A stretch of 64,000 bases of DNA from an uncultured Nitrososphaerales archaeon (GCA_963695855.1 CAVOHZ010000010.1:480001-544000), one strand, 5' to 3'; shown: positions 1 through 64,000, counted from the stretch's first letter. Numbers and translations are program-made. Notes: generated by a model not told the origin, from the letters alone.

Positions 1-1033
1 CCTCTGATAGGACTACCCTCACTATCTGATTTTCAGTATCTATTTCAACAACTGTAATTGCAGTTACCGACGAACTAAATCCAGGGTCAATACCTACACC
101 ATGTAAACAACCGGAATTGATAGATAAGTCTCTGTATTTCTCTCCTAATTCTATAGCGTCTTCAATGTCTACTAGACTGAATATGTTACCTATATGGCCT
201 GTATATTGGAGATTGTATTCTCTTTCGAATGATGGCGAGATTTTGGCCTTTTCAATATCTTCTGTTGAATATATTTTATCCAATCCATACCTGTAGTCTA
301 ATTTGATTCTTTTATAAAGACATTCGTTTACTGGTTCTTGTTCAATAGTTTGCATAAGTCCACCTGGAGCATTTGGTGTACTAACCATTACAATGAAAGG
401 GTTAGACTTTGCGATATAACGTTCTGATACTGCTCTTACATCTTCCTGTTGACCCTTACTAAAAAAGTCACATTCATCTAATAAAATGAATTTAGGATTA
501 TCTAGACTTCGGAAACTATCTACATGATGACTAGGAAAACTTTCGATAGTCACACCATTTAGTTTAACAAGGGTTTCTTTTGTATCAAAGTAAATATTTA
601 ATTGTTGAAATAAATTTTTTATTCTAGTTATTAATTTCTTTGAAAGTTCCCAATTAGGTCCAGTAACAAGTACAAATTGAGAACCCTGGTATGTATTATC
701 TTTAAGACATAGATAGACCATATATCTTAGGAATAATTCAGTAATACCTAATCCTGTAGCCTTCAATATCCATAAATGTTTACTATCTTTTAATAATTCT
801 ATAATCTGATTCTCATAATCAAATAATGGTTTCTCTAACCCATTTTTTTGGGGCATGCCTAATATATGATTAAAACAACATGTTCCATTAGTTGTCACAT
901 ATTGCTTATTATGCTCTACTTTATCCCATATGTAAAATGGTTTATCTTTGAAGATTTGTAGTCTTGGATTGCTAGTATTAGAATACTGGTTCTGATTCTG
1001 TGATATTAGTTTCTGTAAGTCTTTCCATCCCAT
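1..1033 (-). CDS. Terminase large subunit-like ATPase/nuclease, 3' part truncated by window edge (not in ORF track)
   Basis: Manual translation from ATG at 1033: MGWKDLQKLI...KPLFDYENQI...WILKATGLGITE (deviant Walker A)...FILLDECDF (Walker B)...MVSTPN (coupling motif)...FEREY...GVGIDPG (start of RNase H-like nuclease). The frame is open to position 1 and overlaps the 3' end of the TerS-like gene. Confidence 0.85.
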   Translation of the reverse strand, partial: MGWKDLQKLISQNQNQYSNTSNPRLQIFKDKPFYIWDKVEHNKQYVTTNGTCCFNHILGMPQKNGLEKPLFDYENQIIELLKDSKHLWILKATGLGITELFLRYMVYLCLKDNTYQGSQFVLVTGPNWELSKKLITRIKNLFQQLNIYFDTKETLVKLNGVTIESFPSHHVDSFRSLDNPKFILLDECDFFSKGQQEDVRAVSERYIAKSNPFIVMVSTPNAPGGLMQTIEQEPVNECLYKRIKLDYRYGLDKIYSTEDIEKAKISPSFEREYNLQYTGHIGNIFSLVDIEDAIELGEKYRDLSINSGCLHGVGIDPGFSSSVTAITVVEIDTENQIVRVVLSE

Positions 1034-1499
1034 TGTTATTATTTACCTTACCATTACCATTATTATTAGATAATTTGTTTTTGTGTACTTCTACGAATTT
1101 AATAGAATCCTGCAGTAATGAAGCGTTAGTTAATAGGTCCATTTTAGTTGAATAGGTATCCTTTATCAGTGATAACGATTGTAGTTTCTCTTTTGTATCC
1201 CCTTCCTTTTCTGCTTTTGCTGCTATAATCCAGGATTCCTTAATGATTTCTTCCAAACCCTGCAGACATTTGTTATATTCGTACGGTAACCGTTGCTGTA
1301 TATGATTCCTTATTATCTCTATTGCCTGTTCCTTCAATAGGTCCGCATCTCTTGAAATGGTAGCCTCACTTATCTGCAGCATCCTCGATATCTCTGCCTG
1401 TGAGTATCCCTTAACTGCTAACTCCTGGACCTTACTACGACGCCACTTGAGGCGTTCTTTCATCTGTGATTTTGGACCTTTCATCTTTTCATTAGCCAA
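978..1499 (-). CDS. HTH protein, probable terminase small subunit
   Basis: N-terminal HTH (GYSQAEISRMLQISEATISRD) followed by helical/coiled region; directly upstream of and overlapping TerL. Confidence 0.65.
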   Translation of the reverse strand: MANEKMKGPKSQMKERLKWRRSKVQELAVKGYSQAEISRMLQISEATISRDADLLKEQAIEIIRNHIQQRLPYEYNKCLQGLEEIIKESWIIAAKAEKEGDTKEKLQSLSLIKDTYSTKMDLLTNASLLQDSIKFVEVHKNKLSNNNGNGKVNNNNGMERLTETNITESEPVF

Positions 1500-1602
1500 C
1501 TCTTAATACTTGCATTTAGGTTAGTAACTATAATAAGTATAGTGGATTCAACTGCCAGGACAGAAGACACATTAAGGCGATTCATAGACATACCGTTAGT
1601 AT

Positions 1603-2031
1603 ATGATAATGGTAATGACATTTAATAAAAATATAATATTTGTACTGTTGATAGCAGCATCTATCTTTTTTAATATAGTACCTGCATTAGCAGTAGAAAC
1701 AGTAGACCGGTGTACATATTATGGCGGTACTTGGGACGACACCGATACCATCTGTAATTTTGATGACCCAGAAAAGAAAGCAGTGTATGAGGCCGCCTTC
1801 CAAGCATGGCTAGCAGAGTATGAAGACGTCAATCCAACAATACTACATCTATGTGAAAGTTACGGTGGTACTTGGGACACGATAAGTAATGACTGTGTTA
1901 TTTATGACCCAGAAAAGAAAGCCGCATATGAGATAGCATATGATGTCGCCTATCAAGAATGGAAAGCAGAGATAGAGAAATCAAATCAGGAAGTAATAGG
2001 CGGATACTGTGTATTTGCAGGATGTGATTAA
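1603..2031 (+). CDS. Secreted Cys-rich protein with two internal repeats
   Basis: Signal peptide ending ALA; two copies of CxxYGGTWD..C...DPEKKAxYExA. Confidence 0.75.
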   Translation: MIMVMTFNKNIIFVLLIAASIFFNIVPALAVETVDRCTYYGGTWDDTDTICNFDDPEKKAVYEAAFQAWLAEYEDVNPTILHLCESYGGTWDTISNDCVIYDPEKKAAYEIAYDVAYQEWKAEIEKSNQEVIGGYCVFAGCD

Positions 2032-2037
2032 ATAAAG

Positions 2038-2337
2038 TTGATGACCGAATTAAAAATGGTAACAACAGCAGTTGTGATGGTGGTGTTGTTAGTAATGCCT
2101 ATGTTTTTTAATATAGCATATGCAGAAACAGAATTTGCCAAACCAACACAACAACTATGTGAAGGCCGATACTATAACGGTACTTGGACTGGTACCGATT
2201 GTATTGAAATCCCTGATCCACAAAAGGAAGCAGAGTGGGAAGTATTGAAAGTAGTGGAAGCAATGGAAGCAGAGAGAATAGCAGAAGAATGGAAACGAGC
2301 ATGTATGCTACCTGGGTCGTGTACGTTCATCAAGTGA
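2038..2337 (+). CDS. Secreted Cys-rich paralogue with one copy of the same module
   Basis: Signal peptide ending AYA; CEGRYYNGTWTGTDC...DPQKEAEWE resembles the upstream repeats. Confidence 0.7.
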   Translation: MMTELKMVTTAVVMVVLLVMPMFFNIAYAETEFAKPTQQLCEGRYYNGTWTGTDCIEIPDPQKEAEWEVLKVVEAMEAERIAEEWKRACMLPGSCTFIK

Positions 2338-2344
2338 ATGCAGT

Positions 2345-2464
2345 ATGGCCATCATAAAAGTCGATGCCTTCAAGTGTAACGTCTGCGGCCACATCTGGAT
2401 CCCGTGCTGGTCCACGGTAATAGGTTCAAGTTGTTCGTGTACCATTAGCGATTTTTCCAAATAA
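2345..2464 (+). CDS. 39-aa Zn-ribbon-like microprotein, possibly truncated
   Basis: MAIIKVDAFKCNVCGHIWIPCW...; CxxCxHxW motif; starts 7 bp after the previous stop. Confidence 0.4.
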   Translation: MAIIKVDAFKCNVCGHIWIPCWSTVIGSSCSCTISDFSK

Positions 2465-2653
2465 TCTTAATTGTTGTCATTTTCTTACTATTCACTCTCC
2501 CAGATGTTATCTTTAAAGTCTACGTGAATACAAAAAGTTGTAAATTCAAAAGAACAAGCCTTACAATACTTTGCAGACTTCGACCATAAGGATTGCATGG
2601 TTAAGGCCTTTTATAACTCCAAACTAGAAGTACTATACAATTTTGTATTACCT

Positions 2654-2790
2654 ATATGACCATCTGGTACATATGACCGAATTTTCATTCCCATTTTTTT
2701 TAAATTATTATCATTCATGATTATCATCCATTTTTTTTACCATTCTCAAACTGGTCATATACACCAGATAGTCATATGACCTATATGACC
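2654..2790. repeat. Inverted repeat and ATATGACC iteron cluster flanking an AT-rich spacer (candidate replication origin)
   Basis: 25-bp arms 2654-2678 and 2753-2777 (22/25 complementary) around a 74-bp AT-rich spacer; ATATGACC at 2654, 2671, 2774 and 2783, and in reverse at 2753. Confidence 0.7.
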
Positions 2791-5037
2791 TCATGTCAAT
2801 ACCTCATTTCCACTGGAACTTTCTTCATCTTCTGTTCCAATTTTTGCAACAACATACTTTAGTGTCTTGGGTTTTAGGCTTACTGTTCTAACGTTCAAGG
2901 TCTCCCCTAACCTATCTATAATATCTTGAAGAGATTTATTGGTGTCAAGGGTCCATTTATCCTTCAAGTATTCTTTGATAACTGTTTTTCGTTCGGCTGC
3001 TTGCTTGCATAGTTCATGTACTGTAAATTCTACACCTGCATTTTCATGCAAAATAACATGAAATTCCTCAATTACTACGTCCCTGGGGTCCGATACACTA
3101 TCCACTATTGCGCCGTACTGTTGGAACATCAATTTCATAAGGTTCATTGTTTTGGTTGCTATCATGTCGTCAACCGTCCAGGACATGTTTAATTTGGCCT
3201 GTGCTTCTGCTATCCTCTGAATAAAGTCGAATGTTCTGTTAGAGGCTACACCCTTTAATTTCGCATTAACCCAGAATTGATTAAGTCGTTTTTGAGAATA
3301 ACCAGTCCATTTAGGTACAATACCTTTAACATGTTCCAGGTATTTATTCAGAAATCTATAGTTGTGTGGCTTCCTATTCTTTATCTTGGTTTTTTCTTCT
3401 GTGTAGTGAGTTAATTCCTCCTTAGTTTCAAAGTCAAAGAATGCATAAACCTGGTCGAACCTATTCAATAGATTTTTCTTTATTGGAATCTTTGAATTTG
3501 ATATTTTATCCTTGGAATCCCATGTCATATTTACGGGGTTGGTTGTTGCTATAACTGTAGTAGGTGCATCTATCTCAAAATGTCTGCTATATCTTTCCAG
3601 TGTACAACGGCCTTCCTCTACTATCTCATCAAAATACTTTTGGTCCTCATAATCCATTACTCCAATCTCGTTTATTACTACATGCGAATTCTTTGCAAGG
3701 ACTAGTACCCCATACGATACGGATAGACTGTTATCGTTATCTTTTTCTACAATTCCTATTAGAGATTTACCGTTAATTCCAGATGCAGTAACATATTTAG
3801 AATTAGGATTTATCCTTGTTGACTCTTTACCTAACACAGATTTGGAGGTACCCAGGTCTCCAACCAGTAACGTGTTTATCCTTCCCCTCCTACCGTTATC
3901 AATACCACTGATTTTATTTCCTCCAACTACAGAACGTAAAATACCTATCTTCTTATCATTATGACCTACTACATTGGGTGCAAACATAGAGACAACTATC
4001 TGTTCAAACGTCATTGGTTTAACGTAGTGTTTACATGCTGGACATTTAGGATATTTCTTAATTAGTTCAAAATCCTTCTTATATTTCTCATCACAGACAT
4101 CCTTCCATCTCTTGATAACATCCACGTCTTTTTCAGTTAATTGTATTTTCTCTTTGCTCCTTGATACTATGTTCCGGCTATGAAGTACATTGATTAGTTT
4201 TTTAGACCTCTCACCAGAACCTGGCTGAATTCTTATGTTTCCTCTTATATCTACAATTTCACCAGAAACTATATTATCAATTGCATCTCCATACAAAATG
4301 ACGTGAAGTCTATCATATTGGTCTTCGATATTTTCGATATCGTCTAACCATATTTTCTTGGCCTTTATGGTTTCTTTAGTTATTTCAAATCCTGTACTTT
4401 TACATCTGAAACATACAGACGTTGGTGAGTTTGTAGCAACACTGAAAATCTTGGGAAGATATTCTAATGGAAAATCATCAAAAGATTGGGAACCCTGGTT
4501 ATCACAGTCCAACGCAGCACATTTCCAATCCAACTTGGTTATAGCCTTGTATGTGATTGTTATTCCTGATATCCTACCTGTTACCAGTGCAGGCCCTTCC
4601 TCAGGTGTTCTGATTGCCTCTATAACAGATATAGGCCTATTTTCCTGTTCCTCACGTTCTTTTTGTTCTTTTTGTATTTGTTCCTGTATACTCTGATTTA
4701 ATTTGTAAATATTATATTCTTTAATAGTATGAATCATCTTTTCTTTGTTAATCTCTAAATGAAGAACTTCAATGATACAACCTGTGTCAAATGAATCAAT
4801 ATTATATTCTTCATCTAGTTTTTTGATAAGATATTCAATATTCTCGTTTTTTACATCGCCAAATTTATCAAATGTAATAGGGAATATTATTAATGGGATT
4901 TCGTTGTGTACCCCATTCAACTTCAAAAGGCCTTCATTTGATTCTCCATTAAAATCAAATCTTTCTATGGTTTCATCTTCTACTAGTCTGGGAGTAAGTT
5001 CCAGGGCAACAATAAATTCTTTAGTGGTAGTAGTCAT
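2791..5037 (-). CDS. mcm: MCM-family replicative helicase (element-encoded, divergent)
   Basis: Zn finger (CAALDC...CFRC), OB fold, FAPNVVGH..K, INTLLVGDLGTSKS (Walker A), VVINE (Walker B variant), ATTNP (sensor 1), LLNRFD (Arg finger), RIAEAQAKL. Confidence 0.9.
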   Translation of the reverse strand: MTTTTKEFIVALELTPRLVEDETIERFDFNGESNEGLLKLNGVHNEIPLIIFPITFDKFGDVKNENIEYLIKKLDEEYNIDSFDTGCIIEVLHLEINKEKMIHTIKEYNIYKLNQSIQEQIQKEQKEREEQENRPISVIEAIRTPEEGPALVTGRISGITITYKAITKLDWKCAALDCDNQGSQSFDDFPLEYLPKIFSVATNSPTSVCFRCKSTGFEITKETIKAKKIWLDDIENIEDQYDRLHVILYGDAIDNIVSGEIVDIRGNIRIQPGSGERSKKLINVLHSRNIVSRSKEKIQLTEKDVDVIKRWKDVCDEKYKKDFELIKKYPKCPACKHYVKPMTFEQIVVSMFAPNVVGHNDKKIGILRSVVGGNKISGIDNGRRGRINTLLVGDLGTSKSVLGKESTRINPNSKYVTASGINGKSLIGIVEKDNDNSLSVSYGVLVLAKNSHVVINEIGVMDYEDQKYFDEIVEEGRCTLERYSRHFEIDAPTTVIATTNPVNMTWDSKDKISNSKIPIKKNLLNRFDQVYAFFDFETKEELTHYTEEKTKIKNRKPHNYRFLNKYLEHVKGIVPKWTGYSQKRLNQFWVNAKLKGVASNRTFDFIQRIAEAQAKLNMSWTVDDMIATKTMNLMKLMFQQYGAIVDSVSDPRDVVIEEFHVILHENAGVEFTVHELCKQAAERKTVIKEYLKDKWTLDTNKSLQDIIDRLGETLNVRTVSLKPKTLKYVVAKIGTEDEESSSGNEVLT

Positions 5038-5354
5038 TGGAAAAATGTCTCCAACTTTTGAATTTTATCTAGAATTTTGTTTGTGTCTGATTTACAATTT
5101 GCGATTGATTTTTGTGTTGATTTAAGTTCTTCCTGCAGTATTTGATAGTCTGAATGTAGTATCCAACATGTCGAACATTTACATTTTTTTCTAGCAGTTG
5201 AATTATTTTCTAGAGCAAAACTTTTATGTTCTGCAGTTCCAATACAACCTGGAAGTTCATTAGTTCGTCTAGGTTGACCTTCTCTTTTCATGTAGTCATA
5301 GGTTCCGTCACCTGATTTTGTGGCGGGACTTTTGATCTTTTTATTTAATCTCAA
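5034..5354 (-). CDS. Small hypothetical protein (Cys/His cluster plus coiled coil) coupled to MCM
   Basis: Stop overlaps MCM start; CKCSTC..H followed by a heptad-like C-terminus. Start uncertain. Confidence 0.55.
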   Translation of the reverse strand: MRLNKKIKSPATKSGDGTYDYMKREGQPRRTNELPGCIGTAEHKSFALENNSTARKKCKCSTCWILHSDYQILQEELKSTQKSIANCKSDTNKILDKIQKLETFFQ

Positions 5355-5426
5355 AAAGTGTTACGCCTCCCGACAGATACAGATTTTGAATGCACTAAAG
5401 ATTTGTCAGTCACTACAGGCAAAGTA

Positions 5427-5588
5427 TTAAATCCTGTAGCCAACCAACGCCGAGAGGGATAGGAGTGTAATGATATTTTGAAGTTTTGTTAAATTTTGTG
5501 GAAATTTATGAATTTCTGTAAGCGTAGTTTGTGCGTAACTATTGATATCAGTACAAACCTTTAAAAATGAATATTTTATATCATCCAT
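5427..5588 (-). CDS. 53-aa hypothetical microprotein
   Basis: MDDIKYSF...VGYRI*, same strand as the replication module; no recognisable motif. Confidence 0.3.
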   Translation of the reverse strand: MDDIKYSFLKVCTDINSYAQTTLTEIHKFPQNLTKLQNIITLLSLSALVGYRI

Positions 5589-5669
5589 TTAGCGTTCGTC
5601 TCCGGTGTCTGCGTGGGATAATGCTTTTATGCTCGGCGGAGTGCTTGCCGCCCGGGCTACCTTTTATTA

Positions 5670-5855
5670 TCATTCCTGGGGACTAGTCTCCACTTTTTTT
5701 CTAAATTCTATTAGTTCATGAACCCTTTCGCTAAAGGTTTGATCCTTCCTGGTTTCAGAAACTAATTCGTTATAAACCTCAGGTCTTAACCCGATGTTTT
5801 TTCTGATTTGATGTTCTTTCAACAACATTATTTTCATATAGTGGTGTAAATTCAT
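5670..5855 (-). CDS. RHH/antitoxin-like DNA-binding protein
   Basis: RKNIGLRPEVYNELV...QTFSERVHELIE fits the beta-strand-helix-helix pattern of archaeal DUF217/CopG-like proteins. Confidence 0.6.
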   Translation of the reverse strand: MNLHHYMKIMLLKEHQIRKNIGLRPEVYNELVSETRKDQTFSERVHELIEFRKKVETSPQE

Positions 5856-6496
5856 TATTAATAAAACTTCTTTTACTCAAAAAATTATTACGCAACATAT
5901 TCAATTGGAGCACGATATGCATGAATGTCAGACCATCGAAAGGACATATCCTGAGGCTTAATACACATCGAAGACGTGTTTACTTTAATGACATCTGTTC
6001 CTGATGAAAGTAGGTGTACAAGCATACATCGAGAGGTGCGGTGAAAGAATAAGAACAATAATATAATATGTGCATGCTGCTTGTCCAATAATTTACAGAA
6101 AGATGGTCTTTACTGACCGTACGAAGTTTTCTTTTTTAAAGAATGATTCAATTACAAACCATGCACGGTATTCCATTATTCACATACCTCATGGAAGATA
6201 TGGTTTATGCCAATGTATCTATAATTTGTACTCTAGCATAGTTGTTCTATAAGAGAGATATAGCGTGAGTCAGTTGTACTGTGAATAACACAATACAGAA
6301 ACAACATCTATCGGATCTGGATAAGAAAATTTGGGGGTTTAAACGAGTACAATTTAGGAATATATTCTAGAGTATTAAAGGTTATTCATAATAATACATA
6401 CAGGAAAAGACAGGAGAGATTCATGAAGTTTCTTTGTGGTAGGTAGATGAAACATTCGAAAAATAAGAACAAATATTTTTTATACACTACGTCATG

Positions 6497-7738
6497 TTAT
6501 AACACAGGATTATTATCTAATTTTTCAACAGAATTTTTTAAGATATAAAAATATTTTGTTGGCACTATATCTCCGTCTTTTGTTAAATAAATTAAATTAA
6601 AATTCTGTGGAGGTGTATCAATATAATTCCAGTTCCAAAATGCCCAACCTTGTATATTTGATTTATTGAATTTATTTACAAAGAAATCTGATTCATTTTG
6701 AGTCAAGTCACTTTTATCAACATTTATTTTATTGGTATCTGTTTTATCTGTGGTACTAGTCTTATCTCTTATCACGTGGTTCCATTCTCCTACGTACAGG
6801 GGAACTCCTGCTAATTTAGAGACATTCTCGAGTAGTTCTAGCTTTTTTTCTTGATAATTATCTTTCATTGGGATACCATAAAGTGAGATTTTAAAAATCG
6901 ACTTGCTGTCTTTTGGGATAATTTTTACCATATTTTCAGACGTAAGATTAATAGTTGGATCGCCAAACTTTATGGGAATGGTCATATCTATTACTACTAT
7001 CTTCTTTGTTTGTTCCCTGATTTCATTAATCATAAAAGCGTAATATTTTCCAATTTTTGACCATTGATCTTCCGAAAAAATTTGCGGCTCGTTGAGAATC
7101 TCATATCCCAGGGTACTATTATGGTTATCAAGTAATCTGGCAATAGTTTTCAGGAAATTAGCCTGAAGAATCCATCCGTCTGTTTTATTATTCTCGTGCA
7201 CTATATTTCTATCCCACCAATTTGTCCACCATAGTTTAGTAGCATTCCCTGAGTTCTTTGTTTCTGAATTGTAGGGATAAATATTTTTATCAAAGAGGAA
7301 AGACGGGAATCCAGTACCTCTTTTTTCATCAAACCAACTTGACGTATGAAATTGATGATTATCATATATTATATTCAATCCCCATTTGTCTGCAAGAGAT
7401 GCCATACTTTCTAATTCATCTAAAAATAATTTCCGATTATTTTCATATGCTTCCCAATATAACACATATCTAACATGGTTCAATCCCATACTTTTAATAA
7501 GCTTGAAGCTATCATTATAATAGCCATCCATAATGGTCACATTAGGAAATCTTTCGTAATTCAAACTGGTATATTTTCCTTTCATGTTTACCCCAAGAAG
7601 TTTTTCACCATTTTCAGGATATGAATATGCGTTTTTAATTTCTAAAGTGTAAGAAAAAGAAATTGTTAGTATAACAATAAGTAATACTGCTAGATATTGT
7701 AAATTTATTTTATTCTTTAACATTTTTAAAACACACAT
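6497..7738 (-). CDS. Secreted glycoside hydrolase family 5 (cellulase-like)
   Basis: N-terminal TM/signal; GLNHVR, DNHQ, GYEILNEP (acid/base), LYVGEW (nucleophile), GWAFW. Confidence 0.85.
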   Translation of the reverse strand: MCVLKMLKNKINLQYLAVLLIVILTISFSYTLEIKNAYSYPENGEKLLGVNMKGKYTSLNYERFPNVTIMDGYYNDSFKLIKSMGLNHVRYVLYWEAYENNRKLFLDELESMASLADKWGLNIIYDNHQFHTSSWFDEKRGTGFPSFLFDKNIYPYNSETKNSGNATKLWWTNWWDRNIVHENNKTDGWILQANFLKTIARLLDNHNSTLGYEILNEPQIFSEDQWSKIGKYYAFMINEIREQTKKIVVIDMTIPIKFGDPTINLTSENMVKIIPKDSKSIFKISLYGIPMKDNYQEKKLELLENVSKLAGVPLYVGEWNHVIRDKTSTTDKTDTNKINVDKSDLTQNESDFFVNKFNKSNIQGWAFWNWNYIDTPPQNFNLIYLTKDGDIVPTKYFYILKNSVEKLDNNPVL

Positions 7739-7851
7739 GCTATACTTTTTAAGTAATAAATGTTATTAATAAAAATTATTAACGAGTATAGTACATTAAC
7801 AACAGAAATAGGTGAATAAAGTTTAATTATTTTAAAAAAATTTAAAATATC

Positions 7852-8454
7852 TTATGTTATTTGACCTCTGATTTCGCCATCAGGATTAGATTCGCTATGA
7901 ACATTCACGTAGGTGTCTCCACTTTCTATTAAAGTGATCAGATCAGAAATATTCTTTCCTTTCAGGGGTCCTTGCAAATCCAAGCTATTGATTGTACCAC
8001 TTGCGAGGGAATTTTGTTTGTTTCCATTAATTGTTATAGAGTTAGATTCTATTTCAGAAATTTTTGTTGTATTTTGATTTTTAAATATGTCTTCCTTTAC
8101 ATTATATATACTCACCAATACATCTCCATTTTCACCCAAGTTACCTTTATGAATATGGATCCCTGTTATTTTTGGAACATCTAGAACATTAATTTGATAA
8201 TAAAGAGTTTTGTTGTCATCTAGTAATTCAAAAGACGTGCTTCCGATACCAGTTGTTTTAATGGGTGGTACCTGTTCGTTTCCAGTTAATGTCGCCGTAT
8301 ATTTATATTTTAGACTGTTGCTTTCATCTAGGTTTTTTCCGCTTTGCCCTTGACCATAAGCTAAGATGTTAGTATTTGATAAAAGCAATAACATCAATAT
8401 TCCCACAGAAAAAAATACTGTGGATATCACTAGACGTGTTTTATTTTTGTCCAT
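7852..8454 (-). CDS. CHRD domain protein, secreted
   Basis: LTGNEQVPP, HIHKG, YVNVHS..PDGEIRGQI. Confidence 0.9.
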   Translation of the reverse strand: MDKNKTRLVISTVFFSVGILMLLLLSNTNILAYGQGQSGKNLDESNSLKYKYTATLTGNEQVPPIKTTGIGSTSFELLDDNKTLYYQINVLDVPKITGIHIHKGNLGENGDVLVSIYNVKEDIFKNQNTTKISEIESNSITINGNKQNSLASGTINSLDLQGPLKGKNISDLITLIESGDTYVNVHSESNPDGEIRGQIT

Positions 8455-8598
8455 ATCAAATAGATTATAGGAATATATTTAAAAATTATTGAACTTTGTT
8501 AACCCCTATATTTCGATTGTAAGGTTCGTTTAGTATCAGTTAACGTAGTTTACTAATGGTTATATAATTATTAGTATACACATATTAATGATTTAAAA

Positions 8599-8817
8599 AT
8601 GTCTACAATCTCATATTTTAATAAATTGGTCCATAAAGGAGTTAGGACAAAAGATGGAAACATTTTAGGCAACGTAATAGCGGCAGATAGTGCATATATC
8701 ACTGTACGGGGAAGGCGAATCTTCCAATTTCCTGTTCAATTCATTGATCTATATAACGACACACAAGTTTTCTTGAGTATAGATACAAATGAATTATACA
8801 AGTACAAAATTTTTTAG
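8599..8817 (+). CDS. PRC-barrel-like small protein
   Basis: HKGVRTKDG..LGNV pattern. Confidence 0.6.
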   Translation: MSTISYFNKLVHKGVRTKDGNILGNVIAADSAYITVRGRRIFQFPVQFIDLYNDTQVFLSIDTNELYKYKIF

Positions 8818-9191
8818 GGATTTACACTTTTATTTTATTTTTGTATTTGTATAATAGGATTAATAGTAGAAGTGGTTAATAGTAGAATAAAAAGAATACA
8901 AAGTAAGTTAAGACTTTGTTCTTATACTTAAATATTTAACCTACTTCCACGGGGACAAATTTAAATGAAAGAATTAAGATGAGGAATTACCAATGATGTT
9001 ACTATGTTCTCTCTGCTCATTGGACTCTAAATATAAGATATCTTAATTTCGATTAAACTCCTCACTCTCATACCATACGTAATATGTTAATTTTTGACCT
9101 AGCCTAAAGATAAAGGGAATTGGAATGCAATAAAGATATCAATATAGTTATGCCAATTATTATAAGGAAATACTGACTTTATTATTAATCT

Positions 9192-9362
9192 TCATATATT
9201 TTGAATATAAAGTTTATTTTTTCTGCAAATAGGACATTTGCCAATATCACATTCACCTTTTAAAATAGTTGCACACCAATAACACGAGTTACAAAATACA
9301 AATTCACAATTATTTCTATTATAAAATTTTTTATTCACAGTAATAGTTTTATTATGATACAT
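9192..9362 (-). CDS. 56-aa Zn-finger microprotein (not in ORF track)
   Basis: MYHNK...FVFCNSCYWCATILK...KCPICRKNKLYIQNI*; two CxxC pairs. Confidence 0.6.
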   Translation of the reverse strand: MYHNKTITVNKKFYNRNNCEFVFCNSCYWCATILKGECDIGKCPICRKNKLYIQNI

Positions 9363-9765
9363 TGTCACTCAATAGTTACTTCTTTCTTTAATTATATATC
9401 TATTAGTTAACTACGTTAACATAGTACAAAATTAGAAATAAGAATATTTGATTATTTTATAAAGTACATTGATTTCAATAAAATCTTCAAAAAAAGATTA
9501 TGATTTACAGAAAAACATTAACGTTGATAATTCTCAGTTAGGATAATTATTCTTAATCGTCCAGTCTAATATACAAAAAGGTGATCGTCAGATCTTGTCA
9601 ATTTGGTTTCTTATCTTGTCTGGGATATGTCAAATGGTTCTAAAATCATTTATTGATATTGTTAAGGGATTATTACGAGAAATCAATTTCGTGTTCGTAA
9701 CTATTATAGATCCACAAGATGGGTTCACAGACTACAGCTAGATATACAACTCACGAACAAAATAT

Positions 9766-10404
9766 TCATATTAAATTCTTGAATCCTTCTACTACATATT
9801 GAACAGCAATTGCAGCTATTATTATTGCAAATACTCGCGAAATAATTAAAGAACCTCGATTACCCAATAATTTATAGATTGGATTTATAAGACGAAATAC
9901 AAAATACGTCATCAATAAAACTATTATTATAGAGATTATGGTTACTGCAAATCCACTAGTTTGAAATGTTATTATCACAGTTGTGATGGCTCCAGGACCA
10001 GCCAATAATGGAAATGCAATAGGTACAACACCAGTTTCGTCTGTAGCTGAAGTTTTATTGAATCTCCATTCACCATAGGTTAACAGCTCTATCGCGATTA
10101 TAAATAAAAGGGCACCTCCAGCAATCATAAAACTAAATATTGTGATCCCAAAAATATCTAGAATTTGTTTACCAGCTATTCCAAATATTATTAATAAAAT
10201 TAAAGCAGTTAAAATTGCTGTCTTTGAAACAAGTTGTCTATCTTTTATTTCCAGTTTCTGTGTGAGAGAAATGAAGATTGGAATATTTCCGATAGGATTT
10301 ATAACTACGAAAAGCGCAATGATTGATTTTAATAGATCGCCATGAAATGCATTCAAAAAACTACCTATTTCAATTAAAAAAGAACTAAACACATCTGATA
10401 ACAA
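9766..10404 (-). CDS. MarC family integral membrane protein
   Basis: LFVVINPIGNIPIF, IAGGALLF, VVPIAFPLLAGPGAIT. Confidence 0.92.
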   Translation of the reverse strand: MLSDVFSSFLIEIGSFLNAFHGDLLKSIIALFVVINPIGNIPIFISLTQKLEIKDRQLVSKTAILTALILLIIFGIAGKQILDIFGITIFSFMIAGGALLFIIAIELLTYGEWRFNKTSATDETGVVPIAFPLLAGPGAITTVIITFQTSGFAVTIISIIIVLLMTYFVFRLINPIYKLLGNRGSLIISRVFAIIIAAIAVQYVVEGFKNLI

Positions 10405-10951
10405 GGTTAACTGAAATATAATTTCCTATTTGCTATTTTTAAATATTATGTCGGATACACGCTAAATTATTTACTAGATTTTGTTTGACACAATATAGAC
10501 AAATTTAATAAATTTAGTCAAAATGTTCATTTAAGTAATACTAAAAAAACTATATATCGTAATACTGGAATGTGTTAAATATGTAAACAGGCTAAAACAT
10601 ACCTAATTAACTTACAAATTCCATCTATAGATATACAGAATATGATTGAATTATGCATTTATTTTATTTATCTCCATAACTGATTCATATCACATGGATA
10701 GCAAGAGTGGATTTTCACATTTTTGTTTGCGTATTTCTAATTCTGCATCATGTTCAACTTATTGATTGCTTTTTTGTTTTCATTAAATAAAAATCTAAGT
10801 CTTAACTGAATTCTTTCCAATTTTTGTAAATAATAATCTATTAAAATAAAAAAATAGAATAGAACGGCAATAATGATTAATATAATTATCAGAAGAATTG
10901 GAATATAGTATGGTTATACAATTAACATTGTTCAACCATATTAATAAATAA

Positions 10952-11203
10952 GTGGCCAATAACTATTCCATGGTCACATATAAAAACGACAAAAATAATA
11001 TCGCAAACCTTAGAGACATTACAACACGACATGTGAAAGATATTTTAAGAGGTAGTTCCACGTTATTTAACAAGTTCATGCAATATTTTTATAGTTATTA
11101 TAAAGATATATGTCAAAATTATTCTGAATTTATGAAAGAAATTGATCAACAAAATACTTCGAATAATTCTTACATCATGTTTTCAAAGAGGTCAGATTAT
11201 TAG
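10952..11203 (+). CDS. Hypothetical protein
   Basis: ORF only. Confidence 0.35.
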   Translation: MANNYSMVTYKNDKNNIANLRDITTRHVKDILRGSSTLFNKFMQYFYSYYKDICQNYSEFMKEIDQQNTSNNSYIMFSKRSDY

Positions 11204-11567
11204 AAATGAATATTACAGCAACGGAAATTTCTCGAGTTCTCATTGCTAAAATAAGTGGGTGTAAGGAGAGCAACAAGAAAATAATATATTCTTTTGTGGA
11301 TCAATATCATAGCTTATGTTTAGATACAAGGATATTTTAGCATCTCAACTAGAAGCATGTGAGAATTTGCTTTTAGCAACTCCAGGTAATGAAGATAAAC
11401 AAATAATTGAAAATGAAATTTCGGAATTAAATAGATATCTTTAAATTTATCAGTTACTAAACAAAGTGTTTATTATAATTACCAGACATAACTTTGTTAT
11501 TAAAAAATATTTGAAATCATCAAATCAGATATAGGTATAAATAAAATAAAGAAATCACAGAAAATAA

Positions 11568-11855
11568 CTAGAAATTATCACTGAATTGTCGTGTACGTTC
11601 ATCGACCTGATCTTGTGGTTTTTTGGTGGTTTTCTGATAGATATCTTTATGTTCTCTCTTATCATACTCTTTTTCATGCTCTTCTCTTACATGATGAAGT
11701 CTATCCTTTTCATGAATGAACTCTTTTCCACAATTATCGCATTTTAAAATGGCATGATGATGAACATGTCTAGTGTGATCGATTAATTCTTGATAGGTAT
11801 GGAATTTCTCATCATCTAATTCACAGTTATATTTGTCATGGTGAAATAAATTCAT
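11568..11855 (-). CDS. C2H2 zinc-finger protein (two fingers)
   Basis: CELD...H...H and CDNCGKEF...HH..EH. Confidence 0.75.
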   Translation of the reverse strand: MNLFHHDKYNCELDDEKFHTYQELIDHTRHVHHHAILKCDNCGKEFIHEKDRLHHVREEHEKEYDKREHKDIYQKTTKKPQDQVDERTRQFSDNF

Positions 11856-12035
11856 TAAAAATCATATGAATTATCAATTATTAAAAACTATCTGAAAGAT
11901 AGACATTTGATTTTAACTTTTATGATTTAATATATTATTACAAAGAAGAGCTAAAAATATAGAGAGAATTTTGACAAGAGTACAGAATATATGTTGGTAA
12001 ATCACTATACGAGAACAAAGGATATTGGAGATAAA

Positions 12036-12203
12036 TCATCCTCCAGATGGCATGTCTTGGTCCCATGTATTTTGTTGATAATTGTCAATAAGTTCATTTA
12101 TTAATTCATCTAACTCGATATTTTTTTTTCGTCTTTGCATTAAATCATCCTTTAATGACCCTAGCCTTCTTAAAGTAAGATCCTGAATCTGAATATTAAC
12201 CAT
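12036..12203 (-). CDS. 55-aa RHH-like small protein (not in ORF track)
   Basis: MVNIQIQDLTLRRLGSLK...ELDELINELID...PSGG*. Confidence 0.5.
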   Translation of the reverse strand: MVNIQIQDLTLRRLGSLKDDLMQRRKKNIELDELINELIDNYQQNTWDQDMPSGG

Positions 12204-12308
12204 GTGATAATACTTGCCGGTTAACCAAAGATATCTTTAACTGAAATTAATGTGATGAAAATAAAAGAAGGTATTTTAGATGAGATTAAAATCTAAATAT
12301 TTGGGAAT

Positions 12309-12542
12309 ATGAAGGTGATCAAAATCGTAAAATCAGAAAAGACATATCATTCGCTTGTTTATAATGATTTGGTTACAGAAGTTATAGATGAGGCAAGTTT
12401 TAAAGATTTGTTTGAACTAAATTTTTATCTTCAAACTCTTCAAAAAAAACTAGAATTTGAAGATGTTTTGTTAATTATCCATGATAAAATCAATAATTCA
12501 GTAGATTTGAAAAGGAGTACGGAAGACATTTTTCTTGAATGA
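12309..12542 (+). CDS. Hypothetical protein
   Basis: ATG ORF with normal composition. Confidence 0.55.
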   Translation: MKVIKIVKSEKTYHSLVYNDLVTEVIDEASFKDLFELNFYLQTLQKKLEFEDVLLIIHDKINNSVDLKRSTEDIFLE

Positions 12543-12618
12543 TAAATCATTTATAAATAAATCGCAAACATGAAACAAAGAATTAATAAGATTATTCAGT
12601 TTAACGTTGCATGTAGAA

Positions 12619-12816
12619 ATGGGTGGCGTATCAAAAAGAGGGAGAATTTTTTTGGGAAAAAGGATAGGTCCCAAATCTGCAAGACGTGCGAGAAAACCAT
12701 TGAGTGCGGACTGGACCACTGGAAGGGTGCTTAACAGACATTTTGTTAATAGAAGAAAAAACAAGAAACCTACAAGAGGAGATAGAAATCAAAGCTATTC
12801 ACATTATTCATATTGA
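12619..12816 (+). CDS. Highly basic small protein
   Basis: MGGVSKRGRIFLGKRIGPKSARRARKP...; very Arg/Lys-rich; ATG at 12619 preferred. Confidence 0.6.
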   Translation: MGGVSKRGRIFLGKRIGPKSARRARKPLSADWTTGRVLNRHFVNRRKNKKPTRGDRNQSYSHYSY

Positions 12817-12910
12817 TTAGGCATCATTATCAAAAGAACGGGTTAAGGATAGATCCATAATTAGATATATTGGAAATCCACTAGGTACTTAAGACTGAAA
12901 TAAAGAAAGA

Positions 12911-14620
12911 ATGAATCTAATAAATTATTTCCCATTTAATACTATAAGAGAAAGACAAAAGAATGTCATTCAAAAAATAGAAGAAGAGATAGAAAATGGA
13001 ACCAAATATATATTTTTGGAGGCGCCTACAGGATTTGGAAAGAGTCCTATCGCCATTGCATTAGCAAGGTACCTCGGCAGTTCTCATATTTGTACTTCAA
13101 CAAAGGACTTACAAAACCAATATTCCAAGGATTTTCCCTTTGTAAAGGAAGCAAAGGGAAAGAGAAATTTTATGTGTCTGTTAAAACAGAATGAAGGAAT
13201 AAAGGAAACTTGTGAATATGGACCTTGTCAGAAAGAAGAAGAATTTGACTGCAATTATAAGACGAGGCTACTGGATTACAAGGTAAGTGGTCTTGGAACA
13301 AAATTTGAACATGCAGGAATAGGTCAGATGGAAAAGATGAAATATGTAAGAAAACATGATTCTCAACTCCGATTTGAGAAAATTGAATGGGAACCATGTT
13401 ATTATTTTCATCAGAAATGGATAGCAATAAAATCATCCCATACCATTTACAACTATAAATATTTCTTATCAGATCTATATTTCTCTAACAATATCGTGAA
13501 AAGAGATTTGATAGTTTTTGACGAGGTCCATAATATAGAATCAGAAATTTCTGATTTCAAGAGTTTCACAATAAATGGGGATCTTATTTCAAAAATGTTT
13601 CCAACTCTAAAATTGCCTCATAAAAAAGAAGAAGAGATAGAAACATGGGTCGATTTTTGTGAAGATTATAGAGACCATATTCTTGATTTTATAGAAGATA
13701 CCCAGATGGCTATAGAAAGAAATGATTTAAGAGAACCTCATACAGAGAAAAATCTAATAGATTCCATCAACAGAGAAAAAAATATTTCCCAAGTTCTAAA
13801 CGACATGAAAAGGAACAAGTCCAATTGGTTGGTAACAAATATCGATAGATCTGTAGATAATTTTATACGAAAAATAACAATTACGCCTTTGGATATTGCA
13901 AACTATTTTAAAGAAATTCTTGAAAATAGTTCTTACGGATTGTTCATGAGTGCGACTATTCTAAACAAAGATTATTTGTGTAAAATTTCTGGTCTTCCTG
14001 AAGATAAAATTGCCTTTATCAGAATAAAAGAATCTGACTTCCCAAAAGAAAATAGACCCATACATCTAATGAATGTAGCTTGGCTAAATAGCAAAACAAT
14101 AGCATCAAGTCTTCCCCCCATCGCAAAAGCTATTGATAATATAATGAGTATTCACAAAAAAGAGAAGGGAATTATTCATACCACATCCTACTTTCAATTG
14201 AACTATATCAAGGATAACCTGAGTACACATAATAAGATGAGATTGATAGAAACCGGACCAAATATGGATAGAATCGAAATATTACAAAAACACTTTAAAA
14301 ATAAGAATCCCACTGTCCTGATTTCCCCTTCCCTATACTATGGACTTGATCTTAAAGACGATTTATCTAGATTTCAAATAATCACTAAAGTTCCATATCC
14401 AGATCTAAGTGACAGGAAAGTATCAACAATGAGAAAAAAAGACATGAATTGGTATCTTTGGAATACTGTTATTAAAGTAGTACAAGCGTATGGAAGAAGC
14501 GTTAGGAGTAAAGAAGATCATGCTAGCACATATATTTTAGATAGTAACATAAGTTATCTTTTAAAAAATGCCAAAGAAATGTTTCCTCAATGGTTCACCG
14601 AAGCAATTATCCAAAGATAA
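12911..14620 (+). CDS. XPD/Rad3/DinG-family Fe-S ATP-dependent DNA helicase
   Basis: Q motif RERQ, EAPTGFGKS, Cys cluster, DEVH, MSAT, QAYGRSVR. Confidence 0.9.
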   Translation: MNLINYFPFNTIRERQKNVIQKIEEEIENGTKYIFLEAPTGFGKSPIAIALARYLGSSHICTSTKDLQNQYSKDFPFVKEAKGKRNFMCLLKQNEGIKETCEYGPCQKEEEFDCNYKTRLLDYKVSGLGTKFEHAGIGQMEKMKYVRKHDSQLRFEKIEWEPCYYFHQKWIAIKSSHTIYNYKYFLSDLYFSNNIVKRDLIVFDEVHNIESEISDFKSFTINGDLISKMFPTLKLPHKKEEEIETWVDFCEDYRDHILDFIEDTQMAIERNDLREPHTEKNLIDSINREKNISQVLNDMKRNKSNWLVTNIDRSVDNFIRKITITPLDIANYFKEILENSSYGLFMSATILNKDYLCKISGLPEDKIAFIRIKESDFPKENRPIHLMNVAWLNSKTIASSLPPIAKAIDNIMSIHKKEKGIIHTTSYFQLNYIKDNLSTHNKMRLIETGPNMDRIEILQKHFKNKNPTVLISPSLYYGLDLKDDLSRFQIITKVPYPDLSDRKVSTMRKKDMNWYLWNTVIKVVQAYGRSVRSKEDHASTYILDSNISYLLKNAKEMFPQWFTEAIIQR

Positions 14621-14665
14621 AAAATAAAAGATAAAAAAAGTATATAAGATTTTCATAGTAAAAGG

Positions 14666-15802
14666 TCATTCTATAAAATTTAAAATCGTACTCTGTCCAG
14701 AATTATCTTTAAGATCCAACACTTTAATACCCAATCTTCTTATGTGAATATCTTGATTAACTGAAATAAAATCATTTAAAATAATATCAGCATTAATAAA
14801 TAACTCATGGGGATCTTGGCTAGGAATCCTTAATGTTCTAGATTTTGTTTTAATTTCAAGCGTTTCACTTATAAAAATTAAAGCCAACGTTTTAAAAAAT
14901 AAATTTCTTTGAATTAATTTTTCCAAAATCGAGTTACATAACTGGTGTAGTTCAAATTTAAAATATTCGACATCATGAGAATTTTCTTTTAAAGTTTTTA
15001 TTCTAACAATCTGTTTTATGTCATTATCGCTTTTAACAGGATCGTAATTTATGCCACGTGCGGAATTGCATAAATAATTAGAACAAGCAGATCCAAATTC
15101 TTTTTTAAGCAAGTCCATGTTAGCAACAGAAATATCTTTGAAAGTCTTTATCCCCATTTGATAAAGTTTTTTTTTATTTTTTGGCCCTATTCCAGGAATC
15201 AAACTAATGTCAAGATCTGAAATCAAATTTATAGATTTTTTTGGTTCGATAATAAATAAACCACTTGGCTTTTTATATTTTGACCCTATTTTTGCTAAGA
15301 GTTTATTATAAGATATGCCTATCGAACAAGAGATATGAATTTTTTCATATAGGTTTGTCTTTAACATTTGAGCAATTTCTACAGCCTTATCAAAATCTCC
15401 ATTTAAAAATTCAGTAAGGTCTACGTAACATTCATCAACGCCAACGACTTCGCATTTATCCACTACGGATTTAATAATCTCCATGGCATTGTTAGAAACT
15501 TCAGAATAATATTTTTGATCGATCGGAAGAAAGACCGGATTATCCAGAGAACTTAATTTTGACTTGGCTTCCCTAATTGAGATTCCAGACTTTACACCAT
15601 ATTTTCTTGCTACATAATTAGACGTGCTAACTACTCCGCTATCACTTGTTCTTCCAGAATACACGCACACTATTATTGGAGAATTTTTAATGGATGGATT
15701 TCTGATTTCCTCACATTGAGCAAAAAAATAATCAAAATCAATGTGAAATATAATTCTGATATCACTATTTTCAGATAATGGATCAAAATATCGGAATGTC
15801 AT
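14666..15802 (-). CDS. dinB: Y-family DNA polymerase IV (Dpo4/DinB)
   Basis: HIDFDYFFAQ, SNYVARKYGV, GVDECYVD, KLLAKI..K.KP. Confidence 0.93.
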   Translation of the reverse strand: MTFRYFDPLSENSDIRIIFHIDFDYFFAQCEEIRNPSIKNSPIIVCVYSGRTSDSGVVSTSNYVARKYGVKSGISIREAKSKLSSLDNPVFLPIDQKYYSEVSNNAMEIIKSVVDKCEVVGVDECYVDLTEFLNGDFDKAVEIAQMLKTNLYEKIHISCSIGISYNKLLAKIGSKYKKPSGLFIIEPKKSINLISDLDISLIPGIGPKNKKKLYQMGIKTFKDISVANMDLLKKEFGSACSNYLCNSARGINYDPVKSDNDIKQIVRIKTLKENSHDVEYFKFELHQLCNSILEKLIQRNLFFKTLALIFISETLEIKTKSRTLRIPSQDPHELFINADIILNDFISVNQDIHIRRLGIKVLDLKDNSGQSTILNFIE

Positions 15803-15919
15803 AAAATTAATTCATTCATTAATATAAATAAAAGTCACTGTTATAATATTTGTGGGGATAATTACTCATGTATCCGGGTTTAGATATACTTTTTTAGAAC
15901 CAAACCAATTGATCTATCA

Positions 15920-16168
15920 TTGGATGATCCCATTACAATTAACCAAGATGGTATCAAATTAAAACCTGAAATAATGATAAAAGAAGAATTGTATCATTGT
16001 ATTTTTCAAAATAGAGTCTTCCTTTTTTACAAAGATAACGACGAGATCATTCATTGTTATGAGGTAGGTGATCCCAATATCATTACCAAAATTAGGGAGA
16101 ACCCCAATAGCATTAGCGATATTTTCAATGAAATAGTCGAAGAGTCTAACAAAAATATCAAGAGTTGA
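15920..16168 (+). CDS. Hypothetical protein
   Basis: TTG-start ORF upstream of alba, same strand. Confidence 0.6.
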   Translation: MDDPITINQDGIKLKPEIMIKEELYHCIFQNRVFLFYKDNDEIIHCYEVGDPNIITKIRENPNSISDIFNEIVEESNKNIKS

Positions 16169-16205
16169 AAACATTATATTCCACATTAGATGAGTTATTA
16201 TAAGC

Positions 16206-16508
16206 ATGACCACAAATATTGAAAATACTGGAAATGTAAAGAGAAGTAATGAGATTTTTATTGGCAAAAAGCCGTTGATGACCTATGTCACAGCAACATT
16301 AGTACAGCTGGCCAACGAACCGCTTGTAGTCATCAAAGCAAGAGGCAAAAGTATCCCAAGAGCTGTAGATGTATCTCAAATCATTGTGAAACGAATGGAT
16401 ACACTGGGATATAAGGTAGATTCTGTGAAAATAGGTTCCGAATCAGTAAAATCCGAGGACGGAAGAATCAGAAATGTTTCAACCATCGAAGTAGCTGTTT
16501 CTAGATAG
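16206..16508 (+). CDS. albA: DNA/RNA-binding protein Alba
   Basis: IFIGKKPLMTYV, IKARGKSI.RAVDV, RNVSTIE. Confidence 0.95.
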   Translation: MTTNIENTGNVKRSNEIFIGKKPLMTYVTATLVQLANEPLVVIKARGKSIPRAVDVSQIIVKRMDTLGYKVDSVKIGSESVKSEDGRIRNVSTIEVAVSR

Positions 16509-16519
16509 CTGTTTCTAGA
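16492..16519. repeat. Perfect 14-bp tandem duplication across the alba stop codon
   Basis: TAGCTGTTTCTAGA at 16492-16505 and 16506-16519. Confidence 0.9.
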
Positions 16520-17111
16520 AATTAGATCCTTAAAAGCTTTTTTGTTTTTGTATTTAATTCTCTAGTTTTTATAATTTATTTATATCCAATACTTATAGTT
16601 TGTTCAATTTATTATTGTTAGTGTTTTTCAAATGCTATGCTCATAGTAATATAAAACTTGGTTACTTCTAGATAATTTTTATGATATCTTATATACAAGT
16701 TTATATTTATTTTGAATATGGTTTACCTCTAATAATTATATAAAAAATTTAAATTAGATTTTGGGGGTGGAAATTACTTTGAGCCAGGCATTACCACATT
16801 TGTTTTCTTATTAGGTAACATTAAATGTTCATTTAACTTTATCATTATCAGCAAAGTAAAAAGTTATTCAAAAAATTATTTTGTAACCGAATTATATTTT
16901 TAGATCTTGTTATTCTTAGTCAAAATGAAGAATAAAAATATTCTAAATTTTTATCATTATCCAGATCTTTAGGAATTTCATGCTACAGTCTAAAGAAAAT
17001 ACAGATTGTTGTGAAAAGTTCTTGACCTTTAATATCCTATTGCAGTATTATTTGAATTCATATCGGATAAATTAATGCTATATATAAATAAAATAAACAC
17101 ATAATCAGTAT

Positions 17112-17360
17112 ATGATTCAAAAAAGGAAATTACATGATTTAAAATTAAGCTTAAGAGATTTAGATTATGATGAAGGAATCAAAATTAGCGTAGATTCAAC
17201 TAATGAAAAAATTTTTATAAATAAAAATATTCTAGACCAGTATGTCGTTGAATTTACAGGAACAGAATCTAATGAAATAAGATATTATGATAATTTGCAT
17301 CTGGTGATATATGATGTGAAAAAAAGATATCACAATAATTTTCATTTTATAGAATATTGA
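17112..17360 (+). CDS. Hypothetical protein
   Basis: ATG ORF following an AT-rich TATA-like region. Confidence 0.55.
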   Translation: MIQKRKLHDLKLSLRDLDYDEGIKISVDSTNEKIFINKNILDQYVVEFTGTESNEIRYYDNLHLVIYDVKKRYHNNFHFIEY

Positions 17361-17726
17361 CAATTTTAAATTAAGAATAGTAATCAATAAACCAAAAACA
17401 GCAACAGCTATTTTAACCTAGTGACTGATTCGTTTCTTCCAGAAATACTATTTTTAATTTGGAAACGTACTAATAGACAAATAATCGAATGCAAAATCAC
17501 GTAGCTGATAATCTCATTTAATATTTTTATTATCAAGTCATCGGTACCAATGATCAAAACGTTCTGTTGGTACTTGAAATTCTGCATTTTCATACCCGGT
17601 GTGCTAATTTTGAACCTACCTTAAAATACAAAGAAAACCTGTATATTATCCAAAGAAGATTTTCATATTGTAAGAGCTCTAAAAACACAAAAATTTATAA
17701 TTTATCCAGCTTTTTGTACATAGATA

Positions 17727-18860
17727 TTGAGAATATTTGATAAATTGAATAATAGAAAAAAAATTATAAATTCAAAAACAAATAATATAAAGGTTTTTTT
17801 ATGTGGTCCAACGGTATATGATACTATTCATTTTGGGCATGCCAGATTTTTTCTTTTTTTTGACCTAGTCTATAGATTATTTAAATTAAGAAACATTGAA
17901 CCAACAATAGTAATTAACATTACAGATATTGATCCAAAAATTCTAACAAGATCTAAAGAGAGAGGAGTTGAATATCCATCATTAGTAGAAGAAAATATTC
18001 AAGAGTTTTTAAAGACATCTGAGAAACTCGGTCTTAATAATTCTTTTATTTATGTTAAGGTGTCTGACTACGTACACTACACAAAAAGGATCATAGAAAA
18101 ACTGATTATAGACAAAAAAGCATACTACAGTTTAGGAAATATTTATCTGAAAGCAGAATTTGGAACTAAAGATAATTTATCCGGATTATCCAAGGAAGAA
18201 ATGAAGGATATGAGATTTGATATTAATCCTGGAAAAAAATCTCCTACAGATATTCTGCTATGGAACTGCTCGGATGTATTTGAAAATCTATTTAATGATT
18301 CGGAATTAGGAGATGGCGTCCCATGGTGGCATATTCAAGATGTTTCCGTTATATGTGGGATATTTTCAGGAAAGTATGATATCCACGGTGGAGCAACGGA
18401 TCTCATTCTTCCCCATCATGAATATATAAGTTCTATTCTATACAGTATAAAAAATAGTAAGAAATACCCAAATATTTGGATGCACGTAGGACTAGTATAC
18501 CTGAAAAATAAAAAAATGTCTAAATCTACAGGACATTATCTTTCGATTAATGATTTATTAAATAAATACAATGCTAACACTATAAGACTTTATTCATATT
18601 CTGAAAATTACCACGATCCATTATTTTTTTCCTATAAAGGCATAAACGAATACAGAGAATTAGAGAATAGAATAAGAGAAATATTCATTTCAGAATACAC
18701 AGTTCCCGAAAAAAATAGCAGTAAAATAAAAAAGTTTATAGAGTATTTAACAGATGATTTTAACACAGTAGATGCTCTTATTGTTTTAAAAGAAGCTGTA
18801 GAAGAAAAAAGATATTGTGAAATCAAAAAGATGGTGGAAATTTTTGGACTCAGATATTAG
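17727..18860 (+). CDS. Cysteinyl-tRNA synthetase paralogue (MshC-like, lacks anticodon-binding C-terminus)
   Basis: CGPTVY, HFGH, NITDID, KMSKS, DDFNT present; WHIQD instead of WHIEC, PHHEYI instead of PHHENE; ends at FGLRY after 377 aa. Confidence 0.85.
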   Translation: MRIFDKLNNRKKIINSKTNNIKVFLCGPTVYDTIHFGHARFFLFFDLVYRLFKLRNIEPTIVINITDIDPKILTRSKERGVEYPSLVEENIQEFLKTSEKLGLNNSFIYVKVSDYVHYTKRIIEKLIIDKKAYYSLGNIYLKAEFGTKDNLSGLSKEEMKDMRFDINPGKKSPTDILLWNCSDVFENLFNDSELGDGVPWWHIQDVSVICGIFSGKYDIHGGATDLILPHHEYISSILYSIKNSKKYPNIWMHVGLVYLKNKKMSKSTGHYLSINDLLNKYNANTIRLYSYSENYHDPLFFSYKGINEYRELENRIREIFISEYTVPEKNSSKIKKFIEYLTDDFNTVDALIVLKEAVEEKRYCEIKKMVEIFGLRY

Positions 18861-18873
18861 AACGAGGTATAAA

Positions 18874-19611
18874 ATGAACGAATTAGAATTTTGTTCATAC
18901 TGGGTCAAAAATTATCCGATTGATTTGTCGACAAATATTTTTGTTAATTCAGATTTTCCTGAAGATTATTTTTTTAATAGGATAATAAGCAAAGCTTCAA
19001 AATCTAAGGTTATATATGAAGGCATTTCAAATTCAAATTTATTTTTAACAGAAAACGCTTTGAGAGGATTTTTTCACTTGCAAAACTTGAACAAGCAGGT
19101 AATAAAACATTTAGAAAAAAATCATTTTCATTATATGGACATAATTTATACCATGGTATCTCCTAGTAAAATTGGTAAGTTATATAGAAAAGCACCTAGC
19201 GTAAATGTCAAAGAGACGAATAATATTAAAGATTGGAATGATATATTTTGCAAGTCATTCCTGATAACAAGGCGGATTACTAATGTAAAACACGTATTAC
19301 GTCAAAATAGAGAACGATTTATTTTTTTGCTTGCAGAAGTTAGTGAAAAAAATAATAGAAAAATACCTGTAGGATGTTGTTTACTTTTCGAAAATTATGG
19401 ATGTATGGGCTTATATTGTCTAGGAACCATTCCAGAATATAGAAATAAAGGAATTGCTAGAACTGTGATTAAAAAATCCGTGGAAACAGCTAATCTCAAA
19501 GGTTTCAGCAATGTCTTCATACATACATTCCTGAACGATGGTTATATGAATTTCTATAATAAACTGAATTTCAAAATTGTGGATAAAAGTACTATATTTA
19601 GATCTGGGTAA
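18874..19611 (+). CDS. GNAT family N-acetyltransferase
   Basis: LGTIPEYRNKGIA (acetyl-CoA motif A) and FYNKLNF; ATG at 18874, 13 bp after the previous stop, preferred over 18817. Confidence 0.85.
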   Translation: MNELEFCSYWVKNYPIDLSTNIFVNSDFPEDYFFNRIISKASKSKVIYEGISNSNLFLTENALRGFFHLQNLNKQVIKHLEKNHFHYMDIIYTMVSPSKIGKLYRKAPSVNVKETNNIKDWNDIFCKSFLITRRITNVKHVLRQNRERFIFLLAEVSEKNNRKIPVGCCLLFENYGCMGLYCLGTIPEYRNKGIARTVIKKSVETANLKGFSNVFIHTFLNDGYMNFYNKLNFKIVDKSTIFRSG

Positions 19612-19708
19612 AAATAAATGAGTTTCATAAATAGATTAAATCTCATGGTTATCCTGTAAGAAAACAAAAAATATAATAGATAATTAAAGTGCTTTAAATT
19701 ACACTTAA

Positions 19709-22700
19709 ATGGTTTTTATTAAAAGAATTGAAATTTATGGATTTAAATCATTTGGATTTAAGAATACTATTATCAATTTTAATAATGGTCTAGTAGCGTT
19801 TACGGGACCTAATGGCTCTGGAAAAAGTAATGTTTTGGATGCAATAATGTTTTCACTGGGTGAAAATAGTCCTAAATCCTTGCGCGTTGACAAGTTTCAA
19901 TCTCTGTTCCATGATACTCAAAATAAAGGTCACAGGCTTATTAGAGTAAGTGTTATCTTTGATAACAAAGATAGAGGTATTCCAATTAATTCTGATCATG
20001 TAACATTAACAAGAGAAATGGAAGGTTCTGTTGGAGATAGTCAATATTTTTTGAATGGAAAAAAGGTTGCTAAATCCACGATCACCGAATTACTCCAGAT
20101 AGTTGTAGCGGTTCCAAATAGGTTAAACATTGTACAGCAGGGAATGATTACCAGAATATCAGAATTGAATTCAGATGAGAGAAGGAAAATTATTGAAGAT
20201 ATTGTAGGATTGTCATACTTTGACGAAAAAAAAGAAGAATCTTTAACACAACTTGAAGAATCTGACAGAAGACTAGACATTGCGTTGGCACGTATAGGTG
20301 AGATTAGAAAAAGAATTGATGATTTAGAGATAGAAAGGAATGAACAATTACGATTTGAACACATAGAAACAGATATTAAAAAATACAAGGCAATAAAAAT
20401 ATCAAATGAGATAAAAAGACTAGAAAATACAGTTTCAACAAATGATTTAGAATTAGATAAAAAAAATAGCAAGTCAACTGAATTATCTTTGAATCTCAAG
20501 GAATTAAGAGAAGAAATTGAAAAACTGGATGTTGAGAAAATTGCGTTCATAAAAGAAGTAGATACAAGGAATAAACAAAAAGCAGAAGTTAGCAATAAAA
20601 TTTCATTAATTGTCTATGAAGTAGAAAAATTGAAGGCCATTTATAAACAGACAGTATCAAGAATAGCAGAAATCAAAAACAGATTAAAATCGATAGATGG
20701 AACATTTGAAGATATTGATAAAAAAATAGATCATATTGAGGAGATAGTTAATTTAGCTGAAATTAATATAGAGAAACTATATGATGAAAAGAACTACAAT
20801 ATTAATCTACTAAAAACAATTGATCAAAACATCGTAATTGAAAACAATAAAAATGCAGAGATAAATTCGTTAAAATCAAAATTAGAAAATAGGAATTCCA
20901 AATTAATAAATTTATATAATAATCTTGAAAGACTTATTGTGACTAATCAAGAGAAATTACAAATAAAAACCCACCATGTTAATGAAATTCATAATAAAAT
21001 AAATATACTTAATTCCAACATCTCTAATTCCGTGTCCCAAATTTCATATCACAAAAATAAACTTAAGACGCAACTAAAAGAAAGAGACACCATAGCTATA
21101 TCGATATCAAATTTGCAGGATAAGATAGAAAAATATGCAACAGAATTAGAAAATTCAAGAACAACGTTAGATGAATCCGATCAAGATTCCTTAAAATTTC
21201 AGGAAAAGAATGCGATTTTAGCCAATTCGATGGCGGAAGATTTCACCATCTCAGAGATATTAAAGAATAAGAATCTAGATACAATAGGAGTTGTACATGA
21301 CCTTATAAAATGGGATAAAAATTATCATAGAAGTGTAATAGCCGCAGGATCTGAATGGATGAAAGCCATAGTTGTAAAAGATGCGGGAAGCATGATAAAA
21401 ATAGCAGAATTTGCAAAATCAAGGAAATTGCCTCGAGCCAAAATCATTCCGCTCGATCTAATAAAGTCTTCTGATAAGCTGATACTAAAGGAAGACAATA
21501 TAGGCATAATAGGTCATCTTTCCAATTTTGTTACCTCAGATTTCAAAGTATTGGTGGAATTTTTATTTGGAAACACAATTGTTGTTCGAACAGCAAAAGA
21601 TGCATATACTTTATCTATAAATGGATATAAAACTGTATCCATAGATGGCGAATTATTTGGGACTAGATCAAGATCTTTATTGATAGACTATAATTCTAAA
21701 ATAATCGATGTGGTAAAAGAATTAAATCTGGATAACGATATAAAGACCCTTAGAAATTTAATTCTTAACCTTAAAAAATTCTTAGACAATAAAATCCTAA
21801 AATTAAGGAAGGCGGTCAAGCATGCTAGCGAAATGGAAACTACGAAGATTAAACTGGACAATTCCATAAACCATCACAAAGAAATGCTCAAATTCCATGA
21901 AAATCATCTTTATGAACTAGAAAATGATTTAGATCAACAAATAAACTCAAAAAAGTTAGTCGAAACGGAGACAAATTCGATTGCAGAAAAAATTTACAAG
22001 AATGAAATTAGGTTTGGAATCGTATCCAACACTAAAAACAAATTACAAAATATATTATCAGAAATCGAAGTAAAATATAATGGCTATGAATTAGATAGTC
22101 TAAATATAAGGAGGACCAATCTTCAAACCATTATCGATTCGAAAAACTACGAAATACAGGATCTGACAATAAAAACGACCTCCCAACGAAATGCCAGAGA
22201 ACTACATTCTGACCGTAAATCTATATTAGAAGAAGAGAAGATAAATCTGGAAAAAGAATTAGAAGATAAAGAATCAAGAATTAATATAGATAAGGAAATA
22301 ATCGAAAACAAAGAGACTGATTTGAAGACACTAAGAGATCAAGAACAGGAAATAATAAATGCTTCAGGAAATTCGTATTCAATTTTGCAAACTTATGAAG
22401 AAAAAATCAAATCGTTATTGGAAAATGAAAGAAGAGTTTCAAGGGAATACAACTCGTTTGAGAGAGAAATAGCATTATTAGATAAAGAAAATTCCAACCT
22501 AAGAGAACAACAAAGAAAATTAAATAATGATCTAATCTGGCTAGGATATAAACAGATTATTGAGGAAGATTATGACGTAGATGAATTAGTAACTGAATTA
22601 TCTGAGGAATACGATTCGTTAAAGAATAGAATAAATCTCAGAGCGAATGAAAGTTATATTCAAGTCATTGAAGGTTACAGAGGAATGTCTGAAAGGAAAA

Positions 22701-23242
22701 ATGACTTGGAAAAGGAACGTAATTCTATCATATTATTTATTGAAGAAATAAATAAAGAGAAGGAGAGTATGTTTATGGATGCGTTTCTTAAAATCAATCA
22801 AGATATCAATCACACATTTTCAACAGTCATAGGAGGAAACTCTTGGTTAGAAATTGAAAATCAAGAAGATATCTTTTCAGGGGGTGTTAGGTTGGTTGTT
22901 CAGTTCCCTGGAAAACCTAGGAGAGATTCTACGGCATTGTCAGGGGGAGAAAAAACAATGGCAGCTACAGTATTTCTTTTGGCATTACAATCTATAAAAC
23001 CATCACCATTCTATCTTATGGATGAAATTGATGCGCACTTGGATGCACAGAATACAGAGAGATTGTCAAGCATCTTATTTGAACGAGCTAGAAAAAATCA
23101 AATAATAATGGTAACATTGAAAGATTCAACAATTTCAAAAGTTGACCAAATTTATGGAGTTTATCCTAAAAACGGTGTATCTCAAATATTAAAATACAAA
23201 TATCCTGGAAAATCTTCCGGATCAACTGAGATTATAGCTTAA
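19709..23242 (+). CDS. smc: Chromosome partition protein SMC
   Basis: GFKSF, GPNGSGKSN, long coiled coils, hinge, LSGGEKT, MDEIDAHLD. Confidence 0.97.
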   Translation: MVFIKRIEIYGFKSFGFKNTIINFNNGLVAFTGPNGSGKSNVLDAIMFSLGENSPKSLRVDKFQSLFHDTQNKGHRLIRVSVIFDNKDRGIPINSDHVTLTREMEGSVGDSQYFLNGKKVAKSTITELLQIVVAVPNRLNIVQQGMITRISELNSDERRKIIEDIVGLSYFDEKKEESLTQLEESDRRLDIALARIGEIRKRIDDLEIERNEQLRFEHIETDIKKYKAIKISNEIKRLENTVSTNDLELDKKNSKSTELSLNLKELREEIEKLDVEKIAFIKEVDTRNKQKAEVSNKISLIVYEVEKLKAIYKQTVSRIAEIKNRLKSIDGTFEDIDKKIDHIEEIVNLAEINIEKLYDEKNYNINLLKTIDQNIVIENNKNAEINSLKSKLENRNSKLINLYNNLERLIVTNQEKLQIKTHHVNEIHNKINILNSNISNSVSQISYHKNKLKTQLKERDTIAISISNLQDKIEKYATELENSRTTLDESDQDSLKFQEKNAILANSMAEDFTISEILKNKNLDTIGVVHDLIKWDKNYHRSVIAAGSEWMKAIVVKDAGSMIKIAEFAKSRKLPRAKIIPLDLIKSSDKLILKEDNIGIIGHLSNFVTSDFKVLVEFLFGNTIVVRTAKDAYTLSINGYKTVSIDGELFGTRSRSLLIDYNSKIIDVVKELNLDNDIKTLRNLILNLKKFLDNKILKLRKAVKHASEMETTKIKLDNSINHHKEMLKFHENHLYELENDLDQQINSKKLVETETNSIAEKIYKNEIRFGIVSNTKNKLQNILSEIEVKYNGYELDSLNIRRTNLQTIIDSKNYEIQDLTIKTTSQRNARELHSDRKSILEEEKINLEKELEDKESRINIDKEIIENKETDLKTLRDQEQEIINASGNSYSILQTYEEKIKSLLENERRVSREYNSFEREIALLDKENSNLREQQRKLNNDLIWLGYKQIIEEDYDVDELVTELSEEYDSLKNRINLRANESYIQVIEGYRGMSERKNDLEKERNSIILFIEEINKEKESMFMDAFLKINQDINHTFSTVIGGNSWLEIENQEDIFSGGVRLVVQFPGKPRRDSTALSGGEKTMAATVFLLALQSIKPSPFYLMDEIDAHLDAQNTERLSSILFERARKNQIIMVTLKDSTISKVDQIYGVYPKNGVSQILKYKYPGKSSGSTEIIA

Positions 23243-23305
23243 AAACTAAACAATATTATAACAAAAATAGTGTAAAAAATATAACAGAACAGAAATTTAT
23301 AGAAA

Positions 23306-24292
23306 TTAAGGCTTGTAATTGAAACAACGAACGTGATGATCTTTTTCTTCCATCGTCAGATCCGGTTCAACATCGTTGCATTTATCTATAGAATAGATAC
23401 ATTTATTAAAAAATTTGCATCCTTTCGAAATGTGTGATTGATCATATTCATTCTTGATCATGATCTCTTTATCTTCAATATCACTTAATTTTGGGATAGC
23501 AGATATTAAGGCTTTGGTATATGGATGAAGAGGATTTGTAATCACTTTCTCAATATCACCATATTCAATTATTTGTCCTTTGTATAAGATCATAATGTTG
23601 TCCCCTACTATTCTCGAAGTTGAAAGATCGTGAGTTATATACAGAAATGATATTTTCTCTTCCTCCTTCAACCTTCTCATTAATTCTAGAATTTGGAATC
23701 TTATAGAAACATCTAGCATTGAAACAGGTTCATCTGCAATTATAAGTTTTGGTTGCAATACCAAAGATCTCGCAAAACTTACTCGTTGTCTTTGTCCTCC
23801 AGAAAGCATATGTGGATATTTGTTAGAGATTTCCTCTAAAGGTTCGAGATTAACTTTTTTTAGTGCAGAAAATATTATTTCTCGAGTTTCATGTTTCTTT
23901 AATGATTTTTTGTGTATTTCTAATGGTTCCTTAATAATATCAAATACCTTCATTCTAGGATCAAGGGAGGAATAGGGATCTTGTAGTATCATTTGCATCT
24001 TTCTTCTCAACCTTAGTAATTCTTTGCCTTTTAAATTCGAGATATCTTCATTATCAAAAATGATTTTTCCTGAATCCTGATCTATAGATTTCATTATCAA
24101 TCGAGCTAAAGTGGTCTTGCCTGAACCTGATTCACCTGCAACTACAAGTATTTCACCAATATCAAGTTGAAAATTTACGTTATCTATGACCTTGACGACA
24201 TTTTTTTTTCTGAAACCAAATGATCTTACCAAATCTTGGTTACTAGGAAATGACTTATATAGATTAACAACATTTAGTAGATGGTTTTTCAA
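23306..24292 (-). CDS. Oligopeptide/dipeptide ABC transporter ATP-binding protein (OppF/DppF type)
   Basis: GESGSGKT, QDPYSSLDP, LSGGQRQR, ADEP, HPYTKAL, C-terminal Cys cluster. Confidence 0.92.
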   Translation of the reverse strand: MKNHLLNVVNLYKSFPSNQDLVRSFGFRKKNVVKVIDNVNFQLDIGEILVVAGESGSGKTTLARLIMKSIDQDSGKIIFDNEDISNLKGKELLRLRRKMQMILQDPYSSLDPRMKVFDIIKEPLEIHKKSLKKHETREIIFSALKKVNLEPLEEISNKYPHMLSGGQRQRVSFARSLVLQPKLIIADEPVSMLDVSIRFQILELMRRLKEEEKISFLYITHDLSTSRIVGDNIMILYKGQIIEYGDIEKVITNPLHPYTKALISAIPKLSDIEDKEIMIKNEYDQSHISKGCKFFNKCIYSIDKCNDVEPDLTMEEKDHHVRCFNYKP

Positions 24293-24367
24293 CGCGAGTC
24301 ACAAAATTTTGTTCTTCTTTGTTTTAAATAAAAAAAAATGCAAAATAAAATAAAATAGAAAGAAATA

Positions 24368-25888
24368 TTATTTTGTTTGGTTCTTGTTAATTCTGAATAT
24401 TCTATCAAAATAGTCCGATTGTTCCTGACTTAAATCTTCTGCTTCTGTTTCAGGAATATTTGCTAGACGCCTTGCTAGTTTTTTCTTGTAACCTAATTGC
24501 ATCTGTCTAGCGATTTGAATACGTTGCGCTTGTGGTGAACCCGCACCATGCATAGATTCTGTAAGGTAACCAACTGCATTTCTTCCTAGTGTCATATTCT
24601 CTATTAATCTTAGTACCCGAACCCTATTTTCAGTGGGGATACCCTTTCTTCCCTTAAGATATTTTTCTAAGAGAGGTCCAGTTTCTGGATTTCTAAACTC
24701 TTTTTCAGAAGGCATTGTTACAACTAATCCTCCTGCAATATCTTGAGCCAGTCTCCCAATCTCATAGGGGAAACGAGTAACGTTGTGTTTGCATACGTTT
24801 GCAAGCATATCATCATTCTGAAAATTGCCAGACTTTGTTTTGTATGACTGATAAGACGATGCTAATCCTGCACCAAATATTGTCTCGTTAAGATGCGTCA
24901 TTTCAACTAATTTGTCTTTAATATGAGATACATTTGAAACGCCATTATAATCAGCGATTGATGCTGCTGCACCTATAAGCACGTCACCAAGACCAGTCTT
25001 ACAAACATAGCTCCTTCTGTGGTAACAAGTAAACCTTTCAACCAACATTGAAGCAAACTCATATTCACCATCCATAAAAATAAGATCGTTTGGAATAAAG
25101 ACATTGTCAAAAATCATCATAGCTTCCTGTCCTGAAAATTTGGCATTTCCAGAATCAATATCTCCCCCTTCCATGCTTCTAGTATCACATGATTGTCGTC
25201 CGTAGATATAGATAATACCCGGAGCATCTGCTGGTACAGCACCAACAATGGCATAATCTTTATCTTCGCTTCTAAGCCTCATCGTAGGCATCACCAAGAT
25301 CCAATGAGAATTAATGCATCCTGTCTGATGAGCCTTAGCACCTGATATATAAACACCTTTTTCATCCCGTTTTGCAATATGCACGAATAAATCCGGATCT
25401 TCTTGTTGTGATGGAGAGAGGCTTCTATCTCCCTTTACATCAGTCATAGCTCCTCCAATAACATGATTTTCTTGCTGAATTTTCTTTATGAATTCTTTTA
25501 ACCTTTGATGATATTGTGTATTATTCTTTGCATCAATTTCGAAAGTAGTAGAATAAAGAGAATTTAATGCATCCATACCTACACATCTTTGAAAACAAGT
25601 GCCTGTTAATTGTCCAAGTTTCCGTTGCATCTTATTCTGATTTACAAGATCTTGAGCATTTTCAGTTATGTGTAAAAATCTATTCACACGTAAACCAGAA
25701 AGTGAAGATTCAGCAGAAGCTAATTCTGGCTCTTCGTTAGGCAAATCATAAGTTTCTGCCACAGCATTGATCGAAGGGCGAATCATAGGATGGTCCACTG
25801 GTTCTTTGACTAATTCCCCAAAAAGATAGACCTTTAGATTTCGATTTCTCAAACTTTCTATATACTCGGCTCCGTTTCTAATAGGCAT
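24368..25888 (-). CDS. abfD: 4-hydroxybutyryl-CoA dehydratase (3HP/4HB carbon fixation cycle)
   Basis: GTCFQRCVGMD, MTDVKGDRS, GAKAHQTG, YHRRSYVCK, ESMHGAGSPQAQ. Confidence 0.95.
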   Translation of the reverse strand: MPIRNGAEYIESLRNRNLKVYLFGELVKEPVDHPMIRPSINAVAETYDLPNEEPELASAESSLSGLRVNRFLHITENAQDLVNQNKMQRKLGQLTGTCFQRCVGMDALNSLYSTTFEIDAKNNTQYHQRLKEFIKKIQQENHVIGGAMTDVKGDRSLSPSQQEDPDLFVHIAKRDEKGVYISGAKAHQTGCINSHWILVMPTMRLRSEDKDYAIVGAVPADAPGIIYIYGRQSCDTRSMEGGDIDSGNAKFSGQEAMMIFDNVFIPNDLIFMDGEYEFASMLVERFTCYHRRSYVCKTGLGDVLIGAAASIADYNGVSNVSHIKDKLVEMTHLNETIFGAGLASSYQSYKTKSGNFQNDDMLANVCKHNVTRFPYEIGRLAQDIAGGLVVTMPSEKEFRNPETGPLLEKYLKGRKGIPTENRVRVLRLIENMTLGRNAVGYLTESMHGAGSPQAQRIQIARQMQLGYKKKLARRLANIPETEAEDLSQEQSDYFDRIFRINKNQTK

Positions 25889-26045
25889 ATTCTATTATCG
25901 TCTGAATGTTATTTATATATTATTGGTAGAGGGTATGCTAGCTTCTTTTTTTAGCCAATATACTAGGAAATTTAAGAAAAATATCAAATATTCTGGGAAT
26001 ATTAAACATATATTAATTTTCTGCGTCTTAAAATATCGTAACTAA

Positions 26046-26636
26046 ATGAAACTAGACGATTCAAGAAGAGATCAGTTTAGAAAAATGGCCAAATATCAAG
26101 GATATAGAAGCAGATCAGCATTCAAACTAAAGCAGATTAACAAAACACATCACATCCTAAAAAAAGGAAATACAGTAGTAGATGCTGGATGTGCTCCAGG
26201 GGGATGGATTCAGGTTGCAATGGAAGAGGTGGGAGAGAAAGGAAAGGTCATAGGGATAGATCTGAAAAAGATGGAATCGATATATGGTCCAATACTTATT
26301 CATGGCAGTATAGAGGATGAAAAAGTCATAGCACAAGTTAATCAATTGCTGGATAAGAAGGTAGATGTAATTCTATCAGACATTGCCCCCAATGTAAGCG
26401 GAAATTGGGAATTAGATCATGCAAGACAGATTTCATTGACAGAAAGTGTATTTGATTTGGCAAAAAAGATTTTAAAAAGAAATGGTACTGCAGTTTTCAA
26501 GGTATTCCAAGGAGATATGTTAAATGACCTAATCATCAGATTGAAAGAAAGATTTGAAAGAGTGATACTTACCAAACCTATTGCAAGTAGACAAGAAAGC
26601 AGTGAACTTTATCTGGTTTGTTTAAATTTTAGATAG
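26046..26636 (+). CDS. rlmE: 23S rRNA Um2552 2'-O-methyltransferase (RlmE/FtsJ)
   Basis: GYRSRSAFKL, DAGCAPGGW, LSDIAPN, KVFQG, SRQESSELY. Confidence 0.93.
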   Translation: MKLDDSRRDQFRKMAKYQGYRSRSAFKLKQINKTHHILKKGNTVVDAGCAPGGWIQVAMEEVGEKGKVIGIDLKKMESIYGPILIHGSIEDEKVIAQVNQLLDKKVDVILSDIAPNVSGNWELDHARQISLTESVFDLAKKILKRNGTAVFKVFQGDMLNDLIIRLKERFERVILTKPIASRQESSELYLVCLNFR

Positions 26637-26788
26637 CGAAAATGCATTGTTATAGTTAAGATATTTTGGACTGGTGTGTCATCTTAATGTAAATAGTTAC
26701 TGCTACAAAGACAATTTGACATTACATGAAGAAATTTAAATATTTTTAATATTAAATATAAATATACAAATATTTCAAGGAAAACATA

Positions 26789-27529
26789 TTGCTTGCTTCA
26801 AATTATGAAAGGGAAAAAAATGGAAAAAAATTTATTAAAATATCCAAATCAGAAAGAGAAGGATTTTACAAAATATTATTTTCACGAAGAGATGTTAGAT
26901 CACATTTTACAGATAAAAAAGATATTGCCCTTTCAACACTATTCAAGATATTAAATGCAGCCCATCATGCACCATCAGTTGGTTTCTCTCAACCATGGAA
27001 TTTCATCGTAATAAAAGATATCCAAACGAGGGAAAGGATAAGGAATTCGTTTTTTAAGGAGTATAAAAAATCAGTAGAAATGTTAGAGACAGATAAGAAA
27101 AGGAAGAAGAAATATCAATCTCTAAAACTAGAAGGAATTTTGGAATCTAATATAAACATCTGTATTACATATGATTCTACAAGGTTTGGACCATTTATAA
27201 TAGGAACAACTGCTATACCTGACACTGGAATATACAGTGTCTGCTGTGCAATTCAGAATCTCTGGTTGGCTGCAAGAGCAGAAGAAGTAGGGGTAGGATG
27301 GGTAAGCATTTTATCTAACAAGGATTTGAAAAAAATACTATCGATTCCAAGACATATAAAACCAATAGCTTATTTGTGTCTTGGATATGTTTCAGAATTT
27401 GTGGATAAGCCAGATCTAGAAAGATCAGGATGGCTACAAAGAATGAATCTAAAGGAACTTATTTTCTTAGAAAAATGGGGAAATGACTTGATTTCCCAAG
27501 AAAAGAGAAGTAAGGTAAATGAAGAATAG
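26789..27529 (+). CDS. bluB: 5,6-dimethylbenzimidazole synthase (cobalamin lower ligand)
   Basis: RRDVRSHF, APSVGFSQPW, LKLEGI, IQNLWLAARAE.VGVGWVS. Confidence 0.92.
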   Translation: MLASNYEREKNGKKFIKISKSEREGFYKILFSRRDVRSHFTDKKDIALSTLFKILNAAHHAPSVGFSQPWNFIVIKDIQTRERIRNSFFKEYKKSVEMLETDKKRKKKYQSLKLEGILESNINICITYDSTRFGPFIIGTTAIPDTGIYSVCCAIQNLWLAARAEEVGVGWVSILSNKDLKKILSIPRHIKPIAYLCLGYVSEFVDKPDLERSGWLQRMNLKELIFLEKWGNDLISQEKRSKVNEE

Positions 27530-27573
27530 AAGTATAGAAATGATAATATTCTTCAAAGAGATTAAATAAAGCA

Positions 27574-27954
27574 ATGATTTTTAAAAAAATTTACCTATTG
27601 GCAATACCTACTGTAATTGCAATTATAATATTAATTTTCATGATTAATAATACAAGTTTAATTAATAAGAAAAAATTCGATCTAGCGATCGATGCACTGA
27701 AGGAAGAACAGTCACTATTTACGCATACTCGTGTAAAGATAACTAATATAGGAATCCAACCTCTTACAAATATAACAATAAATTATGGAAATAAAAGTGA
27801 GGTGATATCTATATTGGAACCAGGACAAAGTTATCCATTAAGTCCTCCTGCAGGCAGCGACCTTGAAAAGGTAAGAGTGACTACTAATGAGGGCATCAAC
27901 ATCACTCAGGCATACAGAACACCCATAAAAATGCCGGGAATGATGGGATCTTAG
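27574..27954 (+). CDS. Membrane-anchored hypothetical protein
   Basis: N-terminal TM helix followed by a small beta-rich domain. Confidence 0.7.
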   Translation: MIFKKIYLLAIPTVIAIIILIFMINNTSLINKKKFDLAIDALKEEQSLFTHTRVKITNIGIQPLTNITINYGNKSEVISILEPGQSYPLSPPAGSDLEKVRVTTNEGINITQAYRTPIKMPGMMGS

Positions 27955-27976
27955 ATTAATAGTTACAAAATTTGTT

Positions 27977-28501
27977 TTATTTTTGAATATGATCAAGATA
28001 TCCTTTCCATCCAATTCTTTCTAATTTTTCGAGTTTGTAGTGTACTTCCTTGTTCAGATGAAGTTTGTACTTCTCAATCTTGGTGGATATAGTCGGTGAT
28101 TCGATAGCTAGAATCTGACATGCTAAAATAGCTGCATTCTTTGCACCATTAATAGCTACGGTAGCAACAGGAATTCCGGATGGCATCTGAACAATTGACA
28201 ATAGAGAATCTAAACCATTTAAACTTGAGCTATTAATAGGAACTCCTATAACTGGAATGGTGGACAACGAAGCCACCATTCCTGGCAGATGAGCTGCACC
28301 TCCAGCCCCTGCAATGATCACTTTTATTCCTCTTTTCTTCGCATTAAGTGAATATTTCATCAATCTAACAGGTGTTCTATGAGCTGAAACTATTGTCACC
28401 TCATACGGAATATCAAAATACTCTAGCATTTCTGCGGCCTCCTTCATTACTTTCAAATCAGAATCACTACCCATAATTATGGCAACGTGCGATTTAGTCA
28501 A
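27977..28501 (-). CDS. purE: N5-CAIR mutase
   Basis: [37 protein letters not shown]. Confidence 0.97.
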
Positions 28502-28511
28502 CTGTATATAA

Positions 28512-29687
28512 TTATGAATCTGTTATGATATCTATTGAATTTTTTGCTTCATTTGCCCTTTTTAATGCCTCATCAACGGAATTAGCTAGTGCAATAATGT
28601 GACCTAGCTTTCTCTTGGGTTTGGTAGTTTTTTTACCATATATATGGATCTTGACGCCAGGAATGGAAAGTAGTTTTGTCAATCCTGTTACTTTATAATT
28701 GCCAGATAAATCGCTAGGTCCTAAAATATTCTTCATAACTACAGGTTTAAGTAACTCCGGTCTTGCTAAAGGCATGTTCAATATGCAGCGTATGTGTTGT
28801 TCAAATTGGGATACGGGACATGCTTCAACTGTATAATGACCGGAATTATGAGGTCTTGGAGCAATCTCATTAATCAAAATTTCATCATTCTTTGACACAA
28901 ACATTTCTATTCCAAACAGACCTACATCATCCAAACAGTTTACGACTCTTTCTGCAATCTTTCTGGCATTCTCTTCAGATGTAGATGAAATTCTTGCAGG
29001 AACAATTGTCGTATCTAAAATATTATCTCTGTGGATATTTTCTGCTACAGGAAACGATGTAGTTTGACCAGATTTATTTCTAGCGACAATTATAGAGATC
29101 TCATTTGTAAAATCAACAAATTTTTCTGAAAATATGTCTTTACCTAGAAAGTACGACAATCCATTCTGAATTTCATTTGCAGAAGAAATTAGCAGGTTGC
29201 CATGACCATCGTAAGAATCTTCCGAGGCTTTTAACATTATGGGTAACCCAAATTTCTCTATACATAACAACAAATCATCATTAGAATCTATTTTGTAAAA
29301 ATCTGTTGTGGGAAGATTATTTTTCCTTAGAAAAGTTTTTTGCCTAAATTTATTTTGAATAATTTTTAATGTATGCGGAGATGGAAATATCGGATAATTT
29401 TTAGATTCAAGGTTTTTTAGTGCGCTCGAATTTGCCAATTCGATTTCATATGTTATAAGATCACAATTATTAGCCAGTTCATAGATTTTCTCCTCATCCT
29501 TAAAATCAGCTACAATAAGTTTATCGCAAATAGCAGAGGCAGGACAATCAATACTTGGATCAAGAATAATAACTTCGAGTGACATCCTTTTAGCTTCCTG
29601 GGCAATCATTTTACCTAATTGTCCACCACCTATAATCCCTATAGCAGGTGGATTACTTACTGATAATTCATTCAAAAGATTGGTCAT
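28512..29687 (-). CDS. purK: N5-CAIR synthetase
   Basis: [31 protein letters not shown]. Confidence 0.96.
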
Positions 29688-29904
29688 GAAGATAATAATT
29701 TTGATGACAACAAAGGTGTTAAAAATGTAATCTGTAATTCAAGGAACTATTTTATATCGAAATCACAAATTTAGAAAAGTCTAACAAATGAGTTATATTG
29801 TATTGAAGGAAATTATAGTAAGTATATTCCTTATGAAATTTCTAATATTAAGTATTAGAATAATTTTCATAATGTTTAATTAGAACAAGTTTCTATAATA
29901 ATGT

Positions 29905-30072
29905 GTGATAAAAGTTACCCATCAGAATCGATACGTTCAATCTTTTAGGGATGAGAGAAACAATCACAAGGAATGTTCGAGCTGCGATGGAAATGGCTGG
30001 ATATATGAATTTTATAATGATCCAGTTTCATGGAGATCATGTCCGGACTGTAGCTCAGAAAGTCAGAAATAG
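29905..30072 (+). CDS. 55-aa Zn-finger microprotein with DnaJ-type CxxCxGxG (not in ORF track)
   Basis: ...KECSSCDGNGWIY...SCPDCSSESQK*; GTG start assumed. Confidence 0.55.
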   Translation: MIKVTHQNRYVQSFRDERNNHKECSSCDGNGWIYEFYNDPVSWRSCPDCSSESQK

Positions 30073-30160
30073 GAATTTCTTAAAAAATCTTATTTTTTCT
30101 TGAAAATATGTGCAGGAATTCTAAAGAAATATTTAACAATCATTAATTCAAAACAATATC

Positions 30161-30358
30161 ATGTTAAGGAAAGAAGAAGCTATTAGAAAATGGTTTCCGA
30201 TTGCAGCAATTGTTGCTGGAGTATCTTTTGTCATCACTTTCTTACTTAATCTACCTATTGAAAGAGTGATAGCTGCTACAGCCTTGGCAGGAATTATGGT
30301 ATTTAGTGGATTTTTCTTCAGATCATTTGGAAGGGATCAGAAAGACTACAAACAGTAA
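30161..30358 (+). CDS. Small membrane protein (2 TM)
   Basis: Two hydrophobic segments. Confidence 0.65.
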   Translation: MLRKEEAIRKWFPIAAIVAGVSFVITFLLNLPIERVIAATALAGIMVFSGFFFRSFGRDQKDYKQ

Positions 30359-30485
30359 AAAAGCACTAAACTCGTTAATGCAGTAAAATGCTAATATTTA
30401 AAAATTATGAAAAAATTTTATCTATTAATTTGAAAAAATTGAGTATCAGACTATTTTAATTTGTATAAATATTCTATAATATCCG

Positions 30486-30926
30486 ATGGTTAAATTTTCA
30501 AATCAACTTTATTCCATTTTATTCTTTGTGGCGATGAGTATTTTAACATTAATCATAGTGCAGACAGTCTACTCCTTCATAAAAAACGACATACAGATGC
30601 CTAAATTTGTTATATCAATCATAATGGAATTTATCTTCGTTTTTGTAATAATAAAAGTATACGACGAGATAGGATGTAAATGGGAGAACATCAAAGTGGT
30701 ACCAATTGCAAAAAAACACAAAGAAGAGGTACAACCTACAGTTCAAAATAACTATTATTACGGTAATTCGCCAAAGTTTAATGTGACCAGATTTTGTCCT
30801 AATTGTGGTATCACCGTTATAAAACACATTCCCCAATCTGACCTAGAAAAGTATGAAGCCATACCTAGATTCTGCAGAAACTGCGGATCGCTAATTAATG
30901 AAACAAGAATTCGTAGTAATAAATAA
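30486..30926 (+). CDS. Membrane protein with C-terminal zinc ribbon
   Basis: 2 TM helices, then FCPNCG...FCRNCG. Confidence 0.75.
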   Translation: MVKFSNQLYSILFFVAMSILTLIIVQTVYSFIKNDIQMPKFVISIIMEFIFVFVIIKVYDEIGCKWENIKVVPIAKKHKEEVQPTVQNNYYYGNSPKFNVTRFCPNCGITVIKHIPQSDLEKYEAIPRFCRNCGSLINETRIRSNK

Positions 30927-30986
30927 AGTCAATATACAAAATAGATAAATCCTAAAAACAATCTTAAATAAACTGAGAACTAGATA

Positions 30987-31538
30987 TTGAAAATAAAAAA
31001 TTTTAACAGTAAATTAACACTGAAAATCATAGTAGCAGTAACAGTACTTTTAGGTTTTATAGCATATAATGTGAATGAAACAATATTTGTTTATGTTCTC
31101 TCAGAAACCGCGGAAGAAATTCACAATGCTATAATGAGTAAAAATGTTTTGGACACCCAATATTTGAAGGGGATAGCAGAGATAGGAGGGTTCATAATTA
31201 ATACAGATATTGCATTGACAGATAAGCAGAAACAAGATGGACTATCAATAAGGAACAATATGCAAGAAAACGAAGGAATGATATTTGTTTTCAAAGAACC
31301 GAAACAACAAAGTTTTTGGATGAAAGGTATGAAATTTCCAATCGATATCATATGGTTGGATGCCAATCTATCTATAGTGCATATTGAGAAAAGTTTACAG
31401 CCCTGTGAATCATTTATATCTTGTCCTTCATATAGTCCATCATCTAATGCACTATTTGTTCTAGAAACAGTTTCAGGATTTGCAGATAGTCATGACCTTA
31501 AAATAGGTAAGAAAATAAATTTCAAATTATTAGAATAG
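30987..31538 (+). CDS. DUF192 family protein
   Basis: GLS.R, EGMIFVF, FWMKGMKFPIDIIW, FVLE. Confidence 0.9.
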   Translation: MKIKNFNSKLTLKIIVAVTVLLGFIAYNVNETIFVYVLSETAEEIHNAIMSKNVLDTQYLKGIAEIGGFIINTDIALTDKQKQDGLSIRNNMQENEGMIFVFKEPKQQSFWMKGMKFPIDIIWLDANLSIVHIEKSLQPCESFISCPSYSPSSNALFVLETVSGFADSHDLKIGKKINFKLLE

Positions 31539-31621
31539 ACCATATCCTTAATAAAATATAATTTGCTACTTTTATAAAATTAACAGTGTACGTGAAAATT
31601 AGAATTTATCTAAATTTCTGA

Positions 31622-32653
31622 CTATCTCTCAAGGTCTATCATTATCCTTCCATCTCTAGAAGTATCAAATAGACTTTTCAACGCATCTCCAGTCTGTTCT
31701 AAAGAAAATACCTTCCATACCCTAACCTTAAGGCGATTAGAAGATTTTATAACACTTTTTAGTTCTAGTATAGTTCCGCCATTTGAGCCAATGATTTGAA
31801 TTTGTTTTAGATAAATAGGTTGAAGATCAAATTGAACTATATTACCAGTCAATATTCCAAAAATAACCAGTCTCCCATTATAATTCAAAGAATTTAGACT
31901 TGATTCCCAAGTTTGTTTTCCAAGGGAGTTAATCACTACATCAGCCATTTTACCACTTGTCAACTTTGATGTAATTTCCGGAACTTTATCATAATCACAT
32001 ATATAAAAATCCGCACCAAGTTCTTTCAGCCATGATTTTTTACTCACAGCAATTACTTTAGCCTTTTTCAATTTACCGAATTGTATAGCAAACATACCAG
32101 TACTACCCGATGCACCATAAACAAGAAGAGTATCATTTTCGGTTATTGACGAAAGGTTAAGAGCATGATATGCGGTTAGAGCAGAAACTGACAGACTTGA
32201 AGCAAGATTCCAATCTAAATTTTTTGGAATCTTGATGACATTTTCTTTTCGTAACGATACATATTCCGATAATCCACCATTGGTAGTAACTCCTATCAGA
32301 GATCCTTTTCTGCACAACATTTCTCTTCCAGAGATGCATTGATCACATTCCGAATCAAATGTTCTATTATAGACGATTACATGATCATTTGCATTTATTT
32401 CATTTACTTGGCTACCTACTTTTTCTACTTCGCCGGAGAACTCCATTCCCGGAATATGCGGCAAAGGAGTTGGGATTAGCCTCTTTTCAGAAAATAGACC
32501 ATAAAATCCGGTGACCGTAAAATAATCTATCGGATTAATACCCACTCTTTTTACTTTTATCAACACTTCATTTTCATTAATCTTTGGAATCGGGACCTCG
32601 ATATCTTTAAGATTTTCGAGACCTGGTTTTTCAAAAACAATAGTTCTCATCAA
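31622..32653 (-). CDS. MDR-family (alcohol dehydrogenase-like) oxidoreductase
   Basis: GINPID, PGMEFSG, D..C..C.......C structural Zn loop, YGASGSTG. Confidence 0.88.
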   Translation of the reverse strand: MMRTIVFEKPGLENLKDIEVPIPKINENEVLIKVKRVGINPIDYFTVTGFYGLFSEKRLIPTPLPHIPGMEFSGEVEKVGSQVNEINANDHVIVYNRTFDSECDQCISGREMLCRKGSLIGVTTNGGLSEYVSLRKENVIKIPKNLDWNLASSLSVSALTAYHALNLSSITENDTLLVYGASGSTGMFAIQFGKLKKAKVIAVSKKSWLKELGADFYICDYDKVPEITSKLTSGKMADVVINSLGKQTWESSLNSLNYNGRLVIFGILTGNIVQFDLQPIYLKQIQIIGSNGGTILELKSVIKSSNRLKVRVWKVFSLEQTGDALKSLFDTSRDGRIMIDLER

Positions 32654-33234
32654 ACAATATTATTAAAGAAATTCAATAAATTGTTTAATATTAAAATACT
32701 TTATTACAAAGAAAATTGTTTTCTCGTGAAAAATTCGAATACAATTGAATATTAGTATATTATATCAAAGGGAGTACAAAGAACATTATCTCAAAAATAT
32801 TTTCTTTTGACTAATACGGGAATTCTGAGTTGCCTTATGTCTAAATCCCTACTAGAGATATGTTAAGACATGATAAGAAACTGAAAAATATATCTCAAAT
32901 ATTCGAAAGTTAATAAAACAATGAATCAATTGTATAATATAATGTTGGTAATTATTTGGGAGCAGAGGAAGTCATTGATATAGCATAAATCTATAAATAT
33001 GAAGATAATGAAAATCCCTTGAAATAATTATACGAGATCTCATGGAAGAGGGTGAAGTTATGATAAGATAACATTTTGCGGGTCTTAATGAGAAAAAAGC
33101 ATTAGACCAAATATTTCCTTTTAATCAAATAAATATAAATTTGGGCAAAGCGTAAGATTTATTTAAAACTACAGAATGCGCAATATCTATATTTTTCTTT
33201 TTGTAAAATAACCTTGAAATTGATGGTTAATATT

Positions 33235-33513
33235 TTATTTCTTGAATATTACTCTTCCTTTGTACTTGAAAATAATTTTGTTGTCTTGGGACAATGTAAA
33301 CACATTTTTTAGTAAATTTAATTTTAGAAAAATATTATCCATAGATTCATCAGAAGACACAAGGCTTAATGAATGTAAATTAATGGATATGTTACCATCA
33401 ATAAATTCTATGTCCAAATATTGTTCATCATCTCTTTTTATATTCAACCGTCCTTTTTTGATAATGTGACCACAAAACAATAACACATTTATTGGATTGT
33501 TTTGAAGAGCCAT
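33235..33513 (-). CDS. Hypothetical protein
   Basis: ATG ORF 18 bp downstream of the next gene, same strand. Confidence 0.55.
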   Translation of the reverse strand: MALQNNPINVLLFCGHIIKKGRLNIKRDDEQYLDIEFIDGNISINLHSLSLVSSDESMDNIFLKLNLLKNVFTLSQDNKIIFKYKGRVIFKK

Positions 33514-33531
33514 ATCATGTTCTTTAGAAAA

Positions 33532-33762
33532 TTAATTATCAGTTGAATGAGTTTCAGCTTTAATCGTAACTTTGCCATTTATTGTCCATTTAGCACTCAG
33601 CTCTTTTCCATTCAGGCCTGTTGCTTTAGGAAGGTCTATAGTTAGATTTTCGAAACTATACTCTATTACAGCTCCTTTCCCAGTCAACCTGTCTAGAATT
33701 TCCGTGATTACCTGAACCCATTGATGAGAAGGATCATTAGAATTCATTGAATTATTAATCAT
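33532..33762 (-). CDS. Hypothetical protein
   Basis: ATG ORF with plausible composition. Confidence 0.65.
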   Translation of the reverse strand: MINNSMNSNDPSHQWVQVITEILDRLTGKGAVIEYSFENLTIDLPKATGLNGKELSAKWTINGKVTIKAETHSTDN

Positions 33763-34362
33763 ACTTTAAGTAAATAAAACTTTCCTGATAAATAAATTGA
33801 ATTTAAGTTGTATTATCTAGAAATAAACATGCATATTTAAAATTTCATTATCTTTTGTAGTAATACAAGTAAAGTTACTTCCACTGTTGCTACTTTTCCA
33901 AAATTATTTATCTACCAATTATCCATAGTACAAATATAAACACATTCTTTCAATAATAATCGGTTTGTTTTCCATTTTTGAAGTATTTTGACATTTAGTG
34001 AGTAACAGAAGGCGCTATGTCCTGTATTCTTACCAGTTAGCAATAGAGTTAACTTTCAATCCTGGATACTAAATTTGACTTGATTTATAGAAAATTAATA
34101 CATGATAAAAACTGGACTAATAACATATTTAATATACTCATTGGGATTCCTCATTGCAACATAATCAAGTAATCATCTAGTAAATCGTATAGTACATGAA
34201 ATTTTCCAGCTACAGTATCCTTGTATTTTGAGACATATCTAAAGTTTTTACAAGGTACTTGCTATGTTAATTCGAAAAAAATGAATATCGATATCAAATC
34301 TATATTTATGGTTCATTTATTAAAAAATCCCATTTTATAATGAAAAATTTCTTGAAATTGAA

Positions 34363-35571
34363 CTAATTCCGGAATGACATTTTATCATAATTATCTAAAG
34401 GATAATTTTGCTGGTGAATACTGGAATACGATGAAGGTTGCTGATTTTTATTTCCTTCGTTGATTTTAGCGGCTGAGTAAAATTCTTGACTTATTGAATT
34501 GAAATCATCCAATGAATGATCTTTGCCATTTTCATTTTTAGATAAAGTGAATTTGTCTAAAATGGTCAATTTCTTATTATCATAAAATGTTCCAACCAGT
34601 GTATTACCATTATCTTTTATATCAAAATTAAGGAAACCATGAGAGCGTTTTTGTATCACAGTATAGGGCAAGTAGTAGTCAATATTTTGAAGGTCGTCAC
34701 CTGCAGTACCTGCAGTAATGAATATTATTCCATTATTATTTTTATATTCATAATTTTGTTGATTTGTGACAATTGGATAAAGAGGATTATCTTTGTTATA
34801 AGATAATGGAAGGGATCTTTGGTAATATTGTGTATGACCATTTAGCACTATATCCACACCATTTTTTTCAAACATTCGTTGAAAAGCCTTTCTTAAATCT
34901 TCGCTGGCGTTTTCATCAAAGTGAGATGCGGAATAAAATGGTTTGTGAAGGAATACTATCTTCCATAAAATATTAGGATCTGCGGATGTCTTCTCTAGAT
35001 CATTTTTTATAAAATCGTATTGCATACTACCTTTTTGAAATGGATGTTCTGTAGAAATTGCTATAAAATGCACATTTCCAAAATTAAAAGAATAATATGG
35101 TTTTTTAAGACCATAGTGATCGATTAACTGTTTGTAGGAAGCCGCAAAATCAAGATCATGATTTCCTATTGCTATTCTCATTAAATCATCTATTGGTTTG
35201 GACAAGTCAAACCAACATTGTGCAGAAGGATTATTAAAAAGGTAATCACCCAATCCTACTACTAGTTCAGGCTTAAATTTTAGGATGTTTGTTATGGTTT
35301 TTTGAGTTTCCTTGTTACATATCCAATCTCCAGCAGCAATAAAATTTATACCTTGAGTATCTATTGGAGTTGGTGATTGCTTGGAGTTGCCTGTATCCGA
35401 TTCTTTGGGAAGAGAAGGGTCTATACCATAATCTTCAGGATCGTAATAATCATTGGGGGCTATACCAAAATATCCATCATCCTGCGCCAATAAGGAATTT
35501 AAGGAGATGGTACAAGGGAACAGTAAGAAAGAGAAAAACGTAATTAACAATATATTATAACTATATACCAT
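34363..35571 (-). CDS. Secreted calcineurin-like metallophosphoesterase (purple acid phosphatase-like)
   Basis: Signal peptide; AAGDW, GLGDY, GNHD, FLHKP, GHTQYYQR. Confidence 0.88.
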   Translation of the reverse strand: MVYSYNILLITFFSFLLFPCTISLNSLLAQDDGYFGIAPNDYYDPEDYGIDPSLPKESDTGNSKQSPTPIDTQGINFIAAGDWICNKETQKTITNILKFKPELVVGLGDYLFNNPSAQCWFDLSKPIDDLMRIAIGNHDLDFAASYKQLIDHYGLKKPYYSFNFGNVHFIAISTEHPFQKGSMQYDFIKNDLEKTSADPNILWKIVFLHKPFYSASHFDENASEDLRKAFQRMFEKNGVDIVLNGHTQYYQRSLPLSYNKDNPLYPIVTNQQNYEYKNNNGIIFITAGTAGDDLQNIDYYLPYTVIQKRSHGFLNFDIKDNGNTLVGTFYDNKKLTILDKFTLSKNENGKDHSLDDFNSISQEFYSAAKINEGNKNQQPSSYSSIHQQNYPLDNYDKMSFRN

Positions 35572-35806
35572 ATTACTAAAAAATTTGCAAAGGACTCTTT
35601 TTAAGATTTGTATTGATTGTTGTTAAAGTTAATTACTATATTATGTTATATAAATTTGCTTAAAAAAAAAGTAAGTAAAAAAGTTAGTGCCAAATGTAGT
35701 ACTTTTAGTATTTTAGATTGCGTCATTGACCGGATCAGTCAATTAGCTGTATAGAAAATAAGAGATGAATTTATAAAGAATTATTGGAAATAAATTTATT
35801 GTATTA

Positions 35807-36784
35807 ATGAATAATGAATACTATTTTAAGATATTATTTGGATTTTCAGTCTTTTCCTTAGGTATTATCATTTTGTTTAGTGAAGCTTTTAGTGAAAAAG
35901 GTAAAGATTATCTTATTAATTATTATTATTTAGATCAATTTGGGGGAAAAGGATCAGGGGATGGTCAATTTAACGCACCACATAGTATTGATATTGATAA
36001 ATTTGGGAATGTTTATGTCACAGATACTGGCAATAACAGGGTTCAAAAGTTCACATCTGATGGAAAATTTGTGCTCAAATGGGGAGATATGGGTACGGGG
36101 GATGGTCAATTTCTAAAATTACATGACTTGGCAGTGGATCCATCCGGTAAATATGTTTACACAGTCGAACTAAAAAACCATAGAGTGCAAAAGTTCACAT
36201 CTGATGGAAAATTTGTGCTCAAATGGGGATTCGAAAATACTGGAGGTAAGGGGGCCGAAAGAACTCCACATCAAGTGTCAGTGGATTCACAAGGTTTTGT
36301 TTATCTAACTGATAAAAATGGTCACCAAATTCTTAAATTTGATGAAAACGGAAAATTTATCAAAATAATAGGAAGGGAAGGTTCAGGTGATGGGGAATTT
36401 CTTAGACCTCATGGAATAGTTTTTGATTCCAAAGATAATATGTATATTACAGATATGAGAAATTCTCGTGTCCAAATACTAGATAAAGATCTTAATTTAA
36501 TTAAACAATGGGGATCATATGGAAATGGAACAGGACAGTTTTCTCTTACTTTCCCTGGCATTGACTACTTCGAAAAAGATGATCTTGTTTTCGTTGTCGA
36601 CAAGTTATTTACAAGAGTTCAAGTCTTTGATAATCAAGGTAATTTCATGACAGAATTTGGTTCTAAAGGTACTGGGGACAGTCAGTTCAAACGACCGGAA
36701 GATTTGGCGTTAAATCCATCTGGAAAAATTTTTGTATCGGATACTGGCAATTCGAGAGTCCAGATATTTGGAATCAAAGAGTAG
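35807..36784 (+). CDS. Secreted NHL-repeat six-bladed beta-propeller
   Basis: Six G.GDGQF..P......D..GNVYV.D..N.RVQ.F repeats after an N-terminal TM/signal. Confidence 0.92.
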   Translation: MNNEYYFKILFGFSVFSLGIIILFSEAFSEKGKDYLINYYYLDQFGGKGSGDGQFNAPHSIDIDKFGNVYVTDTGNNRVQKFTSDGKFVLKWGDMGTGDGQFLKLHDLAVDPSGKYVYTVELKNHRVQKFTSDGKFVLKWGFENTGGKGAERTPHQVSVDSQGFVYLTDKNGHQILKFDENGKFIKIIGREGSGDGEFLRPHGIVFDSKDNMYITDMRNSRVQILDKDLNLIKQWGSYGNGTGQFSLTFPGIDYFEKDDLVFVVDKLFTRVQVFDNQGNFMTEFGSKGTGDSQFKRPEDLALNPSGKIFVSDTGNSRVQIFGIKE

Positions 36785-37516
36785 ATATTTATAATATAAA
36801 AGTCTCACCACTATATTGAAATTAAAATTAGAATAAGTTATATTAACAAATTAACTCGAAATCATACAACAATTTAAGATAACAAAAATACCTATGGAAA
36901 CATTTTAAGAAAAGACAAGAATCTTCATAGTTTATTTACAAAGAGAAGAATTATTGTACCGTTTTCAGAAAGGAAGGTAGAATATATTCTTTCATTTTTT
37001 GAATTTGATTGGATAAATGATGAACACAAATTAATTAAAGATTTAAACAATCTATTATCATCTGATCAATACGAAACTTTAACACATAAAATATACGATA
37101 AAATTTTTAAAATCAAAAAAATGCCTTATTCGAGGTGGTAAGATCCTTGCAATTTTAGTACAAAGATGATATGTTAAATTATGTGAAAAAAATAGGATTG
37201 AAAAATGTATATTCATCTTTTCCAATCCGATCCTCAAGTAATTTCAAACATGAGAAATAATATGCTCAGTTTTCAAACTAAGTTAATATGAAGGCTTTTC
37301 TAAATTATCCACCAAATAAGAAATTAAAAGCCAAGTTTAAAGAAATAGTAATTGAGGAAATCGATAATGTTCCTAAAATGAAATTTATTCTAGATTATGT
37401 TATACTCAACATTATGGATCACAACACTAAACAAATAGAAATAAAAGAATTTTTTACTCATATTTGAAAATATTTTTTACGATTAATTTTATAAAATTAA
37501 ATGAAAAATAAGAAAA

Positions 37517-41758
<4,242 letters not shown>

Positions 41759-41760
41759 CG

Positions 41761-42909
41761 TTAATTTACACCTCCTTGCAATGGTGATTTTCCAGGAACA
41801 CTTTTTCCAACATTATCTACCTTAAACGATCCTTTCATTCCCGATAGAAGATGAGATGTTATAGTGTCCCTATATTCAGCAATACCATTTTTGGCCTCAA
41901 TAGTGAAAACATGGTTTTCGAGAGGTCCGAATTTTTTATCTTTGATTATCTGCGCTGTTCCAGGTTCAAGCCATTCATACCCTGTTAATGAAAAGATATG
42001 AAAATCAGTGCCCATTCCGTATAAATGGAATCTTATCAAGTCTCCATCTTTAGCACCGATAGTTGGATTTTCCCATAATGCTGTTCGAATGGCGTTATTC
42101 GTGTAATCTATTTCGTCACACCAAAAAGCATCATCGGTAACATAGCAGAATACATCCTTAGCAATATCGGCTACGTTCACCTTAGTTGGTATTCCGTCCA
42201 CCAAGGCCACAGTTTTTCCTGTATGGCTCTCTATTACAAGATTACCAAACAATCCTAAGGTTTCTGAACCATCAATATAAATTCCTGCAGAATTTAGACC
42301 AAGAGCATGATCATGATAAGGCCATGTACCAGATGTTCCGGGACCAGCGGTGTAATGATATTTTATTGATTCTCCGGGGCAAACACCTTCGTCTCTTAAG
42401 CCATTAAGAATTCCTAAAGTCCCATCACTTGCTATAGAGTAATGGATTCCATGGACGTGAATACTTACCCTACCTAGAGCACCTGTATTCTCTGGAGATG
42501 AATTAGTATTACATATTCCATTCATTGACTTACCAGGATTAGTTAAAGTTAATTCAACAGAATCACCTTCTTCAAACATTAAAGTTGGTCCAGGGATGGT
42601 GGGTCCTTTTGTATAATGATCTGTAATATCATTCAACAATATACCACCTATTGGATCGAAAATTTCATGTTTATCAAGCTGATAACCAAACAAATCATCA
42701 CCTGGTTTCTCAATTTTCTGCACAGACATCTCAATCTTGTGAAGAACAGGGTGAGGATAAACGGGATATCCGTCCTCATTATTTTGTGCTCCGACTGGTG
42801 GTATAGCCGAGCCAATATTGCCTAATCCTATTATTGAAACCATAATAGCAACCAACAATAAGGAATACGACCAATAATACCTCATATAAAAAATTTCAGA
42901 AATATGCAT
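41761..42909 (-). CDS. Secreted two-domain multicopper oxidase-like protein with intact domain 1 and degenerate domain 2
   Basis: PGPTLMFEEGD, SIHVHG and WPYHDH present; domain 2 reads FHIFSLTGYEW and EYRDTITSHLLSGM. Confidence 0.88.
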   Translation of the reverse strand: MHISEIFYMRYYWSYSLLLVAIMVSIIGLGNIGSAIPPVGAQNNEDGYPVYPHPVLHKIEMSVQKIEKPGDDLFGYQLDKHEIFDPIGGILLNDITDHYTKGPTIPGPTLMFEEGDSVELTLTNPGKSMNGICNTNSSPENTGALGRVSIHVHGIHYSIASDGTLGILNGLRDEGVCPGESIKYHYTAGPGTSGTWPYHDHALGLNSAGIYIDGSETLGLFGNLVIESHTGKTVALVDGIPTKVNVADIAKDVFCYVTDDAFWCDEIDYTNNAIRTALWENPTIGAKDGDLIRFHLYGMGTDFHIFSLTGYEWLEPGTAQIIKDKKFGPLENHVFTIEAKNGIAEYRDTITSHLLSGMKGSFKVDNVGKSVPGKSPLQGGVN

Positions 42910-43193
42910 ATAATGTGATGGATTAAAAGTTCAAGTTACCTAGCATCTAATATTCAAATAATAAACTTAACGAGTCGATTTAGATATAAAATTTAAATTG
43001 AAAAAAATAGGTGATCTTTTTCTATCGTATTCCTAAGTAACCAAAATTCCAAATCTCCAATTTGGAGGAATTTTAATATTAATGGATCTGAATCTAATTT
43101 TAAATAACAAATGAACCGAAATTATTTTTTGCTATATTTGAAAAAAAATTGTGACAATATTAATATCTCAACCAAGAAATTTCATTAACCAAG

Positions 43194-43673
43194 ATGATAT
43201 TGAAATCTTCATATTGGATTAATGAATTAGGCCTTTCAAAACATCCCGAAGGAGGATACTTCAGAGAAATCTATAGATCCCCAAGAAATAGAAATAAAAG
43301 GTCATTTGTAACATCCATATATTACCTAATAGAGGGTAATGATTTTTCTTCTTTTCACAAGATAGATGCTGACGAGATATGGCATTTTTATTATGGTAGT
43401 AGTTTAACCTTATTTATCATTAATGAAAGTAATTCGAGGTTAACTAGAAAAGTCTTAGGAAATAATTATAAGAAAAAAGAGAGTTTGGAGATTGTGATAG
43501 AGAGTAATAATTGGCTCGCCGCACAAGTAAATAACAAATTGTCATATTCACTTGTAGGATGTACAGTCATTCCAGGATTTGAATTTGAGTTCTATGAGTT
43601 AGGAGAGAGGGATAAACTATTTTCTTTATTTCCAGAACATAAAAAAATAATTGAAAAATTTACTAGAGAATAA
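43194..43673 (+). CDS. Cupin DUF985 family protein
   Basis: LSKHPEGGYFRE, TSIYYL, DEIWHFY.G, LVGCTV.PGFEF. Confidence 0.92.
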   Translation: MILKSSYWINELGLSKHPEGGYFREIYRSPRNRNKRSFVTSIYYLIEGNDFSSFHKIDADEIWHFYYGSSLTLFIINESNSRLTRKVLGNNYKKKESLEIVIESNNWLAAQVNNKLSYSLVGCTVIPGFEFEFYELGERDKLFSLFPEHKKIIEKFTRE

Positions 43674-44256
43674 AATGAACTTGCAACGAAGGCATAATTA
43701 CTATCACTTTTTTTCTTATTTAGAACCTCGTTTATAAAAGATACTTCTTGTATCATTAATTTATTTTTTGGATGAACGATACCTCTTCAGATTTTATATG
43801 CCTGCCATTGGATTTGATGAAGCCGTTAGAAACGGTTTTATCGTAGAATTGTGAAATTTTACTTCCGAAAAGATGTAGCAATTCTAAATCAAGCCAAGAT
43901 CATTTAATTGTCATGATTGTAAAAATCTTGTTTAAAATATTAAAAATATTTGTTATTATATTAAAAACTCAGGGAAAAAGTGATGGTAAACTAAACGAAG
44001 GTATTCCAACAGATGAAGAGGGATTCTGGGCGTCTTGTAGCTGTTCAAAAGTTGGTGGCTGTTCGAAATTGTCCAATAATGGAGAATTCCCCGATTTAAA
44101 CGGTAGAGTTGCACTAGAATTATTTAATAAATCCATTTATCCTGATCATTAAGAATTACATATCTGATCATTAAAGATTTCATATGATTGTTGCAATGAG
44201 TCGATAGAAGTATTGTTTTTAACTTTATTTGTAACGTTATCTCCTATAGTTATGTC

Positions 44257-45618
44257 TTAAGTATTAGATGATGTAATATTATCGGATACCGTAAAGGACT
44301 TAGAAACAATACTGTCTGGAGATCCAAGTTTTGTAGCCAAAACTTTAATACTATATTCTCCTATTGGAAAAAGTTCATTAATTTCTAATGGAAATTTGTA
44401 GGAACCGTCAATGCCTGTCTTCCCAAAAAATTTTATTTTGTCATATGTTAGGCTATCACTGTTAGATATCTCACCCGATATAATAGCATCGTGTATTGGC
44501 AAGGAACCATCATTAATTACTGAAATTTCTAAGGTATATGTATTACCTAAAACAATGTTATCAGGTAAAGAAAGATTTACGTTGAATTTGTCAGATAACA
44601 CTTCATTTGTTCTTTTTTCAGAAGTTAAATTCAAATTATTATCACTCTCTTTGTTTTTATCAAAAGTCAGAGTATTGAGATTAGTTGTATTTATGGAGGA
44701 ATTATTTGAATTTGCCCCAACAGTTATTTGATCATTAGTGGGATTAATCATAGTAATCCCAGTATCATTATTTACATTTGTAAAGTTGTTTTGAATACTC
44801 TGGAAATTAGTCAAATTTGTTTCTACGTTAGAAGTATTGGTTTGAGATATTGATTCGGTCTTCCTATTTTCTTTATATATAGAGTCATTTCCAACTGAAT
44901 TTGGATCCGGTTGTAAACCTGCTTTGACTGAGGGAAGGTTTGGATTTGGGAGATTGTTTTGTCCTATTATGGTTTCAGGATTGGAGTTAAAACCGGGAAT
45001 AATATTCTGTGAAGGTTCTTTGACTGATGGAAGATTTGGATTTGGGAGATTGTTTTGTCCTATTATGGTTTCAGGATTGGAGTTAAAACCGGGAATAATA
45101 TTATGAAAGGGTTGATCTGGCATTTTCGCAGTGTTATTCCTTTGGATAGATTCAACCATAGAAGGGTTCGAAATTCCTATTAAATTTATTGAGTACCATT
45201 TTGTTCCTGACTGACCATTATCATTTACACACATTATTTTGGAGGTAAGGTCATTGTTTCCTTCCATTATTTGGTGATAATTTGAATCATAAGTAAAAAA
45301 CCATTTAGAAAAATCATCTACTCCGCCAGGACCAGAAGCTCGAACTTGCTGAAAGGGTTTCTTGTTATTCCAATCTACATATACCAAACAATTTCTGTCC
45401 GAGTCGTCACTTGATATGCCTGAAATAGTCAACTTTCCAACAGGTACTTTCTCCCCGTCCGAGTGAGATGTAATTTTAACTGATACCGGTTTATCAAAGG
45501 AATCTGCAGGATTATCTTTATTGATTTGTTGTGAATAAACAAATTGTATTTCATCTATATTAGGATTGATAAACAATCCAATAAAGATTGCCAAAAAAAA
45601 GACGACTAAAAAATTCAT
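44257..45618 (-). CDS. Secreted/surface protein with Ig-like domains and Asn/Pro-rich linker
   Basis: Signal peptide; SVKITSH..G..V..G.LTISG.SSD domain; duplicated 32-aa linker unit. Confidence 0.8.
   Translation of the reverse strand: MNFLVVFFLAIFIGLFINPNIDEIQFVYSQQINKDNPADSFDKPVSVKITSHSDGEKVPVGKLTISGISSDDSDRNCLVYVDWNNKKPFQQVRASGPGGVDDFSKWFFTYDSNYHQIMEGNNDLTSKIMCVNDNGQSGTKWYSINLIGISNPSMVESIQRNNTAKMPDQPFHNIIPGFNSNPETIIGQNNLPNPNLPSVKEPSQNIIPGFNSNPETIIGQNNLPNPNLPSVKAGLQPDPNSVGNDSIYKENRKTESISQTNTSNVETNLTNFQSIQNNFTNVNNDTGITMINPTNDQITVGANSNNSSINTTNLNTLTFDKNKESDNNLNLTSEKRTNEVLSDKFNVNLSLPDNIVLGNTYTLEISVINDGSLPIHDAIISGEISNSDSLTYDKIKFFGKTGIDGSYKFPLEINELFPIGEYSIKVLATKLGSPDSIVSKSFTVSDNITSSNT
44922..45110. 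repeat. Two near-identical 96-bp tandem units in the linker
   Basis: NIIPGFNSNPETIIGQNNLPNPNLPSVK occurs twice. Confidence 0.9.
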
Positions 45619-45829
45619 ACAATATCATCCTCATAGCACTATATTTAAATTAATAATAATTCTCTTATAACTTTCTACTATTATTTTAGGAAATAAATAA
45701 GTAAAAAAATTATTTATAATTTTTAAAATTGAATGTTCAAATAATTTTTCAGCATAAAGATAATTTAGATTATAATCTAAAAAAAGTAAATATAAAACAT
45801 TATCTTTCTATAATGTTTTATTTTTAAAC

Positions 45830-45967
45830 TTATTTACCAATCTTAAACATCTTTGTTCCACAAACGCTACAAGTTCCCTGTGTTGCTGGTCTACCATTTT
45901 TCATGGTTACTTTCTTTTCATTCAGCATTTCTCTCTTTGATTTACATTTAACGCAATATCCTTCCAT
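45830..45967 (-). CDS. DUF5679-like 45-aa zinc-ribbon protein (not in ORF track)
   Basis: MEGYCVKCKSKREM...MKNGRPATQGTCSVCGTKMFKIGK*. Confidence 0.85.
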   Translation of the reverse strand: MEGYCVKCKSKREMLNEKKVTMKNGRPATQGTCSVCGTKMFKIGK

Positions 45968-46068
45968 GCTTATTGAGTAAATGGACCACAATAAAAATAT
46001 TGATATAAAATTTCACAAATTAAGCAGGAAAAAGGCAAAAGAGGCGTCAAAATAAAAATAAAGAACAG

Positions 46069-46278
46069 TCAGTAGGCATGAATTTCTTTTTTATGTTGAC
46101 GAAGTTTCTTAAAAGTTGAAAATCTATTTCCACATTTATCACAGCGCCAATGATTAGCACGTGCTTCTTCATATCTAGAATATTTTTCAGAATTCACCTC
46201 GAACATTCCGGTTTTAAGATCATAATTTATGGGTTTGTAATTTAGTCTAAATTTTAATTTTGAGGGAGTTGTAGTCAA
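46069..46278 (-). CDS. C2H2 zinc-finger protein
   Basis: CDKCGNRFSTFKKLRQHKKEIH. Confidence 0.8.
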   Translation of the reverse strand: MTTTPSKLKFRLNYKPINYDLKTGMFEVNSEKYSRYEEARANHWRCDKCGNRFSTFKKLRQHKKEIHAY

Positions 46279-46524
46279 ATCCTTTATATTATATCAAAAT
46301 AATATTAAAAAGAATATAAGCTAGTTTTCTCTGACTTTAGCTTAAAAAAAATTAATATCATAATTATAGCCAAAAATATAATTATTATAATATTATTTCA
46401 TTTGCAGTTTTTAGATAGAGAAACATATATTGTTAATAAATAGAGATTGTTTAAAAAATAAAAATTGAAATTGTATAAACAAAAAAAAAGTATTTTTATT
46501 TGAATTCTATCATTTAATGTATAA

Positions 46525-47175
46525 TTGACCGTAAAAAACATTATCGAAAAAGGAACCAATATCTCTTCATTTTCACCTTTTGTGACATCAAGGATTAAAG
46601 ATATTTTGAAAAAAGAAAGTAAGGAGGATACCATAGACATATTTTCAAAGGAAAATGTCAAGATATTTGATATATTGGTAAGTGCCAAGAAAGAAATATG
46701 CATTGCCTGTATTACTTTGGATCAGATCTTCTCATTTAATTATATCGAGGTTTTCAAAAACATCTTAAAAAATAATATAAAAATAAAAATCTTGATCTGC
46801 GATCCAAAATCAGATTTATTAGATCATATCAAATATTTAACAGTCTATCCCAAAATTGAAGAAAATTTAACATCATGTCTATCAAGACTTTGTAATATGA
46901 AAATAATATCTCTTTCAACAAATGAATTAGCTAACTTTGAGATAAGGTGCTACAAGACGATATTAACTCATAACACCATCACAATTGATCAGGACATAGA
47001 ATCTAATGGTACAATATTAGTCGAGCATTTTTTATTTGGAATAAAATCTCAGAATAGAAAAATTATTCAATTGTTCAAGAGGAAAAACCATGAAATTTTT
47101 GATATTTACTACAAATCGTTCTTGAAATTATGGGAAATTAGTCCAGAATATTCATGTGAATGGGAAGAGTTATAA
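46525..47175 (+). CDS. Hypothetical protein with PLD-like/DUF5919-like fold
   Basis: AKKEICI, IKILICDP.S, EIRCY, I.VEH, F..LWE pattern; no HKD motif. Confidence 0.6.
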   Translation: MTVKNIIEKGTNISSFSPFVTSRIKDILKKESKEDTIDIFSKENVKIFDILVSAKKEICIACITLDQIFSFNYIEVFKNILKNNIKIKILICDPKSDLLDHIKYLTVYPKIEENLTSCLSRLCNMKIISLSTNELANFEIRCYKTILTHNTITIDQDIESNGTILVEHFLFGIKSQNRKIIQLFKRKNHEIFDIYYKSFLKLWEISPEYSCEWEEL

Positions 47176-47363
47176 AAAATGAGCTTATTTCAATTTTTTC
47201 GTTTTTTTTGAAAACGAGATAGGTTCACAATGAAAAATTTATATTAATTATGGACATATTTAATCAAAATGCAAGTGTGATAAAATAAGAGAAATTGTGT
47301 TAACAGAGAAAAATATGTTTAGAAATCAATAAATCTATAAGGTAAAATATATTATTATCTCTG

Positions 47364-48074
47364 ATGAACAATAGCAAACCGCTGATTGTAAATTCTAAAG
47401 AAGTTTTTTCTAATTGTAATCTATCTTGTATTAATGAGATCCTTTTTGAAGATATTGTAGGTTATAACGATATTAAACAGATTTTTAAAATGTCTTTAGA
47501 ATCAGATAAACCTGTTCATATACTTTTGGTCGGACCTCCTGCATCTGCTAAAACATTATTCATGTTAGAATGTATGAAACTTGAAAGATCTTTCTTTACC
47601 TTGGGTAGTCACAGTACAAAGGCTGGAATGATCGATTATTTATTCGAAAATCGACCGAGATATTTGTTAATTGATGAGATTGAGCACATGCCATACAAGG
47701 ATCAAACAATTCTTTTGAGCCTGATGGAAACTGGTATATTATCTGAAACCAAGTCACAAAAAACTAGAAATACCCAACTAAAAACATGGGTTTTTGCCAC
47801 ATGTAACAATAAAGAAAGATTATTAACTCCTATTTTATCCAGATTCATGATTTTTCATCTCAAACCATATAATCGAAGTAAGTTCATTGAAATTTCAAAT
47901 AAAATATTAGTAAATAATGGAACAAACCATGATGTAGCCAATACAATTTCAGAGACTGTTTGGAATAAACTTAAATCCAGAGACATAAGAGATAGCGTAA
48001 AAATAGCAAAATTAGCCAAAACTAAAGAGGATATCCTAATGATAACCAAAACATTACACGAGTACAGTAAATGA
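47364..48074 (+). CDS. AAA+ ATPase
   Basis: FEDIVGY, VGPPASAKT, LLIDEIE, ATCN, ILSRF. Confidence 0.88.
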   Translation: MNNSKPLIVNSKEVFSNCNLSCINEILFEDIVGYNDIKQIFKMSLESDKPVHILLVGPPASAKTLFMLECMKLERSFFTLGSHSTKAGMIDYLFENRPRYLLIDEIEHMPYKDQTILLSLMETGILSETKSQKTRNTQLKTWVFATCNNKERLLTPILSRFMIFHLKPYNRSKFIEISNKILVNNGTNHDVANTISETVWNKLKSRDIRDSVKIAKLAKTKEDILMITKTLHEYSK

Positions 48075-48120
48075 AAGATTATTTCAATTGTTACGTAAAA
48101 ATTTTTAAAATTATCTAATA

Positions 48121-48285
48121 TTAATTCATGTGAGGTTCATCTGGACCCATTCTCCTCCTTCTTAGTATAAATGCGATAACTAGTAATATTAGCATAATAA
48201 CAAGAAACGAAAAAAATAATGTTTCATTTACAACTATCCCTTCTGGAAGAATTGCATAAATAGATAACACTAGTATAATTATCAT
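48121..48285 (-). CDS. 54-aa membrane microprotein (not in ORF track)
   Basis: Hydrophobic segments followed by RRRR (positive-inside). Confidence 0.45.
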   Translation of the reverse strand: MIIILVLSIYAILPEGIVVNETLFFSFLVIMLILLVIAFILRRRRMGPDEPHMN

Positions 48286-48494
48286 GATTAGATATATTTT
48301 ATGAGGTTTTTATATTGTTTTTTATGTTGTTTTATAATAGTTTAAAATTTTTAACTACAATATTAATTTGATTATAAAATAACAATGAATTGTTAAATTA
48401 AAAAGATTATAATTCTTTAGAAAGCCAAAATCACAAGTTAAAGTATTAGATTATAAAACCAAGTTGGATAATGAAAAACTATCCTTAATGAAAA

Positions 48495-48836
48495 ATGGCT
48501 TCCAGTAAAAATAGCAATTTGAATCCCAAAGGCAAACATGCTCATTCAACAGAATATAGACGATTAATTTGGGAAATGATTGTATGGCCATTAATACTAG
48601 AAAAAAATAAACCATATTTTTCAAAAGATGAATATCAATCAAAGAGAATAAATTTTTCAAGAGATAATCCTATACCATCTTCTAAGCTTTCTGGAGGGCT
48701 CATTTCATTGGTGGTGAAAGGGATTCTTATAAAAGAAGAAAATACGTATTCTCTACATTATCGACTTATCCCGTATCTAAGAAAGAGAGCAATTCTAACC
48801 TATGGGCAAGCACTAAAAGAAACCTATACAAAGTAA
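48495..48836 (+). CDS. Hypothetical protein, possible winged helix
   Basis: Basic ORF; GLISLVVKGILIKE..YSL resembles a helix-wing. Confidence 0.65.
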   Translation: MASSKNSNLNPKGKHAHSTEYRRLIWEMIVWPLILEKNKPYFSKDEYQSKRINFSRDNPIPSSKLSGGLISLVVKGILIKEENTYSLHYRLIPYLRKRAILTYGQALKETYTK

Positions 48837-48890
48837 ATAATATAATCCCATATCTAAAGAAAATGATTATCATCATATAATATTTATTAA

Positions 48891-48975
48891 AGGTGGGGAA
48901 GGGATTCGAACCCTTATAAATTCGCTTTCTATCATTTTTCTGCAGGCGAACGCATAGCCGCTCTGCCACCCCACC
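48891..48975 (-). tRNA. tRNA-Cys(GCA) with 13-nt intron at 37/38 (48927-48939)
   Basis: Acceptor GGTGGGG/CCCCACC with U73 discriminator, anticodon stem TTCGC/GCGAA, CT-GCA-G, T arm AAGGG-TTCGAAT-CCCTT. Confidence 0.93.
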
Positions 48976-49079
48976 ATAACAATAGCCATAAAATGGCGTC
49001 ATATAAATTTGAGCGAGATCAAGAACAAAGACATTCAAAATTTCGAATATTGTTTTTCAATACTAAATTAATTAAGAGC

Positions 49080-50080
49080 CTATCCCAAAATTATCCTCCT
49101 GTAAACAATTATGCTATTTGCTAATTGTACAAGACCTAGATAGTTCTCATCCTTCTTTTCATATCTTGTAAATAACTTCCTCAATCTATTGTTATGCCAT
49201 GAATTTGTTCTCTCTACAACCCATCTTCTTGAGGGATGTTTTGTAGAAAATATTCTTTCTTTTTCTCTTCTGTGTCGTATATGCGGTATGTATCCCCTTT
49301 TGACCATTTCTTGTTCTACTTCGTTGTAATGATATGCTTTATCAAGACACAGATTTTGTTTCTTCTGGTTATGCTTTACTTTGGGAGATGAAGATGGTCT
49401 TTTGATTACAATGTTATCAACTGTATCAATTGCAACAGTAGTAACATCATTGTGAGTATTCGCAGATATTATAACAGTAGAGAGAGGAATACCATCTTTA
49501 TCTGTAAGAATATGTCTTTTGGTGCCTAATTTGCTTCTGTCAGTAGGATTATGGCCTGTCCTCGCCCCCCCTAAAGGTGACTTTATAGAGATGCTGTCAA
49601 GTGATTGCCAGTTCCATTTGATTTCCTTCGTTAAATCATATATTTGTAGCAATCTTGTCCAGATTCTATCAAATATATATATCTGATTGTACCCATTCTT
49701 GAAATCTTCTATGACATGTTGAACCAGAACCATATTCTTTGTTTGGGTAACATTTTCCACTGACATCCAGTTCTTAGTATAAACATTATTCCATCAAGGA
49801 CTTTTCTGTATGGAACAATTGGACTTTTCTGTATGGAACAATTGGACTTTTCTGTATGGAACAATTGGACTTTTCTGTATGGAACAATTGGACTTTTCTG
49901 TATGGAACAATTGGACTTTTCTGTATGGAACAATTGGACTTTTCTGTATGGAACAATTGGACGACCTATGGTGTTATCTGGTTTCTCATCTGGTAAAATA
50001 TCTTCAATTTCATACCATAGGTCATCTGGAATACGTATAATTGTTCTACTAACAGACTTTTTACTCTTTAGCATTACCAT
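49080..50080 (-). pseudogene. IS5-family transposase, frameshifted
   Basis: IPDDLW, LRTGCQW, SLDS, GTKRH, LDKAY and RWVVERT motifs spread over three frames by 4-nt duplications near 49740 and 49680. Confidence 0.88.
49798..49962. repeat. 7 perfect tandem copies of a 23-bp unit inside the transposase
   Basis: GGACTTTTCTGTATGGAACAATT x7 followed by GGAC. Confidence 0.97.
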
Positions 50081-50157
50081 GTATGATAAGAAAGAAACGA
50101 GCTATATTCCTATCTATTTTTGGGATAGGCTCTAAGTATAAGGATTTGATGTAAGAA

Positions 50158-50382
50158 TCATCTTCTAATTGTGTTTTTGTACGCAAGTAAAATATCTTCT
50201 GACTTAATAGTTTTTCTTCTCGCATGATTAGACAAAAGTATTGCGGTCTTTGAAATTTCTATTGCAATTTCTTCTAAGATAAGCCTTAATTCATTTGCTG
50301 CTTCATCACTAACCCTATCAGCACCTGCCTTCTTAATTAGTCTGCTCATAACAGCTAATCCAAATTCTGGATCATTGACCAT
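50158..50382 (-). CDS. Archaeal histone (HMf-like)
   Basis: RLIKKAGADRVS, HARRKTIKSEDI. Confidence 0.93.
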   Translation of the reverse strand: MVNDPEFGLAVMSRLIKKAGADRVSDEAANELRLILEEIAIEISKTAILLSNHARRKTIKSEDILLAYKNTIRR

Positions 50383-50649
50383 AAAAAAAAATTGTGGATC
50401 TTGGTTAAAAATGTAATTGAAAAATATCTAGAACAACATATCTTAACACTTACGGAATTTTGAAATAAATATATCAAAAGAATATACCAATGATTCGTTG
50501 CGTGATCATTTGTATAACTTCATTTTTCAAATACTTTTTAAATAATTCATAATTGTTGTAACATAAAAAAAATTTGTTCTAATCGAAATTTGGCTTGAAA
50601 TTAGCAGATTCACAATAATGCAACTAAGCATAAATTAATAAAAAAATTC

Positions 50650-51048
50650 TCATAAATTACTTAAAATTAGCTTCCTGATTTTAGGAGAACGCAGAGATAG
50701 CGTGAAGTAGATATCAATTAACTCATCGTTATCAGGATCACGCTTATATTTTAGAAAGAATTTTTCAAGATAGTTACCTAGAATCATTCCCAATACCAAA
50801 CCATATATGAAATCATAAAGAGATCCCTGGGAAGGAATTAGTTTTCTTGAAAAAGTAATCATTTTATCCAATTCACTGACATTAATCTTTAAAATTGACT
50901 CTAACTCTTTTTTATCTGAAAGGCTTAAACCCAAGACAATCTTGTAAATTCGATCGTTTATTTTAAGATGATTATAAAAATGCGTAAAAATAAATAAGAT
51001 TATACAAGATTTCTGATCCCAACAAATTATGATAAATAAATCAAACAT
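50650..51048 (-). CDS. Hypothetical protein (true start probably near 50935)
   Basis: C-terminal ~95 aa are plausible; the N-terminal extension overlaps the divergent gene. Confidence 0.55.
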   Translation of the reverse strand: MFDLFIIICWDQKSCIILFIFTHFYNHLKINDRIYKIVLGLSLSDKKELESILKINVSELDKMITFSRKLIPSQGSLYDFIYGLVLGMILGNYLEKFFLKYKRDPDNDELIDIYFTLSLRSPKIRKLILSNL

Positions 51049-51610
51049 GATTAGATTTATGGTTTACCTGAATAATCAACAATTTTCTTCACTGGATGCA
51101 AATTTTATCCTAAAAAAGGCTCGTAAATTAGTAGGAACACATGATATAATAGTTAGAGACTGCAGGGTTTCTAAATTTTTTATTGAATTAGATATTAGTA
51201 TCTCTAGAGAAGAAAAAATTGAGAATACAATTGACTTCTTGAAGGAAATTTCATCTTTAAAGGAATTAGTAGAAGTGAAGGAAAGAGTATTTAAAAAAAA
51301 AGAAGCGATGGAAAGAGCAATTCAGCTATTTAACGAGGAAAAATATTGGTGGTCACATGAAGTATTGGAGGGTATTTGGAAAAGAGCTTCAGGGTCTGAA
51401 AAGGAGTTATTGAATGGGTTGATCTTAGTTGCAGCAGCATTCGTTCATGACCAAAAAAATGAGAAACAGATATCTCTTTCGATTCTTCAAAGAGCTTTGA
51501 TAAAACTGTCCTCCAGTAGTGGAACTTATTATGCAATCGATGTTGACATAATAAAAGAAAAAATCAAAAATATATTAGAAAAGAAACGAATTTCGAGATT
51601 TTCCGTTTAA
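51029..51610 (+). CDS. DUF309 domain protein
   Basis: LFNEEKYWWSHEVLEGIW, GLILVAAAFVH. Confidence 0.88.
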   Translation: MINKSNMIRFMVYLNNQQFSSLDANFILKKARKLVGTHDIIVRDCRVSKFFIELDISISREEKIENTIDFLKEISSLKELVEVKERVFKKKEAMERAIQLFNEEKYWWSHEVLEGIWKRASGSEKELLNGLILVAAAFVHDQKNEKQISLSILQRALIKLSSSSGTYYAIDVDIIKEKIKNILEKKRISRFSV

Positions 51611-51637
51611 ATCAATCTTTAATATCATATCAACATA

Positions 51638-52726
51638 TTATACAGACCTTCTTTTAAGATATTCAGATTTCATTTCTCTTACATACTGATTTTTTAAATT
51701 GTAGAGCTGTTTTGGTTTTCTTTGTTGGCATTCAGATAGAACGTATGAACAGAGTATTGGAAAATAGACAGAAGAATCACCATATACTATTACGTTACCC
51801 GTGTGAGATGATTTTATTTTTCCCCAGCTTTTTCCTTCTTGGATAGTTGCTCCGGAAAGGCCGCCAGTATCAGGTCTCGCGTCTGTCAATTGTATGACAT
51901 AATCGTGTCCACCTTCTTGAATCTTTAAAATTTGATATAGTGTTGGACCAGTTTGTTGAAAGAAATTTTTTGGAACACCTCCGCCTAATTCAACACCTCC
52001 GGATAATTTGGATTTCCACAAAATTGCTGCTGATTCTGCAATATCCGAAACAAGATTATAGTTAGGTAATTTTGACTCAAATAGTAATGGAAGCATATTC
52101 ATTCCTATAGATGAATCAGTTATTGCAGGAATATACACTGGAACATTATTATTATAAGCTGAGACCATAAAGGACTTCTCTGGAAAATGAGAATTGTTAG
52201 AGGCTGATTTTCCTAAATAAAAAGAAATATCAGATGAAGACAAGGATGAAGTAGAGTCTTCTACATTAATTTTTGCCATTTCATTTTGAATGATATCATC
52301 TTGCTTTTGGAGTGTTTCTATTTCTTTTATGTATACATCATATATTCTAACAATCTGCTTGGAATACAAGATATCGTCGTCAACATCAAAGTGACCCTGG
52401 CGAACAGGGAGACCATATGCGAAGTGGAGATCATGATATGCATTTGCTCCGGTTGTAATAATCCAATCTACATAACCTTTTTCTATAAGAGTAGAAATAC
52501 AACCTCCTAAACCAATTGGTGACATTGCTCCAGAAATTGTCAGACAGACAGTAGAATCAGAATCTATCATTTTCTTGAACATTTCCGCTGCTTCAGCTAA
52601 TCTTCTAGCATTAAAGCCAGTAGAGCTGTAGAAAGAAATAAGATCTGATATAGACATGTTTGGAGAAATTTTTGGAGGATCTATTTTTTTACCCTTAAAC
52701 GAATGTTTATTATACAAGTTAATCAT
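51638..52726 (-). CDS. Deoxyhypusine synthase-like protein (homospermidine synthase SpeY-type candidate)
   Basis: TTGANAYHDLH, DSSIG, GGGVPKNF, DTGGLSGAT..EGKSWGK. Confidence 0.85.
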   Translation of the reverse strand: MINLYNKHSFKGKKIDPPKISPNMSISDLISFYSSTGFNARRLAEAAEMFKKMIDSDSTVCLTISGAMSPIGLGGCISTLIEKGYVDWIITTGANAYHDLHFAYGLPVRQGHFDVDDDILYSKQIVRIYDVYIKEIETLQKQDDIIQNEMAKINVEDSTSSLSSSDISFYLGKSASNNSHFPEKSFMVSAYNNNVPVYIPAITDSSIGMNMLPLLFESKLPNYNLVSDIAESAAILWKSKLSGGVELGGGVPKNFFQQTGPTLYQILKIQEGGHDYVIQLTDARPDTGGLSGATIQEGKSWGKIKSSHTGNVIVYGDSSVYFPILCSYVLSECQQRKPKQLYNLKNQYVREMKSEYLKRRSV

Positions 52727-52814
52727 TTAAGAGTACAGTCATTTATAAAAATCCATATCAATATCAAGAATCAGATAGAAGATATTTTATATTGATACTT
52801 ATAAGACTCTTGAT

Positions 52815-53759
52815 ATGATATATAATGAAAAGGGTAAAAGCATTAAAAATTACGACATAATAGATTATGAAATTAAAAAAAATGATTTGAGGGAAATAAT
52901 TAGTCAAATGTCTCAATCAGGTGGATTTGAATCAACCAATCTAACAAAGGCGATAAATATTACACGAAAGATGATAGATGACAATCAATGTACACGTTTT
53001 TTATCCTTTGTTGGCTCTATTATTTCCACCGGAGCAAGAGGCATCATAAAAGATATGATAAAAAGAAAGATGTTTGATTGTATAATAACTACATGCGGTG
53101 CTTTAGATCATGATATTTCTAAAACATTTGGAAAATATTATGCAGGAGAATTTAATGTTGATGATAGTTATTTGAAGAAACGAAACATACATAGATTAGG
53201 AAACGTATTTATTCCAACTAAAAATTATGGACCATTAATAGAAAATAAAGTTCAACATTTTCTTTCGGAGTACTATGATAAACATAAAGAATTTTCTGGT
53301 CATGAAATTGTTGATTATATTGGTAGCAAATTAGACGATAATTCGATTTTATATTGGGCACATAAAAATAAGATTCCGGTGATTGTTCCTGGTTTGGTTG
53401 ACGGAGCGGTTGGAAGCCAAATATGGCTATTTTATCAACAACACAAGGATTTTGTACTAAATTTATTGAAAGACCAATCAAGGATTTCGGATCTTGTATT
53501 CGATGCAAAAAAAACAGGTGCTTTGATGCTAGGAGGAGGAATAACAAAACACCACACGTTATGGTGGAACCAATTTAGGGATGGTCTTGATTACGCTGTA
53601 TATGTTACGACCGCGAATGAGTGGGACGGAAGTCTAAGTGGAGCTGAAGTCAGAGAAGCAATATCATGGAATAAGGTAAACGTAAATGCAAAGCAAGTAA
53701 CAGTTCATGGAGAAATTACAACTCTACTACCTTTCTTTTATGCATCATTGTATAGATAA
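52815..53759 (+). CDS. dys: Deoxyhypusine synthase
   Basis: TTCGALDHD, HRLGNV, DGAVG, GGGITKHH, WDGSLSGA..REAISWNK. Confidence 0.9.
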   Translation: MIYNEKGKSIKNYDIIDYEIKKNDLREIISQMSQSGGFESTNLTKAINITRKMIDDNQCTRFLSFVGSIISTGARGIIKDMIKRKMFDCIITTCGALDHDISKTFGKYYAGEFNVDDSYLKKRNIHRLGNVFIPTKNYGPLIENKVQHFLSEYYDKHKEFSGHEIVDYIGSKLDDNSILYWAHKNKIPVIVPGLVDGAVGSQIWLFYQQHKDFVLNLLKDQSRISDLVFDAKKTGALMLGGGITKHHTLWWNQFRDGLDYAVYVTTANEWDGSLSGAEVREAISWNKVNVNAKQVTVHGEITTLLPFFYASLYR

Positions 53760-53847
53760 TATCAAACCATTTAATTCTTTCTTCCCATGCAAAAATCGAG
53801 TAATAATTTAAATACCTATATTCAAATTACAAATAAATCAAAAATTT

Positions 53848-54224
53848 TTGGATGCTTTTTACTATTGGAATTCTTTTATATTCTGTAACTTCTATTTTTC
53901 TTGTGTCTATGCTATGGATCCAATAATTAAGATATCCCCAAGATGCGGAAAATTAGATGATCATAGGCTAAATATTACAGTTATTGGTTTCAGCGCATAT
54001 GGAACCTTGTATTGGGAGCTTATCAACTCTAAACACGTATTAGACACATTTGGTTATTTTAAAACTGATATCACAGGTGGATTTAATGATTATACTATTG
54101 GTGACGATTTACATCCTAATGAATATACCTACGTTTTATAGATGATAAAAATAATGATTATAATCTTGACAAAGGAGGAAAAGAGATGAAACTTAAATAC
54201 ATCATACCGTGTAATCGTGGGTAA
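53848..54224 (+). pseudogene. Frameshifted secreted protein
   Basis: A signal-peptide-like frame (MLFTIGILLYSVTSIF), a middle frame (DPIIKISPRCG...EYT) and a tail frame (LRFIDDKNNDY...IPCNRG*) join only through two frameshifts. Confidence 0.55.
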
Positions 54225-54325
54225 TAATCTGAATGATTAACAAGGTAGATTGAATTCAAAATTCTTATAATTACTTACCGTAGGCATTAACTTAAAAAGG
54301 AAGTTAAAAACAGTATTTCAATACA

Positions 54326-57112
54326 GTGTTAGATGGAAATAAAGTATTATTCAATGTGAATTCCTTTAATTTTAGAACGAAACATCTACTTGTAATCGCA
54401 GTTTTGATAATTGCTTTTTCAAGTGCTTTTATAATAAGATCATATCCAATCAAATACGGTTTCGTGCTAAATGAATTTGACCCGTATTTTGATTATAGAG
54501 CAACAAAATACATAGTGGACAACGGATTTGCAGAATATCTTCACTGGCACGACAACAAGTCCTGGTATCCAGAAGGCAGAGATGTTCCAAAATCTTCACA
54601 AGTTGGGCTTCACCTCACAGCAGCAGTACTATACAAGGTATTTGGTTTTGGGGCATCATTGCTTGATTTTGTAATAATGTTCCCAGTAGTGATTGGTTCT
54701 CTTACTACAATAGTTATTTTTGCATTTGTAAGAATTATCAGTGGTACTACAGCTGGAATGTTTGCAAGTTTGTTATTTGCGTTTATGCCCGCAATAATTC
54801 AGAGAGGTAATTTAGGTTGGTTCAAATCAGAACCTTTGGGATTATTCCTCGGTATTCTATCAATTTATCTTTTTCTCTCTGCAATAAAGGAAAAGAATGT
54901 TCGAATTACAATAGTAAAAGTAGTAGGAGCTGGATTGATTTTGGGATTGGCTAATGCTTCATGGGGAGGGATACAATATTTTAGCATACCATTGGCTATC
55001 TTTTTCTTTGCGTTACCGTTTATTAGAAAAGATTCAAAATCAATTCTATCTGCAGTGGTATTATTTACTATTGTTACCTTATTTACAGCGGGAGTGTTTC
55101 CTAGACCAGGATTATCTTTTGTTATAGGACTCCCTGGCATAGCATTAATTGTGGGTGCTGTATTTTGTGTCATCGGATCTATAATCAGGTTAAAAAGTAA
55201 ACAATCAAAAATTACTCGGAATCTTGTTGTTAGCTTGGCATTATTCATAACTCTCGCCGTAGCAATTGTGGCTGCTGGAGCTTATCAGCCATCGTCATTT
55301 AGATATCTAAACGCAATAAATCCATTTTTATCATCTCAAATTCCCCTTGTGGAATCTGTTGCAGAACACTCCACGCCCACTGTAGTAGATTATTTTACTG
55401 ATTATTCTATTCTGTTATTTTTTGCAGGGTTTGGAGTGCTGGTTGCGTTCTCTAAGAGAAATGATATGGCAATATTTGCACTAATAATAGGCATTACAGG
55501 ACTGTATGTAAGTGCTACTTTTGCAAGGTTAATGGTTTATTCTTCTATTTCAATAGTCTTGCTTGCTTCAATTGGAATTTATGAGATAACAAGAAGTATT
55601 CTTCAATACAAAGTAGCCAGCCAAGGAAAGTTAAGCGAAAAGGAATTCAAAAAAAGTGTTAGACAAGGAAAAATTTCACCCGAGGTAAAATCGTTAGTAA
55701 AGGTATCCTATGTAGTAGTACTCATTTTTTTGGTTTCCATTCCATTATTAGACACTGGCGGTATCATTTATCCAAGAAATTTTAACTGGATAAGTTCAGC
55801 AGATATCCCGCCTTCTATCGCTAATGGGGCAACAGGTTTTAGGATTCAAGTTGATGATTGGACCGATGCGTTGGATTGGATATCGAATAACACACCTAAG
55901 GATGCAGTCATTGCCTCGTGGTGGGATTACGGTTATTGGATTACGACTCTTGGAAATAGAACGACATTGGCAGATAATGCCACTATTAATCAGACAAGGA
56001 TACAAACCATCGCAAAGATGCTTATGAGTGACCCAGATACTGCAATAGCCATCGCTAAAGATCTCAAGGCAGATTACATACTAGTATATATAGTTGCAGA
56101 CAGACACCAAGGGCCTGACGGTAATGCGTTCTATACGCTCGGAAGCGGTGGAGATGAAAGCAAAAAACAATGGTTCATGAGAATAGGTGGATTTAGTGAG
56201 AGAGATTATGTTCAAGACGATGGTTTCACCCCAAATTCAAACTTTTGGAATAATACCTTACTAGGAAAAATGACTCCATTCACTCCTGTATCATATGCCT
56301 CTGTCAATAATGGTATGTTAGCAAATTTACAGCCAGATTATTCATCAGGAACAATTGCTATCAATGTGAAGGATGTTAAGTATCCAATTAATGGCGCAAA
56401 TGATCAACCATTAAGACTTGTTTATTCATCGCCAAGTTTTGAAAATAATAAAGACGACATTGTTTTTGGAGTATTATTGTACCAGATAAATAAAGATTAC
56501 ATACCAAAACCAGTCTCAATCGAACAGCAAAACATTGCTAAAAACAAAGTAGACAAAGAATCAAATAATACAAAAGGAAATTCTGAGGACATGATAAAGG
56601 CAGATATGACACCATCGGCAAATATTGCAATTCTTGAAACAACCCAGGGGAATATCACACTAGAATTTTTCCCTAAGGCAGCGCCAAAACATGTGGAAAA
56701 TTTTATTAAGCTCTCAAAGAGTGGCTTCTACGACGGCGTTGTTTTCCACAGAATAGTTAAGGATTTCGTGCTCCAAGCAGGAGATCCTAACACAAAGAAT
56801 ATTGAAACAGGAAGAGAGAAATGGGGCACAGGAGGACCTAACTTTACGATAAACGCCGAATTTAATGACATACCCCATAAGAAAGGGATATTGTCAATGG
56901 CAAGAACCTCTGATCCCAATAGCGCGGGTTCTCAATTCTTCATAGTTACAAGAGATTCTCAATTTCTAGACAACCAATATACAGTTTTTGGAAGAGTAAT
57001 TGAAGGAATAGATACAGTTGAAAAGATAGAATCCCAAAAAACTAATCAAAACAACCAACCAATCAATTCAGAAGATGCAAGAATAAAACGGGTAATAATT
57101 GAAAATAGATGA
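54326..57112 (+). CDS. aglB: Oligosaccharyltransferase AglB (STT3) fused to a C-terminal cyclophilin PPIase
   Basis: EFDPYF, multiple TM helices, SVAEH, WWDYG, DESK; then APKHVENF..L...GFYDGVVFHR....VLQAGDP, LSMAR, AGSQFFI, YTVFG. Confidence 0.93.
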   Translation: MLDGNKVLFNVNSFNFRTKHLLVIAVLIIAFSSAFIIRSYPIKYGFVLNEFDPYFDYRATKYIVDNGFAEYLHWHDNKSWYPEGRDVPKSSQVGLHLTAAVLYKVFGFGASLLDFVIMFPVVIGSLTTIVIFAFVRIISGTTAGMFASLLFAFMPAIIQRGNLGWFKSEPLGLFLGILSIYLFLSAIKEKNVRITIVKVVGAGLILGLANASWGGIQYFSIPLAIFFFALPFIRKDSKSILSAVVLFTIVTLFTAGVFPRPGLSFVIGLPGIALIVGAVFCVIGSIIRLKSKQSKITRNLVVSLALFITLAVAIVAAGAYQPSSFRYLNAINPFLSSQIPLVESVAEHSTPTVVDYFTDYSILLFFAGFGVLVAFSKRNDMAIFALIIGITGLYVSATFARLMVYSSISIVLLASIGIYEITRSILQYKVASQGKLSEKEFKKSVRQGKISPEVKSLVKVSYVVVLIFLVSIPLLDTGGIIYPRNFNWISSADIPPSIANGATGFRIQVDDWTDALDWISNNTPKDAVIASWWDYGYWITTLGNRTTLADNATINQTRIQTIAKMLMSDPDTAIAIAKDLKADYILVYIVADRHQGPDGNAFYTLGSGGDESKKQWFMRIGGFSERDYVQDDGFTPNSNFWNNTLLGKMTPFTPVSYASVNNGMLANLQPDYSSGTIAINVKDVKYPINGANDQPLRLVYSSPSFENNKDDIVFGVLLYQINKDYIPKPVSIEQQNIAKNKVDKESNNTKGNSEDMIKADMTPSANIAILETTQGNITLEFFPKAAPKHVENFIKLSKSGFYDGVVFHRIVKDFVLQAGDPNTKNIETGREKWGTGGPNFTINAEFNDIPHKKGILSMARTSDPNSAGSQFFIVTRDSQFLDNQYTVFGRVIEGIDTVEKIESQKTNQNNQPINSEDARIKRVIIENR

Positions 57113-57205
57113 GAAGATAATAAGCAAAAATATAAAAACTATCTTTTCAACTTATATCTGATTCATGCCAAGAATATTAATAATAAGTTAAATAATTAAA
57201 AGGAA

Positions 57206-57613
57206 ATGATAAATGAATTTGAAGAGATTTTATTCAGACCACAGAGGAAGCTAGTGGTATCAAATAGAGATATTAATTTGGCAGAAAACTTCGAAAATAA
57301 ACTATTTCTTCTCATAGTCGATGAATCTAAAGGCTCTGCAGGAGGGAGAGGAGGAGGCTCTGGTCACAGAAAAATTACAAGAGTAATTGGATTTGAATAC
57401 AACAATGACAAGAATATAAATAAGGTTTTTGATACAAGCGAAGAGGAAATAATTGAAAAATTTGAAATTCCTTATAGTGCTGTGGCAATGGATATAACAC
57501 TGTCAGATAGAAAGAAATTTGTTGTTCAAGGAATCGTAGATCCCTTTTTAGTACAAGACTATTGGAAAATAATCGCCACTGTCAAGAACTCGGATTATAT
57601 AGATAACATATAA
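57206..57613 (+). CDS. Hypothetical protein
   Basis: ORF with Gly-rich loop GSAGGRGGGSG. Confidence 0.7.
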   Translation: MINEFEEILFRPQRKLVVSNRDINLAENFENKLFLLIVDESKGSAGGRGGGSGHRKITRVIGFEYNNDKNINKVFDTSEEEIIEKFEIPYSAVAMDITLSDRKKFVVQGIVDPFLVQDYWKIIATVKNSDYIDNI

Positions 57614-57625
57614 GGGGTCACAGGA

Positions 57626-57787
57626 TTGGTATTTAAAAATAAAGAACTCATAGGTGCGGAAATAGTGGGAACGGGATCGGATTTCATTGTTATCGAAAAG
57701 GAAAAAAAAAGATATTTAATTGAAGTTAATTTCAAAACTTTAAAAGAGTTGAAGAATTCCACGACGCCATATGGATCACAGGTTTAG
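57626..57787 (+). CDS. 53-aa hypothetical microprotein (not in ORF track)
   Basis: TTG start; VFKNKELIGAEIVGTGSDFIVIEK...; fills the gap before top6B. Confidence 0.45.
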   Translation: MVFKNKELIGAEIVGTGSDFIVIEKEKKRYLIEVNFKTLKELKNSTTPYGSQV

Positions 57788-57857
57788 CTTCATAATTTCG
57801 GAATTACTATTAAAATCCTAAAAGATAAATTGAGCATATAAATAAAACCCTTATCTA

Positions 57858-59825
57858 TTGAAATCTCTTGCTAAATTAGATTTAGAATATCAAAATAACG
57901 ATAAGAAAATTCGCAAAATATCTAATAATAATCATGATATTAAAAAAATTAAAGTAAAATATCACAGGAAAGCAGAATCTGAATTTTTCGTGGATAATTC
58001 TGCTTTAGCTGGATTTACTGGAGAACGTATTCTTTATATGGCAATAAGAGAACTAATAGAAAATTCACTAGACTCTTGCGAAGCAAATCATATACTACCA
58101 GAGATAATGATATCATTAAAACAAATTGACCCGATAAATGATTTGTGGTCCATTTCATGCAGCGATAACGGAATCGGGATACCTGCAGAAAAAGTTCCCG
58201 TAGCTGTATGTTCTTTCCTAACTTCTGGAAAATATGTGGAAAAACAACAGAGAGGATTATTTGGCGTAGGTCTGAAAATGATAGCTGCATTTTCTACAAA
58301 AGATACGGATAGACCACTTCAGGTATGGTCAAAAGCGATTGAAGAGGCGATAGAATACTATCATGAACTTAGAACTGATATATCTACAAATAAAGCAGTT
58401 GTTTTAGCCAAAAGGATTGTATCTGATTCGGAGTCAATAATAAATAAAGAACATGGATTTCATATTTCTGCAACTCTAAGGGCTAGATTATCTCCGGTTA
58501 CAAAGAACAAGATCTATGATTACGTTACTCAAACCAGCGTAGTAAATCCATACGCGAACATTACATTTGAAAATCATGAAGGAAAAATAGTATTTAAAAG
58601 AAGGACCGAGAAAATGCCTGAGCCAGCTAAGGAGGTTCTTCCTCATCCAGCAGATATGGATTTGCAAACTTTAAAAAAAGCAATTTTTAACTTTATGAAC
58701 CAAAAAACAACAATACAAGGGGTATTAACAACCTCATTTCAAAAACTATCTAACGAGAAGGCAAAAGAAATAATAAATATTGCTGAGATACATAATAAAC
58801 CATCAAATCAATATTCAGAACAGGAATTAATTAAAATAGTCAATGTATGTAAACAGACAAAATTTCAATCTCCTAATACAGAGCATTTAAGTCCCATCGG
58901 GGAACAAATATTAACAGCAGGTATGACATCTGAATACTCTATAATAAACAATAAGCAACAAAATTCTGGTCAAAATGGACATATGAATCAGCAGAACCTC
59001 AAAGTAACAATTCTAAAACCTGCACTCACTTCATATTCTTCTCGTTCTACTGTAATAAACAACAGACCAACTATTATCGAATGTGGAATAGCTTATGGAG
59101 GCGATATAGGTTCTTTCAAATTGTACAGATTTGCTAATAAGATACCGTTGTTATATGATGAGGGATCTGACGTTGCTAGGGAGGTAGTATCAGAAGTTGG
59201 AATTAACAAAATGGGAATAACAAAAAAAGAAGCAAAAGAACATTTTGGAAGCGAACAAAATAATACAAAGTCAGAAAGAGCAGTCGAATTCCTACCAATT
59301 CACATTTTTTTCCATATTTGTTCTACAAAAATTCCCTATAAAAGCGCAGGAAAGGAAAGTATTGCATCAGAAGGCGATATGAAAAGATACATGAAATTTT
59401 GCCTTTCCGATCTTTATAGAAAAGTTAGTGCTCAAATCCGCAGGGATCTGAAAATAAAGGATGCAGAAAACAGATTAAAACTCTACAAATTTTATATTCC
59501 ACTTATAACTGAAGCGATATCTGATTCGATAGCTATTGATATCGAGAAATTAACCCAGGCGTTTAATTATATTGCAGAAAGCCACGTGAATGGAGAAATA
59601 ATCTCGAAAGAAAACAAAAAAAACAAAAATGATGAATTGAAAGATAAACATATGAATGCTAATAAAAATATAAGTTCTAAAGAAAAGTTCAAAACGTCTA
59701 AAATAGAGAACAAGAAGAATAATGTAAGAAAAGAAAAGGGAGGTAAAAAGATTGCCGTTGAAACTAAAATGAATAAACAAAAAAATTCGGAAAAAGTGAC
59801 ACTTCACGATTTTAATTTAAGGTGA
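57858..59825 (+). CDS. top6B: DNA topoisomerase VI subunit B
   Basis: RELIENSLD, DNGIGI, QRGLFGVG, RFANKIPL, KIPYKSAGKE. Confidence 0.95.
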   Translation: MKSLAKLDLEYQNNDKKIRKISNNNHDIKKIKVKYHRKAESEFFVDNSALAGFTGERILYMAIRELIENSLDSCEANHILPEIMISLKQIDPINDLWSISCSDNGIGIPAEKVPVAVCSFLTSGKYVEKQQRGLFGVGLKMIAAFSTKDTDRPLQVWSKAIEEAIEYYHELRTDISTNKAVVLAKRIVSDSESIINKEHGFHISATLRARLSPVTKNKIYDYVTQTSVVNPYANITFENHEGKIVFKRRTEKMPEPAKEVLPHPADMDLQTLKKAIFNFMNQKTTIQGVLTTSFQKLSNEKAKEIINIAEIHNKPSNQYSEQELIKIVNVCKQTKFQSPNTEHLSPIGEQILTAGMTSEYSIINNKQQNSGQNGHMNQQNLKVTILKPALTSYSSRSTVINNRPTIIECGIAYGGDIGSFKLYRFANKIPLLYDEGSDVAREVVSEVGINKMGITKKEAKEHFGSEQNNTKSERAVEFLPIHIFFHICSTKIPYKSAGKESIASEGDMKRYMKFCLSDLYRKVSAQIRRDLKIKDAENRLKLYKFYIPLITEAISDSIAIDIEKLTQAFNYIAESHVNGEIISKENKKNKNDELKDKHMNANKNISSKEKFKTSKIENKKNNVRKEKGGKKIAVETKMNKQKNSEKVTLHDFNLR

Positions 59826-60937
59826 GAATTTTGCCAGTCGGAAATAGAAGACACAAAGAGATAATAAAAAAAATACAACAAATAATGAAAAGGGTTTCAG
59901 ACGATGTTCTGGTCGAAAACAAAATGCCATCACTAGAAGTTTCAAAGGTAGGTTATGATAATACTTTTTGGTCTGAAAAAAAGAGAATGCTTACGATCGG
60001 AGAAAAGAAGGTTGTAGTGAGTCCAAACAGTATTAAAAAGATCCCAACTTTTGCACAATATCTTGTCATGGCAAATGCAGTCAGAAGATTACTCGACGAA
60101 GAAATGGAAAGTACAATTAGAGGAATGTATTATGCAACTTTGAGTACGGTAGGTGATGAGAAAAATAAAGAAAAATTTTGGAAAGGTCAAGAGGATTCAG
60201 ACAATGCCATCAAAGCAGTTGAATTAATAACAGGCATACCTAGAGAAGAATTTTCTGTGACTTCCAAGCCAAAAGGAATGATCTCGGGTCCAATAACTTT
60301 GAGAGTAGGCGGAGATATTATAGATTGCAATTTGGGAAGTAGAGCTACCTCACAGCTGATACCAACCAATATACTTGATGTTGAAATAATTAATGTTAAA
60401 GCAGACTTTGTGATGGTTGTAGAAAAAGATACTGTACTAAATAACATAAGAAAATCGGGTTTTATTCAGAAATATAACGCCATTCTTATGACAGGTTCAG
60501 GGGAGCCAGATAGGGCAACAAGGATGATGGTCAGGATGCTTAGTGAAAAATGGAAGAAACCTGTTGTAGTTTTTGCCGATGCAGATCCATGGGGCTTAGG
60601 CATAGCTTTGAGATACAAGATAGGAAGCGAATCTTTAAGTTATGATAGTGATAGATTGGTGACTCCAAATGCTAAAGTACTTGGAATGATGTTTTCTGAT
60701 ATATATGACTATAACATTCCAGAGGTAGCAAGATTAACAGCTTCTCAAGAGGACATTAATCGGGCTAATGATATGAAGAAAAAACCATGGTTACAAGAAA
60801 AACAGTGGCAAAATCAACTAAATATTTTTTTGAAGAGAAAGGAAAAATGCGAATTAGACGCATTTTTTAAGCATGGTTTTAAATACTTAGCAGAAGTTTA
60901 TCTACCAAGAAAATTACAGGAAGCTGGAGTAATATAG
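59822..60937 (+). CDS. top6A: DNA topoisomerase VI subunit A
   Basis: TIRGMYY (catalytic Tyr), VEKD, DADPWG; overlaps the top6B stop. Confidence 0.95.
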   Translation: MRILPVGNRRHKEIIKKIQQIMKRVSDDVLVENKMPSLEVSKVGYDNTFWSEKKRMLTIGEKKVVVSPNSIKKIPTFAQYLVMANAVRRLLDEEMESTIRGMYYATLSTVGDEKNKEKFWKGQEDSDNAIKAVELITGIPREEFSVTSKPKGMISGPITLRVGGDIIDCNLGSRATSQLIPTNILDVEIINVKADFVMVVEKDTVLNNIRKSGFIQKYNAILMTGSGEPDRATRMMVRMLSEKWKKPVVVFADADPWGLGIALRYKIGSESLSYDSDRLVTPNAKVLGMMFSDIYDYNIPEVARLTASQEDINRANDMKKKPWLQEKQWQNQLNIFLKRKEKCELDAFFKHGFKYLAEVYLPRKLQEAGVI

Positions 60938-61055
60938 CAAGTATTTTAGGATCATTATGACAACCAAAGTCTAGACTTGGAATTGTTAATTGTAAAATAT
61001 TGTGATTTCTCAAATTCAGTCAATTTTCTAGTCCAACGGTAACAAAGATTACTTA

Positions 61056-61090
61056 GAGCCTATCCCAAAATTAACCCACCGTAAACAATA
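61056..61090. mobile_element. Solo terminal fragment of the same IS5-family element
   Basis: TTA then GAGCCTATCCCAAAATTA...GTAAACAAT, matching 49076-49110; no partner TIR seen. Confidence 0.8.
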
Positions 61091-61780
61091 TAATGGGCTT
61101 ACTCTGCTTGAAGGGATCCTTCAAAATAGAAAGATAAAGATAGTGCTCTCCTGACAGAGTCGTATTATTGTAATTCAAATATGTTACATAATCATATAAC
61201 AGAATGTATTTTCGATAATATGCTATGCTATGATAATCTTTATTTTATTTAATGGGTTTTAGGTTTTCAATCCTTCAATTTGTCATGTTGGAATATAAAA
61301 ATTGTAAAACCAAAAATACTTATGGTTCATTTTTAAAAATATTTTTTAGGTTTTTAATGTAATAGATTAACAATCCCAATGACATACGACTAAATAATTA
61401 GAATCAAAAAAGAGTAAAACACGTTAAAATTAAACCAATAAAAAGAATATTGCGGAAAATAAAGATTTCAGCTTATTATATAGTATTCAAACAAAAGAAC
61501 AATTTCAATTTAAAATGAAATTTTGAATATTTCGTCAATTTTCCTAAAATCGATACTGTTTTCAACCTTATTTTTCGTATCTGTTCACTATTTGTATGTT
61601 ATTAAAATACCAAAAATATTCAAATAATCGTATTATTTGTTCTTTTTATCAGAAGTGCATTTGTCAGTTTTTTTCGGGATTTATTGGGCAATGGAAGAAA
61701 TATCACGAAAGCGAATGTACTCGCCATTTTTAAGATTAGACAAACTTTTTATGATGAGATGTGATCTATTATCCTATCGA

Positions 61781-61966
61781 ATGTTGGAAGCAAAATGCCA
61801 TAAATGTGATAAGAGTGCACAAGTTAATGACGATATGACAATGGTGAGCTGTCCCCACTGTTTGTCAGAAATATCTTACGAAGAATACTTAGAAATAATG
61901 AAAAACAGAGCATTAAATATGGGGTTTGATTACCAAGGTAATTTTAACAATAATAAGTTTAGTTGA
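61781..61966 (+). CDS. Small zinc-ribbon protein
   Basis: MLEAKCHKC...SCPHC; ATG at 61781 preferred over the TTG at 61637. Confidence 0.7.
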   Translation: MLEAKCHKCDKSAQVNDDMTMVSCPHCLSEISYEEYLEIMKNRALNMGFDYQGNFNNNKFS

Positions 61967-61981
61967 TTATCTATTTATAAA

Positions 61982-63244
61982 TTATTTTATAATACCCGCT
62001 CCAATTAATCTCCACCTTTCTCCAATCTTTCTGCTTAGTGCTATACGACTGTTTTGTATAAGGCAAATTGGTTTTTTTAATTTTATTTCTATTTTTTTAT
62101 CTCTAGAATTAGTCACGAGTGCGGTAGTAGCAGATGTGCCTATATTTACTCTAAGAGGTTCACCCTTCTTTATTGGATCAACTTTAACCAATTCTTGAGT
62201 GCCTACCGCAGTATCAAAAAGATTTGTTTCGACAGATATATCATATACATCTTCAGGAAGCGTTCCCGGTTTGCCAACAACCGATCCAATCAGAGAATCA
62301 CTCTTTACAAAGGAGGGATCTAATGTAGTGCCAATTGATACCAAACCACCAGGTTTGACATTTTCTACCAATCCTGCACCTGTTCCTAGGCCAGAAATTT
62401 TAGAGTAAATTACCTGGTATTTTCCTTTACTATTTAATAATCCTGGCCTTATTTCTATATCATCTCCAATATTAAATTCTCCTTGAATCAAAGCACCACC
62501 AATTGCTCCACCATTTATTTCATCTATGCGCAGCCCCGGTTTATTTATGTCAAATGACCTTAAAACATGCATTATTGGGAAAGTACTTTTATTTCTTTCA
62601 GGAGTTTTGATGTAATTTTCAACTGATTCTATTAATAGATCGATATTGACATTATGTTGAGCAGAAATGGGAATTATAGAGGCATCTTTGGCAACTGAAC
62701 TACTAACAAAATCTTTAATTTGATCATAATTTTCCAAAGCGCTATCTTTTTCGGTTAAATCGACCTTATTCTGCACAATTACAATCTGTTTAATTCCTAG
62801 TACCTCAAGAGCAAGCATATGTTCTCTCGTCTGAGGTTTGGGGACAGACTCATTGGCAGCGATTACAAGGATAGCCCCGTCCATCAAGCCTGCTCCAGAT
62901 AACATATTTGCCATCAAACTTTCATGTCCTGGAGAATCCACAAAACTTACCACGCGTAATAAATTGCTTTCTTTACCACAATTATTACATTTTGGTTGTG
63001 TCGAATAACATTCTGGAGCTGGGCAGTCTGTACATTTATAAAAAGCTGCATCGGCATATCCGACTTTTATTGTAATTCCTCGCCTCAATTCCTCACTATG
63101 AGCACTAGTCCAAACTCCAGTTATAGCTTCGATAAGTGTTGTTTTTCCATGATCCACATGTCCTGAAGTTCCGATGTTAATATTAGGTTGATAACCATAA
63201 TCTTTAATGTACCAATCAGGCAGAGTTTCTTTCCAGTGCAACAT
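61982..63244 (-). CDS. eif2g: Translation initiation factor 2 subunit gamma
   Basis: GHVDHGKTT, RRGITIKVGY, Zn knuckle, DSPGHE, QNKVD, WRLIG. Confidence 0.97.
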   Translation of the reverse strand: MLHWKETLPDWYIKDYGYQPNINIGTSGHVDHGKTTLIEAITGVWTSAHSEELRRGITIKVGYADAAFYKCTDCPAPECYSTQPKCNNCGKESNLLRVVSFVDSPGHESLMANMLSGAGLMDGAILVIAANESVPKPQTREHMLALEVLGIKQIVIVQNKVDLTEKDSALENYDQIKDFVSSSVAKDASIIPISAQHNVNIDLLIESVENYIKTPERNKSTFPIMHVLRSFDINKPGLRIDEINGGAIGGALIQGEFNIGDDIEIRPGLLNSKGKYQVIYSKISGLGTGAGLVENVKPGGLVSIGTTLDPSFVKSDSLIGSVVGKPGTLPEDVYDISVETNLFDTAVGTQELVKVDPIKKGEPLRVNIGTSATTALVTNSRDKKIEIKLKKPICLIQNSRIALSRKIGERWRLIGAGIIK

Positions 63245-63317
63245 CGTCTTTTATTTTATTGAGGGATATTAAGGTAATTGAGGTTCTTAAAAAATGATAT
63301 CTAAAAAAACAAAGATA

Positions 63318-63743
63318 CTAGCTGACCGGTTTAATTGATTCATTAATATCCTCTGAATTCTCAGGTCGTGTTAGATTAACACCCTCTAACATACAATTTA
63401 ATTGGTATATTTCTTCAGTGATCATATTTCCCCGAACAAGTTTTCTTATCCTTTTACCCTCACTAGAATCGTTCATCCCTACTCCCTTGCTTAACAATAC
63501 ATATTTTTTTACTCCTCCATGAACATCTGAGCGCATTGGAGTCCCAGATTTGTCACTACCTCCAGTGACTTTTAATTTCCCACCAGAGACGCCGATAGTG
63601 GTAGAATCAAATGAGTCACCTATTTTTCCACCAAGAAATGGTTGCGCCTCTTTATCTTTAAGTTCATGGGACACACTCTTACCCTTTTTATCAGATACTA
63701 CTACTTTGAAATTAACCAACAAAAAATCAACCAATTTAATCAT
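63318..63743 (-). CDS. rps6e: 30S ribosomal protein S6e
   Basis: KVTGGSDKSGTPMR.DV.G, G.RIRKLVRGN; true start probably a few codons downstream. Confidence 0.95.
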   Translation of the reverse strand: MIKLVDFLLVNFKVVVSDKKGKSVSHELKDKEAQPFLGGKIGDSFDSTTIGVSGGKLKVTGGSDKSGTPMRSDVHGGVKKYVLLSKGVGMNDSSEGKRIRKLVRGNMITEEIYQLNCMLEGVNLTRPENSEDINESIKPVS

Positions 63744-63793
63744 TAATTAATCTTTGCAAAGGGTTAAAATTCAAAAAAATATAGATGATTATT

Positions 63794-63931
63794 ATGGAAG
63801 AAAAATATCCTCAAGAGGCTGTGTATTGTCCTAGATGTGAGAATATAATGATCCATTTACAAACTTGCCATCTAAGGTGTAGCAAATGTGGTACAGAATT
63901 GACCTGCTCTGATAAAGGAAATTTTTGGTGA
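63794..63931 (+). CDS. 45-aa Cys-rich zinc-finger microprotein (not in ORF track)
   Basis: MEEKYPQEAVYCPRCE...TCHLRCSKCG.ELTCSDKGNFW*. Confidence 0.75.
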   Translation: MEEKYPQEAVYCPRCENIMIHLQTCHLRCSKCGTELTCSDKGNFW

Positions 63932-64000
63932 CCTGTAATAACAATAAAAACAATATCAATACACGAATATAAAAAAATATATATAAACAAGTAATTAATA

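Follow-up and report, generated by a model that had tools for sequence, protein, structure and literature searches.

A putative capsid-less integrated element with a probably chimeric large terminase and an MCM helicase in a soil ammonia-oxidising archaeon

We describe a 12.3-kb unit (G000:C10:473637-485958) in the genome of a soil ammonia-oxidising archaeon that is very probably a capsid-less integrated element; its right half makes up the first 5,958 bases of the window, the 64,000-nt stretch of DNA analysed here. At roughly even odds (a probability of about 0.5), we read it as a cryptic integrated element from a capsid-less, integrase-bearing family that combines a TerS-TerL terminase pair with interchangeable replication modules, in a copy whose TerL is broken. 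Terminase genes count as hallmarks of tailed viruses, and loci of this kind are labelled “proviruses” by automated pipelines. The available text of a 2023 preprint on soil nitrifiers gives 1,101 “proviruses” in 212 Nitrososphaeria genomes, and places most of its TerLs from soil AOA viruses in a single cluster with provirus-derived ones (10.1101/2023.12.02.569724). Should most such TerL loci in soil ammonia oxidisers belong to capsid-less elements, the counts of proviruses and the virus-host inferences made for these key nitrifiers are inflated, and a large family of possible satellites of tailed archaeal viruses is open to testing. The gain from the window locus itself is modest: exact borders, a variant of the family of the MCM type, and a clear example of recombination and decay.

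From left to right the unit encodes a tyrosine integrase (445 aa; PF00589 E 3e-9, phrog_1 E 4e-14), a Toprim (topoisomerase-VI-A-like) protein (phrog_6247 E 2e-41), a Zn-ribbon protein, a secreted protein, the chimeric TerL ORF, the TerS-like HTH gene, two secreted-protein genes, the MCM, a 106-aa ORF, and an RHH gene (Table 1). The TerL-like ORF (1033 to <1), the HTH gene that overlaps it, the MCM gene and the RHH gene, from which an earlier note on this DNA had started, are all present on the minus strand, and the ~1.3 kb that it gave between HTH gene and MCM measures 1.29 kb, occupied by two plus-strand genes. The right end of the element lies ~100 bp past the end coordinate of that note. 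G+C content is 0.33-0.39 over the element, against 0.26-0.31 in the flanks.

Table 1. Features of the element and its insertion site; positions are those of the window unless a contig or locus is named.
Feature	Position	Strand	Basis or remark
5' 344 codons of the 828-aa chimeric ORF	1..1033	-	full ORF G000:C10:478547-481033 (L009 12547-15033)
TerS-like HTH protein, 173 aa	978..1499	-	56-nt overlap with terL start
Small secreted Cys-rich repeat protein, 142 aa, cargo	1603..2031	+	N-terminal hydrophobic segment
Small secreted protein, 99 aa, cargo, related to the 1603-2031 gene	2038..2337	+	48-nt repeat in common
MCM helicase of mobile-element clade, 748 aa	2791..5037	-	PF00493 E 1e-31; phrog_10371 E 7e-50
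106-aa Cys/His-rich ORF	5034..5354	-	its end overlaps the MCM start
RHH/VapB-like small DNA-binding protein, 61 aa	5670..5855	-	PF02697 E 1.8e-5
Right end of element	5958		
Right copy of 10-bp direct repeat TAATACACAT	5959..5968	.	flank junctions in uninterrupted IS copies
Left copy of 10-bp direct repeat TAATACACAT	L009 7627-7636 (C10:473627-473636)		26 bp upstream of integrase start
Right-hand remainder of degraded IS1595-family copy hosting the element	5959..6486	+	blastn to full copies

The borders were set by the IS1595-family copy that the element interrupts, the first ~50 bp of which lie to its left (L009 7584-7637). In three uninterrupted IS1595-family copies the two flanks run on directly from one another, and the 10-11 bp by which they overlap there correspond to the direct repeat; full copies identified by blastn lie at C8:485400-486560, C8:481142-482182 and C1:79374-80367, with PF12762 matches inside all of them. 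The two flanks are likewise joined, with 12,353 bp skipped, on one soil-metagenome contig from this repeat family. The element boundary rests on these IS paralogues, because the 10-bp repeat by itself is not significant in A+T-rich DNA, and nearby chance repeats are longer. The earlier note had proposed looking to the left for an integrase and att repeats, and the tyrosine integrase and the direct repeat found there, together with the interrupted IS, bear out the view of the locus as integrated and not vertically inherited. The circular junctions also proposed did not appear: no excised or circular form was seen in public soil-metagenome contig sets (four low-depth sets from one study). With an integrase, defined borders and no virion module, the unit is a cryptic integrated element in the sense of Krupovic et al. 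(2019), and no conjugation genes surfaced in Pfam or PHROG scans of it. The best matches among 80 other genomes of the family are 53% identical to the element MCM and 59% to the C-terminal portion of the chimeric ORF; for the P450 gene in the flank, four genomes of the same genus show 83-87% identity.

Recognisable virion genes are absent from the element and, by the queries used, from the genome. No portal, capsid or tail gene lies to the left of the window, where the genes downstream of terL encode the secreted, Zn-ribbon and Toprim proteins and the tyrosine integrase, and none of the 11 ORFs of the element matched a virion family in Pfam or PHROGs. The capsid family PF05065 and the portal family PF04860 had no match genome-wide (genome 99.87% complete; positive controls used). 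When 618 ORFs from 44 IMG/VR contigs with related TerLs were compared with the genome by tblastn, TerL, TerS-like protein, MCM and a few enzymes were the only matches, and no portal or capsid ORF was among them; the same search with the virion genes of provirus L092 found nothing, and the queries used found no helper virus or provirus in the genome. The earlier note had posed a very compact provirus or a capsid-less, satellite-like element: the capsid-less half stands, whereas the ordinary provirus that it would have conceded, with a full morphogenetic module after terL, is not found in the adjacent left DNA, and the compact provirus also falls away. A complete provirus with capsid genes too divergent to recognise would accommodate the five element ORFs that have no family match, but is highly improbable, as the unannotated ORFs measure 99-331 aa, three have signal-peptide-like N-termini, and the 331-aa ORF has more than 30 chromosomal paralogues; the integrase, Toprim protein, MCM and 828-aa ORF use up the 12.3 kb and leave no space for portal, capsid, protease and tail; and the tools that do detect portal and capsid genes in related viruses found none of them here.

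The previous reading of terL as a working packaging gene has to be given up, since the ORF is in all likelihood a nuclease-deficient chimera, a TerL ATPase joined to a helicase-like protein and lacking most of the nuclease domain. Residues 1-348 comprise the TerL ATPase and the first nuclease strands, and the remaining ~480 aa (residues ~337/349-828), fused in frame, are the C-terminal part of a helicase-like P-loop protein of replication type and close with a Zn finger of the C2H2 type. The first 348 residues are covered in alignments by paralogues of 474-482 aa, and the sequence from residue 337 onwards by helicase-like proteins of 598-731 aa. The match to phrog_2, “terminase large subunit” (E 1.2e-16 / 2.3e-16), covers residues 62-344 only and ends at profile position 508, compared with 561-584 in intact paralogues. 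A comparison with PDB sequences gave nothing significant, and the TerL assignment is based on one broad PHROG profile and synteny. The ATPase motifs K..G.G, DE and STP are invariant in 27 TerLs, and the chimera has KATGLGIT, LLDECDFF and VSTPN, which we take to be a Walker A-type motif, a Walker B motif (hhhhDE) and a coupling STP-type motif. D316, D373 and D463/D466 (A6 numbering), which we infer to be catalytic, are also invariant across the 27 TerLs; the chimera keeps only the first (in GIDPG), the stretch with D373 and D463/D466 being replaced by helicase-like sequence from residue 349, so that two of these three nuclease aspartates are gone. Because a helicase-like tail has replaced the nuclease domain, this copy should be unable to cut DNA, and the element in the window is probably packaging-defective.

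The exchange may have occurred by illegitimate recombination at a short “LS(EE)HDK” similarity, which would have swapped the TerL nuclease domain for the tail of a helicase-like gene. A further reading, in which the 828-aa fusion works as a new protein that equips a TerL-type ATPase motor with the DNA-binding C-terminal domains and Zn finger of the element's replication protein, would agree with 828 codons open in ~35% G+C DNA, with the intact Walker A-like, Walker B and STP motifs, and with a junction at the boundary of ATPase and nuclease, a place of recombination in paralogues C and E too. We nevertheless consider it very improbable: the helicase-like partner is without its own Walker A and B, the TerL part is without two of the three nuclease aspartate positions, and, as no second TerL::helicase-like fusion occurs among the matches listed from 81 genomes, nothing indicates retention by selection.

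At 13 of 26 loci the gene immediately upstream of TerL encodes a homologue of the TerS-like protein. The Pfam matches of the element's own copy (Trp_repressor, Sigma70_r4_2, HTH_38 and Terminase_5) are all below the cut-offs, and its profile matches weakly (E 8.7e-4) the ORF upstream of TerL in the capsid-encoding contig L027; the other TerS-like variant, found in the sibling elements C, D and E of this genome, is clearly linked to viral contigs, with E down to 2.6e-21. Many Nitrososphaerota clusters resemble the protein, as does one viral HTH_23 cluster.

The MCM has a GDLGTSKS Walker A motif, the “INE” Walker B found across its clade, an NRFD Arg-finger region, and Cys pairs in the N-terminal domain; its AAA-lid match does not reach the cut-off. 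Its identity to the host MCM (C10:1642994-1645063) is 26.6%, and it has 47 database relatives at 26-64% identity. The earlier proposal of an MCM module joined directly to TerS-TerL is true of this locus but not as a conserved design, and the arrangement is one mosaic among many: an MCM takes the place of the primase-helicase near TerL in 3 of the 26 TerL loci examined, and in relatives the 12 closest MCM loci, six of them with an integrase, all lack a TerL within the DNA fetched. The combination of MCM, TerL and integrase without virion genes is repeated in L073 and L093.

The same TerL family occupies at least 12 loci in the genome. Four are intact, the TerL of sibling B is split by a stop, and at least six further loci are fragments with stops. 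Of the Nitrososphaeraceae genomes searched, 59 of 81 have a match to the family, as do 17 of 18 genera; a single genome has up to ~20 matches, many of them with stops, and intact TerLs (474-513 aa) are frequent throughout 17 genera. An integrase, a TerS-like gene and TerL are present in the sibling elements examined, usually with a helicase-like protein and PriX primase: a PriX-type primase adjoins a helicase-like/P-loop protein in four of five siblings, and locus D has an SNF2-like helicase instead. No virion genes were recognised at these five loci. Sibling B also carries ParB-methyltransferase genes. TerL of this family is under purifying selection, with paralogue dN/dS of 0.09-0.17 where dS is unsaturated. 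In a TerL tree of 44 sequences (quick maximum-likelihood search, midpoint rooting only), 16 genomic capsid-less sequences and two from IMG/VR separate from a group of 26 with SH-aLRT 100, and that group contains all four sequences for which a capsid gene was recognised, a portal match accompanying each of them. The two IMG/VR contigs inside the “capsid-less” clade are 45 and 64 kb long, and their large unannotated ORFs could be virion genes. Weak protease-like matches were observed in L086.

These data bear on the possibility that the element is a relic of a head-tailed provirus, with its morphogenetic genes deleted and TerS-TerL as functionless leftovers, the reading given for the marine element NitKor-E1 in the available text of Krupovic et al. 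(2019; PMC6563490); here MCM and integrase would be viral remains. The loss of the nuclease domain from the window TerL, the split and fragmentary TerLs elsewhere in the genome, the portal and capsid genes that adjoin related TerLs in L027, L062, L039 and L092, and the MCM found 8-10 kb upstream of a related TerL on several IMG/VR contigs are all consistent with such a relic. We consider a relic somewhat unlikely, as the insertion is cleanly bounded with an intact integrase and is not a ragged remnant; four of the five virion-gene-free siblings repeat the compact layout of replication module and TerS-TerL, and L073, L093 and others follow the same capsid-less pattern; intact, constrained TerLs are widespread among the genera; and capsid-less TerLs group apart from capsid-encoding ones in the quick tree.

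We suggest that a capsid-less family of integrated elements kept the TerS-TerL pair from head-tailed archaeal viruses, and may have combined it with a replication module that is usually a helicase-like protein with PriX primase and here an MCM. The integrase would excise and integrate the unit, and the MCM, with the RHH protein as regulator, could support episomal replication through a recruited host replisome. In intact members TerS-TerL would recognise and cut the concatemers of the element itself, and the DNA would be pumped into procapsids of a co-infecting tailed helper virus, a satellite-type spread; the window copy would either be decaying, or rely in trans on the four intact TerL paralogues. 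Such a satellite-type use of the terminase by the family is possible, and we advance it tentatively: nothing ties the family to virions, and disabled or split TerLs are also expected from provirus decay. A provirus origin is itself certain, since related TerLs are found in bona fide proviruses and in viruses. With more reserve, one may envisage an old and prolific capsid-less lineage in soil Nitrososphaeraceae that has its own TerS and TerL, swaps primase-helicase, MCM, or MCM plus PolB, and takes whole procapsids and tails from head-tailed archaeal viruses. If so, these elements would be the first satellites of archaeal tailed viruses to be found in many genomes, and would provide their own DNA recognition and pumping; the window copy would be a recombinant casualty of rampant exchange at the TerL ATPase/nuclease boundary.

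The terminase pair might also serve element or host without any virion, by resolving concatemers or by a defence-like interference that competes for or mis-cuts tailed-virus DNA. Purifying selection on TerL in elements without capsid genes, the helper provirus that was not found in the genome, and the varied cargo, with the ParB-methyltransferase genes of sibling B, would suit this role, which we judge improbable: PADLOC gave no match in 12 ORFs except one chance-level HTH, and the conserved order and overlap of TerS and TerL is the arrangement of a packaging operon. We know of no terminase with a virion-free or defence-like role.

Like bacterial phage satellites (SaPI/PICI, cf-PICI, P4), which are integrase-bearing islands of ~10-15 kb, the element couples its own replication module to some packaging genes. 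These satellites depend on helper phage for capsids or tails; SaPIs are known to encode TerS only, P4 is not known to encode a terminase, and cf-PICIs encode a terminase together with capsid genes. To our knowledge, no satellite has been described with the division of labour that TerS and TerL in the absence of capsid genes would represent. cf-PICIs are characterised in a recent study (10.1101/2025.02.15.638363). Among archaeal systems, pSSVx/pSSVi, haloarchaeal SRCEs and the Asgard NMV2S similarly join a plasmid-like replication module to an incomplete morphogenetic module; however, pSSVx/pSSVi and SRCEs exploit spindle-shaped viruses and encode an AAA+ ATPase and/or spindle capsid protein, a helicase-primase and Cas4 are present in NMV2S with no terminase mentioned, and in the available text none of them encodes TerS-TerL (10.1101/2025.02.15.638363, 10.64898/2026.08.12.739948).

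Of known elements, the nearest to this one is NitKor-E1 from Ca. Nitrosopumilus koreensis AR1, classed as a cryptic integrated element and not a provirus, with a terminase function called “enigmatic” in the available text (PMC6563490). Compared by description only, it shares a thaumarchaeal host, a tyrosine integrase, adjacent TerS-TerL, and the lack of any other Caudovirales-like gene; it differs in carrying VapBC and a PD-(D/E)XK endonuclease, in an account that mentions no MCM in the available text, and in being a single marine Nitrosopumilus case, whereas the element here has a soil Nitrososphaeraceae host, an MCM, a Toprim protein, a chimeric TerL, and a multi-locus family in 59 of 81 genomes. 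NitGar-E6, NitEve-E3 and ThaMY3-E2 similarly have an integrase and an MCM recruited as replication protein, but the same text reports no terminase genes for them (PMC6563490), whereas a TerS-like gene and a TerL remnant here lie 1.3 kb from the MCM. Head-tailed proviruses and viruses of Nitrososphaeria (Nvie-Pro1, NCAV2-Pro1 and CalSub-Pro in the available text of PMC6563490; L027, L062, L039 and L092) have TerLs of the same family at 33-49% identity with a gene in the TerS position upstream, but differ in the Mu-type or other portal, HK97-type capsid (N-terminal extension fused) and tail genes downstream of TerL.

The 106-aa ORF, which sits between the RHH gene and the MCM, had no match in Pfam, PHROGs, NCBIfam or PADLOC, and the RHH match to PF02697 is weak (25.9 bits; cut-off 27.9). 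The 2038-2337 protein had no family match in Pfam or PHROGs; the 1603-2031 gene, with no family match except a chance-level COX4, contains internal 141-nt repeats.

The minus-strand genes that the earlier note picked out at the start of the window, a TerL-like ORF overlapped by an HTH gene (by 56 nt, at the start of the TerL-like ORF), an MCM gene and a small RHH-type gene, are all present (Table). The distance of about 1.3 kb that it gave between the HTH and MCM genes also holds, at 1.29 kb, but the gap is occupied by two genes on the plus strand, each for a small secreted protein rich in Cys. We annotated the remaining half of the element on the DNA to the left (C10:466001-486000, fetched as L009), where the earlier note had suggested looking for morphogenetic genes and an integrase: no portal, capsid, protease or tail gene was found downstream of the TerL-like ORF, and a tyrosine integrase is present. 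The cytochrome P450 gene beyond the integrase has DNA matches of 83-87% identity in four genomes of the genus, and is therefore a host gene. G+C content is 0.33-0.39 across the element region and 0.26-0.31 around it. PADLOC matched no defence family, Rfam had no match in L009, and NCBIfam contributed PriX and XerA-type matches and nothing else.

Table. Genes of the element, in the window and leftward of it in L009, with the gene beyond the integrase
Feature	Position	Strand	Match or remark
TerL-like ORF, part in window	1033 to beyond left end	minus	phrog_2 'terminase large subunit' E 1.2e-16 (PHROG)
HTH ORF, 173 aa	978-1499	minus	several HTH matches incl. Terminase_5, all under Pfam cut-offs
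MCM, 748 aa	2791-5037	minus	PF00493 E 1e-31; phrog_10371 E 7e-50
106-aa ORF	5034-5354	minus	
RHH/VapB-like ORF, 61 aa	5670-5855	minus	weak: PF02697 E 1.8e-5, under cut-off
Full TerL-like ORF, 828 aa	L009 12547-15033		
Secreted protein, 331 aa	leftward of TerL-like ORF		family with >30 tblastn matches around the chromosome
Zn-ribbon protein, 100 aa	next leftward		
Toprim-type protein, 357 aa	next leftward		phrog_6247 'DNA topoisomerase' E 2e-41; no Pfam match
Tyrosine integrase, 445 aa	next leftward		PF00589 E 3e-9; phrog_1 E 4e-14
Cytochrome P450 gene	beyond integrase		

The borders of the element were set from other copies of its target. The 50 bp that immediately precede the integrase (L009 7584-7637) and the DNA from window position 5959 onward each match several other places in the source genome, and at three of these (C8:485448-485817, C8:481813-482184 and C1:80006-80367) the two flanks are contiguous, with a 10-11 bp overlap. 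The three places are copies of a ~1.04-kb insertion sequence (IS) with matches to PF12762 (IS1595-type transposase), and each junction carries TAATACACAT (L009 7627-7636; window 5959-5968). The uninterrupted paralogues delimit the element as a 12,332-bp insertion (C10:473637-485958, one repeat copy counted), placed some 50 bp in from the left end of an IS copy that is now degraded. The 10-bp repeat is not significant by itself, because a scripted search ranked chance repeats of 11-14 bp nearby above it; a generic repeat search for att sites gave nothing usable, and no tRNA that could serve as attachment site lies in window 1-20000, L009 or L104 (the locus used for read mapping).

Other repeats occur nearby and elsewhere in the source genome. 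Two IS1595-family copies on C8 (481142-482182 and 485400-486560), inverted and 99.7% identical, flank ~3.2 kb in the manner of a composite transposon, with both transposase frames interrupted by stops. At C10:249285-249328, a 44-bp remnant of the left end of the IS breaks off exactly at the insertion position of the element, suggesting either that the same target site was used twice or that a deletion occurred there. An inverted duplicate of ~0.75 kb at 91-92% identity (L009 593-1318, C10:466602-467334, and window 7815-8815), which takes in an ORF of 72-74 aa together with a portion of a CHRD-domain gene, brackets a ~20-kb segment holding the P450 gene, an NHL-repeat gene and the element itself, and may be the trace of an inversion or of a segmental duplication. 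Left of the integrase, a ~1-kb repeat, whose copy here (L009 5022-6016) is without any ORF of at least 70 aa, has at least 12 copies in the source genome and many more, at 70-72% identity, in a same-genus genome (G089); next to it, at L009 4947-5056, 55 bp are duplicated exactly in tandem.

We searched public reads for an excised form. DNA of the locus was found in four soil-metagenome contig sets from one study (word shares 0.09-0.25), and no RNA run with the locus was listed. The mapping of reads for circular junctions that the earlier note had proposed yielded no such back-joint on L104, where depth was mostly 0-3. One skip joint, from 1617 to 13971 of L104, in a soil-metagenome contig of the IS repeat family, bridges both element flanks, omits 12,353 bp and carries 21 other letters between its ends; because of these differing letters we read it as a paralogous IS copy and rejected it as an excision product.

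The TerL of the element belongs to a large family. DNA and protein searches found at least 12 loci with this TerL in the source genome, of which four are intact (siblings A, C, E and D, with 482, 479, 474 and 443 aa); the sibling B gene is split by a stop, the window copy is chimeric, and the remaining loci are fragments. Annotation of the five siblings (104 ORFs against PHROGs, 62 against Pfam) found a tyrosine integrase, a gene in the TerS position and TerL in 5/5, and recognised virion genes in 0/5 by either database. Four (A, B, C and E) also carry a pair consisting of a P-loop, helicase-like protein and a PriX primase, which in sibling D is replaced by an SNF2-like helicase-methyltransferase. 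Sibling D (C10:1677952-1703156, ~25.2 kb) lies at a tRNA-Val gene between 36-bp repeats, and sibling B (C10:1773056-1795020, ~21.9 kb) between 23-bp repeats resembling a tRNA 3' end. Across genomes, the TerL family is matched (E <= 1e-10) in 59/81 genomes and 17/18 genera, tallies in which two genomes carrying an unpublished flag (G077 and G035) are counted, with up to ~20 matches per genome, many interrupted by stops. The secreted protein encoded at L009 11382-12377 is also part of a big paralogous family that conserves ~150 aa at the N-terminus and occupies over 30 further places in the source genome, several of them inside or beside TerL elements.

The joining of MCM to TerS-TerL, proposed by the earlier note as the design of the element, does not recur widely: among 26 TerL loci picked for long contigs and strong matches, our own included, MCM lies within ±10 kb of TerL in three, the window, L073 and L093. 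L073 has an integrase, MCM and an intact 495-aa TerL; L093 (G041:C19:461847-481846) has MCM, a PolB-like gene (phrog_262, E 2e-30), a TerS-like gene, TerL and an integrase; no recognised virion gene occurs in either. The gene upstream of TerL is of the window's HTH type in 13/26 loci and of a second TerS-like type in 4/26. The window MCM shares 26.6% identity with the host MCM, keeps the motifs of its relatives' clade, and has 47 database relatives (26-64% identity), all in small clusters. Fetched DNA around the 12 closest MCM loci in relatives has TerL in none, an integrase in six and a PriX-type primase in two.

Related TerLs occur in tailed viruses. IMG/VR holds 44 loci with TerLs 28-52% identical over the best aligned segment; in three of them (L027, L062 and L039) TerL is followed by a portal gene, Mu-type (PF06074) in the first two and phrog_9232 in L039, and then by an HK97-type capsid protein that is extended at length at its N-terminus and matches phrog_267/544 and, weakly, PF05065. 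A provirus in a complete genome of another genus (L092) has the same TerL-portal-capsid layout. In the viral contigs, the ORF preceding TerL is a clear homologue of the elements' second TerS-like type (E down to 2.6e-21); the type found in the window is linked to this ORF weakly (E 8.7e-4). In seven IMG/VR loci (L036, L037, L043, L048, L053, L061 and L066) MCM lies ~7-10 kb upstream of a related TerL and has 27-29% identity with the host MCM and 21-25% with that of the element; putative tailed viruses, too, thus combine MCM with this TerL family. When 618 ORFs of the IMG/VR contigs were searched against the source genome (tblastn), only TerL, TerS-like, MCM and a few enzymes matched. The virion genes of L092 had no match there, nor did PF05065 (capsid) and PF04860 (portal), whose controls worked; the PF06074 portal profile was unmatched, but so were its controls, which makes that search uninformative.

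The element is thus a bounded insertion with an integrase, its own replicative helicase and a packaging pair of viral descent, and with no recognisable virion genes. In the mechanism we favour, the integrase would excise and integrate the element, MCM would start its episomal replication, and in intact family members TerS-TerL would pack element DNA into procapsids of a helper tailed virus. We hold this satellite-type role of the terminase tentatively, at a probability of about 0.4, because no excised form, at the read depth of L104, no RNA of the locus among the listed runs and no helper were found. The main rival is that all these TerL loci are relics of proviruses, as many broken TerL copies and the existence of related proviruses would lead one to expect, and as PMC6563490 proposed for NitKor-E1. 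Relics would, however, sit poorly with clean element borders, with a compact architecture that recurs among the loci, and with purifying selection on TerL (dN/dS 0.09-0.17 for the paralogue pairs with unsaturated dS, A-B, A-D and B-D; for the N-terminal part of the window TerL, dN is 0.24-0.28 and dS saturated). The TerL tree, too, has a separate group: in a quick maximum-likelihood search rooted at the midpoint only (44 rows from 55 sequences after removing identical ones, leaving out the chimera and copies <420 aa or >560 aa), 16 genomic copies and two IMG/VR rows make up one group, and the four rows with a recognised capsid gene all fall in the other, of 26 rows; the branch between the groups has an SH-aLRT of 100.

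Among described cases NitKor-E1, whose viral genes by its account in PMC6563490 are limited to integrase, TerS and TerL, is closest to our element; the same account also covers MCM-bearing cryptic elements. In a full-text search NitKor-E1 was named in its original paper alone, and supplementary files may list further elements of the family. A preprint on soil nitrifiers (10.1101/2023.12.02.569724) treats such loci, in its main account, as proviruses, and its supplements too may list the family. The archaeal satellites pSSVx/pSSVi, the haloarchaeal SRCEs and the Asgard NMV2S (10.1101/2025.02.15.638363, 10.64898/2026.08.12.739948) have no terminase in the descriptions given there, in contrast to the TerS-TerL of our family. 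To these the window adds an MCM-type variant of the TerL element family, exact borders inside an IS, and a chimeric, nuclease-less TerL.

The TerL of this copy is a chimera. Within the source genome (tblastn and blastp), paralogous TerLs of 474-482 aa match its residues 1-348 only, and residues 328/337-828 match another family, of 589-731 aa. This family has a Walker A motif, which in its closest members reads APTSEGKT, then a long coiled-coil insert and a Walker-B-like strand (ILVFLEPP) followed by '...PILSHD.EIE...RGWP.CIFCSAKDES...'; we call it helicase-like because its neighbour in the siblings, a protein of ~360 aa, ends in a PriX primase domain (PF18689, E down to 2.5e-14; NF033412, E 2.9e-21). 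We infer its function from that gene context and from a lead in the protein atlas, where archaeal and viral clusters have PF27228 in 11-16% of their members; PDB sequence searches with the 685-aa helicase-like protein, a full-length helicase-like protein (alignment A5), alignment A3 and an intact TerL paralogue (alignment A6) returned nothing significant. At the junction VVLSEEHDK is followed by REMQYDF, and the similarity between LSEEHDK of the TerLs and ILSHDK/E of the helicase-like proteins points to a probable fusion by illegitimate recombination at short similarity. The C-terminal part is most closely related to four genes of normal length in a single genome of the genus (54-59% identity), and no second fusion of this kind was among the matches listed from 81 genomes. 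In the closest relative (G037:C51) the helicase-like gene comes before TerL, and we found no single deletion that would turn this order into the TerL-then-helicase fusion of the window.

Of TerL, the chimera retains the ATPase motifs and, among the invariant Asp residues, the first (GIDPG); it lacks the stretch with D373 and D463/D466, invariant in 27 TerLs including viral ones, as well as Walker A and B of its helicase-like partner. Because the nuclease stretch is replaced, its phrog_2 match stops at profile position 508, compared with 561-584 in intact paralogues. Loss of the nuclease domain argues that this copy would no longer cut concatemers; it may be either decaying or served in trans by intact paralogues. 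TerL paralogues C (L012 11844-13283) and E (L014 11504-12928), 62% identical over their whole length, have identical nuclease halves and strongly different ATPase halves, a pattern that indicates recent recombination or gene conversion at the boundary where the window's fusion lies, so that recombination at this boundary is recurrent.
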